Below are positions 1 to 64,000 of a DNA stretch of 64,000 nt, piece after piece (the first letter of the stretch is position 1; every line of letters begins with the position of its first letter). Under the pieces are notes generated by a model. The model was given only the letters and a program-made list of their open reading frames with translations, was not told the DNA's origin and did not search any database. This DNA comes from Torpedo marmorata (Eukaryota): contig OZ360224.1 of assembly GCA_977017645.1 (NCBI GenBank), positions 181,412,001 to 181,476,000 of the forward strand, written 5' to 3'. The position numbers and the translations under genes were made by a program.

Positions 1-470
1 GCTTGCTGTCAAATTTTGTTTCACAATGCTCCGATGAAACACCATTTGAAATAATAGGTGCAGCACCTCCCCTTGTCCTAATTTGTCACCATTCAGACAA
101 TAATCTGCCTTCCTTTTATTGCCACCAAAGTGGATCACCTCACATTTGTCCACTTTATATTGCATCTGCCACACATTTGTCCACTCAGCTAATCTGTCCA
201 AGTCACCCTGCAGCCTCTTGGGAATCTTTCTCACAGCTGCCAATGCCACCCAGCTTAGTGTCATCGGCAAACTCAGAGATATTGCAATAATTTCCTTTAT
301 CGAGATCATTAATATAGTTTGTAGAGAGCTGTGCTCCCAGCACTAAGTTTTCTATCCATGTCAGTACATTATCTCCTCAACCATGTTCTCTAATTTTGCA
401 CACCAATCTCTTGTGCGGAACCTTATCAAATACCTCTCTTCTTCTATATTCAAAACCTCGGTAACAAACA
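1..470 (-). mobile_element. Degenerate CR1 LINE RT fragment
   Basis: Reverse complement resembles the CR1 ORF2 region FADDTKLGG...WQMQYKVDKCEVIHFG seen in the better-preserved CR1 copies of this window. Confidence 0.75.
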
Positions 471-539
471 TTCTCCTATTAGCCCGCAGTATAATCAGCA
501 TGTTTGTGGTCAGTAGAGAATCTAGCGTCCGGACCTTAC

Positions 540-701
540 CTGACCGAGTGCCAAGGCGCTGTGCAGTGTAGAACAAGATGCCATCTGGTGTCCGAGGCAG
601 GAACTGCAGCCTAATGTGAGTCTTGTGACGTATGTTAAAGGGAGAAAATGCCATCCAGGAAGATTCATTACTCCTGAAGGAGGGGTCACTGATGGCCAGA
701 G
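540..701 (-). CDS. EYS: EYS coding exon (start of next laminin G domain; 162 nt)
   Basis: Acceptor ttttccag|CT and donor CAG|gtaagg. Translates (A)LAISDPSFRSNESSWMAFSPFNIRHKTHIRLQFLPRTPDGILFYTAQRLGTRS(G). The gene continues beyond both window edges. Confidence 0.96.
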
Positions 702-839
702 CTGGAAAAGATGAACTGTTAGTAAGGCAATGGGAATTAAAAATCTGCTGGAGAAACTATATCCGATTCATTCATGAAATACTGTAGTTACCTGAAGATC
801 AAAGAAACCACAAAATAATGGATTAACACAGAGGTTGCA

Positions 840-1485
840 TCTTTCCCCACCTTCCCCCAAGTAGAACAAGGTCAGAGTCCCTCTGGTCCTCACTTGCCAC
901 TCCACCAACCTCCGGATCTGACACATTATCCTCTGATACTTCCACCAACCTCAGCGCGATCCCACCACCAGTCGCATCTTCCTCCCCTCACTCTGATCAG
1001 CTTTTTGCAGGAAGCAGTATGTCCGAAATTGCCTCATCTGCTCGTCTCTCCCCACCCACCCTTCCACCCCGGACGCACTTCCTGTTACATCTAAGGAAAG
1101 TGCAAAACTTGTCCCTGCATCTCCCCCCACACCACAATCATCTTCCAGGAGAGGTAGAGCTTTACATGCACATTGTTCCAACTAATTTACTGCATTCAAT
1201 GTACTCGGTGTGGCCTCTTCTCCATCGGTGAGACAAAATGTAGATGATGTGCTCTGTCTGTGGGTCTATGCTTGAACTTCCTGTAGCCAACCATTCAACA
1301 TTATAATAAGAATTGCCCCCAGTGTGCAGGTGTCCAAATACACGTCCCTTGACGTAGGGCTCAGGCCCAAAATGTTGGTTATATATCTTTGCTTCCTATG
1401 GATGCTGCGGGACCTGCTGAGTTCCTCCAGCACTTTTGTGTATTTACTACAATCACAGCACCTGCAGACTTTCTTGTTTCACTCC
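840..1485 (+). mobile_element. Penelope-like element 3' fragment with terminal repeat
   Basis: Similar to 22500-23475 (RVPLVLT motif, GIY-YIG remnant). Ends in the family tail cttgacgtagggctcaggcccaaaatgttgg...gacctgctgagttcctccagca at ~1348-1483. Confidence 0.75.
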
Positions 1486-1610
1486 ACTTCATCCTTTCTA
1501 CTCTGACTGCCAGTTGTTTAGAAACGAATCAGCTTAATTAGTCACTTTGTACAAGTGTCCTGAAACTAAAATTAATTTAAAGATTATTGAATGTAGGGAG
1601 AGTCAATCTA

Positions 1611-1839
1611 CAGTAAAACTCCCGGTATCGTGCACCTATGGGGATGGGTAGATGCCGGATAAGTGAGTGTTCCGGTTGCTTGAGATTGTGTGTTGCGTGA
1701 TTGGCGAACTTACTGCTAGGGGGTGCCAATTTTAAACTTTTGTATTTTTTACCTATTTATTTTCTGCGATTTTTTTTTTTTTTTGACGATTGCTTGCGGC
1801 TGCTTGTTGCTTGAATTCCAGATAACGGGGATTTTACTG
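1611..1839. mobile_element. Tc1/mariner (Tigger/pogo-like) MITE
   Basis: TA on both sides (1609-1610, 1840-1841). Imperfect TIRs CAGTAAAACTCCCGGTATC / GATAACGGGGATTTTACTG. Confidence 0.8.
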
Positions 1840-2059
1840 TATATTCTATTAGTGCAGAGTGAGCTAAGGGCAGTAAGGTGCTTACTTATTCTATCAAGGG
1901 AGTTGATGAGATACTGGACCAGCTCATTCCTGATGATAAGTCTCATACTGTGAAGATAAGTTCCTCAAATGGTTTTCTCATCCAGCGGATGATGTACTCA
2001 CCACTTTGCACTCTAAACTGACCATCTCCACCTGCCTGACACATCTCATGAAACAGAGA

Positions 2060-2840
2060 GACATAAAAGCAATGTAGTTCTCTTCATCAGCAGGACCTTT
2101 GGTCTGCTTCAGCAGGAGTTGGGACGTCATGTAACAATTCGACAAGACGTTGGTGAGACCACAGTTGGAGTATTCTGTGCATTTCTGGTCATCCAGCTGC
2201 AGGAAGGATGTCATTGAACTAGAGAGGGTACAGAAAAGATTCAGGAAGATTTTACCAGGACTGGAAGGCTTGAGTATACGGAGAAGCTGGATAGACTGGG
2301 ACTTTTCTTCCCTGGAGTGTAGGAGGCTTTGGGGTGATCATATAAGCGAATACACAATAATCAGGGGCATTGATAAAGTGATCACAGTCTTTTTCCCAGG
2401 GTAAGGGAATCTAAAACAAGAGACCATAGATTTAAGGTGCGAAGAGTAAGATTTAAAAGGGTCCTGAGATATCCCCTTTTCAGCCAGAGGATGGTAAGAA
2501 TATGGATCAATCTTCAAGGATTAATGCAATGAAAAACTATATTCTCGATGGTGCACCAGTAACATAAACTGTTTAAATGGTATTGCTCAGGATATTGATA
2601 ATGACTCTCTTTCAATTGTTTCTTGTGGTCTCTTTACGTGAGAAAGGATATACTGGCCTTGGAGGCAGTGCAGAGGAGATTCACCAGGTTGATTCCAAAG
2701 ATGAGGGAGTTCACCTATGAGGAGAGATGGAGCCATCTGGGACTGGACTCGCTAGAGTTTAGAAGGATGAGAGGGGAAACTTATAGAAACATATCAAATT
2801 ATGAAAGGAATAGATAAGAAAGAAGCAGGGAAGTTATTTC
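2060..2840 (+). mobile_element. Two CR1 LINE 3' ORF2 fragments
   Basis: ORFs 2150-2404 (VRPQLEYSVHFWS...LERVQKRF) and 2623-2817 (KDILALEAVQRRFTRLIP) match the CR1 C-terminal motif. Confidence 0.85.
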
Positions 2841-2841
2841 T

Positions 2842-4260
2842 ACTAAAAACACAGAAATGCTGGAGGAACTCAGCAGGTCTTGCAACGTCCATAGGAGATA
2901 AAGATATATAACCAACGTTTTGGGCCTGAGCACTTCTTCAAGGTTTGAGTAAAAAGTAGACAGGTGCCTGAATAAAAGGCTGGGGAGGGAAGAATGGGTA
3001 GGGGGACAAGTACAGATCAACAGACAAATGGTGTCAATTGGATATGGACAGGAGAAAGGAAAGGTGATAATTGACTGGGGGAGGGAGGGTGTTTGGGGCT
3101 CTGTGCAAACAGTGCTAGGGGAAAGGTAACATCAACCCTTTTTATGGTGCAACCCCGCATTAAAGCCGGCACAATCAAAAAAATTAAAAGGTGAAATTAC
3201 TTTTTATGGTGACGAACTATATGGCGTTTCCAGCGTTGCCTTTCTGCTGAGCTGCGTCGAGAGCCGGCTTCTCGATCTGAGGGAGTCAGGGCGAGTGGTG
3301 CAGTAGCGCTGCCCGCCACCATGACGTCAAACTTACGCGCCTACAAGGGAAAGCGGCCTATACCCGATAAAGGCGACCGAAGAGCAGGTAAGAGCGCTGG
3401 TGGAGATCTGGGCAGGCAGTCTTGGACTCGGGCAGATCTCCTGCACAGCGTAATTAGCACTACAGGTTTTTTTAAATTCGCGCTCCTGGGTCGTGGGCTG
3501 ACGGCGTCATTGCGACATCATCAGCCCTCCCCTTTGCAGCCCCTTTCAGCGGCTTTCATTTTATGGAGGAGGTGAAGCGATTCACTCCACCTCTGTGTGT
3601 ACCCCCCGAGGTGGATCGGAGTTCGACTGGCCAATCCGCCATCGGACCTTTTATGGAGGTAAGTGAAGCGACTTAAAGACAGAAATGTTCTGTCTTTACA
3701 ATCGCTTTTTTTGCACTATAAAAGGGTCTATTGAGAAAAGGGGGGAGAGAGAGAGAGAGTCAGAGTAAATTGGACATCAGGAAATATGGGGGGTGGGGGG
3801 AGCTAACAAAAACCGGAGAAGTTGATATTAATGCCATCCGGTTGGAGGATGCCCAGATGGAATATGAGGAGTTGTTCCTCCAATTTACGGGTGGTCTCAG
3901 TCTGGCAGTGCATGAGACCATGGACAGACATGTCAGCAAGGGAATGGGGTGGGGAATTGAAACGGGTGGCCACTGGGAGATCCACGCAATTGCGACGGAC
4001 AGATCTCCCAGTCAGCATCCAGACACTCCGATGTAGAGGAGACCACAACGGGAGCACCGGATGCAGTGGATGACCCCTGCAGATTCATGTGAAGTGTTGC
4101 TTCACTTGGAGGGACTGTTTGGGGCCCCGAATGGTGCTGAGGGAGGAGGCGTGGGTGCAAGTGGAGCAGCTCCTGTGGTCACAGGGGTGGGGTGGGGGGG
4201 GGGGGGGGGTGGGTGAATGGTGGGAAGGGATGAGTGGACAAGGGAGTCATGGAGAGAGTG
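2842..4260 (-). mobile_element. Penelope-like element 3' end (GIY-YIG remnant, pyrimidine-rich UTR, terminal repeat), interrupted at 3135-3727
   Basis: ORF 3803-4057 ends HGLMHCQTETTRKLEEQLLIFHLGILQPDGININFS, like the other copies. Terminal repeat in reverse orientation at 2842-2945. Confidence 0.8.
3135..3727. mobile_element. Putative non-autonomous DNA transposon (PIF/Harbinger-like MITE)
   Basis: Imperfect TIRs ACCCTTTTTATGGTGCAA / TTGCACTATAAAAGGGT. CpG-rich interior with repeated TTTTATGG motifs. Interrupts a Penelope copy. TSD not resolved, so the superfamily is tentative. Confidence 0.5.
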
Positions 4261-4469
4261 GTTGACGGGCCAGATGGCTAACTCCTGTTCGTATTTTGCA
4301 TGAGCGAGGCTGAGAACAGCAGCAGCAGCTCCAGGCAAGTCTGTAGATTAGGTCCCAATCAACAAGGCTGCACAGAGCTTCATTCTTAATGCATGATGGT
4401 CAATTGTGTTTGGACGAGCAGATCAGAAGCTTGTGAGCTCATCATACTCAACAGACTGAACACAACAGC

Positions 4470-4770
4470 GAGGATGACATGCGATGGGGCGCTGTATTAA
4501 CAGAGGTGGCACCTTCTGGGTGAAATATTAAATAAGTCTCCATTGCAGGAGGTGCATTTAAATGAAGCGTAGTTCTATTCCAAAAGGCAATAGGTTGTCC
4601 CACTGTTTTGTTCCTATCAACACTACCAAAACCAATGAACTGGTCATTGATGTTGGGTTGTGGGAGCTTGAAGAGTGCAGATTGTCTGACCTATTTCCTG
4701 TGCTGTAATGAAGCACCAGAAGTTGATTCACTGGCTGGAAATATATAGCTAATCAAGCTTGCTTTGCTAT
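4470..4770 (+). mobile_element. Old SacSINE/Deu-type SINE remnant
   Basis: Degenerate match to the recalled Deu-domain consensus (…ctggtcatt…tgtgggagcttg…gattgtctg…atttcct…cactggctg) and to the copy at 58710-59090. Confidence 0.55.
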
Positions 4771-4887
4771 TTAACAAGATAAGCTTTTACCCCATTGCTT
4801 ATCCAGAGTCCGCCTACTTGTGTATTAAAAATCTTCTAAGACTCTCCTTTCACAACCTTTTGAGGGAGAGAGTTTCAAAGAGCCAGA

Positions 4888-6612
4888 AGAGATGGGGGAG
4901 ATCTTAAATGTTTTTTTTGCATCTGTATTTAGTCAGGAAGCTGGCACAGAGTCTAGGGAAGTGAGGCAAACAAGCAGTAAGGTCATGGAACCTACACAGA
5001 TTAAAAAAAGAGGAGGTACTTGCTATCTTAAAGCGAATAAAGGTGGATAAATCCCCAGGGCCTGACAAGATATTCCCTCGGACCTTAAAGGAGGCTAGTG
5101 CAGAAATTGCAGGGGCCCTGGTAGATATATTTAAAATGTCCTTAGCCACCGTTGAAGTGCCGGAAGATTGAGGGGGAGATGGGAGGAGAGGTCGCTTATT
5201 TTGTTCTGTTATTTAAAAAAGGCTCAAAAAATAACCCAGGAAATTATAGGCCAGTGAGCCTGACATCAATAGTAGGTAAGTTATTAGAAGGTGTTCAAAG
5301 AGATCAGACATACAAGTATTTGGATAGTCAGGGAGGAGGTGACTAAATAGGGATAGTCAGTATGTCTTTGTGCGTGGTAGATCATGTTCAACCAATCTTA
5401 TAAAGTTTTTCGAGGAGGTTACCAGGAAAGTTAACGAAGGAAAGGCTGTGGATGTTGTCTATATGGTCTTAGTAAGGCCTTTGTCAAGATCCCGCATGGG
5501 AGGTTAGTCAGGAAGGTTCAGATGCTAGGCATTTATGGTGAAGTAGTGAACTGGATTCGACAATGGCTGGACGGGAGAAGCCAGAGAGAAGTGGTGGATG
5601 ATTGTTTGTCAGACTGGAGGCCTATGACTAGTGGTGTGCCTCAGGGATCAGTGCTGGGACCATTGTTGTTTGTCATCTATATCAATGATCCAGATGATAA
5701 CGTGGTAAATTGGATCAGCAAGTTTGCAGATGACACTAAGATTGGAGGTGTTGTGGACAGCAAAGAAGGTTTTCAAAGTTTGCAGAGGGAAATGGACCAG
5801 ATAGAAAAATGGGCTAAAAAAATGGCAGATGGAATTTAATGCAGGCAAGTGTGAGGTGTTGCATTTTGGAAGGACATAAACAGTAAATGGTAGGGCACTG
5901 AGGAGTGCGGTAGAACAGAGGGACCTGGGAATACAGATACATAATTCCCTGAAAGTTGCATCACAGGTGGATAGGGTTGTAAAGAGAGCTTTTGGCATAT
6001 TGGCCTTCATAAATCAAAGTATAGAGTATAGGAGTTGGAATGTTATGATAAAGTTGTATAAGACATTGGTGAGGCCAAATTTAGGGTATTATGTGCAGTT
6101 TTGGTCACCTAACTACAGGAAAGATATCAATAAAATTGAAAGAGTGCAGAGAAGATTTATTAGGATGTTGCCTGGATTTGGGAACTGTGTTACAGGGAAA
6201 GGTTAAACAGGTTAAGACTTTATTATTTGGAGTGTGGAAGAATGAAGGGAGATTAAATAAAGGTATTCAAAATTATGATGGGTATAGATAGAGTAAATGC
6301 AAGTAGGCTTTATCCACTGAGGTTAGGTGAGGTACAAACCAGAGGACATGGATTAAGGGTGAAAGGGGGAACATGAGGGGGAACTTCTTCACACAGAGAG
6401 TGGTGGGAGAGTGGAATGAGCATCCAGTGAAGTGGTGAATGCGGGCTCAATTTTAACAGTTAAGAAAAATTTGGACAGGTACATGGATGGGAGAGGTATG
6501 GAGGGATATGGAATAGGCGCAGGTCAGTGGGACCAGGCAGAATAATAGTTTGGCACAGACTAGAAGGGCTGAAGAGTCTGTTTTCTGTGCTGTAATGTTC
6601 TATGGTTCTAAC
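4888..6612 (+). mobile_element. 5'-truncated CR1 LINE with frameshifted RT
   Basis: Motifs [26 protein letters not shown] and KFADDTK across several broken ORFs. The 3' UTR ends gctgtaatgttctatggttcta. Confidence 0.93.
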
Positions 6613-6679
6613 TCTGAGAAAAAATAAATGTCTCATTTGTGTCTCAAATGGCTGACACCTTATATTTGAACGTTGATCA

Positions 6680-7312
6680 GATCTAAATATCTCCAATGAC
6701 CTGCCCTGGGACAAGCACGCTGATGCGATGGTCAAGGAAGTGTACCAACACCTGTACTTCTTTAGAAGACTAAGGAAGTTCAGCATCTCTCCCTTGTCAC
6801 TCAATGACTTCTACAAGTGCACCATCGAAAGCAGACTTGCTGAATACATCACAGCGTGGAACAGGAGCTGTTCTACTCAAGATCAGATGAAGGTGCAGAA
6901 GGTGGTGAATGCAGCTCAGAACACCACGCAAACCTCCCTCCCCTCCACGGACTATCTACATCTCCTACTGCCTAGGAAAGGCAGCCAACCTACTGAAGGG
7001 ACCTATCACACCCCGGACACACTCTCTTCTCCCTCCTCCCATCGGGGAGAAGGTTTAAGAGTGTGGAAATGTGCACCAATAGGCTTAAAGACAGGGCTAT
7101 CCCCACAGCTATCAGGCTCCTGAATGAACCCCATAACAATGCTCTCATGCTGCCTGTGTTTGGTGCTAATTGATCTTCCTTTTCACTGTAAACCTATACT
7201 CTGCAAACTGTGTTCTTTATGCGGCTGTATGAATGTTAGTGATAACCTGTTGGTCTGGTTGTAGAAGAACCCTTCTCACTGTACGAGGTATTTTGTGACA
7301 AATAAACTTAAA
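6680..7312 (+). mobile_element. Rex1/Babar-type LINE 3' fragment
   Basis: ORF 6728-7123 (QHLYFFRRLRKF...FYKCTIES). Tail gtgacaaataaacttaaact. Confidence 0.8.
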
Positions 7313-7339
7313 CTAATATCTTCCCACACCAAACAGTGC

Positions 7340-8932
7340 CTACTAGAATCCCTGAAAAGGCTGAGGACCCTGTGATATCTGTCTCTGAGGGTGCGTCAGA
7401 ACATCATTCAAGAGGGTGAAACCTCGCAAGGTGTCAGGCCCTGACGACGTACCTGGCAGGGTACTGAAAATCTGCACCAACCAACTAGCTGGAGTGTTCA
7501 CGGACATTTTCAACCTCTCATTGTGGCAGTCAAAGGTTCCCACCTGCTTCAAAAGGGCATCAATCATCCCGGTGCCCAAGAAGAGAAGTGTGAGCTGCCT
7601 CAATGACTACCGCCCAGTAGCACTAACTTCTCCTGGGATGAAATGCTTTGAGAGACTGGTCATGGCCAGAATTAACACATACCTAAGCAAAGATCTGGAC
7701 CCACTACAATTCGCCTATCGTCACAATCGCTCCACAGCAGATGCAATATCGCTGGCTCTCCACTCAGCTCTGGATCACCTCGACAACAGCAACTCATACA
7801 TACGGCTGCTCTTCATCGACTACAGCTCGGCCTTCAATACCATTATTCCCTCAGTGCTGGTCAAGAAGCTACAAACTCTAGGCCTCTGTACCCCACTCTG
7901 CAACTGGATCCTTGACTTTCTCATCGGAAGGCCACAGTCAGTAAGAAATTGGAAACAACGTCTCCTCCTCACTGATTATCAACACAGGCGCACCCCAAGG
8001 ATGTGTGCTTAGCCCACTGCTCTACTCGTTATACACCCATGACTGTGTGGCCAGGCACAATTCCAATGCCATTTACAAGTTTGCCGATGACACCACAGTT
8101 GTCGGCAGAATCACAAACGGCAATGAGGAAGCGTACAGGAGGGAGATAGATCAGCTCGTTGAATGGTGTAATGGCAGCAACCTTGTGCTCAACGTCAGCA
8201 AAACCAAGGAGATGATTGTGGACTTCAGGAAGAAGTCAGGGGAACACGACCCAGTCCTCATCGAGGGCTCAGTAGTGGAGAGGGTCAAGAACTTCAAATT
8301 CCTGGGTGTCAACATCTCCGAGGATCTGTCCTGGAGCCTCCACATTGATGCAATCACAAAGAAGGCTCGCCAGCGGCTATACTTTGTGAGGTGTCTGAGG
8401 AGATTCGGTATGTCACCGAAGACTCTCGTAAACTTCTCCAGGTGTACCGTGGAGAGCATTCTGACTGGTTGCATCACTGCCTGGTATGGAGGCGCCAACT
8501 CTCAGGACAAGAATAAACTCCAGAGGGTTGTTAACTCAGCCTGTGACATCACAGGCACCAGACTTCACTCCATCAAGGACATCTACACGAGGCGGTGTCT
8601 TAAAAAAGCAGCATCTATCCTCAAAGACCCCCACCACCCAGGCCATGCCCTCTTCACTCTGCTACCATCAGGAAAAATATACAGGAGCCTAAAGTCGAGC
8701 ACTCAACGGCACAAGGACAGCTTCTTCCCCGCTGCCATCAGATTCCTGAATAATCAATGAACCAAAGACACTGCCTTACTTTTCATGCACTATTATATAT
8801 ATACCGGTATATATATATATTTTTTTATATAGCAATGTTGTAAGATGGTTATAATATGAATGTTTGCACTATGTTGCTGCCGCAAAACACCGAATTTTAT
8901 GACTTGTTCATGACAATAAATTTTGATTCTGA
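7340..8932 (+). mobile_element. 5'-truncated young Rex1/Babar-type LINE (RT with one frameshift near 7945)
   Basis: ORFs 7416-8012 ([30 protein letters not shown]) and 8005-8760 ([20 protein letters not shown]). Tail catgacaataaattttgattctga. Confidence 0.9.
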
Positions 8933-9859
8933 AAAGGAAAGATTTCTTCTGCATTCACTCAGTAGACCACCTATGATTTGATCTGGGAAATCCTGAACTG
9001 TGGCAGCCATTATATATTTCTTCTTCTTTCAATTGTGGATTTCGACAAATGATCAATAAAAATCGCCTTTAAATTGTTTCTTCCAGAGGCCGAAGGCTCA
9101 AATCTTTTTCCTTGTCTGAGCCCCACAGGCAGAATGCAGCAAAGCAGGCTTCTGTCAATTAACAGCCACACAATGGCCCCTCTAAGTGTTCAATGCAGCC
9201 ACACAGTTCTCACTTTGTTTTATTTTCTTGTGCCAGCTCGAATGTTGGTAATCTAGAGGCTGGATTGGGTGGAGCAGCCTGCTTTCTCCACCCATTCCCA
9301 GAAATGTCTGCAGGAATAGAATTAAATAAACCTCGTTAGGCTGCTGACCCTATTGTGCTATATTTAACACGTCTACACAATGCTTCTGATCTGAGTGCGT
9401 GCATGTTTTAATGAACTCGTTTCTATCTTGCCTCTCACAACTTCAAGACGTGCCAAACCACATTACAGCTAGTATGGTATTTTTGAGTACAGTCACTGTT
9501 GGGGTAAACATTGCAGCTGATTTGAACAGGGCAATATCCTGAATGAGCAATGTGATAATGAGCAAATAATGGCACTGTTTGAGGGATAAATCAGACCAGG
9601 GAAGGGTAAATAGCTCGTCTGTTCCTCGCCAAAATACTGTTGTGGCCATTGTCCTATCCGTCTGGAAAAGCAGACAGAGTTTTCCAAAAGCAAGCATCCC
9701 TGCCACTGCATCCTTGCGCCTTCAGCTGGGAACGTGTACAAGTTGCTGGAAGGGAATTTGCTGACACTACATTCAGCCCAGTGCTGAGAATACGAGCACG
9801 GTTGTCAGACTCCAACAGAAGCTGCAGTAATCAATCATAGCCTGGAGTGGCCTTCATCT

Positions 9860-10280
9860 GTCAGAAAGGCATCCAACATAGTGAAAGACCCGCCACATTC
9901 CGGACACACTCTCGTCTCCTTCCTCCCATAGGGGAGAAGGCCTAAGAGTGTGAAAGCTCACACCAACAGGCTGAAAGACAGTTTCTTCCCAGCAGCCATC
10001 AGGCTCCTGAATGAACTTACATAACTTTTAAACATAATGGATCTATACTGAGCCTTCTCCCAGATGGGAGGAGGGAGAAAAGAGTGTGTCCGAGGTGTGA
10101 TGGGTCTTTCAGTGTATGGGCTGCCTTTCCTAGGCAATGGGAGATGTAGATGGAGGGGAGGGATTTGCGTTGTTTTGAGCTGCATTCACTACCTTCTGCA
10201 GCTTCTTCCCGATCTTGAGCCAAGCAGCTCCCGTACCACGTGATGCATCCAGCAAGTATGCTTTCAATGGTGCACCTGTT
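9860..10280. mobile_element. Two Rex1-type 3' fragments in tail-to-tail inverted orientation
   Basis: 9860-10015 on + (KDPPHSGHTL..KDSFFPAAIRLLN) and 10050-10280 on - (KDPSHLGHTLFSLLPSGRR). Confidence 0.75.
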
Positions 10281-10719
10281 AGATAATCAATTTAAATACT
10301 GTTGCTTGAAGATAAATATTGCTAAAGATATTGGCAATCACCCTCTTTCGATAGTTTCTTATGGCCTCCTTACTGCAGTTCTGGTCTCCTTACTTGAGAA
10401 GGGATATATTGGACCTGGATGTGGTGCGGAGGAGGTTCACCAGTTGATTCTGGAGATGAGGGGGTCATCTATGTGGAGAGATTTAGTTGCCTGAGGCCAT
10501 ACTCACTAGAGGTTAGAAGAATGAGAGGGGATCTGATAGAAACAGAAAAAATTATGAAAGATCAAAACAGGAATGTTGTTTTCACTGGTAGGTGAGACTA
10601 GAACCTCGGGACATAGCTTCAATATTCGGGGGAGAAGATTTAAGACAGAAATTAGGTGGAACTGCTTCTCCCAGAGAGTAGTGAAACTCTGGAATTCTCT
10701 GCTGAAGGAAGCAGTAGAG

Positions 10720-11936
10720 CAGGGGTTTGCAACCTGCGGCCCGTGGGCCGAATTTATCTGGCCTGGTGCGCGGCTGCCCCCCCTCTGTGCGCGGCTCCCC
10801 CCCCTCTGTACGCGGCTCCCCCGCTCTCAGTGCGTTGGAAGCTCTCACTTTCTGTGTGCAGCTCCCCCGCTCTCTGTGCGTAGGAGAACCCCCCCCGCCC
10901 TCTGCTGTGGATACACCCCCCCGCCCTTTGCGCTGGAGACCCCCCGCCCTCTGCGCGAGACTCCCCCTGCCCTCTGCGCGAGACTCCACCCCCCACCCTC
11001 TGCGCTGGAGACCCTCTGCGCGAGACCTCCCTCGTGACATTCTCCCTCCTCTCACGGTGTTGCTCTCCCCCCTCTCACGGTATCGCTCTCCCCCCTCTCA
11101 CGGTGTCATTTTCCCCCCTCTCACGGTGACATTATCCTGCTGTCTGTGAGAGCCTTCTCCTCTGCGTGAGACCCATCTCTTCTGTGAGAGACCCATGTCT
11201 GTGAGAATCCACCTCTCTCTCTCTCTGCAACACTACCTCTTTCTCTAACACCACCTCTTTCTGTAACGCTCTTTCAACTTATCTCTGTGTGGTACTCCTC
11301 TCTCTCTCTCTCTCTCTCTCTCACTTCCTGTTTCTGTATGTAAGACTTTTTCTGTGTGTGTATATGACACCATCTCTCTGTGTGACTCCTCGTCTCTCTG
11401 CAATCATCGGCCTCTCTGTGTTTGACTCCTCTCAGTGTGTTGCACTTCCTCTCCCTGGGTTGGACTCCCTCTCTCTATGTGTGGCTCCCCCTATCTGTGC
11501 GTAAATACCTCTCTCTCTCTCTGTCACATCCTCTCTCTGTGTGTGACTGATCCTCTCTCTGCGTGAGAGCCCCCTCTCTTTGTGTGAGGCTCACCCTCTC
11601 TTTGTGTGAGGTTCACCCTCTTTTTGTGTGAAATTCCCCCTCTCCACTGTGACATTCTCCTCCTCTCACTGCTGTCTGTTTTGTGGTTAGTTATTTGTTT
11701 TCATTGTGACTAATTTTTCTCCTTTTTGACTTTTATGTTTTTTTTATTGTGTCATTTTAATGACTGACTCCTGATATTTGGGGCATTTCCAGATTTGAAG
11801 AAGCCTTCCCTGACCTGAAATGCATAATCATATTTATTTATTTATTTATTTCATTTATGGTAGCATTAGTGCGGCCCGCCGTTTAACCACTGACACACCA
11901 TCCGGCCCACGCATGGTAAAATGTTGCCCGCCCCTG
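10720..11936. mobile_element. hAT (Charlie-like) non-autonomous DNA transposon with internal CT-rich tandem repeats
   Basis: Perfect 8-bp TSD CAGTAGAG (10712-10719 and 11937-11944). TIRs CAGGGGTTTGCAAC / GTTGCCCGCCCCTG. Confidence 0.9.
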
Positions 11937-12007
11937 CAGTAGAGGCTGCCTCATTGAATATAGTTGTGACACAGATAGATAGATATATGTAGAGACAGGG
12001 ATTTAAG

Positions 12008-12272
12008 GGGCGGCATGGTTGGCGTAGCGGTTAGCGCCACGCCTTTACAGCGCCAGCGATCAGGACTGGGGTTCGAATCCCACACTGTCTGTAAGGAGTT
12101 GGTACGTTCTCCCCGTGTCTGCGTGGGTTTTCCCCGGGGGCTCTGGTTTCCTCCCACCATTCAAAACGTACCGGGGATGTAGGTTAATTGGGTGTAAATT
12201 GGGAGGTACGGACTCGTGGGCCGAAAAGGCCTGTTACTGTGCTGTATGTCTAAATTTAAACATTTAAATTTA
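12008..12272 (+). mobile_element. tRNA-derived V-SINE (HE1-like)
   Basis: A box TGGCGTAGCGG, B box GGTTCGAATCCC, V-domain gttctccccgtgtctgcgtgggttt…ggtttcctcccac. The 3' end ggcctgttactgtgctgta is shared with the CR1 3' UTRs in this window. Confidence 0.88.
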
Positions 12273-13489
12273 AAAAAAAGGCAGATAGGTGGAGCTGAGT
12301 CCACGGCCAGATCATTGACGAAGCAGGTTCGACGGGCCAGATGGCCGACTCCTGCTCCTATTTCTTCTGTTCTTATGTCTGTTCTATTCACCCGAAAGAG
12401 AAGGTGGTTACACATTAAAATCTAAATGCATTATTTCTGACACCATCAGAACACAAGAACACAGGGACGAAGGAGCTGTGAAGGGTTGACCACTCAACCC
12501 TTCACAGCTGCCCACCATTCCACATGATCGTGGCTGATCTACCCCCACACCCACCCTCCCGCCCGCCCCTCAACTCTTCCTCTGGGCCACATGAATCTGT
12601 CAGAAAATCATCCACCTCCACTTTAAGTACTGTGATTGAGCTGGGCTCGACAACTCTCGGGGGTAGAGATTCTAGAAATTCGCAACGTTCTGCGAGAGCA
12701 AATTTCTATGTCCCTTGGTTTTAAGTGAAACTATGTCTCCTTGTTCAAGACTCTGCCACTGGTGGAAGCATCTCCGGATTGCACTGCCGTGTATGGACGG
12801 CTCTCTGACTGGAGCAGGAAGACTAACTACCCAGAGCATGGAGATATACAGCTTTCTATAAGACCATGAGACCATAAGACTTAGGAGCGGAATGAGGCCA
12901 TGGAGTCCGCCCTACCATTCCATCATGGCTGATTTACTATCCCTTTTGATTTCCCCTGTGGAGGTTGTGGTCATGCAATATTACTTCAAGATCTTGCTGT
13001 TTTCATTCCACCTTTGACCGTACTTGCAAACCCAGCCTCAGGTCCCACCTGCCTCACCTCACGCAATCCCACTGAGCAGCTCGCAGAGCACCAGTCTCCT
13101 GCATTACTTTGGTGCTAAAGCACATAGTACATATAACGTGGAACATAGCACCTTACATGTATCTCGGAGACAGTAATGGAGGACAATTGAACAGGGGATA
13201 CACAAGAGATTTTGATTTTTGAGGGGAGATGACTCGATTGAGCCCAGTAGAGGGGAAGCCGTGACCCCTGAGAAAAGAGGGTGCTTCAGAAAAAGTGTGT
13301 CCCTTCCACCCTGGGACACACTGACATGGGAAGACGGGTTGGCAGAGAAAGCATTTGGCCCTCTTGCATTAACGTTCAGGGCAATGACTACAAGAGTTGG
13401 GACATCATGTTTTAGCTGTACCAGACCTTGGTAAGGCCACTCCTGGAATACCTTGTGCAGTTTTGGCATCTTGCTACAAGAAGGATGCC

Positions 13490-13965
13490 TTTGCCCTCTG
13501 CTACCCCCACCTCCTCCCCTTTGTCACCAATCCATTCTCATCCTCCTCCCTCTGGTTCCATCCTCTTCCACCCCCATTGGATTCTTCCCCCTCCCTTTTG
13601 GCTCCATCTGCTGGATCATAATTGTCAGTTTCTCTTCAGTTCTGGCAGCCTTTATCTCCACTTGTCACTCACCCCACTCTGTGTGACTCATCTTGCCCCA
13701 CCTGACCCCTTTGTTTCTCTTGCCTCTCTCTCCCTTTGGCTGCCACCTGCCAATCAACTGGCTCTGTCCATTATCTTTCACCCCTCCCTGGTTCACCAGT
13801 GCCCCACTAGCCCCTGTCCAATCCCTCCCACCCTGTCCTCATTACACCGGCTATCTCCCCTCTGCTCCCTCAGTCCTGTTGAAGGGTTCCGCCCCGAGAG
13901 GTCGACCATTCTTTTTCTCCCGCTGATGCTAAGTTCCTCCAGATTTTGTGTTGCTGGTGATGTGA
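13490..13965 (+). mobile_element. Penelope-like 3' pyrimidine-rich region and degenerate terminal repeat
   Basis: cagtcctgttgaagggttccgccccgagaggtcgacc…gctaagttcctccagattttgtgttgc. Lies ~65 bp past the EYS exon donor at 14029. Confidence 0.65.
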
Positions 13966-14028
13966 AATAAACATGCGTCTTTCAGCAGGTGATCGGTGAC
14001 AGTTTTAGTGTGTGCCGAGCAGACTTAC

Positions 14029-14201
14029 CTTTGTTGCAATGAATCCCTGTGGTGCCCAAAGGACAACGGCAGGTGTAACCCTCAGGCAACGCAATGCAGA
14101 GAGCTCCGGGGGCACACTGGTGTGCAGGCTCGTGCTCAGGATCACACACATTGACAGTCTCTGTGCAAAACACTCCCTTCCACCCTGGGACACACTGGCA
14201 G
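14029..14201 (-). CDS. EYS: EYS coding exon (EGF-like domains; 173 nt)
   Basis: Acceptor aatgcag|C and donor AAG|gtaagt. Translates (Y)CQCVPGWKGVFCTETVNVCDPEHEPAHQCAPGALCIALPEGYTCRCPLGTTGIHCNK(A), with EGF cysteine spacing. Confidence 0.96.
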
Positions 14202-14278
14202 CTGCATTTCGAAAAACAAACGCCTCAGCTTCAGAATGAGCAAACATAATATGACGCGATTGTTAAGCATCAGACATA

Positions 14279-16972
14279 CAGTGTAGCCCCGTTATAACGC
14301 GATCGTTGGGGTCCATAAAATCTCATCGCGAAAAAAGCGGGGTCGCGCTAAATCGGGGTTTCAATAAATCGTTGTTCTTACAGTTGAAATGAAACCACGC
14401 TGGGTTGAGACACTTCTGCGTCATAGTGTTTCGAATCTCTCTGCAATGTGGGGACACACTTACCTGACCCAATGATCCAATACTTGTGTTTGAAGTATCG
14501 GAGCGTCTGAGTATAAACCCGTGTGCGTCTGTATTTGGAACTGCCGTGTCTTTCCCGACGTCCCCGCTCCTGCTGGGAGCCCGACGCCCCCGCTCCTGCC
14601 GGGAGCCCGATGTCCCCATATAACCATATAACAATTACAGCACAGAAACAGGCCAGTTCGGCCCTTCGAGTCCATGCCAAACACCTTCTCCCACCTAGTC
14701 CCACTGACCCGCACCCGGCCCATGACCCTCCACACCTCTCTCGTCCATATACCTATCCAACTTTTCCTTAAACATTAAAATTGAACCTGCATCTACCACT
14801 TCGGCTGGAAGCTCATTCCACACTCCCACCACCCTCTGAGTGAATAAATTCCCCCTCATGTTTCCTCTAAACTTTTCCCCCTTCAATCACAATCCATGTC
14901 CTCTTGTTTGAATCTTCCCCTCTCTCAATGGAAAAAGCCTGTCCACATTGACTCTATCTGTCCCCTTCATAATTTTAAATACCTCTATCAAATCACCTCT
15001 CAATCTTCTACGCTCCAGCGAATAAAGTCCCAGCCTGCTCAACCTTTCCCTGTAACTCAAACCCAGAAACCCAGGCAACATTCTTGTAAATCTCCTCTGC
15101 ACCCTCTCTATTCTGTTTATATCCTTCCTATAATTCGGCGACCAAAACTGCACACAATATTCCAAATTTGGCCTCACCAATGCCTTATACAACTTCAACA
15201 AGACATCCCAACTCCTGTATTCAATACTCTGATTTATGAAGGTCAACATACCAAATGCTTTCTTCACCACCCTATCTACGTGTGACTCAACTTTCAGGGA
15301 ATTATGTACCAGAATTCCTAAATCCCTTTGTTCTACTGCACTCCTCAATTGTCTTCCATTTAACATGTATGACCTTTGCTGATTAGTCCTACCAAAATGT
15401 AGCACCTCACATTTATCAGTATTAAACTCCATCTGCCATGTTTCAGCCCACTCTTTTAACTGTCCTATATCCCCCTGCAAGCTTTGATTACCTTCTTCAC
15501 TGTCCACAACACCACCAATCTTCGTATCATCTGCATACTTACCACCCTATCATCTAGATCATTAATATATATGACAAACAACAATGGACCCAGTACCGAT
15601 CCCTGAGGCACTCCACTAGTCACCGGCCTCCAATTTGACAAACAATTTTCCACCACTACTCTCTGGCATCTCCTATCCAACCATTGTTGAATCCATTTCA
15701 CTACTTCAACGTTAAAACCTAATGTTTGAACCTTCCTAATTAGCCTCTTATGTGGAACCTTGTCAAATGCCTTACTAAAGTCCATATAGACAACATCCAC
15801 AGCCTTCCCCTCGTCAACCTTCTTAGTAACCTCCTCGAAAAACTCTATAAGATTTGTTAAATATGATCTACCACGTACAAAACCGTGTTGACTACTCCTA
15901 ATCAATGCTTGTCTTTCCAAATAACCGTATACACCATCTCTAAGAACACTCTCCATTAATTTACCCACCACCGATGTCAGACTCACAGGCCTATAATTTC
16001 CAAGTTTACAGTTGGAGACTTTTTTAAACAGCGGGACAACATGAGCTACCCTCCAATCCTCCAACACCTCCCCAGTGGCCAGTGACATTTTAAATATTTT
16101 GTCTGAGCCCCCACTATTTTTACACTAACCTCCCTCAGGGTCCTCGGGAATATCCTGTCAGGACCTGGAGATTTATCCACCTTTATTCTCTTTATATTAT
16201 CCATGACTTCACTACCAGATTTCCTTACTTCACCTGGCTCAATATTCCTTTCCTTTGTGAATACTGAAGAAATAAAATCATTTAAAATTTCCCCCATCTC
16301 TTCTGACTTCTCACATAGCCTCCCCGTCTGATCCTCAATGGGCCCAATTTTATCCCTCACTATTCTTTTACTTTTAACGTACCTGTAGAAACCCTTTGGA
16401 TTTATTTTTACCTTGCCTGCCAAAGCAGCCTCATATCTCCTTTTAGCCTTTCTAATTTCTTTCTTAAGATTTTTTTTACACTCCTTATATTCCTCAAAGA
16501 CCTCATCTATTCCCTGTTGTCTATACCTGTTGTACAAATCCCTCTTCCTCCGAACCAAATTCCCAATATCCTTTGAAAACCAAGGCTCCCTATATTTTCT
16601 AACTCTTCCTTTAATCCTCACAGGGACGAACCGACTCTGTACTCTCAAAATTTCCCCTTTGAATATCCTCCATTTATCTGTTACATCCTTCCCTGAAAAT
16701 AAATGATCCCAATCCACACCCTCTAAATCCTTTCTCATCTCCTCGAAATTTGCCTTATTCCAATCAAGAATCTCAACCTTAGGCCCAGCCCTATCCTTCT
16801 CCATTATCAACCTAAAACTAATAGTATTATGATCACTCCCCACTCATGCCGGGAGCCCGATGCCCCTGTTCCTGCTGGGAGCCCGATGTCCCCGCTCCAG
16901 CTGGAAGCCCGACGCCCGAGTCAAATGACAAATTCTGGTTAAGTCAGGGCGCGTAAAATCGGGGTTTCACTG
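14279..16972. mobile_element. Tc1/mariner (Tigger-like) MITE carrying a CR1 insertion
   Basis: TA at 14277-14278 and 16973-16974. TIRs CAGTGTAGCCCCGTTATAACGCG / CGCGTAAAATCGGGGTTTCACTG. An internal GC-rich ~26-bp repeat (cctgccgggagcccgacgcccccgct) lies on both sides of the CR1. Confidence 0.85.
14616..16838 (-). mobile_element. 5'-truncated CR1 LINE (RT, few frameshifts or small deletions)
   Basis: ORFs 16046-16843, 15465-16088, 14887-15507 and 14695-14886 carry CR1 ORF2 motifs. The (GTTATATG)n tail is the same as in the 55.1-58.6 kb copy. Confidence 0.95.
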
Positions 16973-17004
16973 TATTTAGAGATATGGAGGCATCCAGCAC
17001 AGAA

Positions 17005-18280
17005 ACAGGACATGTCTGTCCATGGTCTCATGCACTGCCAGACTGAGACCACCCACAAATTGGAGGAACAGTACCTCATCTTCTGTCTGGGCATTAACAT
17101 CGACTTCTCTGGTTTTCATTAAAACTCCCCCCTTCCCTTCTTCTTCCCCCTGTCGTCTTTCCCCTAGCTCTCTCTCTCTCCCTCTCTCTCTCTCTTTCTT
17201 CCCTTTTCCCTCTGTCTCCTTTCACAGAGCCAAAAATCAATGCTCACCTTTCCTCTTATCATATCCAATTAAGACCTTTTGGCTATTGATCTGTTCTCCA
17301 ACCCCTGCCATTCTTCAGTCTTTATTCAGATACCTTCCTGTTTTTTGCTTATACGTTGAAGAAGGGCTCAGATATTTACTTCCTATGGATGCTGTGAGAT
17401 CGGCTGAGTTCCTCCAGCATTTCAGTGTGTTTTTCCTACAGCCCATGTTTCCATTCTGTCCATCATGTACCTATCTCTACTAGTCCTATAGACCAGCACT
17501 TGGTCAGGGGCATTCTACGCACTGGCGATTAAAGGGCTCGTGGATGCTTTTTTAAATGTTGTGGGAGTCCCTGCCTCCACCAGCTACTCACACAGTACGT
17601 TCCAGAATCCAACCATCCTCACGGCAGAAGGAGTCTTCCTCAGATCTCCTCTGGAGCAGTGGACTGGTACAGGGACAACCCCCCCCCCCACCCCTTCCTT
17701 ACCCCACTGAGAAGGAAAGCCTGGGAGAGGACCCGACAGGGTAGGAGTCCTCAGCAGCGGGCCAGCAAGGGGCTCGGTGGACGAAGGGCTCACACCAGTC
17801 CGTGCGCTGCTGGGGCCAGCTCGCGGGAGCCACCTCCTCCTCTGAGTAACACCTAATATTCCATCTGGGCACTCTCCAACCAGATGGCATTAACATTGAC
17901 TTCTCCGTTTTCCGTTAGGCCCCTCCCCTGTCTCTCTCTCTCTTCCCCATCCCTCTGTCTCCTTTCCTCCAGCTCTCCACTCCCTTCCATCTCCATTCAG
18001 AGAGCTGTCCCATGCTCACCCTGTCACCTCAGCATTTTTCTCTTCTGCCCACCCACCCAGATCCAACTCTGACCTCTGTGAGCCTGCGTTCCTCCCCCTG
18101 TCCCTCCTCCCACTTTTTTATTGCCTGCTTTTTGCTCATACCTTGGTGAAGGGCTCAGGCCCAAATGTTGGTTATGTACCTTTATCTTTGCTACATAAAG
18201 AACACTGCGTGACTTTTTGAGTTTCACCAGTGTTTTTGTACAAACTACAATTGCAGTGTCTGCAGACTTTCTTGTTTAAA
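17005..18280 (+). mobile_element. Two Penelope-like 3' ends (17005-17440, 17845-18280) with terminal repeats
   Basis: catggtctcatgcactgccagactgagaccacc…ctgggcattaacatcgac and ccatctgggcactctccaaccagatggc. Tails gttgaagaagggctcag and ccttggtgaagggctcaggcccaaatg. Confidence 0.75.
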
Positions 18281-18790
18281 TCCTCCTCTGCAGCTGCCTC
18301 TTGCTCTCCGTAACTCTGTAGCCACACGGCCTCCTGTCTGGTCCAGCGATGAACCTTGAGAGCTCCATGTCCAAGTCCCCCTCCACGACTCCTGGTTCCA
18401 AAACCCCTGATATGATTCGGAAGCTGTCAGCGCCTAAGGCCCTTTGCGAGCCCTGCTTGCCATTGCCACCCTCACGGATTCCGGTCCCAATAACTGGTTC
18501 CCAGAAGCCGATCACCAGTATGCCGTGGCCTGGTGTGAGTCCTTCATCCGCCGAGCCCTGCACTGGTCCTCTGCTGCGGTCCCCTACCTGTAGGGTCCTC
18601 TCCCAGGCTCCTCCTTCTCAGTGGGGTGGGGGAAGGAGGGGTTAGGGAATGTTCTCCCACTCTGATGCCCTGCGCTGGTCCACTGCTCTCTCGGAGCCCA
18701 CAACCTAAAAGTCTGGGATGCCGAGCATGGGTGGCGCCATCTTGGGGTGGACCTCCGTGGACAGATGAGGTGCTGCTCCTTGAGTTTATT

Positions 18791-19587
18791 CAAGATACGA
18801 TTATTTTATTGTCACGAAATAAAACGGAAAATGAAATATTACACGAAAAAAATTTCCTTTAGTCTGCTGTAAGTCAGACAAAGAGTCACCATTAGTATTG
18901 CCCGGCGCCCTTTACAGTAAGAGAAAGAGAATCAAAAGAGAGTCCTTCCAGAGTCATTGAGTGTCTGTGAATTCACCTCCAGTGCTCCCACGGCAACCCG
19001 AGCTTCAGATCCAAACCTTTTATACGGTCAGGATGACTTCAGGGCCTGAGGCCCTTTGGGATCCCATCTTGCCCTCAGCACTCTCTTGAATCCCGGTTCC
19101 GATACCTGGTTCCCATGAGCCAGTCTCCAGCAACCGGCAGCCCGTGTGGATCCATCGACCGCAAGTCGTCAGCAGCCCGCAGCCTGTGAGGGTCCATCGA
19201 CCGTGTCACCGCAGACTGTGTGGGTCCTTTGGCCGCTGAGCACCTCGCTAGTCCGCTGTTGTGGTCACCGACCTGTAGGGTCGTCTCCTATGCTTCTCCT
19301 CAATGGGGTTGTGGGGGGGTGTTCTCCCCGTTTCTGGTGCCCTGCACTGGTCCACTGCTCCCCTGGAGTCTGCAACCCCTCGAGGCCGCTGCCAGCACAG
19401 GCGCCACCATCTTGGGCACAGACCCTGTGTTTGCATGATTTTATGTAAGAACACCGTCGGCTCCTTTAACAGGCCATTTGAAGCCTGTATGGAGCTCCGG
19501 CATTAGGACTGGGTGTCGAACCCTGGGGAGGAGTGCTGTGTCTCCACTACCCGCTCACCCCTGGTGCGCACCAGCGGCAGTGCCACT
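18791..19587 (-). mobile_element. ~800-bp non-coding retroelement family copy (further fragments at 17604-17845 and 18285-18775)
   Basis: Reverse complement aligns end to end with 59111-59892 and with 38977-39677. Tail gtgacaataaaataatcgtatcttg. Confidence 0.75.
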
Positions 19588-19699
19588 TGTTTTTTTGAGT
19601 ATTGTTGGAACAATCTGGAAAGCAAAGAGGTAATTCCTCATTTTTTGTTCACCCTGCAAATGTAGCTGGACATTTCTGCTTCAATTTGACTCGTTTTTC

Positions 19700-20030
19700 T
19701 TTTTTGGGGTCCGCTGGAGCTGCTATCTCATGGTGCCAGCAACCAGGGTTCAAACCCAAACTCCGCGCACTGTCTGTGTGGAGTTTGCACGTTCTCCCTG
19801 TAATCACACGCTGTTTCTGCTAAGCATTGTGGTTTCTTTCCACATCCCAAGGACATGTGGGTTGTGGGGTTAAATGTCAATTGCCACTGGTGCAGAGGTG
19901 AGTGGTAGAATCTGGGGAGAGCTGAGGGGGGAACATGGGGAAAAGTGGGATGGGGGCGTGATGATTGGGTGTGGACTAAGGGGTCGAAGGTCGATTGTAG
20001 GCCCTCACTCTGCCTTGATGACTTGGATCT
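19700..20030 (+). mobile_element. Older V-SINE copy
   Basis: gggttcaaaccc B-box-like motif followed by gtgtggagtttgcacgttctccctg V-domain. Confidence 0.7.
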
Positions 20031-20342
20031 CCGCCCTTTCATGCCCCCCCCGCCCTCTGTTCTTTCTATCTCCCCCTCTCTGCAATTTAAAATATGTGCA
20101 TCCTCGTTTGCAGAGTTCTGATGAAGATCTCTTCAGCTTTGCTGCTCTCCATTGCAGGTTCTGTCTTTGTTAAAAGGTGGCTGAAAATGAAGGAGGTCTG
20201 AACCAGCACAATCTCGTGCACTGACTACGCGAGATCGTGGGTGCAACTTCTCAGGAACCGGCAGAGCTCTCCCCTTTCACAGGCAAGCAGTGGAAGGGTA
20301 GTTCATATTTCAAACAATTCTCGGGTACAATGCAATACTTAC

Positions 20343-20517
20343 TAGATGGTGGAAGCTTTGTCCACACATGTACCCCCATTCCTACACTTCATCTGACCAC
20401 ACGACGAAACTCTGCACTGGCCCACATTCCGGCCTACGTTAGGATGTCCCACTGGGATGCCAGGCATTCCAAACCTTCTGTCCTTGTTCGTCCGAACCAG
20501 CAACTCATAAATACAAC
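20343..20517 (-). CDS. EYS: EYS coding exon (end of LamG, start of EGF-like domain; 175 nt); coding frame missed by the ORF track
   Basis: Acceptor ttgcag|GT and donor CTA|gtaagt. Hand translation gives (G)CIYELLVRTNKDRRFGMPGIPVGHPNVGRNVGQCRVSSCGQMKCRNGGTCVDKASTI(Y). Phase 1 in, phase 2 out, which joins the flanking exons exactly. Confidence 0.95.
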
Positions 20518-21439
20518 CTGCAACAAACAGTGCAAAATAAAAGAGTCTCGTTCTGACAATTGTTTAACGGTTAAAGAAAGCACACTTGCATTGGTTATGT
20601 TTTGCAATAAAATTATATGTTCAAATTCCCCAAAAATTTGATTTAGAATTGAGAATCTCAAAGCTGGTTTTACCTTAAGGATTATATTATAAGGACAACT
20701 TACAGAAAGTAGGTTTGAGGACCAAACATTCGCAGAGATCTGAGCATATTTTCTCTTGTGGAGGGAGAACAAACAAGAGGAATACTTCCCAGAATTAACC
20801 AATTCAGCACACAGTTCTACACACAGAGGACTATGGAAGATCCCATCCAGAGAGAAGCACTAAAATCCACACTCCAGCCAGTCCTGCATGGACAGAGGGG
20901 CCACCTCTCAAATTAGATCTTAAATTGAGGTTAAAGGTCTTAGGTCCATGGGAATATTTTCAAGACAAACCACCCCGCAAAAACCTTACATCAGAACTGG
21001 CCAACCACTGACGCAGATGGCAAAGACTTTTCGATAAGCTCCCTTCCTGTCAAGAGTTCTGAATAGTCATCTACTGCAACATAACCTCAGCTTCTGTCCT
21101 TCTCTGATGTCACATGATATATTGAGTTTTACCAGCACTTTCTTTTATTTATTTCAGATTTCTGCCAACTTCTGTGTTTTGTACCTTACAGTTCCAGCAT
21201 TGCTTTTCTTTTCTCTCGACTGGTCTCAGCAATTCCACCCAGCCCACCCCCACCCCCACCCCCACGACACTCCTTCAGAGAGTTGAGGTTAACAAGCATT
21301 TATCGCTCTCTTGTAGGTGGCACCAACAGCATTCCTGTTGCCAAGTGGCATTTGACACGTAAAAAGCTGATGCACAGTTGAGGGATCATGGTACTGGAGG
21401 AAGTAAGTTGCCAAAGCCATACGACAGCTTCACCTCCTT

Positions 21440-23475
21440 TTACTTACCGCTTCAACAGGTCCCCACCAAAGAACATCAAGCCAACGTCTCACGTACCATC
21501 TCTAAACTCATCACTTCTGGTCATCTCCTTCCCACGGCCTCCAACCTCATTGTTTATCAACCCACACTGTCCGGTTCTACCTCCTACCCAAGATACACAA
21601 ACCCAATTGTCCTGGTAGATCCATTGTTTCCGCTTACTTCTGCCCCACCGAACTGATATCATCTTACCTGGCCTCCATTTTTTCCCCCTGGTCTAGTCCC
21701 TTCCTACCTACATCCATGATACCTAATGTGCCCTCCACCATTTCAACAACTTCCAATTCTCTGAACTCAACTGCCTCATTTTCACTATGGATGTCTAATC
21801 TCTCTACACTTCCATCCCCCATACTGAAGGTCTCAAAGCCCTTCGTTTCTTTTTGAACAACAGACCCAACCAGTCCCCCTCCACCACCACTTTCCTCTGC
21901 CCGGCAGTTCTCACCCTCAATAAATTCTCCTTTGACTCATCCCACTTTCTCCAAGTCAAAGGGGTAGCCATGGGTACCTCCATGGGTCCCAGCCATGCTT
22001 GCCTTTTGTTGGCAATGTGGAGCAATCCATACTACAAGCCTACATAGGCAAGGCTTTTCAACTCTTTCGCTGCTACATTGACAACTACATTGGCGCTGCC
22101 TCGTGCACCCACAATGAGCTCATCATCTTTATCCACTTTGCTGCTAACTTTCACCCCGACCTCAAATTCACTTGTTCCATCTTGAGCGACACTCTCCCCT
22201 TTCTCGATCTCTGTCTCCATCTCGGGAGACAACCTCTCGACTGACATCTTCTACAAACCCACCAACTCCCATAGCTACCTCAACTACACCCTTTCACATC
22301 CTGTCCTCTGTAAGGATTCTATTCCTTTCTCTCAATTCCTCCTTCTCCGTCGCATCTGCTCCCAGGATGAGGTCTTCCATTCCAGATCATCCGAGATATC
22401 CTCCTTTTTCAAGAAAAGTTGGCTTCCCCTCTACTGCCATCAACTCAGCTGTTAGTCCTTATGTATCTTCTCCATTTCCTGCACACCTGCCCAGAAATTC
22501 CTCTGCCCCTAGACGCAATAAGGACAGTATTACCCCTGTCCTCATCTATCATCGCACCAGCCTCCGCATCCAACATATTATCCTCCACAATTTCCGTCAC
22601 CTACAACACGATCCCACCACCAGACACATTTTCCCCTCTTCTCCTGTCTCCGCTTTCTGCAGGGAGCTCTCCCTCCGTGACTCCCTCGTCCACCCATCCC
22701 TTCCCACTAATCGTCCCCTTGGTACCTACCCCTGCGATCGCAGAAGTGCTACACTTACACCCTCACCTCCACCCTCACCACCATTCAGGGCCCCATATAA
22801 TCCTTCCAAGTGAAGCAACACTTCACTTGTGAATCTGCGGGAGTCATCCTACTGCATCCAGTGCTCCCGTTGTGGCCTCCTCTACATCGGAGAGACTGGA
22901 CGTAGACTGGGAGATTGATTCATTGAGACTTTCGCTCAGCCCGCAGCAATAGTGGGGATCTCCCAGTGGCCATCCATTTCAATCCCGCGGCCCATCCCAT
23001 GCCGACATGTCTGCCATGATCTCATGCACTGCCAAACAGAGGCCACCTCTCAATTCCATCTGGGCACTTCCCAACCAGATGGCACTAATATCGACTTTCC
23101 CAGTTTCCGTTCTGTCTCCCTCTTTTCCCCATCCTTCTGTCTCCTTTCCTCTAACTCTCCACACCCTTCCCTCTCCATTCAGGGAGTTATCCCCTCCCTC
23201 ATCACCTCAGCTTTTTTCTCTTATGCCCTTCCACCCATATCAACCTATAACCTCTTGTCTGTGGGCTTGTGCTCCTCCCCCTGCCCCTCCCCCCACCATT
23301 TTATTCAGGCGCCTGCCTGCTCTTTGCTCATACCTTGATGAAGGGCTCAAGCTCAAAACATTGTTTATGTAACTTTATCTTTGCTACATAAAGAATGCTG
23401 CGTGACTTTCTGAGTTTCTCCAGCATTTTTGTGTGAACTGCAATCACAGAGTCTGAAGATTTTCTTGTTTAACTC
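21440..23475 (+). mobile_element. Penelope-like retroelement (degenerate RT, GIY-YIG endonuclease, terminal repeat)
   Basis: RT motifs FLQVKGVAMGTSMGP and FRCYIDN(D). GIY-YIG region FTCESAGVI.YCIQCSRCGLLYIGETGRRLGD at ~22820-22915. Tail ataccttgatgaagggctcaagctcaaaac at ~23330. Confidence 0.88.
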
Positions 23476-23479
23476 GCGT

Positions 23480-25200
23480 TGGATAAGTGAGTCTATTTTC
23501 AGGTTGGAAGGATGTAACTAAGGGTTTGGCTCCTGGTCCTCAATTATTTATTGTTTGTATGAATGATCTAGTGGAGAGGACATGAAAATAGACAGAAGAG
23601 AATGCAACCTGTTTGGATGTAGCAAGGAAAGATTTCGGTACATATGCACATTGTACTTATGCATATGATAACGTTCATTCTCATGATCAATTATCAAGGG
23701 GAAGTTATAACTGCAACAGGATATAAATAAATTGCGTGTGTGGGCAAATGCTTGGCAAAAGTACAAGGTCAAGTACTTCAGTGAGAAAAACCAAAAGGCC
23801 GATTGTTATCTAACTGGAGATACAACAAATGAAGGATATTCTGAGGATTCTAGGTGTTCGAGTGCATGAATCACAAAAGGTTAGCAGGCAGGTACAGAAA
23901 ATAGTTAAGAAGACAAATTGCATGTTGGCCTTTATTGCAAATAGGTCGGAGTTTTCAAATAGGGAAGCTGCGATATAATTGTACGGAGTGTAGGTGATAC
24001 CACACCTGGTGTACTCATTCAGTTTGGTCCTCTTTCTGTTACATCATAGACCAGCAGCAATAGAAATTCACCAAGACAATGGTATCTTTAAAACAATAAT
24101 TTTTATTAATAACTATTAATAATATAACATCTTACTTAAATCTAAACTTAACCCCAACTATGTGCAAATGTATATGTGTTGTGTGGATTACCCAAACCAT
24201 TACAGCTTAGGCACAATTCTGAAAAGTCAATTCAAAGTTCAGTCTTAGAAATCCTATGTTGAAACTCAGAATCTTTAAACTGATGTTCAGAAGTAATTAG
24301 GAAGTAGGTGAGACACCGAGTCATCAGACATCTCAAAACTCATGACTTCTTGTTGAGTTGTTTTCAGAGAAATGTTCCCTCATACGAATGATTGTAACAA
24401 CTCCCCTCTTCCTTGTGTAGGGGTTACGAAATTTGTGACTTCCACGATGCGATGCTTTCACGAACCCAGGCAAGGGTTAAACGAAATGACCATTAGAATG
24501 GTCACGATCCAAATACAGGACTGATCCTGTTTCCTTTACCCAGACATGGGTCAATCAAAAATGACCATTACAATGGCCACAGTATCACTGCTCTCCCTTG
24601 ACAAAGAGAAGCAGTAGAAGTGACCATCTGTCCCAGAAGTCACTCCAATTCTGTCTCTCCAGATGACTTTCTGATGAACTAAAATGCTGCTTTTTCAAGT
24701 GTCTTAATCACATGACTTGCTTCATCAATACTGGTTTTTTCAGTTTCAATTTCTTAAAAACCTGAGTCATATGGCAGATGGCCTTCTGTTTGAACAGATG
24801 TCTTCCTTAGTAAACATTCATTGTTTCAGTCTTTCAATTGAGAACAATAATGCTAGTTTTATGGCTTTGGCTTAGGTGCAAGGCTGTCTTGTTCAAAATG
24901 TTATTATGAACTCTGTGAGTGTCTTTCCCTGTTCCAACCCCCAAAGTAACTTTACTAAAATATAATACAACAGAAGCCAGCAACATTTCAAAAAAAAACA
25001 TTGGAGGCAGGCCAAAAGAGATTCACCAGGCCAAATGAGTGGGTTGCTGTATCACGATAAAATGAATTTATATTCCATCGAGTTATGAAGAATGAGATAT
25101 TATCTTATTGAAACATGTGAAAACCTAAGGGGTATGCAGGATAGATTTCAGGATATTTCAAGAGTGGGAGAGTCTCAAATGAGGGGAAATAAAGGTCCGC
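23480..25200 (+). mobile_element. Degenerate CR1 fragment split by a solo LTR
   Basis: Degenerate CR1 motifs (…ttggcctttattgcaa…cagtttggtcc | …ttggaggcag…aagagattcaccagg) continue across 24037-24985. Confidence 0.7.
24037..24985 (-). mobile_element. Solo LTR (949 bp)
   Basis: TGTT…AACA termini and 4-bp TSD TTTC (24033-24036, 24986-24989). AATAAA on the minus strand near 24102-24107 gives the orientation. Confidence 0.8.
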
Positions 25201-25211
25201 ACATTTATAAG

Positions 25212-26190
25212 ATCAGAATCAGAATCAGGTTTATTGTCATGAACATGTGTCGCAAAATGTGTTGTTTTGCGGCAGCAGTATTGTGCATTACAGGTGAAAA
25301 AATTGCTATAAATTACATAAATACAAGATTTAAAAAATAAATAATCAATGTAAATAAGAGAAAGAGTGAGATAGTGTCCATAGATTCATTGTCCGTTCTG
25401 AAATCTGATGGTGGAGGGGAAGAAGCTGTTTTTGTAGCATTGAGTGTGTGTCTTCAGGCTCCTGTACCTCCTTCCTGATGGCAGAAGTGAGAAGAGGGCA
25501 TGGCCTGGGTGGTGAGGGTCCTTGTTGATAGAGGCGACTTTCTTGAGACACCGCCTCTTAAAGATGTCCTTAATGGAGTGAGGACTAATGTCCATGATGA
25601 TGCTGGCTGAGTTTACAACCCTCTGTAGACTTTTCCTGTCCTGTGCATTGGCACCTCCATACCAAACAGTGATGCAACCAGTCAGAATGCTCTCCACAGT
25701 ACACCTGTAGAAATTCGCAAGAGTCTTTGGTGACATAACAAATCTCTTCAAACTCCTCATGAAATATAGCCACTGGCATGTCTTCTTCATGATTGCATCA
25801 ACATGATGACCCCAGGATAGATCTTCAGAGATGTTGACACCCAGGAATTTGAAGTTCTTAACCCTTTACATTACTGATCCCTCGATGAGGACTGGTTCCT
25901 GTTCTCCTGATTTTCCCCTCCTGAAGTCCACAATCAGTTTTGCTGACCGTTGAGTGCATGGTTGTTGTGACACCACTCAACGAGCTGATCTATCTCCCTC
26001 CTGTACGCTTCCTCATTGCCATCTGATTCTGCCGACGACTGTGGTGTCATTGGCAAATTTGGAGATGGCATATGAATTGTGCCTAACTACACAGTCATGG
26101 ATGTAGAGAGAGTAGAGCAGTGGGCTAAGCACGCATCTTTGAGGTGCCCGTTTATTGATTGTCAGTGAGGAGGAGATGTTGTTACCGATC
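25212..26190 (-). mobile_element. Rex1/Babar-type LINE 3' fragment
   Basis: ORFs 25386-25790 and 26013-26204 are near-copies of the protein encoded at 8005-8760. Tail (ctgatt)n. Confidence 0.9.
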
Positions 26191-26941
26191 CAAGGTGCAA
26201 GCAAGGTACACAGAAGGTTTTCCTTGCAGAGAGTAGCGACTCTCTGGAATTCTCTATCCCAGAGAGTAGCGCAGGCTGCCTCTTTAGAAGTGTTGAAAGT
26301 AGAGGTAGATATATTTTTGAAAGATCATAGAACTGAGGGCCATGGGGAACTGGCTCAGAAGAGCATTTAGTCCTGGAGTAGATCAACCATGACTGAGAGG
26401 CTGACTGTTCCTATTTTATTGTGTTCTGTGTACATCACACACAAAGGAAGATTGGCTGTGTTGTCCCAGAGCAAGGAGCTCACTGTTGGAGTTCCTCAGG
26501 GCACTGACACAGGCAAACTAACGAGATGCTTCATGAGTTATCATCCCTCCATCCCACGAGCTGATAAATGGCAAGTAACATTTTAACCACAAAGATCTTA
26601 TATCTGCACCATCTAGTATTTGATATTTCTACCCTGGGAAAAAGACTCTATCAACCCAACTGTACCTCTTATAATTTTATAAACCTCTATCAGGTTGTTC
26701 CTCAGCCTCCAAAGTCCCAGAGAAAGCAATGTGACTTTGCCCAATCTCTCCATTTAGCCTATACACTCCAATCGAGGCAAATTCCTGGAGAACCTCCTCT
26801 GCACCCCCTCGAAAGCCTCCACCTACTTCCTGTATTGTGGTGACCAGAACTGCACACAATTGACAAGTCTGTCCACTAGATGAGCAGAAACATACTCCAA
26901 TGAAAATTCGGGAAGATTATAATCATCTTCTTCATGTCCAT

Positions 26942-27370
26942 TCAAAGTTCAAATTTATTGTCAGAGTACATACATGACATCACATATAACCCTGAGATTC
27001 TTTTTCCTGCGAGCTAGGCAGAATCTTTACTTATCGGCAAATCTAAACTGTACTCAAGAAAAAGATACGTATACAAAAGAGAGAAGAGGAGAAATGTAAA
27101 AAAAGACAGAAATGTAAACAAACTGACTGTATAATACAGAAAAAAATATTCAGTAATAAATAATATGCAAAGTAAGAGTCCTAAAATGAGTCTCTGATTG
27201 GGTTTGTTGTTGAGGAGTCTGATGGTGGAGGGGTAGCAGCTGTTCCTGAACCTGGTGGTGTGAGTCTTGTAGCACCTATACCTCTTTCCTGATGGCAGCA
27301 GCAAGAACAGAGCGGGTGCTATGTGGTGTGGGTCCATCATGATTGCTGCTGCTGTCCGACGGCAGCGTTC
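26942..27370 (-). mobile_element. Rex1-type LINE 3' end
   Basis: DPHHIAPALFLLLPSGKRYR…RFRNSCYPSTIRLLN. Tail gacaataaatttgaactttgaa. Confidence 0.8.
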
Positions 27371-27594
27371 CACAGCGGAGGGTGACCCTTTATTTCCTAC
27401 GCTGTGTGACCTGCTGAGATCCTCCAGAACAATTGTGTTTCGCTGCTTTACCATTTTTCAGGACAATTGCTGCTCTTCTATCTCAGGGGTATATGCCTGC
27501 ACCAACCCATATTTCCATACATTCTCATGAATCTCCCTCAAAGTGTCTCCTACTGAGTAACTCCGATGAAAAGAATTGCTTGAAATATTAAGCT

Positions 27595-28733
27595 TGTTCC
27601 TCTCTCATCACGATCCCTGACCTACTGCATTATCCCTCTACTCACGCTCCCTGACCCGCTGAGTTGTTCCTCACCTCACGCTCCCCGACCTGCTGAGTTG
27701 TTCCCCTCTCCTCACACTCCCTGACCTGCTGTGTAACCGCTCTCCTCACACTCCCTGACCTGCTGAGTTGTTCCTCTCCTCACGCTCCCTGACCTGCTGT
27801 GTAACCCCTCTCCTCACGCTCCCTGACCAGCTGAGTTGTTCCTCTCCTCACGCTCCCTGACCTGCTGAGTTGTTCCTCTCCTCACGCATCCTGATCTGCT
27901 AGTTGTACCCCTCACCTAACGCTCCCTGACCTGCTGAGTTGTTCCCCTCTCCTCACGCTCCCTGACCCGCTGAGTTGTTCCTCACCTCATGCTCACCGAC
28001 CTGCTGAATTGTTCCACTCTCCTCACGCTCCCTGACCTGCTGATTTGTTCCACTCTCCTCACGCTCCCTGACCTGCTGAGTTACCCCTCTCCTCACGCTC
28101 ACTGACCAGCGGTGTTGTTCACATCCCCTCATGCTCCCTGATCTGCTGAGTTGTTCCCCTCTCCTCACGCTCCCTGACCTGCTGAGATACCCCACTCTTA
28201 ATGCACCCGGCTCTGCTGAGTTGTTCCCGTCACCTAACATTCCCTGCCCTGCTGAGTTGTTCCCCACTCCCACGCACCCTGACCTGCTGAGATACCCCAC
28301 TCTTAATGCTCCCGGCTCTGTTGAGTTGTTCCCGTCACCTAACGCTCCCTGCCCTGCTGAGTTGTTCCCCACTCCTCACACTCCCTGACCTGCTGAGATA
28401 CCCCACTCTTAATGCTCCCGGCTCTGCTGAGTTGTTCCCCTCACCTAACATTCCCTGACCTGCTGTTACCCCTCTCCTCACGCTCCCTGACAAGCGGTGT
28501 TGTTCACATCCCCACACTCTCCCTGTCCTGCTGAGATACCCTTCTCTTAATGCTCCCTGCCCTGCTGAGTTGTTCCCCTCTCCTCACGCTCCCTGACCTG
28601 CTGAGTTACCCCTTTCCTCACGCTCCCTGACCTGCTGAGTTGTTCCCCTCTCCTCACGCTCCCTGACCTGCTGAGTTGTTCCCCGCTCCTCACGCATCCT
28701 GACCTGCTGAGTTACACCTCTCCTCACGCTCCC
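27595..28733. repeat. 33-36 bp minisatellite, block 1
   Basis: Tandem units ccctctcctcacgctccctgacctgctgagttac (34 bp) and a variant ending gagttgttc (36 bp). Confidence 0.97.
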
Positions 28734-31700
28734 TTTTTTTAAAAATAATTTTATTTAAATATTAAAATCACAAAATACATAAATCAAAAATAGTATATTA
28801 TTCAAAATACATGTGATATATTACCTCCCCCCCTCCCACCCTCCCCTCCCCAACCCCCCCAGCACTATTCTAAAAAAAAAGAAAAAAAAGAATGTTAGTT
28901 ATAAAGAAAAAAAAAAGAAAGAATTGAATAATAAAGAATTAAAGAGTTAAAGTGAGGAGAAAACAAATTACAAGCTAATTCTATTTATATATTGGAGGTT
29001 ATTTTTGCCAGCGGTACCAACTTCTAGAGAATTAATTCATACCCATAATTCTCATATATGGGCTCCAAATTTTCAAAAAGAAATGATAATTATTCCGTAA
29101 ATTATATGTAATTTTTTCCAATGGTATACAAGAACGTAATTCTGCATGTAATCTATCTAAATTCAAATCTAAATCTGATTTCCAAGCAATAGCGATACAT
29201 TTTTTTGAAACCGCTAAGACAATTCGTAAAAATTCTATTTGATACATATTCAATCTATTTCTAATACTAAATTTTTTAATATCTCCAAATAAAAATAACA
29301 TAGGATCCATTGGAACCGTAATATTAAAAATTCTATCCAAAAAATCTTTAACTTTAGACCAAAAATTTTGAATTTTTAAACATGACCATGTACAGTGTAC
29401 AAAAGAACCTATTTCATCCTTACATCTAAAACACATATCTGATAGTGCCGAGTTAAATTTCTTTAATTTTTTAGGTGTTAAATATAATTGATGAAAAAAA
29501 TTATATTGTACTAATCTATATCTAACATTAATAATTTTAGTCATACTCAATTTACATAATTCTATCCAATGTTTTTCATCTATATTAATATTTAAATCTG
29601 ATTCCCAACTTAATCTTGATTTATGTAATCCTACCTTAGGCATTTTTCTCTGAAGTAATTTATACATTTGTGATATAAATTTGTTAACATTTCCATTCGT
29701 AATTAATAATTCTAATCCATCCTGTCTTGGAGTTGTTAATTGATTCCCCAATTTCTCAACTAAAAATCCTCTAACCTGATAGTAAGCCAAAATTGTATTA
29801 TCCATTATTCCAAATTTTTCTTTCAACCTAGAGAATGTAACAAATCTTCCAGCCTCAAAACAATCTTTAATCTTCTTAATTCCTTTTTGAAACCATAGTT
29901 TTAAAAATTGATTATCAATAGAAAAAGGTAACAATAAATTCTGATACAATGGCATATTCAGAGACAATGACCCTTTTCGTCCTATCTCATTGTCTAACTG
30001 AGTCCAGATTTCCAATAAATGTTTAATAATCGATGATTTTTTCTTTTTAACTAATAATAATTTAGAATTCCATTTATAAATAATATCTTCTTTATATCTT
30101 TCCCCTATATTATTCAATTCTATATTAATCCAAGCAGTAGATTTAGTTAAATCAAAAAAATCATTAATAAACTTTAATTGAGCTGCCTTATAATAATATT
30201 GAAAATTGGGGAGTTGTAATCCACCCATCTCGTATTCCCAAGTTAATTTATCCATACTTACTCTTGCTAATTTTCCTTTCCATAGAAATTTTCTAATAAT
30301 AGTTTTTAAATCTTTAAAAAATTTTTGAGGAATTCCAAAAGGAATAGATTGAAAAAGATATTGAACTCTTGGAAAAATATTCATTTTAATACAATTCACT
30401 CTTCCCATTAAGGTAATAGGTAAATCTTTCCAATTCTCCAAATCTTTCTTTATTTTCTGAAATAAAGGTACATAATTTAATTTATATAAATTTTCCAATT
30501 TTGTATCTACTTTAACTCCCAGATATTTAATTCCTTCTTTAGCCCATTTAAATCCTGTAACTTCTTTACATTTAGTATAATCTCCTTGAGATAAAGCCAT
30601 TATTTCACTCTTATCTGAATTTATTTTGTAACCAGATATCTCACCGTACTCCCTCAATATCTTAGCTAATTGTTGAAGCGATCCAATAGATTTCGTCATA
30701 TATATTAATACATCATCTGCAAATAAACTAATTTTATGTTCTTCTGTACCTACTTTAATCCCATTTATATTAATATCTTTCCTAATCACTTCAGCCAACG
30801 GTTCTATTGCCAATACAAATAAAGCAGGTGATAAAGGGCATCCTTGTCTTGTTGACCTCAACAAAGGGAATTTAGATGATATCTGACCATTTGTAATTAC
30901 TCTAGCTGTAGGTTCTTTATATATAGTTTTAATCCAATTTATAAAAGTATTCCCAAATCCATATTTCTCTAAAACCTTAAATAAAAAATCCCATTCTAAT
31001 CTATCAAATGCTTTTTCTGCATCCAATGTTATCACCAGCGGCAAATCCTGTTTCCTTTTTTGCAACTTAATTAAACTTATTAATCTTGCTATATTATCCT
31101 TCGAATATCTATTTTTAATAAATCCTGCTTGATCTGAATGTATTAAAAACGGTAAAAACTTAGCTAGTCTGTTTGTCAAAATTTTTGCCATTAATTTATA
31201 ATCTACATTCAACAGTGATATAGGTCTGTATGACTCAGTTTTTAATACATCTCTATCTTTCTTTGGTATAACTGTAATAATAGCATTTAAAAAAGTTTTC
31301 GGTAATAAATGAGTTTCCTTAATTTGAGTCAATACTTCCATATATATAGGTATCAGTAAGTCTTTAAACTTCTTATAAAACTCTATCGGAAATCCATCAT
31401 GACTTTGAAGAAGGGCTCAAGCCTGAAACGTCAGTTATGTATTTCTACCTTTGCTACATAAAAGACACTGTTTGACCTGCTGAGTTCTCCAGCATTTGTG
31501 TTTTTTACTACATTATTACGGTGTCTACAGATTTTCGTGTTTACTTCATCATCACCAGGAGATTTACCACTTTTCAATGACGATAAAGCTTCAACTACTT
31601 CTCTCATTGTAATAGGTAAATCTAACATATCTCTATTAAAATTATTTAATTTAGGCAATGTAATTTTAGATAAAAAATTATCCATTTTTGTAACATCCTG

Positions 31701-32897
31701 ATCAATCTGCGAAGTATATAAATTCTGATAATATTCTCTGAAAGAATCATTTATTTCCTGAGGTTTATAAGTTATTTCACCAGTACTTATTTTTATAGCA
31801 TTTATAGTTTTAGAAACTTGTTCTTTTTTTAATTGCCATGCTAGAACTTTGTGCTCTTTCTCCCAATTCATAATATCTTTGTTTTGTTCTACCAATTAAT
31901 TTTTCTATTTTTCGAGTTTGTAATATATTATAATGCAATTTTTCCTAATTAAACGTTGTCTCTTAAAAATTGTTTTATTTCTTTGAAAATGTTTCTCCAT
32001 AAATTCAATCTCCCTTTCCAATTTTTCTTCTTCTTTCAAATAGTCTTTTCTAATTTTTGCCGAAAAACTTATTATCAAACCTCTTAGATATGCTTTTAAA
32101 GATTCCCAAATTATAAATTTATCATTAACTGAATTATTATTAATTCTTAAAAATTCCTGAATTTCTTTTCTTATATATTCACAAAAGTCTTTTCTATTTA
32201 ATAAAGAAGAATCTAATCTCCAATTATATACAGTTTTTTCTTTCTCTGGAATCATACATGTCATCAATAAAGGTGAATGATCTGAGATTATTCTTGCTTT
32301 ATAAGATATTTGAGTTACTCTATCCTGAATTTGTGAAGATATCAAAAACAAATCAATCCTTGAAAATGAGTTATGTCTAAAAGAATAAAATGAATAATCT
32401 TTTTCTCTAGGATTTAATTTCCTCCAGATATCTACCAGATTTAAATCATCCATTAAATTAATAATTCTTTTGACTATTTTAGGTCTAACAAATGTTTTAG
32501 TAGTTTTGTCCATGTTCGCATTTAGACAGCAATTAAAATCTCCACCAATTAAAATATTTTCCTTAGCCTCAGATAAATGTAAAAAAGTATCTTGAATAAA
32601 CTGTTCGTCATCTGGATTTGTAACATATAAATTTTAAAAAGTCCATGTTTCTGAATAGATTTGACAATGTATTAAAACATATCTACCAGCTACATCAGTC
32701 ACTACTGATTGTATTTTAAATGGTAATTTTTTATTAACTAAAATCGCTACACCTCTCGCTTTAGAGTTAAAAGATGAAGCTACGACATATCCCACCCATT
32801 CTCTTTTTAACTTTTGATGTTCCTTATCAATCAAATGTGTTTCCTGTAAAAAAGCGATATCCACTTTCAATTTTTTAATATATGCCAAAGTTTTTTT
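28734..32897 (-). mobile_element. L1-clade LINE, 5'-truncated inside the endonuclease; AT-rich ORF2 nearly complete
   Basis: APE motifs LQETH, GGDFN, SRIDLF and SDHSP. RT motifs YRPISLLNVD, RQGCPLSP and LFADD. C-terminal CFRC-x8-H-x4-C in the 769-aa ORF 29032-31341. A-rich tail at 28734-28740. Candidate TSD cctctcctcacgctcc (ambiguous because it is satellite sequence). Confidence 0.93.
31399..31438 (+). ncRNA. Minimal type I hammerhead ribozyme motif (U3 variant) within a solo 146-bp Penelope terminal unit (31401-31546)
   Basis: Stem I atgact/agttat; core UUGAAGA plus A; stem II gggc-tcaa-gcct; GAAA; palindromic ACGU in place of stem III; predicted cleavage after C31432. Unit flanked by a CATCAT duplication (31395-31400, 31547-31552). 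Activity untested. Confidence 0.65.
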
Positions 32898-35800
32898 CCT
32901 CTCCTCACGCTCCATGACCTGTTAGTTGTACCCCTCTCCTCACGCTCCCTCACCTGCTGAGTTACCCCTCTCCTCACGCTCCCTCACCTGCTGAGTTACC
33001 CCTCTCCTCACGCTCCCTCACCTGCTGAGTTACCCCTCTCCTCACGCTCCCTGACCTGCTGAGTTACCCCTCTCATCACGCTCACTGACCAGCGGTGTTG
33101 TTCACATCCCCTCACGCTCCCTGACCTGCTGAGTTACCCCTCTCCTCACGCTCCCTGACCTGCTGAGTTACCCCTCTCCTCACGCTCCCTGACCTGCTGA
33201 GTTACCCCTCTCCTCACGCTCCCTCACCTGCTGAGTTACCCCTCTCCTCACGCTCCCTCACCTGCTGAGTTACCCCTCTCCTCACGCTCCCTCACCTGCT
33301 GAGTTACCCCTCTCCTCACGCTCCCTGACCTGCTGAGTTACCCCTCTCATCACGCTCACTGACCAGCGGTGTTGTTCACATCCCCTCACGCTCCCTGACC
33401 TGCTGAGTTACCCCTCTCCTCACGCTCCCTGACCTGCTGAGTTACCCCTCTCCTCACGCTCCCTGACCTGCTGAGTTACCCCTCTCCTCACGCTCCCTCA
33501 CCTGCTGAGTTACCCCTCTCCTCACGCTCCCTCACCTGCTGAGTTACCCCTCTCCTCACGCTCCCTCACCTGCTGAGTTACCCCTCTCCTCACGCTCCCT
33601 CACCTGCTGAGTTACCCCTCTCCTCACACGCTCTCACCTGCTGAGTTACCCCTCTCCTCACCCTCCCTGACCTGCTGAGTTACCCCTCTCATCACGCTCA
33701 CTGACCAGCGGTGTTGTTCACATCCCCTCATGCTCCCTGATCTGCTGAGTTGTTCCCCTCTCCTCACGCTCCCTGACCTGCTGAGATACCCCACTCTTAA
33801 TGCACCCGGCCCTGCTGAGTTGTTCCCATCACCTAACGCTCCCTGCACTGCTGAGTTATTCCTCTCTCCTCCCGCTCCCTGACCTGCTGAGTTATTCCTC
33901 TCTCCTCCCGCTCCCTGACCTGCTGAGTTATTCCTCTCTCCTCCCGCTCCCTGACCTGCTGAGTTATTCCTCTCTCCTCCCGCTCCCTGACCTGCTGAGT
34001 TATTCCTCTCTCCTCCCGCTCCCTGACCTGCTGAGTTGTTCCCCTCTCCTCACACTCCCTGACCTGCTGATTTGTTCCCCTCTCCTCACACTCCCTGACC
34101 TGCTTTGTTGTTACCCTCTCCTCACGCTCCCTGACCTGCTGAGTTACCCCTCTCCTCACGGTCCCTGATCTGCTGAGTTGTTCCCCTCTCCTCACGCTCC
34201 TTGACCTTCTGAGTTGTTCTCCTCTCCTCACGCTCCCAAACCTGCTGAGTTACCCCTCTCCAAACGCTCCCTGACCTGCTGAGTTACCCCTTTCCTCACG
34301 CTCACTGACATGTTGAGTTGTTCCACTCTTCTCACGCTTCCTGACCTGCTGTGTTACCCCTCTCCTCACATTCCCTGACCTGCTGAGTTACCCTCTGCTC
34401 AAGCTCTCTGAACTGCTGAGTTGTTCCCCTCTTCGCAGGGTCCCTGACCTTCTGAGTTACTACTCTCCTCATGCTCCCTGTCCTGCTGAGTTACTCTGCT
34501 CACGCTCCCTGACCTGCTGAGTTTTTCCTCTCCTCATGCTCCCTGACCTGCTGAGTTACCCCTCTCCTCACGCATCCTGACCTGCTGAGTTACCCCTCTC
34601 CTCACGCATCCTGACCTGCTGAGTTACCCCTCTCCTCACGCATCCTGACCTGCTGAGTTACCCCTCTCCTCACGCTCCCTGACCTGCTGAGTTTTTCCTC
34701 TCCTCATGCTCCCTGACCTGCTGAGTTACCCCTCTCCTCACGCATCCTGACCTGCTGAGTTACCCCTCTCCTCACGCATCCTGACCTGCTGAGTTACCCC
34801 TCTCCTCACGCATCCTGACCTGCTGAGTTGTTCCTCTCTCCTCCCGCTACCTGATCTGCTGAGTTGTTCCCCTCACCTCCCGCTCCCTGACCCGCTGAGT
34901 TGTTCCCCACTCCTTACGCTCCCTGACCTGCTGAGTTACCCCTCTCCTGACGCACCCTGACCTGCTGAGATACCCCACTCTTAATGCTCCCGGCTCTGCT
35001 GTGTTGTTCCCCTCACCTCACACTCCCTGACCTGCTGAGTTGTTCCCCTCACCTCACGCTCCCTGACCTGCTGAGTTATGCCTCTCCTGACGCTCCCTGA
35101 CTTGCTGAGTTACCCTCTCCTCACCCTCCCTGACCTGCTGAGATACCCCACTCTTAATGCTCCCTGGCCTGCTGAGTTGTTCCCCTCTCCTCACGCTCCC
35201 TGACCTGCTGAGTTGTTCCCCTCTCCTCACACTCCCTGACCTGCTTTGTTTTTCCCCTCTCCTCACACTCCCTGTCCTGCTGAGTTGTTCCCCTCTCCTC
35301 ATGCTCCCTGACCTGCTGAGTTGTTCCCCTCTCCTCACACTCCCTGACCTGCTTTGTTTTTCCCCTCACCTAACACTCCCTGTCCTGCTGAGTTGTTCCT
35401 CTCTCCTCCCACTCTCTCACTGCTGAGTTGTTCCCCTTACCTAACGCTCCCTGCCCTGCTGAGTTGTTCCCAACTCCTCACGCTCCCTGATCTGCTGAGT
35501 TGTTCTCCTCTCCTCACGCTCCCTGTCCTGCTGAGTTGTTCCTCTCTCCTCCCGCTCTCTCACCTGCTGAGTTGTTCCCCTCACCTAACGCTCCCTGACC
35601 TGCTGAGTTGTTCTCCTCTCCTCACGCTCCCAAACCTACTGTGTTACCCCTCTCCTCACATTCCCTGACCTGCTGAGTTACCCCACTCTTCATGCGACCT
35701 GACCTGCTGAGTTATCCCTCTCCTCACGCTCCCTGACCTTCAGAGTTACCCCTCTCCTCACGCTCCCTGACCTGCTGAGTAACCCTTCTCTTAATGCTCC

Positions 35801-36641
35801 CTGACCTGCTGAGTTGTTCCCCTCACCTCACGCTCCCTGACCTGCTGAGTTGTTCCCCTCACCTCACGCTCCCTGACCTGCTGAGTTGTTCCCCTCTCCT
35901 GACGCTCCCTGACCTGCTGAGATACCCCACTCTTAATGCTCCCGGCTCTGCTGAGTTGTTCCCCTCACCTAACATTCCCTGACCTGCTGAGTTACCCCTC
36001 TCCTCACGCTCCCTGACCTGCTGAGTTACACCTCTCCACATTCTCCCTGACCTGCTGAGTTGTTCTCCTCTCCTCACGCTCCCAAACCAGCTGTGTTACC
36101 CCTCTCCAAAAGCTCCCTGCCCTGCTGAGGTACCCCTCTCCTCACGCTCACTGACATGTTGAGTTGTTCCCCTTCTCCTCATGCTCCCTGACCTACCGAG
36201 TCGCTCCCCTCTCCTAACGCTCCCTGACCTGCTGAGTTGTTCTCCTCACCTATCACTCCCAAACCTGCTGTGTTACCCCTCTCCTCACACTCACTGACAT
36301 GTTGAGTTGTTCCCCACTCCTCACGCTCCCTGACCTGCTGAGATACCACTCTCCTCATGCTCCCTGACTTTCTGAGTTGTTCCACTCTCCTCACGCTCCC
36401 TGACCTGCTGAAATGTTCCTCTCTTCTCAGGGTCCCTGACCTTCTGAATTGCCACTCTCCTCACACTCCCTGTCCTGCTGAGTAACCCCTCTCCTCACGC
36501 TCCCTGAGCTGGTGAGATACCCCTCTCTTCATGCTCCCCGCCCTGCTGAGTTGTTCCCCTCTCCTCACGCTCCCTGACCTTCTGAGTTACCACTCTCCTC
36601 ACACTCCCAGACCTGCTGATTTACCCCTCTGCTCACGCTCC
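32898..36641. repeat. 33-36 bp minisatellite, block 2 (with higher-order duplications)
   Basis: Same unit. The variant gaccagcggtgttgttcacatcccc recurs at ~33087, 33361 and 33703, as at 28104. Confidence 0.97.
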
Positions 36642-38104
36642 TATTATTAGTAGAGGGGCAGCTTGTTTCGCAAAACAAACTTATCTGACCCTTATAAAAC
36701 CACATAAATCTGGTCTTTTCAACAGCGTAGAATTAAGGCGCCATCTGTATGCATTAGCTTGTTTATCTGGCATTACCATAGACAAAATCAAGGGCGCGTG
36801 GTCCGATAGAAGTCTGGCTTGATATTCCGATTCAATCACTCTGCCTTCTAATTGTGCAGAAATCAGGAAATAGTTAATTCTGATGTAAGAATCATGGGGC
36901 TTTGAATAAAAGGACTAGTCTCTAGCTTGATGGTGCAACTGTCTCCATACATCTATTAGGTTTAAATCTTTCATGAAAGCCAAGGTTGTTTTAGCCGCCC
37001 TGGCTTTCTTAACTGTCTTTGCCGATTTATCCAGAATGGGATCCAGACAGAAGTTAAAATCCCCACCAATCAAAACGTTTTGTCGTCCTCCTGTCACTCT
37101 CAAAAAAATATTCTGCATAAATGACTCGTTGTCAAAATTTGGTGCATAGAGATTCAGGAGTGTCCAGGGTTCTGAGTAAATCTGACAATGTACTGTAGAA
37201 ATATAGAAATTGGGCTTACAAACATAGAAAGTATGTTTTAAAATTACCTCAGAAATTGTTGCAAGTAAGACTCAACTTAAGTTATTCAGTCAAGACGCTT
37301 CCAGAGAGCAGGGTACAAGCTTGAGGCTATCAAACTCTCAGATAAGGAAACAATTCTCACCTTTTCTACAAAGCCATATCCTGATATCTGCCCAATCCTT
37401 TTAACACAATAGCGCTAACTGGCTTTGCCATTCGAGTCAACGACCTGTCAACAAGCCGCCCATTCATAACTGGCTTCCCGCACAAATGCAGCTGATTCAA
37501 CTTTACAACCTGTCAGTCACGATTAAGTTTATCAATGGCTTTAGAAGCAAACAGCTACACTCAAAGTGCCAGTTCAGTTTCGATCTAATATTGTTTCTGC
37601 CTAGAAGTTTCTTTCCCCATTGTTAACATTGATGGCTTGATATTATTGTGAGACTGATCATTTGCATGTGATAATTAAAGACTAAATATCAGGCATACAG
37701 AATGTGGATGTTACTGTGTATTGGAAGCAATCTTTCCAGACTACTGCCAATTTCATATGCAAGAAATGATATCTTTTAATTATGACTTGTACATGTGAAT
37801 AACTGTTTGATGTCAACCATTTCCCTGTCTTTAGAAAATAGCAATGCAAAATGTAAAACATAAGCTTGTAACATTAAGTTCAAAGAGATGCCTATCAGAT
37901 TTGTATGCAAGAAAATGCCTTATATACTGTACTGTTTCCCTGGGATCTTTGAATGAGGTTCACCAGTATTAGGGAGGTGACTTTGTCTACCTACCACTAA
38001 CTACTGCTCATTCTCGCTGGCGTGACTCTAATAAATTCTCTTGTGCGTTGTACTGTGTGGTGTGGTTGTACTTTTTGTACCTTGACAGGACCTAACTATT
38101 ACAT

Positions 38105-38122
38105 TGGCGTAGTCGGCAATCT
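38105..38122 (+). promoter_or_regulatory. ERV primer-binding site, tRNA-Ser type
   Basis: TGGCGTAGTCGGCA (14 nt) is complementary to the vertebrate tRNA-Ser 3' end (…UGCCGACUACGCCA) as recalled. It starts 1 nt after the 5' LTR. Confidence 0.8.
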
Positions 38123-38976
38123 CTCGCTGGGAAGATCACCACGTATGGTGTAAGCGGCCACAAGAACACTGGGACATCGGACGGAGCAGCAGTGCACCCC
38201 TGGGACCCTTGAGCCCGAACTCCTTCACTGACCCAGGGTAACATCGTGGTCCCTCATACGAGGTCGATCTGGTTCCCTGCCGAGAGAAAAAGAACCAACA
38301 CACAAGACACAGTACCTATGGTGAGATAAGTATGAGATGATGTTTAGTTTACGGTGTTGAAAAAAGTGATGAGAATATGGTGAGATAAGTTTGAGATGAT
38401 GTTTAGTTTACGGTGTTGAAAAATGAAGTGATGAGAATAAGTTTACAGTGTTGATGATTAAGTTGTGTTTCACTTCATATTATCAGTGGAAAGATACTAT
38501 CTGACTCTTGGGTTTCGTTTTTAGGCAGCTGGTTGCGTCTCAACCAACTCTATTTAAACTATTCGGACATACGGTGATGCACCACAGTAAATTACGATAC
38601 TTGACTATTTGGAACCTACCGACCTCTTTGGCAAAAAGATGCCTCTAAAAAATGGAAGGAAAGAAGATTAGGGAATCGATAGAGGAAGCCCGCAAGAAGT
38701 GGGATGATGAAAAAAAAAAAGAGCTGGAGAGATAATGCGAGCCGCAGGGGGATAGGGATATGAACTCAGAATGGAGAACACAAATCCTGGCAGATTTTAG
38801 TCAGAATGTGAATGGCACGACAAACAGCAGGAGAAATAACACACGTGAGAAATAAAATGATGAAGTTTGGGTTCCCAATTGCATGTCTGGCATATCAACC
38901 TTGCTTGATAACCAAAGTAGAGCTAATCATGATTGGCAGCTCCCGCCCTATCTATCCCCCCCTGTGCAGTAATTTT

Positions 38977-39677
38977 TTAAAGGAGCCGACGATGGTTTTA
39001 TTTAAGATCCCGCGACCACGGGGTCTGCGCCCAAGATGGCAGCGCCTTTTAACCGGCAGCAGCCACGAGGGGCTGCAGATTCCGGGGAAGCGGAGGATTG
39101 GAGCAGGGCACCAGTGGACGGGAAGATCACCCCCCCATCTGAGAAGGAGAAGCGGAGGAGACGACCCACGGGACGGTGACCATGGCGGCGGACCGGTGAG
39201 GGGCTCTGAGGATGAAGGACCAGTGCATGTGGTGGGCTGCTGGCGACTCGAGGCGAGGAACCCGCGGAGGCTGTGGGCTGCTGGAGACTGCTGTCGGGGG
39301 ACTCACGCCGGGCTGCAGACTGCTGGAGGCTGGCTCGAACTGGCTGGAGGAGTACCAGGTATCGGAACCGGGATGCGAGGGGGTGCCGAGGGCGACCTGA
39401 CTGTGTTGGAGGTTCGGATCTGGAGCTCGGGATGCCGTTCGTTTGGACTGGACTCTGTGGCTGCGGAGGCTGCGGAAGCGCTGGAGCGAATCTATGGACA
39501 CTCGGTGACTCTGGGGGGACTCTCTTTTGCTTCTCTTTCTCTGACTAAGGAATGTTAGAGGTGCCTAGGCAATTTCTGCCGGTGGCGAATCTGTCTGCCT
39601 TGCAGCAGGCAAAAAGAAATTTCATGGAATATGACACTGTCTTATTACTATGGCAATAAATTGAATCTTGAATCTTG
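38977..39677 (+). mobile_element. 5'-truncated copy of the ~800-bp non-coding retroelement, nested in the ERV
   Basis: Aligns to 59255-59890. Tail ggcaataaattgaatcttgaatcttg. CpG-rich, so probably young. Confidence 0.8.
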
Positions 39678-42600
39678 TTTGCTACAGTGTCGATTTTTAC
39701 TGCTACTTTTTCTTCAACTCAGAACATTCACTTTTAAACCACCCTTGTTTTTGTTAAAAACACTCCAATTTTCTTTAAGCTGAGGACTCTTTAAACTAAA
39801 TAATAAATTAACCTAGTGTTCCTGCAAACCGGGAAAGGAAATGCAATCAATAAATTAACAAGGAATGCCTGAATATTTCCATTCCATTGAAATGCAGTAA
39901 CTCAGCAACAGAGACTAGACAAATGAGACAGTGAGAAAATTAAAAGACTAAAAACTTAACATTTATACTACTTTGACTCCTAGAGACAAAATGAGAATGA
40001 TTTAAGAGATATTGTTAAAATACAGCAGATATGCAGTCCAGCTACGGGATAATTAGCTGAAATGAGGTAGGATGTGAAAGTGAAGACCTGTACTTTTCCT
40101 ATACTCCTAAAGTTCTGCACAGAGCCGTCCATTTTTTTTCAGTATCTGAATTTTTCACTTCATTCAGTCTGCATTCTTTTGCCTGTAAATGACAGGGAAC
40201 CCTGAATGGGAGGTCCCGGGTGGGGGGAATAAACAAGCTGCTTTACGGTTAGTCAACAGACCGGATTTGCCAGACATGTAACCAGTGCACTTACAGTAGA
40301 GGGACGCCTCTGCCGCTGAGAAACAACAATGGGAATAAAGGGGTTGTGCCCCATCCCGATACTCAGTTATAGATTATGCCGGCTGGCCAAATGTACAGTA
40401 CCTGATATCTTTGTTACTTGATTATGTGCACAATGATACCCACATTGGCAAGGAGGGAATGATAAATATATTACTGTAAAATACCTCACTGCAGACATGG
40501 TGCCATCCAAATTTTAGTGAAGCAGACGGAAGAAAAAAAAGAATAAAGAAATGCTTCATGCCAACAACACAATGTCGGTAAAGGGCCACCATGCCAGCAG
40601 GGACGTACCTCTTGCCATGAAGCCATTTTTCTTGTTTATAATTAGCCATTTTTCTTATTTATAATCAGATTTTACTGAATTATCACGAGTGCATTGCTGT
40701 AAATATTCCTTGACGATAGTACATGTTTTAGTCGGTGGATTAAGGCTAACCCAACCACAATTATACTGCTTTGATTGTTAAGATAATACTGCCTTGATTG
40801 TTAAGACAATACTGCTTTGACTGTTAGTTAAGATTTTGTTTTACTGGTTTGACCATTAGTTAAAAATTTTAAGGGAAATAATTCTCTGCTATGGACCCCC
40901 TGAGGCATTGAATTCAGATAATGGTCCTCACTTTGTAGCCGAGATAAATGAAGAATTGTATAAGGAATTGGGGATCCTGCAGTGTTCCCACTACTCCCAT
41001 CAAACCCAGACAGCAGGAATAGTGGGATGTGCGAATAGAACATTAAAAACTAAGCTGGCAAAATTGACTGAGGAAACAGGGCTAAAATTGGCTAAAAGTG
41101 CTACCCCTAGCATTGTTTAAAATGCGGGTGACACCGCAGGCTAAGTCGGGGTTATCTGCTGCAGAGATGGTCCACGGACAGCCAATACGGACACCTGGGG
41201 GACCAAAGCCCGCACCGCCAGTAGGGATGGATTTATTATTATTAGGCAATGACCTGAGCAAATATTTGGGTAATCTTAACTAAAACTTTTTTGAGTGGTG
41301 CATCAAGCCCACCTAAAGAAGGGTGATCCAACAGAATCGAAGGGGTGAATATCCTAACGTTGAACCTGAAAATTGCGTCCTCGTAAAGAATTGGGATCGG
41401 AAGAAATTGGGAACTCTGTGGAAAGGGCCGTTCCAGGTCCCGCTAACAACACTGACTGCAGTAAAGCTTGAAGGACAGCCTCACTGGATACACCGAACAG
41501 ACTGAAGGAAAAAAGGCCCACCTAAAATGACTTTTTATTATAACAGACTGAGAAAAAAGGCCACCTACAACATGAGAACTTTATTGTTATGCCTTTTTGT
41601 TGCCTTGACATTTAAACTAAATGCCGGAGTCGTGACTGAAAAGAGGAATTTTGGGTGACAGCATAATACCTTTTTAAATGTGTCTTACTTATATGTTGAT
41701 AAGATGAATGTTTATAGCTGATGAATATATTCCCATATTCTAACCAACTCAACGGGAGGTATCCCCTCAAGACCCAGCCCCTACCCCATACAGGAAGTGT
41801 TAGAATGGATTTTTGAGACTGAACAGATCACAGACAAGTGAAAATAAGGATAAACATGTGGAGGACAGCAGGGTATATCATGACATCTTTTATTAAATGG
41901 TATCTACAGTTATATAACCATACCAAAGCTGGGAGAAAGTTGATGTAAAACTTTTACTGCAAACAATCAGACTTATTTTATTTTGACATAAGACAAAGGC
42001 ACGGTTGACTACTAACTGGACGAGGTCCTGTTAATTGGGATATGTGGTTCCCTCTATACGTCATGTACAGAAGCTACACCAATACCCTGATTGGCCAGAG
42101 GTAACCGGGTCCAGGACAAAGAGAGGTATCTCTGAGATGGAGCAGGTCTTTATGATTCTGTTCCCCTTCGACGGTATGAGAAAGGCATCCAAAGAGCTGA
42201 TTCGCCGACTCAGCGTTGGGGCTATTGGCTAATGAAACGGCTAAGGGGCTCCAAGTAGCTGGGAAGGTGGAGTCTGAACTGTCAGCAGAGATGGTTGCCA
42301 TCCGTACTGTGACAATCCAGAACCGAATGGACCATGATTTTATTCTGGCTGGTCGTGGGGAGACCTGTAAAATTATAGGTCAAGGCTGCTGTACGAATAG
42401 CTCTGACAACAGTAAATGGGTGAACCACATGCATAAAGAGAGATACAGGACTTATGAAAAATTGGTGCAAAATGCCTGACTATTACACCTACCCTTTGCA
42501 CAATGCTTTGCTGCTGGGTGGATCGAGTGGCTGGAAAAAACTTTTATTATACTCCTTGCTACTCTTGTAGATTTACTGTTTTTATGCTGTCCAAGTATTC

Positions 42601-45322
42601 TCCACAGACCTTTTAGTGGTTATCATCAAATGATAAACAGGGGGGAATGTAGAAATATAGAAATTGGGCTTACAAACATAGAAAGTATGTTTTAAAATTA
42701 CCTCACAGAAATTGTTGCAAGTAAGACTCAACTTAAGTTATTCAGTCAAGAAGCTTCCAGAAAGCAGGGCACAAGCTTGAGGCTATCAAACTCTCAGATA
42801 AGGAAACAATTCTCACCTCTTCTACAAAGCCATATCCTGATATCTGCTCAATCCTTTTAACACAATAGCGTTAACTGGCTTTGCCGGTCGAGTCAACGAC
42901 CTGTCAACAAGCAGCCCATTCATAACTGGCTTCCCGCACAAACGCAGCTGATTCAACTTTACAACCTGTCAGTCATGATTAAGTTTATCAATGGCTTTAG
43001 AAGCAAACAGCCACACTCAAGGTGCCAGTTCAGTTTCGATCTAATATTGTTTCTGTCTAGAAGTTTCTTTCCCCATTGTTAACATTGATGGCTTGATATT
43101 ATTGTGAGACTGAACATTTGCATGTGATAATTAAAGACTAAATATCAGGCATACAGAATGTGGATGTTACTGTGTATTGGAAGCAATCTTTCCAGACTTC
43201 TGCCAATTTCATATGCCAGAAATAATATCTTTTAATTATGACTTGTACATGTGAATAACTGTTTGACGTCAACCATTTCCCTGTCTTTAGAAAATAGCAA
43301 TGCAAAATGTAAAACATAAGCTTGTAACAATAAGTTCAAAGAGATGCCTATCAGATTTATATGCAAGAAAATGCCTTATATACTGTACTGTTTCCCTGAG
43401 ATCTTGAATGAGGTTCACCAGTATTAGGGAGGTGACTTTGTCTACCTACCACTAACTACTGCTCATTCCCGCTGGCGTGACTCTAATAAATTCTCTTGTG
43501 TGTTGTACTGTGTGGTGTGGTTGTACTTTTTGTACCTTGACAGGACCTAACTATTACAGTACCATCACATATCTTCCTGCCGAGTCAACAACCGTGTCCC
43601 CAACCACCACCGGAACATTTTTATTAAGATAGCTACCCCCTTAGCTTTGGAGTTAAAAGAAGATGCAGCTATCTGTCCCACCCAACCTCTTTTTAATTTT
43701 CTATGCTCCTGCTTTGTAAGATGCGTTTCCTGTAAGAAAACTATATCCGCCTGTAGCTTTTTAAGGTGTGCCAAGACTCTTTTCCTCTTTATGGGTCCGT
43801 TCAATCCATTAACATTAAAATTAAGACATTTTATAGTCTTACTCATTTGAATATATGTACAGTTCCATCCCATTTTTACAGCCCCTTTGTATATTTTTTC
43901 TATGGTGCGTCTGTCCCTTTTTACAATAATATATATATATCTGTTCAGCACTGACGATGACGCTAAAAAAAAACCCCAAAAGCCCGCGAAAAAACACCGC
44001 AGATTTAAAAAAAAGTCCCTTCCCCTTGCTCCAGCACCAACAACAACACCCACTCCTTTGGCGCCATCAACCCCCTCAAGACGGGGTGCACTTAGTGCCC
44101 TTTTTGGCATACTTAATTAACTAGCTAACCAGCTAATCTCGTACCGCCCAACTCCCCCCGGGCTCTTTGCCTCTTTATATTATTTACCTTAAAAACCATT
44201 ATTTACACGATATAACACAACTCAGTATAACGATACTATTACAGAAAACAAAACCATCCCTCTTAACCAGCGTCCCACTTTTAAGTTCAATCAAAGTCCT
44301 TCTTTCCTCCTCGTTCTTTTCTCCAAACCTTAGGATCTCCCCGGGAGGTCTCGAACAAAGTCCGCAACCTCCTGGGGTGTCCCGAAGAACTTTCTGCCTC
44401 CTTCTGGTGTGTCGAGCCTCAGCGTCGCGGGGTGGAGTAGCGCATATGGGATCCCCTTCGTTCTCAGCTGCCACTTCACTGTGACGAACGCCCTCCAACG
44501 CTTCACCAAGGCCGCACTCAGGTCTGGGAAGAAAAGTACCTTCTCCCCCTCTGGATCAATGGGCCCGTCATTTTCTCTTGCACGTGCGGTTGCCGCACGT
44601 AGGATCCTCTCCCGGTCCTGGTAGTTGAGCAAACGCACCAGGACTGGTCTTGGTCGTTGGCCTGGGTCTGGTCGGGGCCCGAGGGTTTGGAGGGCCCTTT
44701 CTATGAATAAAGTTTTTAAAAAGTTTTCCTGGCCCAGGATCTTTGGGATCCACCTTTCAAAAAAAACCCACTGGATCTTTCCCCTCCTTCAGCCCAATTA
44801 TCCTGATATTATTCCTCCTGTTGAAGTTCTCCAGCCTATCAAGCTTCTCCAAAATATTGTCTCTCTCCACTCTCCATGCATCTATATTATTTTCCTGCTT
44901 TTCTAGCCTCTCCTGGAGGTCCTCCATTTTATCTTCAACCTCCCCCACTCGGGAGGTTAAAGCTCCAAACGAGTTCTTCAGCTCCCTGATCCCAGCTGTG
45001 AGCTCTCCAAACTTGGCTTCGAGCCCAGTAATCTTGCCGGCAAGAGCCTGCACAGCGTGCAGGATATCCCGCGATGTGGGCTCTGGGGCCCCACTCGCCT
45101 CTTCCAGCGCCGGTGTCATAATGGAAGTTCCCAAACCATTGATATCGGCAACCTGGAGGCTTCTTCTTCCACAGAAACTTGGGTGTTTTGTCTTCTTTCA
45201 CATATTTGGAGATATTTATGTATTTAATGCTAAACTGACTGTTCTAAATGGCTTTAAATATCGGTCTATCAGGGAGCCCTTGGGTCCGTGTTTTCTCCTT
45301 ATCTCCGCATCACGTGACCCCC

Positions 45323-46225
45323 GTTGTTCCCCTCTCCTCACGCTACCTGACCTGCTGTGTTACCCCTCTCCTCACGCTCCCTGACCTGCTGAGTTGTTCC
45401 CCTCTGCTCACGCTCCTTGATCTGCTGAATTACCCCTCTCTTCATGCTCCCTGACCTGCTGAGTTGTTCCCCTATCCTCATGCTCCCTGACCTGCTGAGT
45501 TGTTCCCCTATCCTCATGCTCTCTGACCTGCTGAGTTGTTCCCCTCTCCTCATTCTCCCTGACCTGCTGAGTTACTCTTCTCCTCACGCTCCCAGACCCG
45601 CTGTGTTACCCCTCTCCTCACGCTCCCTGACCTGCTGAGTTACACCTCTCCTCACACTCCCTGACCTGCTGAGTTACCCCTCTCCTCACGCTCCCTGACC
45701 TGCTGAGTTACCCCTCTCCTCATTCTCCCTGACCTGCTGAGTTACCCCTCTCCTCATTCTCCCTGACCTGCTGAGTTACCCCTCTCCTCATTCTCCCTGA
45801 CCTGCTGAGTTACCCCTCTCCACACACTCCCTGACCTGCTGTGTTACCCCTCTCCTCATTCTCCCTGACCTGCTGAGTTACCCCTCTCCTCACGCTCCCT
45901 GACCTGCTGAGTTACCCCTCTCCTCACGCTCCCTGACCTGCTGAGTTACCCCTCTCCTCATTCTCCCTGACCTGCTGAGTTACCCCTCTCCTCATTCTCC
46001 CTGACCTGCTGAGTTACCCCTCTCCTCACGCTCCCTGACCTGCTGAGTTACCCCTCTCCTCATTCTCCCTGACCTGCTGAGTTACCCTCTCCTCACGCTC
46101 CCTGACCTGCTGAGTTACCCCTCTCCTCACGCTCCCTGACCTGCTGAGTTACCCCTCTCCTCACGCTCCCTGACCTGCTGAGTTACCCTCTCCTCACGCT
46201 CCCTGACCTGCTGAGTTGTTCCTAT
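45323..46225. repeat. 33-36 bp minisatellite, block 3
   Basis: Same unit, very homogeneous at 45660-46200. Confidence 0.97.
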
Positions 46226-46659
46226 CACTTTCTGTTTCTATTTCTTCATGACGGCTGGTGATTGAACTAGTGGCTGTCAATAACAGTTAAACAAAGGTAA
46301 CTAAGGAGATGGTTGTGTTTTGCGATCCTGTCGAGAAAACAGCCAGTCATGAAATACTACTGACAGTAAAGTCAATGTTTAGAGTAAAATGCTGCAAGTT
46401 AGTTAGCAAATAAGAATCAACGTCACCTTGCGCCATGATGAGAGATAAATGACCTCTTCATTATTTTGTTGCATTATTTTGCAGACATTTTTTCTCAGTT
46501 TTATTGATTAAAGTACACCTTCAATAAAATATCAAAATTCTGCAGCAAAATAAAACATCAAGCTGCTGTGTAAAGACAAATGGTCATTTTATCTTGTTTT
46601 ATGTTCAGATTTCATACATATCATCTGAAAGTTCAACGACGAGAGTGAGAAGATGTTAC

Positions 46660-46804
46660 CTCGGAAGCCATCACTGAAATGAGTTCCATTTGGCAGAAGC
46701 TCTGGAGTGTACTCGCTGTAACCTCCCACGTAAAACTGGCTGAAAACATTGAGACCCATCAAAGTCCCAGCGGAAGTGCATGTTTTATTTCTTTGGTTGT
46801 CCAC
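46660..46804 (-). CDS. EYS: EYS coding exon (laminin G domain; 145 nt)
   Basis: Acceptor ttttaag|GTG and donor GAG|gtaaca. Translates VDNQRNKTCTSAGTLMGLNVFSQFYVGGYSEYTPELLPNGTHFSDGFR(G); GLNVFSQFYVGGYSEYTP is characteristic of EYS. In phase with both neighbouring exons. Confidence 0.96.
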
Positions 46805-47304
46805 CTTAAAACAAACAGTTCGTAAAAAAATTAATGCAAACCATTTTTGTGTTGAACTTTAATGACTTAACTTTTGAACACATTCAAATTTACCATGATG
46901 CTCACCACTTTGGATCTTGCAAGAGATTAAATCATTCTCTCAGTGCCTCAACACATTATTTTGTCGACTACATCAGAAGCCACCAGCTATTTTAAGTGAA
47001 AATACTAGCAAAGTCACAATACCATCCTTCGTATCTTAACCTTGCAGCCTCCAACCTTCCAGAATCCTGGTGAGATTTTTACAATGCTGCTTGTTGCCTC
47101 TGAACGTTTCACATTATCTACCAATTACTTAAAATGTTGATCCTTCTTTAGGGAAGACTGATGCCTGGAACAGATAATTCGATTAGTTTCACCCTGTGCT
47201 TTCCTCAAATCTGCGGAGCTTTTACCCTCAGTGATTGCTGTGGCACTACTGTAACCGAGAATGTGTATTATCTTTCTATCTTTCATATCTACTATCTCCT
47301 TCGT

Positions 47305-47680
47305 ACAAAATTCTTAAGGGATTGGACAGGCTAGATGCAGGTAGGTTGTTCCCGATGTTGGGGAAGTCTAGAACCAGGGGTCACAGTTTAAGGATAAAGG
47401 GGAAGTCTTTTAGGTCTGAGATGAGAAAAAAAATTTCACTCAGAGGGTGATGAATTTGTGGAATTCTCTGCCACAGGAAGTAGTTGAGGCCGGTTCCTCA
47501 GCTATATTTAAGAGGGAGTTAGATTTGGCACTTGTGACTAAGGGGATCAGGGGGTATGGAGAGAGAGCTGGTACTGGGTACTGAGTGGATGATCAGCCAT
47601 GATCAAAACGAATGGCGGTGTTGGCTTGAAGGGCTAAATGGCCTACTCCTACATCTATTTTCTATGTTTCTATGTTTCTT
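47305..47680 (+). mobile_element. CR1 3' end
   Basis: YKILKGLDRLDAGRLFPMLGKSRTRGHSL. Tail (tctatgtt)n. Confidence 0.88.
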
Positions 47681-49305
47681 CCATACAGTGATTTAATTCA
47701 TACCATTAGAGTTGTTTTTTTCCACAAAGTACTTGTTTGGTTGCAGCAAGAAAGAATTTATGTCCATACCGGTATGTACATTGTACTTAATGTGTATGAT
47801 CATAAAATCATCATCATTATCAAATTTGAACTTAGCTTTCCTATTCTTTTGGAAAAAAACAATCCAATCATAAAAACTTACTGTGGAAAAAAGATTTCTT
47901 CTCATTTATCGTATGATATAAACGAAGTTTGTGTCTGCTAATTCCCAATCCTACTGCCAGTGGAAATGATTTCACCCTGACTCATCTGAGTTTTGAAACC
48001 TAATAATCTCCCACTTGACCTTTTCTGATCCCAGAAGAAGTTCCTCCCTTCTCCGGGTCCTCCACAGAATTAAAATGAGTCATCCCTGGTACCATTCAAG
48101 TAAAATCCCACCCACCCTCCTCAAGGGCTTTGCTTACATCTTAAAGTGGCTCCAAGTTAATTTCATGCGTTAAGCTGCCCAGTTCTTTGTAAATATGCTT
48201 TGAGCTATTCTAATGAATTAAACACTTTGAAACATGGCAAAAACTGCGAGACAATAAAAGCATCAACAAAGTAAAATAATTAACAAAAGGTTTCCAGTTT
48301 CATTGGAGAGGTGAATGGAATTGTTACTCTTTTCCCAGAATGAAGTGGTGGAGAGATGAATTTGCCATTGTAACGTTGGCACGTTCTGGCAAGTCTGGAC
48401 TCTATCATTGTGACCATCCGTGGTTCCAGAGACAGAGAGGAGTGCTGGCATTTGTCCATCAGAGGTCCTGATAAGTCAAGGCTTAGTTACATGGGAAAGC
48501 TGCAGTGTCACCAGTTCCAGGTCACAATTGGCAGTTTGTCTCTTTGACCAGGTCACCGGGTACAACTTTTACAAATATATTTAAATCATGGCATTCGAGT
48601 GGATAACTGTAGACTCAGAACTGTTACTGCACTGAAGGCTATGTGATCCTTCCAGTCCCGTGTCAGGACTTTGAAGATAAATACTCTGCTTTTTCCAGAA
48701 TACTTCAAATTGCTTCCCTTCTTTTGAAGTTCTACTTCATTCCACTACCGATCATTGGCACGCTTTCCTCACATTGCCATCACCCATTCCTGCTTCACCA
48801 CCACCGACGCTCCTATCTCCCACCCCATCCAGAGCCCATTGCTTACTCAATTGAATTACTCTGTCTGGATGCTAGAAACATCTGCTATTTCCTGAACCTT
48901 TTTCTCCAGAAGATAGATACTTTGATCAAAGGATGCTCCCTCAGCATGAACACAGGAATTGATGCATTAATCAGATCTAGGTCACATCTTACCATTCGGA
49001 TCATCTTATGATAATGGAATTACTCTCTCATTGTAATAAATGGTTTGGAAAAGCCTCAGACACTTACGAGGAGAAGCTTTGGGAGCCACCAAAATTGTCT
49101 GTTCTTCTCAAGCACAGGTGTTCATCTAGGATCATTGTTCAGACCAAAAGGTAAGAGAACTTCCGTCTGTGTGGCCAACACTTCAAAAGTCAAATTCTCA
49201 GCTCATCCCACATTGAAGCAGTAATGAGAGAGAGAGAGAGAGGGAGGGGAAAGGCATATGAAATTGTGCTGCTCTGAGAGAACCGTTAACATCATATATT
49301 CTCAT

Positions 49306-52030
49306 CAAGTTCAAGTTTATTGTCATCTGATGGTACATATGCATATACAACCCGATAATACAGCGTATCTCCAGAACATAGTGCACACACACACAGTACA
49401 CCCTACACACAAATGACATATATACATAGCGATCCAAAATAAATATATATAAAAATAATTTACGAGTTTCTAGGGTTGTTCAACAGTCTCACCGCCCGCA
49501 GGAAGAAGCTGTTTCCCATTTGGCAGTCCTGGATTTTATGCTCCTGCACCTCTTCCTTTTTTTTTTTTAATTTTTAAATATTTTATTTAAAATTTTTAAA
49601 TCACACAATACACAGTTTAAAATGCAAATTCCTCAAATTACATGTGATACATTGCCACCCCCCCTCCCCCCACCCTCCCCTCCCTAACCCTCCCGAAAAG
49701 AAAGAAAGAAGAAGAAAAGGATAGAGTAAGGAGAATGTCAATCTAAAAAGAACAACTATAAACTGATCTTATTGTGGAGGATAGGCTCGCCAGCCAGACC
49801 CGATGACCAGAGATCTTCACATCCTCAAAGATACTGTGGACTGGATGGTAAGGGTCCTCAATGATTCTCTGAGCCCTCTTTAAACACCGCTCCCTGTAGA
49901 TGTCATCGATAGAGGGAAGGGAGATCCAAGTGATCTTCTCAGCAGCTTTAATCACCCTCCGTACTGACCTCTGATCTGATGCTTTGCAGCTAACCTACCA
50001 CACTCTGATGCAGCCAGCCTGGACACTCTCTATTGTGCTCCTGTAGAACGTTGTTAGGATGGTGGCCGGTAGCCTTGCCCTCCTCAGCCGCCTTAGGAAA
50101 TGTAGGCGCTGCTGCACCTTCCTGACTAATGAGGTCGTGTTGTGAGTCCAGGATAGGTCGTCCTTTAAATGGACGGCAAGGAACTATGTGCTCCTCACTC
50201 TCTACGACGGAGTCATTGATATGTAGTGGGGAGTGATCCTTCATCCTCCTGAAGTCCAGAATCATCTCCTTTGTCTTGTCCAGGTTGTTGCTCCTGTACC
50301 ACTGTACAAGCCTTTCAACCTCCTCTCTAATGCAATGCATCATTGTTGCTGATGACCATTGTGACAACTACCATTGTGTCATCAGCAAACGTGATGATTT
50401 GTTTGGATCTGAACCTAGCAGTACAGTCGTGAGTCAGCAGCATGAGCAGTAGCGGGCTGAGCACACAGCCCTGAAGTGCGCTAGTGCTCAGCGTGATGGG
50501 GCTTGAGGTTTTGCCGCCAACCCAGACAGACTGTGGTCTTTCAATCAAGAAGTCCAGGATCCAGTTGCAGAGAGGGATACTGAATCCCAGTGAGGACAGT
50601 TTATCCACCAGCTTCTGAGGTATGATTTTGTTGAATGCTGAGCTGAAGTCAATGAACAACTGGCGTATGAGGCATTGTTCTCTCAGTGGGTCAGGATAGA
50701 GTAAGGGTCAGGGCTATTGCATCGTTTGTGGATCGGTTTGGCTGATAGGCAACCTGGAATGAGTCCATTGTGGCTGGTAGGTGCACTTTGATGCGCTCCA
50801 TTACCAGCCACTCAAAGCACTTCATGATCGTGGAGTCAGTGCCACTGGACAGTAGTCATTTAGTCCAGCTACCGTTGCTCTCTTGGGCACCAGGTTGATC
50901 GAGGCTGCCTTGAATCCTATGGGGACAATGGACTGCTGGAGTGAGATATTGTAGAGGTCTTATAGGTCCTCAGTCAGCTGGACTGCACAGTCTCTCAGCA
51001 CCTGACCAGGTACGTTATCCAGTCCTGCTGCTTTGTGTGGGTTCACCTCAGCTGTGGCTATGCTGGGTGCCTGTTCCTCAGGTGGGACAGGGCTTTCTTT
51101 GGCATTGTGTTGTTTTCCACATCGAACCATGCGTAGAAGGTGTTCAGCCTGCCAAGAAGGGAGGAGTCATTATCGCTGACCCGCAAGGTCAACTAGTGGT
51201 CCATTATGGTTTTAGCACCATGCCACATGCACCTTGTATCACCAATGTCGCACAGTTGTCTGTGGATCTTCTGTGTGTACCCCTGCTATGCCTTCCTGAT
51301 TGCCTGGGAGAGTATGACCCTTGCTGTTCTTAGTTCCATCTTATTGCCTGACCTGAAAGCAGCGTCCCGAGTTCTGAGTAGCGCATGGACCTCTGCATCA
51401 GGCCGTGGTTTCTGGTTCGCCCTGGCTATGTAGTGTTTGGTCACCATGACATCCTCTTGCCTATGTAGCTGGTCACTGTGCTCGAATACTCATTGATGCT
51501 GATGTGGTCGTTGTAGGTGGCCGCCTCCCTGAATCTCCTCCAGTCCATGGTTCCAAAGCAGTCCTGCAGCTCTGCTGTGGCTTCCCCCGGGGCCAAGTTC
51601 AGATCTCCCTGCAAACTGGCATGACTTGTATCACCAGTGGTCTGTATGCCCCTGCAGAATGGAAATGTGGTTCGAGTTTCCGAGGTGGGGGTGGGGGATA
51701 GCCTTGTATGCTCCAGGGACGTTTGTGTACACCCTATCTAAGATGTTATCTCCTCTGGTAGGAAAGATAACATGCTGTTGGAACTTTGGCAGGACTGTTT
51801 TCAGGTTAGCATGGTTGAAGTCACCAGCGACAATCATGCAACTAACTGGGAGCGGATCCTGAGAAAACGAGGATCAACGCATTTTCAGACTTTCTCTGGT
51901 GTCATCCAGGATGCCCTGCAGAGCTGGATGTGACCTCATTTGGATGAGACTTTAATCTGAAGCCACCTCTGCGCTCTCGGGTGGATGTGAATATTGCAAG
52001 GCACTACATTACCAGATAGCGGTGTTCATT
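49306..52030 (-). mobile_element. Degenerate Rex1/Babar-type LINE (endonuclease remnant to 3' tail)
   Basis: VAGDFNHANL (51631-51837) and FIDFSSAFN…FADDT (50327-50659). Tail gacaataaacttgaacttg. Confidence 0.88.
49557..49825 (-). mobile_element. Short L1 3' UTR fragment inserted in Rex1
   Basis: Poly(T) then ttttatttaa…tacatgtgata…C-run block, closely paralleling the L1 3' UTR at 28734-28930. Confidence 0.7.
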
Positions 52031-52049
52031 CTGGTGTTGATGATGATGA

Positions 52050-53010
52050 GAGTTTATTGTCATATACATAAGTAAAATGTATAGATGCATTGACCTTCTT
52101 CACAAATAGGTATGTAAGATGCACCAACTACAAGAGTACATTTTTATCTCATATGCCAAGACAGGAAAAAAAACAAAACATTAAAGATGGATAAATAAAT
52201 ATTCACTGTTGCAGATAGTGCAAGAAAAAAAGTGACATTTCACAAGTGCAGACAGATCATTTGGTTGCCCTAGAGTATTTTATGTTTAGGGTTAGGGTAG
52301 CTTGGGGAGATTCAAGAGCCTGATAGAAGTGGGATAAAAAATTATCTTGATCCTAGAGGTGCTAGACTTCAGGCTTCTGTACCTTCTGCCCAAAGGTAGC
52401 AGTGTGACCTGGGTGATGGGGGTGGGGGGGGGGGGGGGTGTCCTTTATGATTTGGCTGCCTTCTTGAGGCAGCTCCTCAAAGACATGTCTTCAATGGACT
52501 GGTGGTCAAGAGGTCAGTGCCTGTGATGGACCTAGCTAGGTTTGCCACTTTCTGTATCCTTCTCCCTTCCTGGGGACTCGAGTTTTCAAACCAGGATGTG
52601 AAGCAACCAGTCATTATACTTTCCAGCGTGCACTTGTAGAAATCGGATCGTGTATTCAATGGCATGCCAAATCTCTTCAAATTTCTTACAAAGTAGAAGT
52701 GTTGGTGTGCCTTCTTCACGGTTGCCTCGTTGTGTGGATCCAGGAGAAATCATCCAATATGTGGACTCCCAGGAATTTGAGGATACTAACCCTCTCCACC
52801 ACCGTCCCGTCAATGAACGCAGGTGCACGATCCCTTGGCCTCTCCTTCCTAAAGCCCACAATAAGCTTGTTGGTCTTGCCGACATTGAGACCAAGATTGT
52901 TGTTCTGTCACCACCCAACCAGATTCTGCATCCTGTATTTTGACTTATCATTGCCTGTTTTTGGACAATAACGGTGGTGTCGTTGGTGAACTTACAGATT
53001 GCGGCAAAGA
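52050..53010 (-). mobile_element. Rex1-type LINE 3' fragment
   Basis: ICKFTNDTTV and KKAHQHFYFVRNLKRFGM motifs. Tail tgacaataaactc. Confidence 0.8.
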
Positions 53011-53039
53011 CTGAGCCATAAAGGAACCTAACCAAATTT

Positions 53040-53215
53040 CAAAATTATCTAGCCATTGATCACCTCTGTTGGCAGGACTTTGCTTTATATAAATTGGTTG
53101 CCATTTTTCTCACATTATGACCTGGAGTACATTTCAAAGTTGGGTTCAAAGTGCACTGAGAGGTCTTGAGGTTGAGAAATTTGTGCAAATACAAATTTAT
53201 TTCATTTCTTTCCTT
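53040..53215 (+). mobile_element. SacSINE/Deu-type SINE 3' remnant
   Basis: aaattggttgccattttt…cacattatgac…tacatttcaaag…gtcttgaggttgaga matches the recalled consensus and the other copies here. Confidence 0.55.
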
Positions 53216-53264
53216 TCTAGCACATAAATATTGATCATTGGAAACTCCAAGATGGTAATACTAT

Positions 53265-53600
53265 GGAGATAGGGAGATACAGCATGGAAACAGGCCCTTC
53301 GGCCCAACAAGTCTGTGCCAATCATCAATTATTTGTTTACACTAAATGTGCATTAGAACCATTTCTTTTCCATTGAATTTTCCCAATCAACTCTTCTCGG
53401 ACTCTATCATGCACCAACACACTAGGGACAATTTGCAGTGGCCATCAAAACTGCACAGGTTTGATATGTGGGAGGAAACTGAAAGGACCTGGAGGAAACC
53501 CATGTGGTAGCAAGCAGAACGCGCAAACTCCACACAGACAGCACTGGAAATCAGGATTGAAGCCAGGAAGTTGCTGGAGCTGTGAGTCAGTGACTCCACT
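53265..53600 (-). mobile_element. V-SINE (HE1-like), older copy
   Basis: Reverse V-domain (gtgggaggaaact…ggaggaaaccca…caaactccacacagac) and CR1-like tail acagcatggaaacaggcccttcggccc. Confidence 0.75.
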
Positions 53601-54365
53601 TACTCTGTTATTGTGGTGGATCAACTTCTGTCATCTGCCTCTTTTCTTCTCCCTCTCTTTGGTGTTTCAGGTGCCCACTTTATGGTCTCTGTCAAACATT
53701 CCTGCTTGACACCTACAATCACACTTCCATGGCAGTAAATATCTGATCTCCATCACAATGAAAATGTCTAACAAACATTTCAGGCATTCCCGAACTCTTC
53801 AGATGCCATGACACATTTTCACTGATTGAATTGGAAGCATTGTTTATTGTCATGTGTACCGAGTATAGTGGAAAACTTTGTTTTATGTGCTACCTGACCA
53901 GTCAATTCATACCACAGATAATGCAATCGCAAATAAATAAACAACAGTGGAGGGCATAATGTTTCAGTGTGCAGAGTATAGAGAAAAGTACTGTTAAAAA
54001 CAGTGCAAAACCATCATCTTTTGCCAGTGAGAGACCCATTTAAGAGTCTGAAGTTGTAGCAAAAGAATAGACACTTTTTCTTTGTGTTAACCACATCCCA
54101 ATCACTTGGTCCACTACTATCTCATAATAAGGCTTGGCCAGCTTCTGTAACTCTCTCAGGACCTACTACATTCAAGAACAAATGAAGCATGTGACTGGCC
54201 AAGAGCTCTTGACTAAAACCCAATCTTGTAATCACACTACTCTTCTTAAGTATGTTGTATACTTTCAGAATGCTCCGCTTGAATTTGTAGGTTCTGAGAG
54301 GAGCCGACTGTTTGATGATTTTGATGAGATGCTTCCTCCCTTCTCTCCATCACCTTGTTACCAAC

Positions 54366-54532
54366 CTTCAGCCATCCAGTTCTGAGGAATCTTCCTAAGT
54401 GGACAACGTGCATCTCGAGGAGTCGGTCCAACGGCTCACTGACTATCACGCAGGTGCCAGAGCCCAAATTAAAGCTGTAAACCACTCTTCCATTTTGTAG
54501 GCCCAGGACAAGGAAATCATCTCCTTTCAATC
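54366..54532 (-). CDS. EYS: EYS coding exon (laminin G domain; 167 nt; appears to correspond to human exon 38)
   Basis: Acceptor ccccag|GA and donor AAG|gttggt. Translates (G)LKGDDFLVLGLQNGRVVYSFNLGSGTCVIVSEPLDRLLEMHVVHLGRFLRTGWLK, matching the EYS LamG sequence as recalled (GDDFLAVGLLNGSVVYSYNLGSG...GWLK). Phase 1 in, phase 0 out. Confidence 0.95.
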
Positions 54533-55110
54533 CTGGGGACAGAATGAGAGACAAGGTGAGTGAAAGATTACGAGACTTAGCACACGGCTAAGAACATTAC
54601 GGATGTGAGGAACAGCAGAACTCAAAGCAGACGCAGTCGATTCAAGTCCGTCTGCCTGTTGCACCATTCAATAGGTCAAGGCTGATTGTTACCTAAGTGC
54701 CGCTTTCCTGCACTGGACCCTTGGTTACCTACAAACTTGTGATCTCTGCGTTAAATACACTCAGAGTCTAATAAGGAGTACAATATATATGTGGAAAATA
54801 CATAATGAGTTTCCTGTTAAACCACACGATGGGCAAGGTCTGGATGAAAGAAGAGAGGCTGCACCAGCTTTCTGGAGATGAACCAACACATCATTTTCAT
54901 CCCAAAACGTTCTTAGCCTGGTGAGGATGACATGAGGTTTGTTGAATGTGTGAATGGTAATAGTAACCTATGGAACAGACAATGTGGCAAGTTTGGAATT
55001 TGTTTGCACGAATTAATTTTAAAGCAAAACAAAATTAATTCAATTTAAGCACAAAGAAAGAAGTCCAACCAGACCAATTTTACAGGCAATTTTACGGACC
55101 CTGGCACCCT

Positions 55111-58100
55111 GGTGCCAGGGTCCGGGATGTTGCTGCTCGTGTCCCAGATATCCTAAAGGGGGAGGGACAGGAGCCAGAGGTCGTGGTACATGTCGGTACC
55201 AATGACATAGGGAGGAATAGAGAAGAGGTCCTAAAAAATGAGTACAGGCAGTTAGGTAGGGAGTTAAAAAGAAGGACCGCAAAGGGGGTAATCTCCGGAT
55301 TACTCCCTGTGCCACGTGACAGTGAGAGTAGGAATAGAATGAGGTGGAGGATTAACACGTGGCTGAAGGGGTGGAGTAAGGGGCTGGGTTTCAAGTTTCT
55401 GGATCACTGGGACCTTTTTTGGGGGAGAAGTGACCTGTACAGTCAGGACGGGTTGCACTTGAATCCCAGGGGGACCAGAATTCTGGCAGGGGTATTTGCT
55501 AGGGCTAAGGAGCCTTTAAACTAGGAAGGTTGGGGGGAGGGAGCAAAATAGTACAGAGCAGTAAGGAGAAGGATAGAACAGAGAAAGTTTGTAGTCAGAG
55601 TTTGAATATGGATGAGCAGGTGATAGAGAAGGTTACTAAAGATGAGGGCAAACAGAGATTAAGAAGTGGGAAATCTCTGAAATTCATATATTTTAATGCC
55701 AGGAGTATTGTAAAAAAGGTGGATGAGCTGAAGGTGTGGATTGATACTTGGAAGTATGATGTGGTAGCCATTAGTGAGACATGGTTGCAGGAGGGATGTG
55801 ATTGGCAGTTGAATATCCCTGGGTTTCGTTGCTTTAGGTGTGATAGAGCCGGAGGAGCAAGAGGAGGTGGTGTTGCATTGCTTGTCAGGGAGAATATTAC
55901 AGCGGTGCTTAGGCAGGATAGATTAGAGGGCTTGTCCACGGAGGCTGTTTGGGTAGAACTGTGGAGTGGGAAAGGAGAAGTTACACTTGTAGGGGTGTAT
56001 TATAGACCACCCGGAGGGGACCGAGACCTGGAGGAACATATCTGTAGGGAGATAGTGGATAATTGTGATAAGCACAGGGTTGTGATTGTGGGAGATTTTA
56101 ATTTTCCACATATAGATTGGGAGACCCATTCTGTGAAAGGGCTGGATGGGTTGGAATTTGTGAAATGTGTGCAGGAGAGTTTTTTACAACAATATGTAGA
56201 GGTACCGACCAGAGAAGGAGCCGTGTTAGATCTACTGTTAGCAAATGAGATAGGTCAAGTGACGGAGGTTTGTGTTGGCGAGCACTTCGGGTCCAGTGAT
56301 CATAATGCTATCAGCTTCAATGTCATTATGGAAAGAGATAAGTCAGGGCCAAGGGTTGAGGTTTTTGATTGGGGAAAAGCTAGATTTGAGGGGATGCGAA
56401 AGGACTTAGAGGGTGTGCATTGGGACAATTTGTTTTATGGGCAGGATGTTGTAGAGAGATGGAAGTCTTTTAAAGATCAGATTTTGAGAGTGCCAAAAGA
56501 TTTATGTTCCTGTTAGGTTAAAAGGAGGGGCAAAAGGTTTGAGGGAGCCGTGGTTCTCGAGGAATATTGGAAACTTGGTTCGGAAAAAAAGGGAGGCATA
56601 TATTAAGTATAAGAAGAATGGAAATAAGGAGATGTTTGAAAAATACATTGAATGTAAAAAGAATCTTAAGAGAGGAATTAGGATAGCAAAAAGAAGGTAT
56701 GAAGAGACTATAGCAAGCAGGGTGAAGGTTAATCCAAAAGGTTTTTACAAATACGTTAATGGTAAGAGGAAAGCAAGGGACAAAATTGGTCCCTTAGAGA
56801 ATCAAAACGGAAAACTGTGTGTGGAGCCAAGAGAAATGGGGGAGATATTGAACAGTTTCTTTTCTTCGGTATTCACCAAGGAGAAGGATATTGATATATG
56901 CCAGATAAACAAAGCTAATGGGGTAAATATGGAGAATATAGGGATTACGAAAGATGTAGTGTTAGGGCTTTTGAGGCATATAAAGGTGGATAAGTCTCCG
57001 GGACCCGACGGGATCTTCCCCAGGACCTTGAGAGAAGTAAGTGAAGAAATAGCAGAGGCTCTGACGGCGATTTTCCAAATGTCATTAGAGACGGGGATAG
57101 TGCCGGAGGATTGGCGTATTGCGCATGTGGTTCCGTTATTTAAAAAGGGTTCAAGGAGGAAGCCTGGCAATTATCGGCCTGTAAGTTTGACGTCTGTGGT
57201 AGGTAAATTAATGGAGAAAGTTCTCAGAGATAGGACTTATAAATATCTGGATAGGCAGGGTCTGATCGGGAACTCTCAACACGGATTTGTGAGCGGAAGG
57301 TCCTGTTTGACCAATCTGATTGAATTTTTTGAAGAGGTGACTAGGACTGTGGATGAGGGTAGTGCAGTGGATGTTGTCTATATGGACTTCAGTAAGGCCT
57401 TTGATAAGGTTCCGCATGGAAGGTTAGTGAGGAAGGTGCAGTCTTTAGGTATAGATTCTGAGGTAGTCAAATGGATTGAACATTGGCTGGAGGGGAGAGG
57501 CCAGAGAGTGGTAGTGGATAATTGTTTGTCAGGTTGGAAGCCCGTGACAAGCGGTGTGCCTCAGGGATCTGTATTGGGCCCATTGTTGTTTGTTATATAT
57601 ATCAATGATCTAGATGATGGGGTGGTAAACTGGATTAGTAAATATGCAGATGATACCAAGATAGGTGGAATAGTGGATAATGAAGAAGGTTTTCAAGGAT
57701 TGCAGAAGGATTTGGGCTGCTTAGAAAAGTGGGCTGAAAAATGGCAGATGGAGTTTAATGCTGATAAGTGTGAGGTGCTTCATTTTGGAAAGAAGAATCA
57801 GAACAGGACATATGTAGTAAATGGGAGAGCATTGATGAATACAGAAGAGCAGAAAGATTTAGGAATAACGGTGCATCGTTCCCTGAAGGTGGAAACTCAT
57901 GTGAATAGGGTGGTGAAGAAGGCTTTTAGTATGCTGGCCTTCATCAATCAATGCATAGAATATAGGAGTTGGGAAGTGATGTTGAGATTATATAAGGCTT
58001 TGGTGCGGCCTAATTTAGAGTTCTGTGTGCAGTTCTGGTCGCCAAATTATAGGAAGGATATCAACAAAGTGGAGAGAGTGCAGAGAAGGTTTACCAGAAT

Positions 58101-58574
58101 GTTACCTGGGTTTAAGAATTTAGAGTACAAGGAGAGATTGAGCAGATTAGGTCTTTATTCTTTGGAGCGTAGAAGGTTGAGAGGGGATTTGATAGAGGTA
58201 TTTAAAATTATGAAAGGGATAGACAGAGTGGATGTGGATAGACTATTTCCATTAAGAATAGGAGAGATTGAAACAAGAGGACATGAGCTAAGAGTTAAGG
58301 GGCAGAGGTTTAGAGGTAACATGAGGGGGAACTTCTTTACTCAGAGAGTGGTAGCGGTGTGGAATGAGCTTCCGGGAGAAGTAGTGGCGGCAGAGTCAAT
58401 TTTAGTATTTAAGAAAAAGTTGGACAAGTATATGGATGAGAGGGAAGTGGAGGGTTATGGGCAAGGTGCAGGTAGGTGGGACTAGATAGGAATGTTTGGT
58501 TCGGTGCGGACTGGAAGGGCCTAATGGCCTGTTTCCGTGCTGTAATTGTTATATGGTTATATGTTATATGGTTA
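55111..58574 (+). mobile_element. Young CR1 LINE: 3' half of ORF1 (SGNH/GDSL esterase) and ORF2 (APE + RT) with a single frameshift near 56495
   Basis: ORF1 motifs VHVGTND and DGLHLN. ORF2 55530-56516 (NARS, ISETW, GDFN, SDHN) and 56539-58485 (648 aa; YADDTK). Tail (gttatatg)n. Confidence 0.96.
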
Positions 58575-58709
58575 ATTAAAAAATGGTTCTTTTTATAGAG
58601 CCATGCATCAAGCCCAAATTGACAACTTCAGTTGTCAGGATCCTTGTGAAAACTGAATTATAATTGAAGACAATACTGTAAACAGTATAAATGTCAATGT
58701 ACCAAGCTT

Positions 58710-59090
58710 GGCCTGGTTGGTGTAATTCTTGGGTCTGAATCAAGTTGTCATGGATTCATGTCCCACTCCCAACAAGTCCATAAAATCAAGGCTGACATTT
58801 CTGTGCAGTTCTGATGGACGCTGCCCTGTTGGAGGTTGTGTCTTTTGGGCGAGATGGCTTGTCTGTCCTCTCGGGTAAAAGCTCATGGCTCTGTTTCAAA
58901 GAAGAGTGGGAGAGCTCTCACTTATGTCCTGAACCATATTTTTGCCTCACTGAAAAGGAAATTATTTAACCAATTTTATACTATCCTTTAGAGGAGATAT
59001 CTCTGACCATACTTCCAACATCTTACCAGTGACCACACTTCAAATGAGGTTCATTAGCTGTGAGTTATCCTAAGATGCTAACCAATGCAA
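58710..59090 (+). mobile_element. SacSINE/Deu-type SINE
   Basis: ggctgacatttctgtgcagttctgatggacgctgccctgttggaggt…gtaaaagctcatggc…gaagagtggga…agtgaccacacttcaaa matches the recalled Deu-domain consensus. Confidence 0.65.
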
Positions 59091-59110
59091 TATGAATCAA
59101 AGAAAAAAAA

Positions 59111-60170
59111 ATGGCGTTGCTGCCAGAGTTGCTCTAACGGCAGTGCTGCTGCTGGTGCGGACCCAGGGGAGAGGAGAGTGGAGACAGTGCTACTCTGAAG
59201 GATTCAACAGCCCGGTCCTAATGCCAGCGGCTCCATGCAAGCTTTAAATGGCCTGTTAAAGGAGCCGACGGTGTTTGTAAGTAAAATCCTGCAACCATGG
59301 GGTCTGTGTTCAAGATGGAGGCGCCTGTTGCTTGGCAGCAGCCACAAGGGGTTGCAGACTTTGGGGGAGCAGCGGATTGACGCAGGGCGCCAGAAATGGG
59401 AAGAACATCCCCTTTTGAGAAGGAGAAACAGAGGAGACGACCCGACAGGACGGTGACCATGGCGGCGGACCAGCGAGGGGATCAGTGGCTGAGGGACACA
59501 CACAGGCTGTGGGCGACCTGTGGTCGGGGGATCCGCACGGGCTGGAGGCTACTGGCTCATGGGAACCAGGTATGGGAGCAACGATTCGAGAGAGTACTGA
59601 GGGCAAGTAGGGCTCCCGAAGGACCTCGGGCGCTGAAGGCTTCCTGATTGTGTCGGAGGTTTGGATCTGGAGCTTGGGTTGCTGATGAATTGGATAGGTG
59701 TCTGTGCAGCTGCAAAGGCTGCGGGAGCACTGGATCAAATCCACCGACACTCAGTGACTCTGAAGGGGCTCTCTTTTGATTCTTTTTATCTCTTTCTGTA
59801 AGGGGTGCCAGGCGACACTAATGGTGACTCTGTCTGCCTTAGGGCAGGAAGAAGGCAATTTCATGTAATATTACATGTTCTCTACTATTACTTGGGCGGC
59901 ACGGTTAGCATAGTGGTCAGCGCAACGCTGTTACAGCGCCAGCGATCAGAACTTGGGTTCAAATCCCGTGCTGTCTGTAAGGAGTTGATACGTTCTCTCC
60001 GTGTCTGCGTGGGTTTTCCCCAGGGGCTCCGTTTTCCTCCCACCATTCAAAACGTACCGGGGACGTAGGTCAATTGGGTGTAATTTGGCGGCACAGGCTC
60101 GTGGGTCGAAATGGTCTGTTACCATGCTGTATGTCTACATTTAAAATTTAAATTTAAAGGAATCTTGAAA
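59111..60170 (+). mobile_element. Apparently full-length copy of the ~800-bp non-coding retroelement, with its tail split by a V-SINE
   Basis: Aligns with 18791-19587 (reverse) and 38977-39677. The tail resumes as taaaggaatcttg after 60155. Confidence 0.75.
59894..60156 (+). mobile_element. tRNA-derived V-SINE (HE1-like)
   Basis: Close paralogue of 12008-12272, with A box TAGCATAGTGG, B box GGTTCAAATCCC and (aaattt)n tail. Confidence 0.88.
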
Positions 60171-60424
60171 AAAAATTCTTTGTTTACTGACTGCCTGAAC
60201 TAAGGCCCTGACTCACTGAACAGGAAACAAGGAAACAGAAAGGTAAACTATTGGGTTTATCCAGATGCTCTATATTTTCACAAATGAACTTCATCTTTAC
60301 CACTAAAGTGTGACTCCAGGACTATGAGTCGACAAGAGGCATCGCATCAATTCTTCGTCTTCTTTCTCTGCACCTCCTTCCCCCACTTACAAGGACAAGG
60401 ACATTAATGTTGTGGCCACTTACC

Positions 60425-60790
60425 AAAGGGATAGATAGGTTAGAGGCAGGGATGTTGTTTCCACTTGTAAGTATGACTAGAACCAGTGGACACAGCCTCA
60501 AGTTTCAGGGGAGTAGATTTAGGATGGCGATGAGGAGGAACTGCTTTTCTCAGACAGTAGTGAATCTGTGGAGTTTCTGCCCAAGGTAGTAGTAGAGGCT
60601 GCCTTGTTAAATATATTTAAAATACAATAAGATAAATTTTTGCACAGTAGGGGAATCCAGAGTTATTGGGAAAAGGTTGGTAAGCGGAGGTGAGTCCACG
60701 GCTGGATCAGCCACGATCTTGTTAAATTGCGGAGCAGGCTCGACTGGTCAGATGGTTTATTCTTGCTCCTATTTCTTATGTTCTCATGTG
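60425..60790 (+). mobile_element. CR1 3' end
   Basis: KGIDRLEAGMLFPLV..TRTSGHSL..RRNCFSQ. Tail tcttatgttctcatg. Confidence 0.85.
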
Positions 60791-60859
60791 TTAAATATAT
60801 GTTCCTAATTAGCATTGGTGTAAGTTTTATCCTTTCACAATGTAAATAATAAAAAGTGG

Positions 60860-61230
60860 AGGCTTGCAATTGTAAAGAGATTCTCAAACTTCAGAATGTC
60901 TGAAAGAGCTTTAGACTCAAATGAATCTAAATGGTTCCATAAATGTCATGCTGGAATCATGGCAGCTATTCTGTGTACAACAGCAAGTTCCCACTGGCAG
61001 AATAAACAATAAATCCAGGCTGTTGGTTGAGGGGTAAGTTTTGTCTGGCATACTGGGGCAAACTCTCCTGCTCTTCTTGCACAAGGTTTTTTATACTCCT
61101 GGGGTCTCAGGTTAACTAACATCTCCCTCTGGGAAGACTGCATCTGCATCACTGCAGCACTGTACTGGAGCATGAATCAAGATGCTGAGCTCAAATCTCA
61201 AGAATGAGCCGAACGCTAGATCACTGGGGC
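60860..61230 (-). mobile_element. SacSINE/Deu-type SINE remnant
   Basis: Reverse match: cagcaagttcccac…ggttgagggg…ctcctgctcttctt…gcagcactgtactggag. Confidence 0.6.
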
Positions 61231-61429
61231 CAAGGCTGGGCATCTTGTTGGAACACCGACTACTTCTGAATTTCTTGTTCACCAGCAGGTGGCATCACAG
61301 GCCTTTACAAAGCTTTTCACTCAACATGACACCAATTCTTCAGTCAATGTTTCCTCTCATCTTCCTCTTCCAGAGCACTTAGACTCGGCCACATGCCTCT
61401 ATATGTTCTGTGCAAACATCATCAGTGTT

Positions 61430-61755
61430 TAATGTTCAATGATCAATGTGAATTCATTGTCATACACATAAAAAACAAATGCACCGAAAGTCATACTTGC
61501 TGCAGCTAAACAAGTACATAAGATATGCCAAATAAAACAGTAAACATTTAAATTACCACAAGTGCCAAGACAGAAAAAGAGAAAATATCAAAGCATAGAT
61601 AAATAACTATTGCTGTTAATGCAAGAAAAAAGTGAAATTTCAATCATGCAGATAGATCTTTTGGCGGCCCCAAGGTAGTTCATGGTTCAGGTTAGAGTTG
61701 GAAGGGGAGGTTCAAGAGCCTGATAGCTGTCGGATAAAAATTGTCCTTGAACCTC
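61430..61755 (-). mobile_element. Rex1-type 3' UTR, cut by the adjacent LTR
   Basis: Paralogous to 52050-52360 (gttcaagagcctgatagctgtcggataaaaattgtccttgaacct). Confidence 0.7.
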
Positions 61756-61758
61756 TGT

Positions 61759-62685
61759 TGTAAGTGAGGAAACAGATTCGATAGGTCTCAAAAGCAAGGA
61801 CTCTGGACACAGTTTTGGTAGTAAAAGATTTTGTTTACAGAAAGCAAACGTGGGAAAATGGCAACAGAGGCAACAGACACACATACGCACAATTTACAGC
61901 AGCCGTGGGAAAAGTCGGATCAGCAATAAAACATCGCGGATAATTAATAACGAATGTGGGAAAATAGTAGCGGCAATGAAACAGCGCGCACAATTTAATA
62001 GCGAGCGTGGGAAAAGTCGGATCGGCAATAAAACACACGCGTACAGTTAATAACGAACATGGGAAAGTCGTGTGGGAACAAAGTACACACACACACACAC
62101 ACACATACAACAAACTGGGTACATACAATAATCAAGGAAAAATCAATACCCCTTGACTCAGAGCAGGCACGGCTCTATGCTACTAGGGAAACTAATTAAA
62201 TGCTCCCAACCCTATTAACAGTGCACATCTTACCAACAATTTCTCCAGCGCCCTTCCACGGGTCTAGGCCTGGAGTCAAGCAGGGTGGTCCCAAGCTGGC
62301 AAAGAGGGTGATTCAAGCACACGTGGCACCCTTTATAGTGCTGGAGGGCTGGGGGGTCCAGCCCAGGTCGTTAGCAGAGGGCCAATGGCTCAGTGCTAGC
62401 AAGGTTAATCCGATTACAACAGCCAATGGCCCAAGGCCAAGTGCAGGCAGGCTGGAGAGTCCAGCCCAGGAAATTTACAGGGGGCCAATGGCTCGGTGCC
62501 AGTAAGGCTAAGATGATTACAAAGGCCAATGGCCCAAGGCCAAGTACAAAGGAATTTAAATTGGCCAACGGCAAGGTGTGCACTAATGGGCAGGGCTGGG
62601 CCAAACCTTGATTGACAGGTGGTGTGTCCTCCGATTAGGTAGGGGGCAGTGCTGTCACGTGACAGCCACGACCCTTCACAATACA
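61759..62685 (-). mobile_element. 3' LTR of an LTR retroelement (ERV-L/class III-like PPT), with internal sequence to ~63550
   Basis: TGTA…TACA termini. PPT CCAAGGGGTGGAT immediately upstream (62686-62698, minus). TATAAA near 62332-62337 (minus), repeated CCAAT boxes in ~100-bp duplicated blocks, and U5-side tandem repeats (gtgggaaaa). Confidence 0.72.
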
Positions 62686-63559
62686 ATCCACCCCTTGGAA
62701 GTCACACCACTCACCAATCATTATGAAGACAATCAATAACTCTATGTACATGTTATAAGTAAAAACAAAAAAACATGTTTAAAAAAAAACGATACTAATC
62801 AAGCGGGTCAATATATACACAAGTGCCTTCCGTATGCTGGACAAGGCACATAGTCAAATTCAATGACAACACCTCACCAGTAGCCCCCCCACCACCTGAC
62901 CAAACGGGGTCGCTGTGTTACCGATGGAGCAGGGTGCTGTGGGAGCTGCTCCCCAGTGTCAGAGGGGAGGATAGAAAAAATAATTTTTGTCTGGTCACCG
63001 ACTCATATGCCTGGTTTCTCCGGCTTGGCTGGCAAATGTGAGCACCCTTACCACCAACGTCTGCGAGCAGGCAGTGCACGGTCATCCATCAGGTGCCAGA
63101 GCCCTCTCTTGGCTTGCGCATCCCGTGCCTTGGCCTCACGCTTGGGCGCTCCCTACGCACAGAGCCCAGGTGCCTGTCACAATGCTATCCCGTGGTGAGG
63201 CAGGGGGGCAGGTATACATCCAGGGTGTATCCGGAGCGCCCCGTTTTTCTGTGCTGTTGTTTGACACCAGGATGCCGTTCCTGCTCGCGCTCTCTTCAAA
63301 CGGGTGCCACAAGTGCATGTGTTGGATCCCTGTAACGATAGCCAGGAGGAGTCGGGACCGAAAGCCAGCCAATTTAGTGTTTTTAAATAAACGCTCCCGA
63401 AGCCCCCACCCCATGAGGTGTTTATTTGTTAATGGGTGTTGTGGGGTGATGCTGTCATTGTGAAACAAAATATATACAATGTTTCCTACCATGGTCTGAT
63501 CAATGACGGTCCACTTACAAACTGTAACTTTGCATCCAGAAACTGCAATTATGAATCTA

Positions 63560-63670
63560 TAAATTGTAACTATACTGTAAATGTATAAATTGTAATGTTT
63601 GCACTATGATGCTGCCGCAAAACACCGAATTTCATGACTTGTTCATGACTATAAATTCTGATTCTGATTC
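63560..63670 (+). mobile_element. Rex1 3' tail
   Basis: Nearly identical to 8855-8932 (atgtttgcactatgatgctgccgcaaaacaccgaatttcatgacttgttcatgac…ctgattc). Confidence 0.85.
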
Positions 63671-63759
63671 AATTTCTCGGAGTGTGCTTGGAGACATTAT
63701 GCATAGTAAATACCACAGCTCAGGGTGCCATTAAAACAATGTCCATTACAAAGGTTGTA

Positions 63760-64000
63760 CAGGTGCTTATCCTTTTATCCGAAATTCCAAAAACCTCCAA
63801 CTACCGAACATTTTTTTCAGTATATTTTCAGGTGTTTAGCTTAGTTTGAGCCAGTTAATGTTTGAAGTTTTACTGTGTTTTACTTAAAAATAAAAAGTAC
63901 GCTAGTAATTTTATGGTCTATCTTTATCTCACTTCATTTACCACCACCCCCACCCCCGTCCAGCGTCGCCGCGAACCCCCCCGTCCAGTGCTGCCGCGAA
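63760..64000. mobile_element. Probable left end of a Tigger-like DNA transposon, running off the window
   Basis: TA followed by CAGGTGCTTATCCTTTTATCCGAAA, then a GC-rich tandem repeat ccccgtccagcgtcgccgcgaa like the interior of the 14279-16972 MITE. The other TIR is not visible. Confidence 0.45.

Follow-up and report, generated by a model that had tools for sequence, protein, structure and literature searches.

An 18,686-bp complex (27560-46245) in the window, the 64,000-nucleotide stretch of Torpedo marmorata DNA analysed here, holds 165 units of at least 30 bp (32 + 107 + 26; 5,793 bp in total, by a wrap-around parse of three blocks). These units are probably one minisatellite, born in place in a single old Penelope-type tail: 36 bases lying between two 8-bp direct repeats, just behind the tail's probable decayed hammerhead, would have been duplicated where they stood. 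Growth to about 165 units likely proceeded at the DNA level by slippage and unequal exchange, and two LINE-1 insertions later split the array. As the original prediction held, the complex makes up most of a 26-kb intron, about 70% of it. The host gene, which we take to be EYS, flanks it with two exons:

20345..20539, minus strand, host exon left of the intron (EGF start; EGF match)
46655..46828, minus strand, host exon right of the intron (laminin G; laminin-G match)

Tandem Repeats Finder resolves three arrays with a period of 34-36 bp, at 27594-28734 (32.5 copies), 32898-36641 (107.5) and 45329-46217 (26.0), with 74-91% matches among units. The blocks differ in homogeneity, mean pairwise core divergence falling from 0.199 in A through 0.162 in B to 0.078 in C:

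27595..28733, plus strand, array block A: 32 full units, the most diverged
32898..36641, plus strand, array block B: 107 full units, including recent exact duplications, and with blocks in common with A
45323..46215, plus strand, array block C: 26 full units, the most homogeneous, mostly of the 34-bp form

These values bear out the predicted ~5.8-kb minisatellite of more than 100 copies within an 18.7-kb complex; the predicted ~36-bp unit agrees with the period, but the commonest form at the right end is 34 bp. G or C occupies 22 of 36 bases. The array falls within the minisatellite definition of PMC3389668 (units of at least 20 bp, GC of at least 40%, at least two copies), and its units stay below 95% likeness, a survey filter in that text and not a criterion of the class. 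Allowing at most one mismatch, the sequence GACCTGCTGAGT occurs 134 times against 0.40 expected, and 130 of these occurrences are inside the arrays. The other four, at 1411, 2868 (minus strand), 27408 and 31474, include all three tails (~1411, ~2870 in reverse, ~31473) with which the unit had been said to share a segment.

Comparisons within the window and with run X1, an independent sequencing run from a relative 1.6% away, support assigning the unit and right flank to a dispersed repeat tail. The boundary features are:

27594..27601, plus strand, left copy of the 8-bp direct repeat TTGTTCCT
46216..46223, plus strand, right copy of TTGTTCCT
46216..46244, plus strand, rest of the tail, a dispersed repeat in run X1

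In X1, positions 46226-46264 have a depth of 119, versus 14.5 on unique flank. Seven X1 contigs depart at 46243 into unlike continuations (agreement 0.55), and four join at 46203; upstream, in place of the array's unit, these carry unlike sequence that ends in ACAGATGCTGA. What such contigs share with the locus before diverging is the unit's final 14 bases plus the right flank, which points to a dispersed tail comprising this stretch. Of 11 window stretches chosen by hand, 7 align with the last unit joined to the right flank, and in these cases no more than 2 of 300 shuffles did as well. When the array was collapsed and the resulting locus compared with the masked window, four of the six best matches were independently defined tails, and no single pairwise match rose above the best window-wide shuffle (41-42 versus 31-43). 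End to end against the copy at 21.1 kb, the collapsed locus was equalled by 1 of 1,000 shuffles, and by 7 of 1,000 when the right flank alone was shuffled. A profile of nine window tails found the unit core as its best match outside the training set (E 0.03). In public collections, tail patterns matched 0 loci in viral contigs and, for the long pattern, 0 in metagenomes; a shorter pattern matched 16 loci in metagenomes and 10 in genomes, and all 26 were set aside for want of tail-like context.

The window also has the following tails, of which the first two serve as comparison copies:

21052..21160, plus strand, old decayed tail outside the complex, the closest in-window relative of the unit plus right flank (collinear part 21089-21155)
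21500..23471, plus strand, broken Penelope-like element whose end is a hammerhead-bearing tail (PF26215 clusters, Atlas match score 0.97; GIY-YIG-like motif by eye)
27385..27450, plus strand, separate tail fragment without a hammerhead, 150 bp left of the array, the best single unit match in the masked window
31401..31546, plus strand, solo Penelope-type tail whose minimal hammerhead is nearly intact, inserted in the first LINE-1, CATCAT on both sides

The fragment at 27385-27450 was absent from the original prediction. Another decayed copy, at 20115, did not align significantly (492 of 1,000 shuffles as good). The copy at 21500..23471 would tie the window tails to Penelope-like elements: its tail, at 23328, adjoins a Penelope-like reading frame identified by Atlas match and motif, and the element has no Pfam hit. 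For the array's parent tail family, similarity to other tails is the sole link to a Penelope reading frame.

Both flank sequences quoted in the original prediction are present, at 27561-27606 on the left and 46202-46244 on the right. The left one carries a motif that is at best a fossil hammerhead:

27557..27593, plus strand, decayed minimal-hammerhead-like motif; helix I not intact; would-be cleavage after 27589

Its core, CCGATGA (27563-27569) and GAAA (27582-27585), matches 9 of the 10 fixed letters of CUGANGA and GAAA, with C at U4. An extra A at 27570 falls between positions 9 and 10.1, a palindromic ATAT occupies 27585-27588 (15.2-16.2), and helix II has three base pairs (AAG/CTT). The G10.1-C11.1 pair is absent, the closing pair being A-U, and so is a helix I of 4-5 bp: shifting by one base gives at best 3 of 4 pairs, and the computed fold lacks the helix. 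Set beside the minimal hammerheads that Cervera and de la Pena 2014 (PMC4209133) describe in Penelope-like elements, the motif has similar core boxes and shares the extra base after position 9 and the palindromic 15-16 region, and solo truncated copies occur there too; it differs in its U4, its 10.1-11.1 pair, its 3-bp helix II and its broken helix I. Core, helix II and palindrome occur together in the 60 bases left of the array, as they do in 10 of 10,000 dinucleotide shuffles (chance 0.001) by a descriptor written after this flank had been inspected, and all three also occur in 2 of 3,012 window 60-mers. Rfam at its gathering threshold returned 0 hits, the left-flank motif included. R1, a covariance model built from six window hammerheads, recovered its six training copies alone below E 1 in the window, and missed the left flank at E up to 10 and the 21.1-kb copy as well; covariation among its six hammerheads depends on one divergent copy. 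A look-alike of the left flank at window positions 28-56 passed the pairwise shuffle and was rejected on the window-wide one (score 30 versus 24-35).

The left flank is probably the ribozyme half of the tail that supplied the unit and right flank. A competing explanation, which we judge unlikely, takes the unit from a tail fragment without a ribozyme half, or from a local copy of 27385-27450, and makes the hammerhead-like flank a product of chance or of a separate insertion. That fragment has no hammerhead, gives the best single unit match and has CCT(C)ACGCT in common with the unit. The left flank, moreover, adds nothing to alignment, profile or covariance scores: its own shuffles score as well against the 21.1-kb copy in 165 of 1,000 cases, and shuffles of the flank alone equal the tail-profile score in 111 of 300. 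The core motif by itself is common in such base make-up (1,375 of 10,000 dinucleotide shuffles; chance 0.14). Against this explanation, core, helix II and palindrome coincide on the right strand at the right distance, AGCTT across the left array boundary is collinear with the 21.1-kb copy, and the right flank follows the 21.1-kb tail type, not the 27.4-kb type. We prefer an origin in one tail: of the proposal that the flanks are its two halves, the right half holds up, being dispersed in X1 and collinear with 21089-21155, and the left half is probable. The spacing from motif to GACCT, 33 here and 36-45 in five window tails, is a fitting one. A CCTACTGAGTAACTCC at 27548 may represent one more decayed unit or tail, in which case the left boundary would shift. 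The unit begins 5 bases behind the would-be cleavage site, in agreement with the prediction that the amplified segment lay just downstream of it.

The TTGTTCCT pair bounding the array is what the short-direct-repeat model of minisatellite birth predicts; PMC3389668 gives 5-10 bp for the initiating repeats, and 8 bp fits. Adjacent block duplications within the array, such as one of 398 bp, exact, in block B, are consistent with later growth by exchange. The relative sequenced in X1 already carries the expanded array, at least three units abutting the same right flank. A second run, X2 (share 0.06), contributed a single contig across 35 bases, away from the array site. The array predates an LTR pair 2.8% apart, and turnover has continued since. 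G-quadruplex drive of this growth is a weak possibility: a G4Hunter-type score of 1.2 is reached by 10-17% of 25-base array windows versus 2.8% elsewhere, and the array has one canonical match (loops of at most 7). Three-unit DNA hairpins are weak (-5.4 and -6.9 kcal/mol).

We consider it very improbable that the array is instead a mobile multi-locus repeat, inserted as a ready-made concatemer by Penelope machinery through retrozyme-like or rolling-circle reverse transcription and modified afterwards. Vertebrates, including one chondrichthyan, do have tandem non-autonomous derivatives of Penelope terminal repeats, according to 10.64898/2026.07.22.740005. The non-LTR retrozymes and hammerhead satellites described there are likewise tandem repeats related to a Penelope terminal repeat, but have a ribozyme in each unit of 51-972 bp, whereas the 34-36-bp unit here is shorter and excludes it; by descriptor, Rfam or R1 the arrays contain no hammerhead. 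Layered block duplications and the divergence gradient point to slow local growth, and a summed X1 unit depth of ~45x single copy per unit position, which is not a copy number, hints weakly at one or few arrays. The array is not a retrozyme, the adjoining ribozyme being damaged, separate from the unit and of opposite sense to the host gene; for the same reasons that ribozyme most likely plays no part in the growth.

Variants in common between blocks support a single interrupted array. A at 28046-28221 matches B at 33646-33820 over five units, with 4 differences at 17 non-consensus positions, and a 119-bp exact match spans both sides of the first LINE-1 insertion. Such multi-unit blocks tie A to B; the link to C is weaker, since in comparison among the three blocks C has no variant type with at least two substitutions in common with A or B. 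Unrelated arrays or an assembly artefact might be suggested by C's want of diagnostic variants and by the 398-bp exact run, a kind of repeat that assemblers can mis-size, but the diverged, ordered variants on both sides of the first LINE-1, the units against the same right flank in X1 and the ordinary duplications at insert junctions make this extremely improbable.

The original prediction had the array absorbing two L1s, an ERV and smaller elements. All are present; the LTR element, however, lies within the second LINE-1, not directly in the array:

28734..32897, minus strand, LINE-1 a, 5'-truncated near the ORF2 start, poly(A) end at the left junction
36642..45322, minus strand, LINE-1 b, retaining its 5' end, ORF1 and the endonuclease domain, split by the LTR element
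37194..43558, plus strand, decayed LTR element (endogenous retrovirus-like) inside LINE-1 b, GTAC on both sides

LINE-1 a (RVT_1 1.7e-42; human L1 ORF2p 4.3e-112) lacks ORF1, and a 16-bp overlap in unit phase reads as its target-site duplication; a 3' piece related to it sits in another repeat at 49.56 kb. LINE-1 b lacks the reverse transcriptase, the 3' end and a matching target-site duplication, and its LINE-1 ORF1p rules out a Tx1-type identity. The LTRs (37194-38103 and 42648-43558) are identical at 885 of 910 aligned bases; the element they enclose has a weak integrase match below cut-off (rve, E 0.012) and carries a dispersed repeat at 38977-39636. The LTR element inserted into LINE-1 b and the solo tail at 31.4 kb into LINE-1 a.

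The locus is a large, tidy case of a known way in which repeat DNA is born, the transposon-derived minisatellite, and it reveals no new mechanism and no working ribozyme. Certain mouse minisatellites reportedly form large arrays within a retroelement terminal repeat, with element halves as flanks, likewise here; their units are said to be 4-6 bp, versus 34-36 bp with higher-order blocks in this array. Mouse minisatellites inside MaLR-type LTRs and B1 SINEs come from Kelly 1994 and Bois 1998, as cited in PMC9659126. In the cases of Ahmed and Liang 2012 (PMC3389668), amplification likewise takes place within one element copy, from a short internal segment and with polar growth, and a short direct repeat bounds the array in 300 of 7,276 human cases. 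The parents there are Alu, L1 or ERV rather than a Penelope-type tail, Alu-derived arrays (for which it cites Jurka and Gentles 2006) average 2-3 units in that paper versus ~165 here, and the later splitting by nested insertions is a feature of the present array. That paper asks for overlap with an element copy or for a unit at least 70% like the element consensus; here the right boundary runs into a dispersed repeat, and the profile match (E 0.03) comes from window tails, not from a family consensus. In the openly accessible papers searched, we met with no account of a minisatellite derived from the Penelope tail of a shark or ray.

The array is selfish or neutral filler. CCTGA occurs 19.9 times per kb in it versus 1.3 elsewhere, and both LINE-1 insertions have junctions at a CCT/GA-like site, one multiplied by the array. 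It is conceivable, if doubtful, that the array made its own landing pad, the multiplied site drawing two LINE-1s to the same unit point and these drawing more elements, lengthening the intron by 18.6 kb; this rests on a proposed preference of this animal's LINE-1 endonuclease for the CCT/GA site.

It is rare to catch a long minisatellite's birth while the sequence it arose from can still be read on either side. With the probable parent halves, bounding repeat, growth gradient and datable inserts at one locus, orthologous sites would put the short-direct-repeat model to a direct test and date the growth. One 36-bp duplication can come to occupy about 70% of a 26-kb intron. A further possibility, as doubtful as the landing pad, is that Penelope tails repeatedly serve cartilaginous fishes as a minisatellite nursery; this supposes that other tail copies have also expanded the segment lying between the two pyrimidine-rich microhomologies.

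An EGF-type exon and a laminin-G exon, both read on the minus strand and belonging to a host gene that we take to be EYS, are separated by a 26-kb gap in which one 34–36-bp unit recurs in three blocks, A, B and C, parted by two LINE-1 insertions:

27594–28734, block A, 32 full units
28734–32897, minus strand, LINE-1 a, between A and B, 5'-truncated (RVT_1, 1.7e-42; human ORF2p, 4.3e-112)
32898–36641, block B, 107 full units
36642–45322, minus strand, LINE-1 b, between B and C, with 5' end, ORF1 and endonuclease domain
45329–46217, block C, 26 full units

By wrap-around parsing the blocks sum to 5,793 bp, and their unit counts agree with the original prediction of amplification well over 100 times. 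A 12-base core (at most one mismatch) occurs 134 times in the window against 0.40 expected; only four matches fall outside the arrays, each within a short dispersed tail. Blocks A and B are parts of one interrupted array. Five consecutive units (A 28046–28221, B 33646–33820) show 4 differences over 17 non-consensus positions, the two blocks have in common four variant types that each carry at least two substitutions, and an exact 119-bp match links them across LINE-1 a. The link of C is weaker: it has a 100-bp exact match to B, the same unit and strand and a compatible phase, and none of the variant types common to A and B is present in it. Mean pairwise divergence declines from A (0.199) through B (0.162) to C (0.078), and block B contains a 398-bp exact internal duplication. 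Polar growth of minisatellites is described in PMC3389668. The window holds two other tandem regions: a 26-bp minisatellite interrupted by a 2.2-kb LINE insertion (14554–14617 and 16838–16917), a small parallel to the main array, and a degenerate, pyrimidine-rich tract of 20–23-bp units within an apparent DNA transposon end pair (10766–11671).

Nine Penelope-type terminal repeats (tails) of several subtypes lie in the 64-kb window, most with T replacing C at core position 3:

1343–1460, tail
2845–2947, tail
13870–13951, tail
17350–17437, tail
18137–18250, tail
21052–21160, tail, decayed (21.1-kb copy)
23329–23445, tail, end of a broken element
27385–27450, tail
31401–31546, solo tail inside LINE-1 a

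The tail at 23328 terminates a broken element at ~21.5–23.5 kb, one piece of which matches clusters carrying PF26215 (score 0.97), a family presumably linked to Penelope-like elements. A GIY-YIG-like motif is seen in its translation, and a Pfam search of its seven pieces gave no supporting match. When aligned, six window tails readily fit a minimal hammerhead fold (paired cells, 88.9%; two-sided changes in helix I depend on one divergent copy), in agreement with the motif described in PMC4209133.

The array's two flanks, both found in the window as quoted, had been proposed to be halves of one such tail. The right half (46216–46244) holds up. We judged its dispersal from public runs, two of which have words in common with it; one, X1, is an independent run from a relative. 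A 1,233-letter X1 contig spans 46154–47300 with 18 other letters and one gap (~1.6%) and extends into at least a third unit; the relative, ~1.6% away, therefore already carries the array. In the laminin-G exon the contig differs at four adjacent bases (46778–46781), by reading a cysteine codon turned to lysine. X1 depth reaches 119 at 46226–46264 versus 14.5 on unique flank, at least seven contigs diverge at 46243 into unlike continuations, and at least four enter at 46203, where the upstream consensus ends ACAGATGCTGA in place of an array unit. Thus the unit's last 14 bases, together with the right flank, form a dispersed repeat. For 7 of 11 hand-picked window stretches, last unit and right flank together give an alignment that no more than 2 of 300 shuffles equal. 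When the flanks are joined around a unit, this collapsed locus aligns to the 21.1-kb copy with a score equalled by 1 of 1000 shuffles; in a window-wide search four of its six best matches are tails, and no single match exceeds the best shuffled score. A profile of nine window tails ranks the unit core first outside its training set (E 0.03), a score not reduced by shuffling either flank.

Given a right side within a tail, the left flank (27557–27593) is quite probably that tail's dead ribozyme. Within 60 bases of the array start, on its left side, are CCGATGA with an additional A, a 3-bp helix, GAAA and the palindrome ATAT. By a descriptor drawn up after the flank had been seen, core, helix and palindrome coincide in 10 of 10,000 dinucleotide shuffles and 2 of 3,012 window 60-mers, versus 1,375 and 47 for the core alone; only one of seven known tails passes. 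The GACCT motif follows at a fitting spacing of 33, versus 36–45 in five tails. Against this reading, the putative hammerhead has neither G10.1–C11.1 nor helix I. Shuffled alone against the 21.1-kb copy, the flank is equalled in 165 of 1000 trials; an Rfam search gave no match, and a covariance model built from six hammerheads of the window missed both the flank and the 21.1-kb copy. Overlapping the second hammerhead box, a 6-bp hairpin (GCTTGA AATA TTAAGC, 27578–27593) stops at the array start and may reflect quasi-palindrome correction. Further left, at 27548–27563, is CCTACTGAGTAACTCC, a variant that recurs 73 bases downstream (roughly twice the unit length) in unit 1; it could represent another tail or a decayed unit.

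Retrozyme identity can be set aside: retrozyme units each carry a ribozyme and measure 51–972 bp in 10.64898/2026.07.22.740005, whereas here the unit is 34–36 bp and the ribozyme lies outside it. The array most likely arose by short-direct-repeat duplication, a published model of minisatellite initiation as summarised in PMC3389668. It fits the boundaries of the array, each marked by TTGTTCCT (27594–27601 and 46216–46223), the right copy sitting where other tails have a pyrimidine-rich stretch after GAG. Slippage or unequal exchange between two TTGTTCCT copies 36 bases apart would have made the first duplication; the 34-bp form and block duplications would have followed. Because the ribozyme is not part of the unit and runs antisense to the host transcript, array growth and host RNA processing should be independent of it.

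The two L1s and the ERV expected inside the array are present, the last as an LTR element within LINE-1 b. LINE-1 a has a 16-base overlap of its junctions in unit phase, interpretable as a target-site duplication, and encloses the solo hammerhead-bearing tail, with CATCAT on either side. The ORF1 of LINE-1 b matches LINE-1 ORF1p (E 0.0005–0.0008) and Transposase_22 clusters, which sets this insert apart from Tx1-type elements. Its 3' part is lost and its 5' part kept, opposite to usual truncation; it was probably trimmed by a later deletion, because reverse transcriptase, 3' end and matching target-site duplication are missing from 36642–45322. The LTR element, with GTAC on either side, interrupts the endonuclease domain, whose halves align in order to LINE-1 a (62% and 72%), so the order is array, LINE-1 b, LTR element. 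A ~0.7-kb dispersed repeat occurs three times (18827–19580, 38977–39636, 59146–59880), once within the LTR element. The LTR pair is identical at 885 of 910 bases (K2P 2.8%); the array predates it, yet parts of the array are much younger, so turnover would have continued after insertion.

The left junctions of LINE-1 a (CGCTCCC/T) and LINE-1 b (CGCTCC/T) lie at most one base apart in unit phase, and the 3' piece of a third LINE-1, at 49.56 kb, is preceded by CTTCCT; two of three paralogs of the repeat interrupted there continue GATGG. At all three junctions (28734, 36642, 49557) CC precedes and T follows, and the interrupted sequence runs TGA in two of three. CCTGA density is 19.9 per kb in the array versus 1.3 elsewhere. 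These three junctions suggest that LINE-1s of the source animal prefer CCT/GA, a site multiplied by the array; of the three, the LINE-1 b junction may mark the edge of a deletion.

A literature search at the level of listings, with Repbase, supplements and subscription papers outside its scope, found no report of a minisatellite arising from the Penelope tail of a shark or ray. Mobile elements commonly give rise to minisatellites (PMC3389668, PMC9659126); the first of these papers counts 7,276 human cases, of which 300 have direct repeats at their boundaries. The Torpedo marmorata locus is a large, well-preserved case of this known phenomenon.
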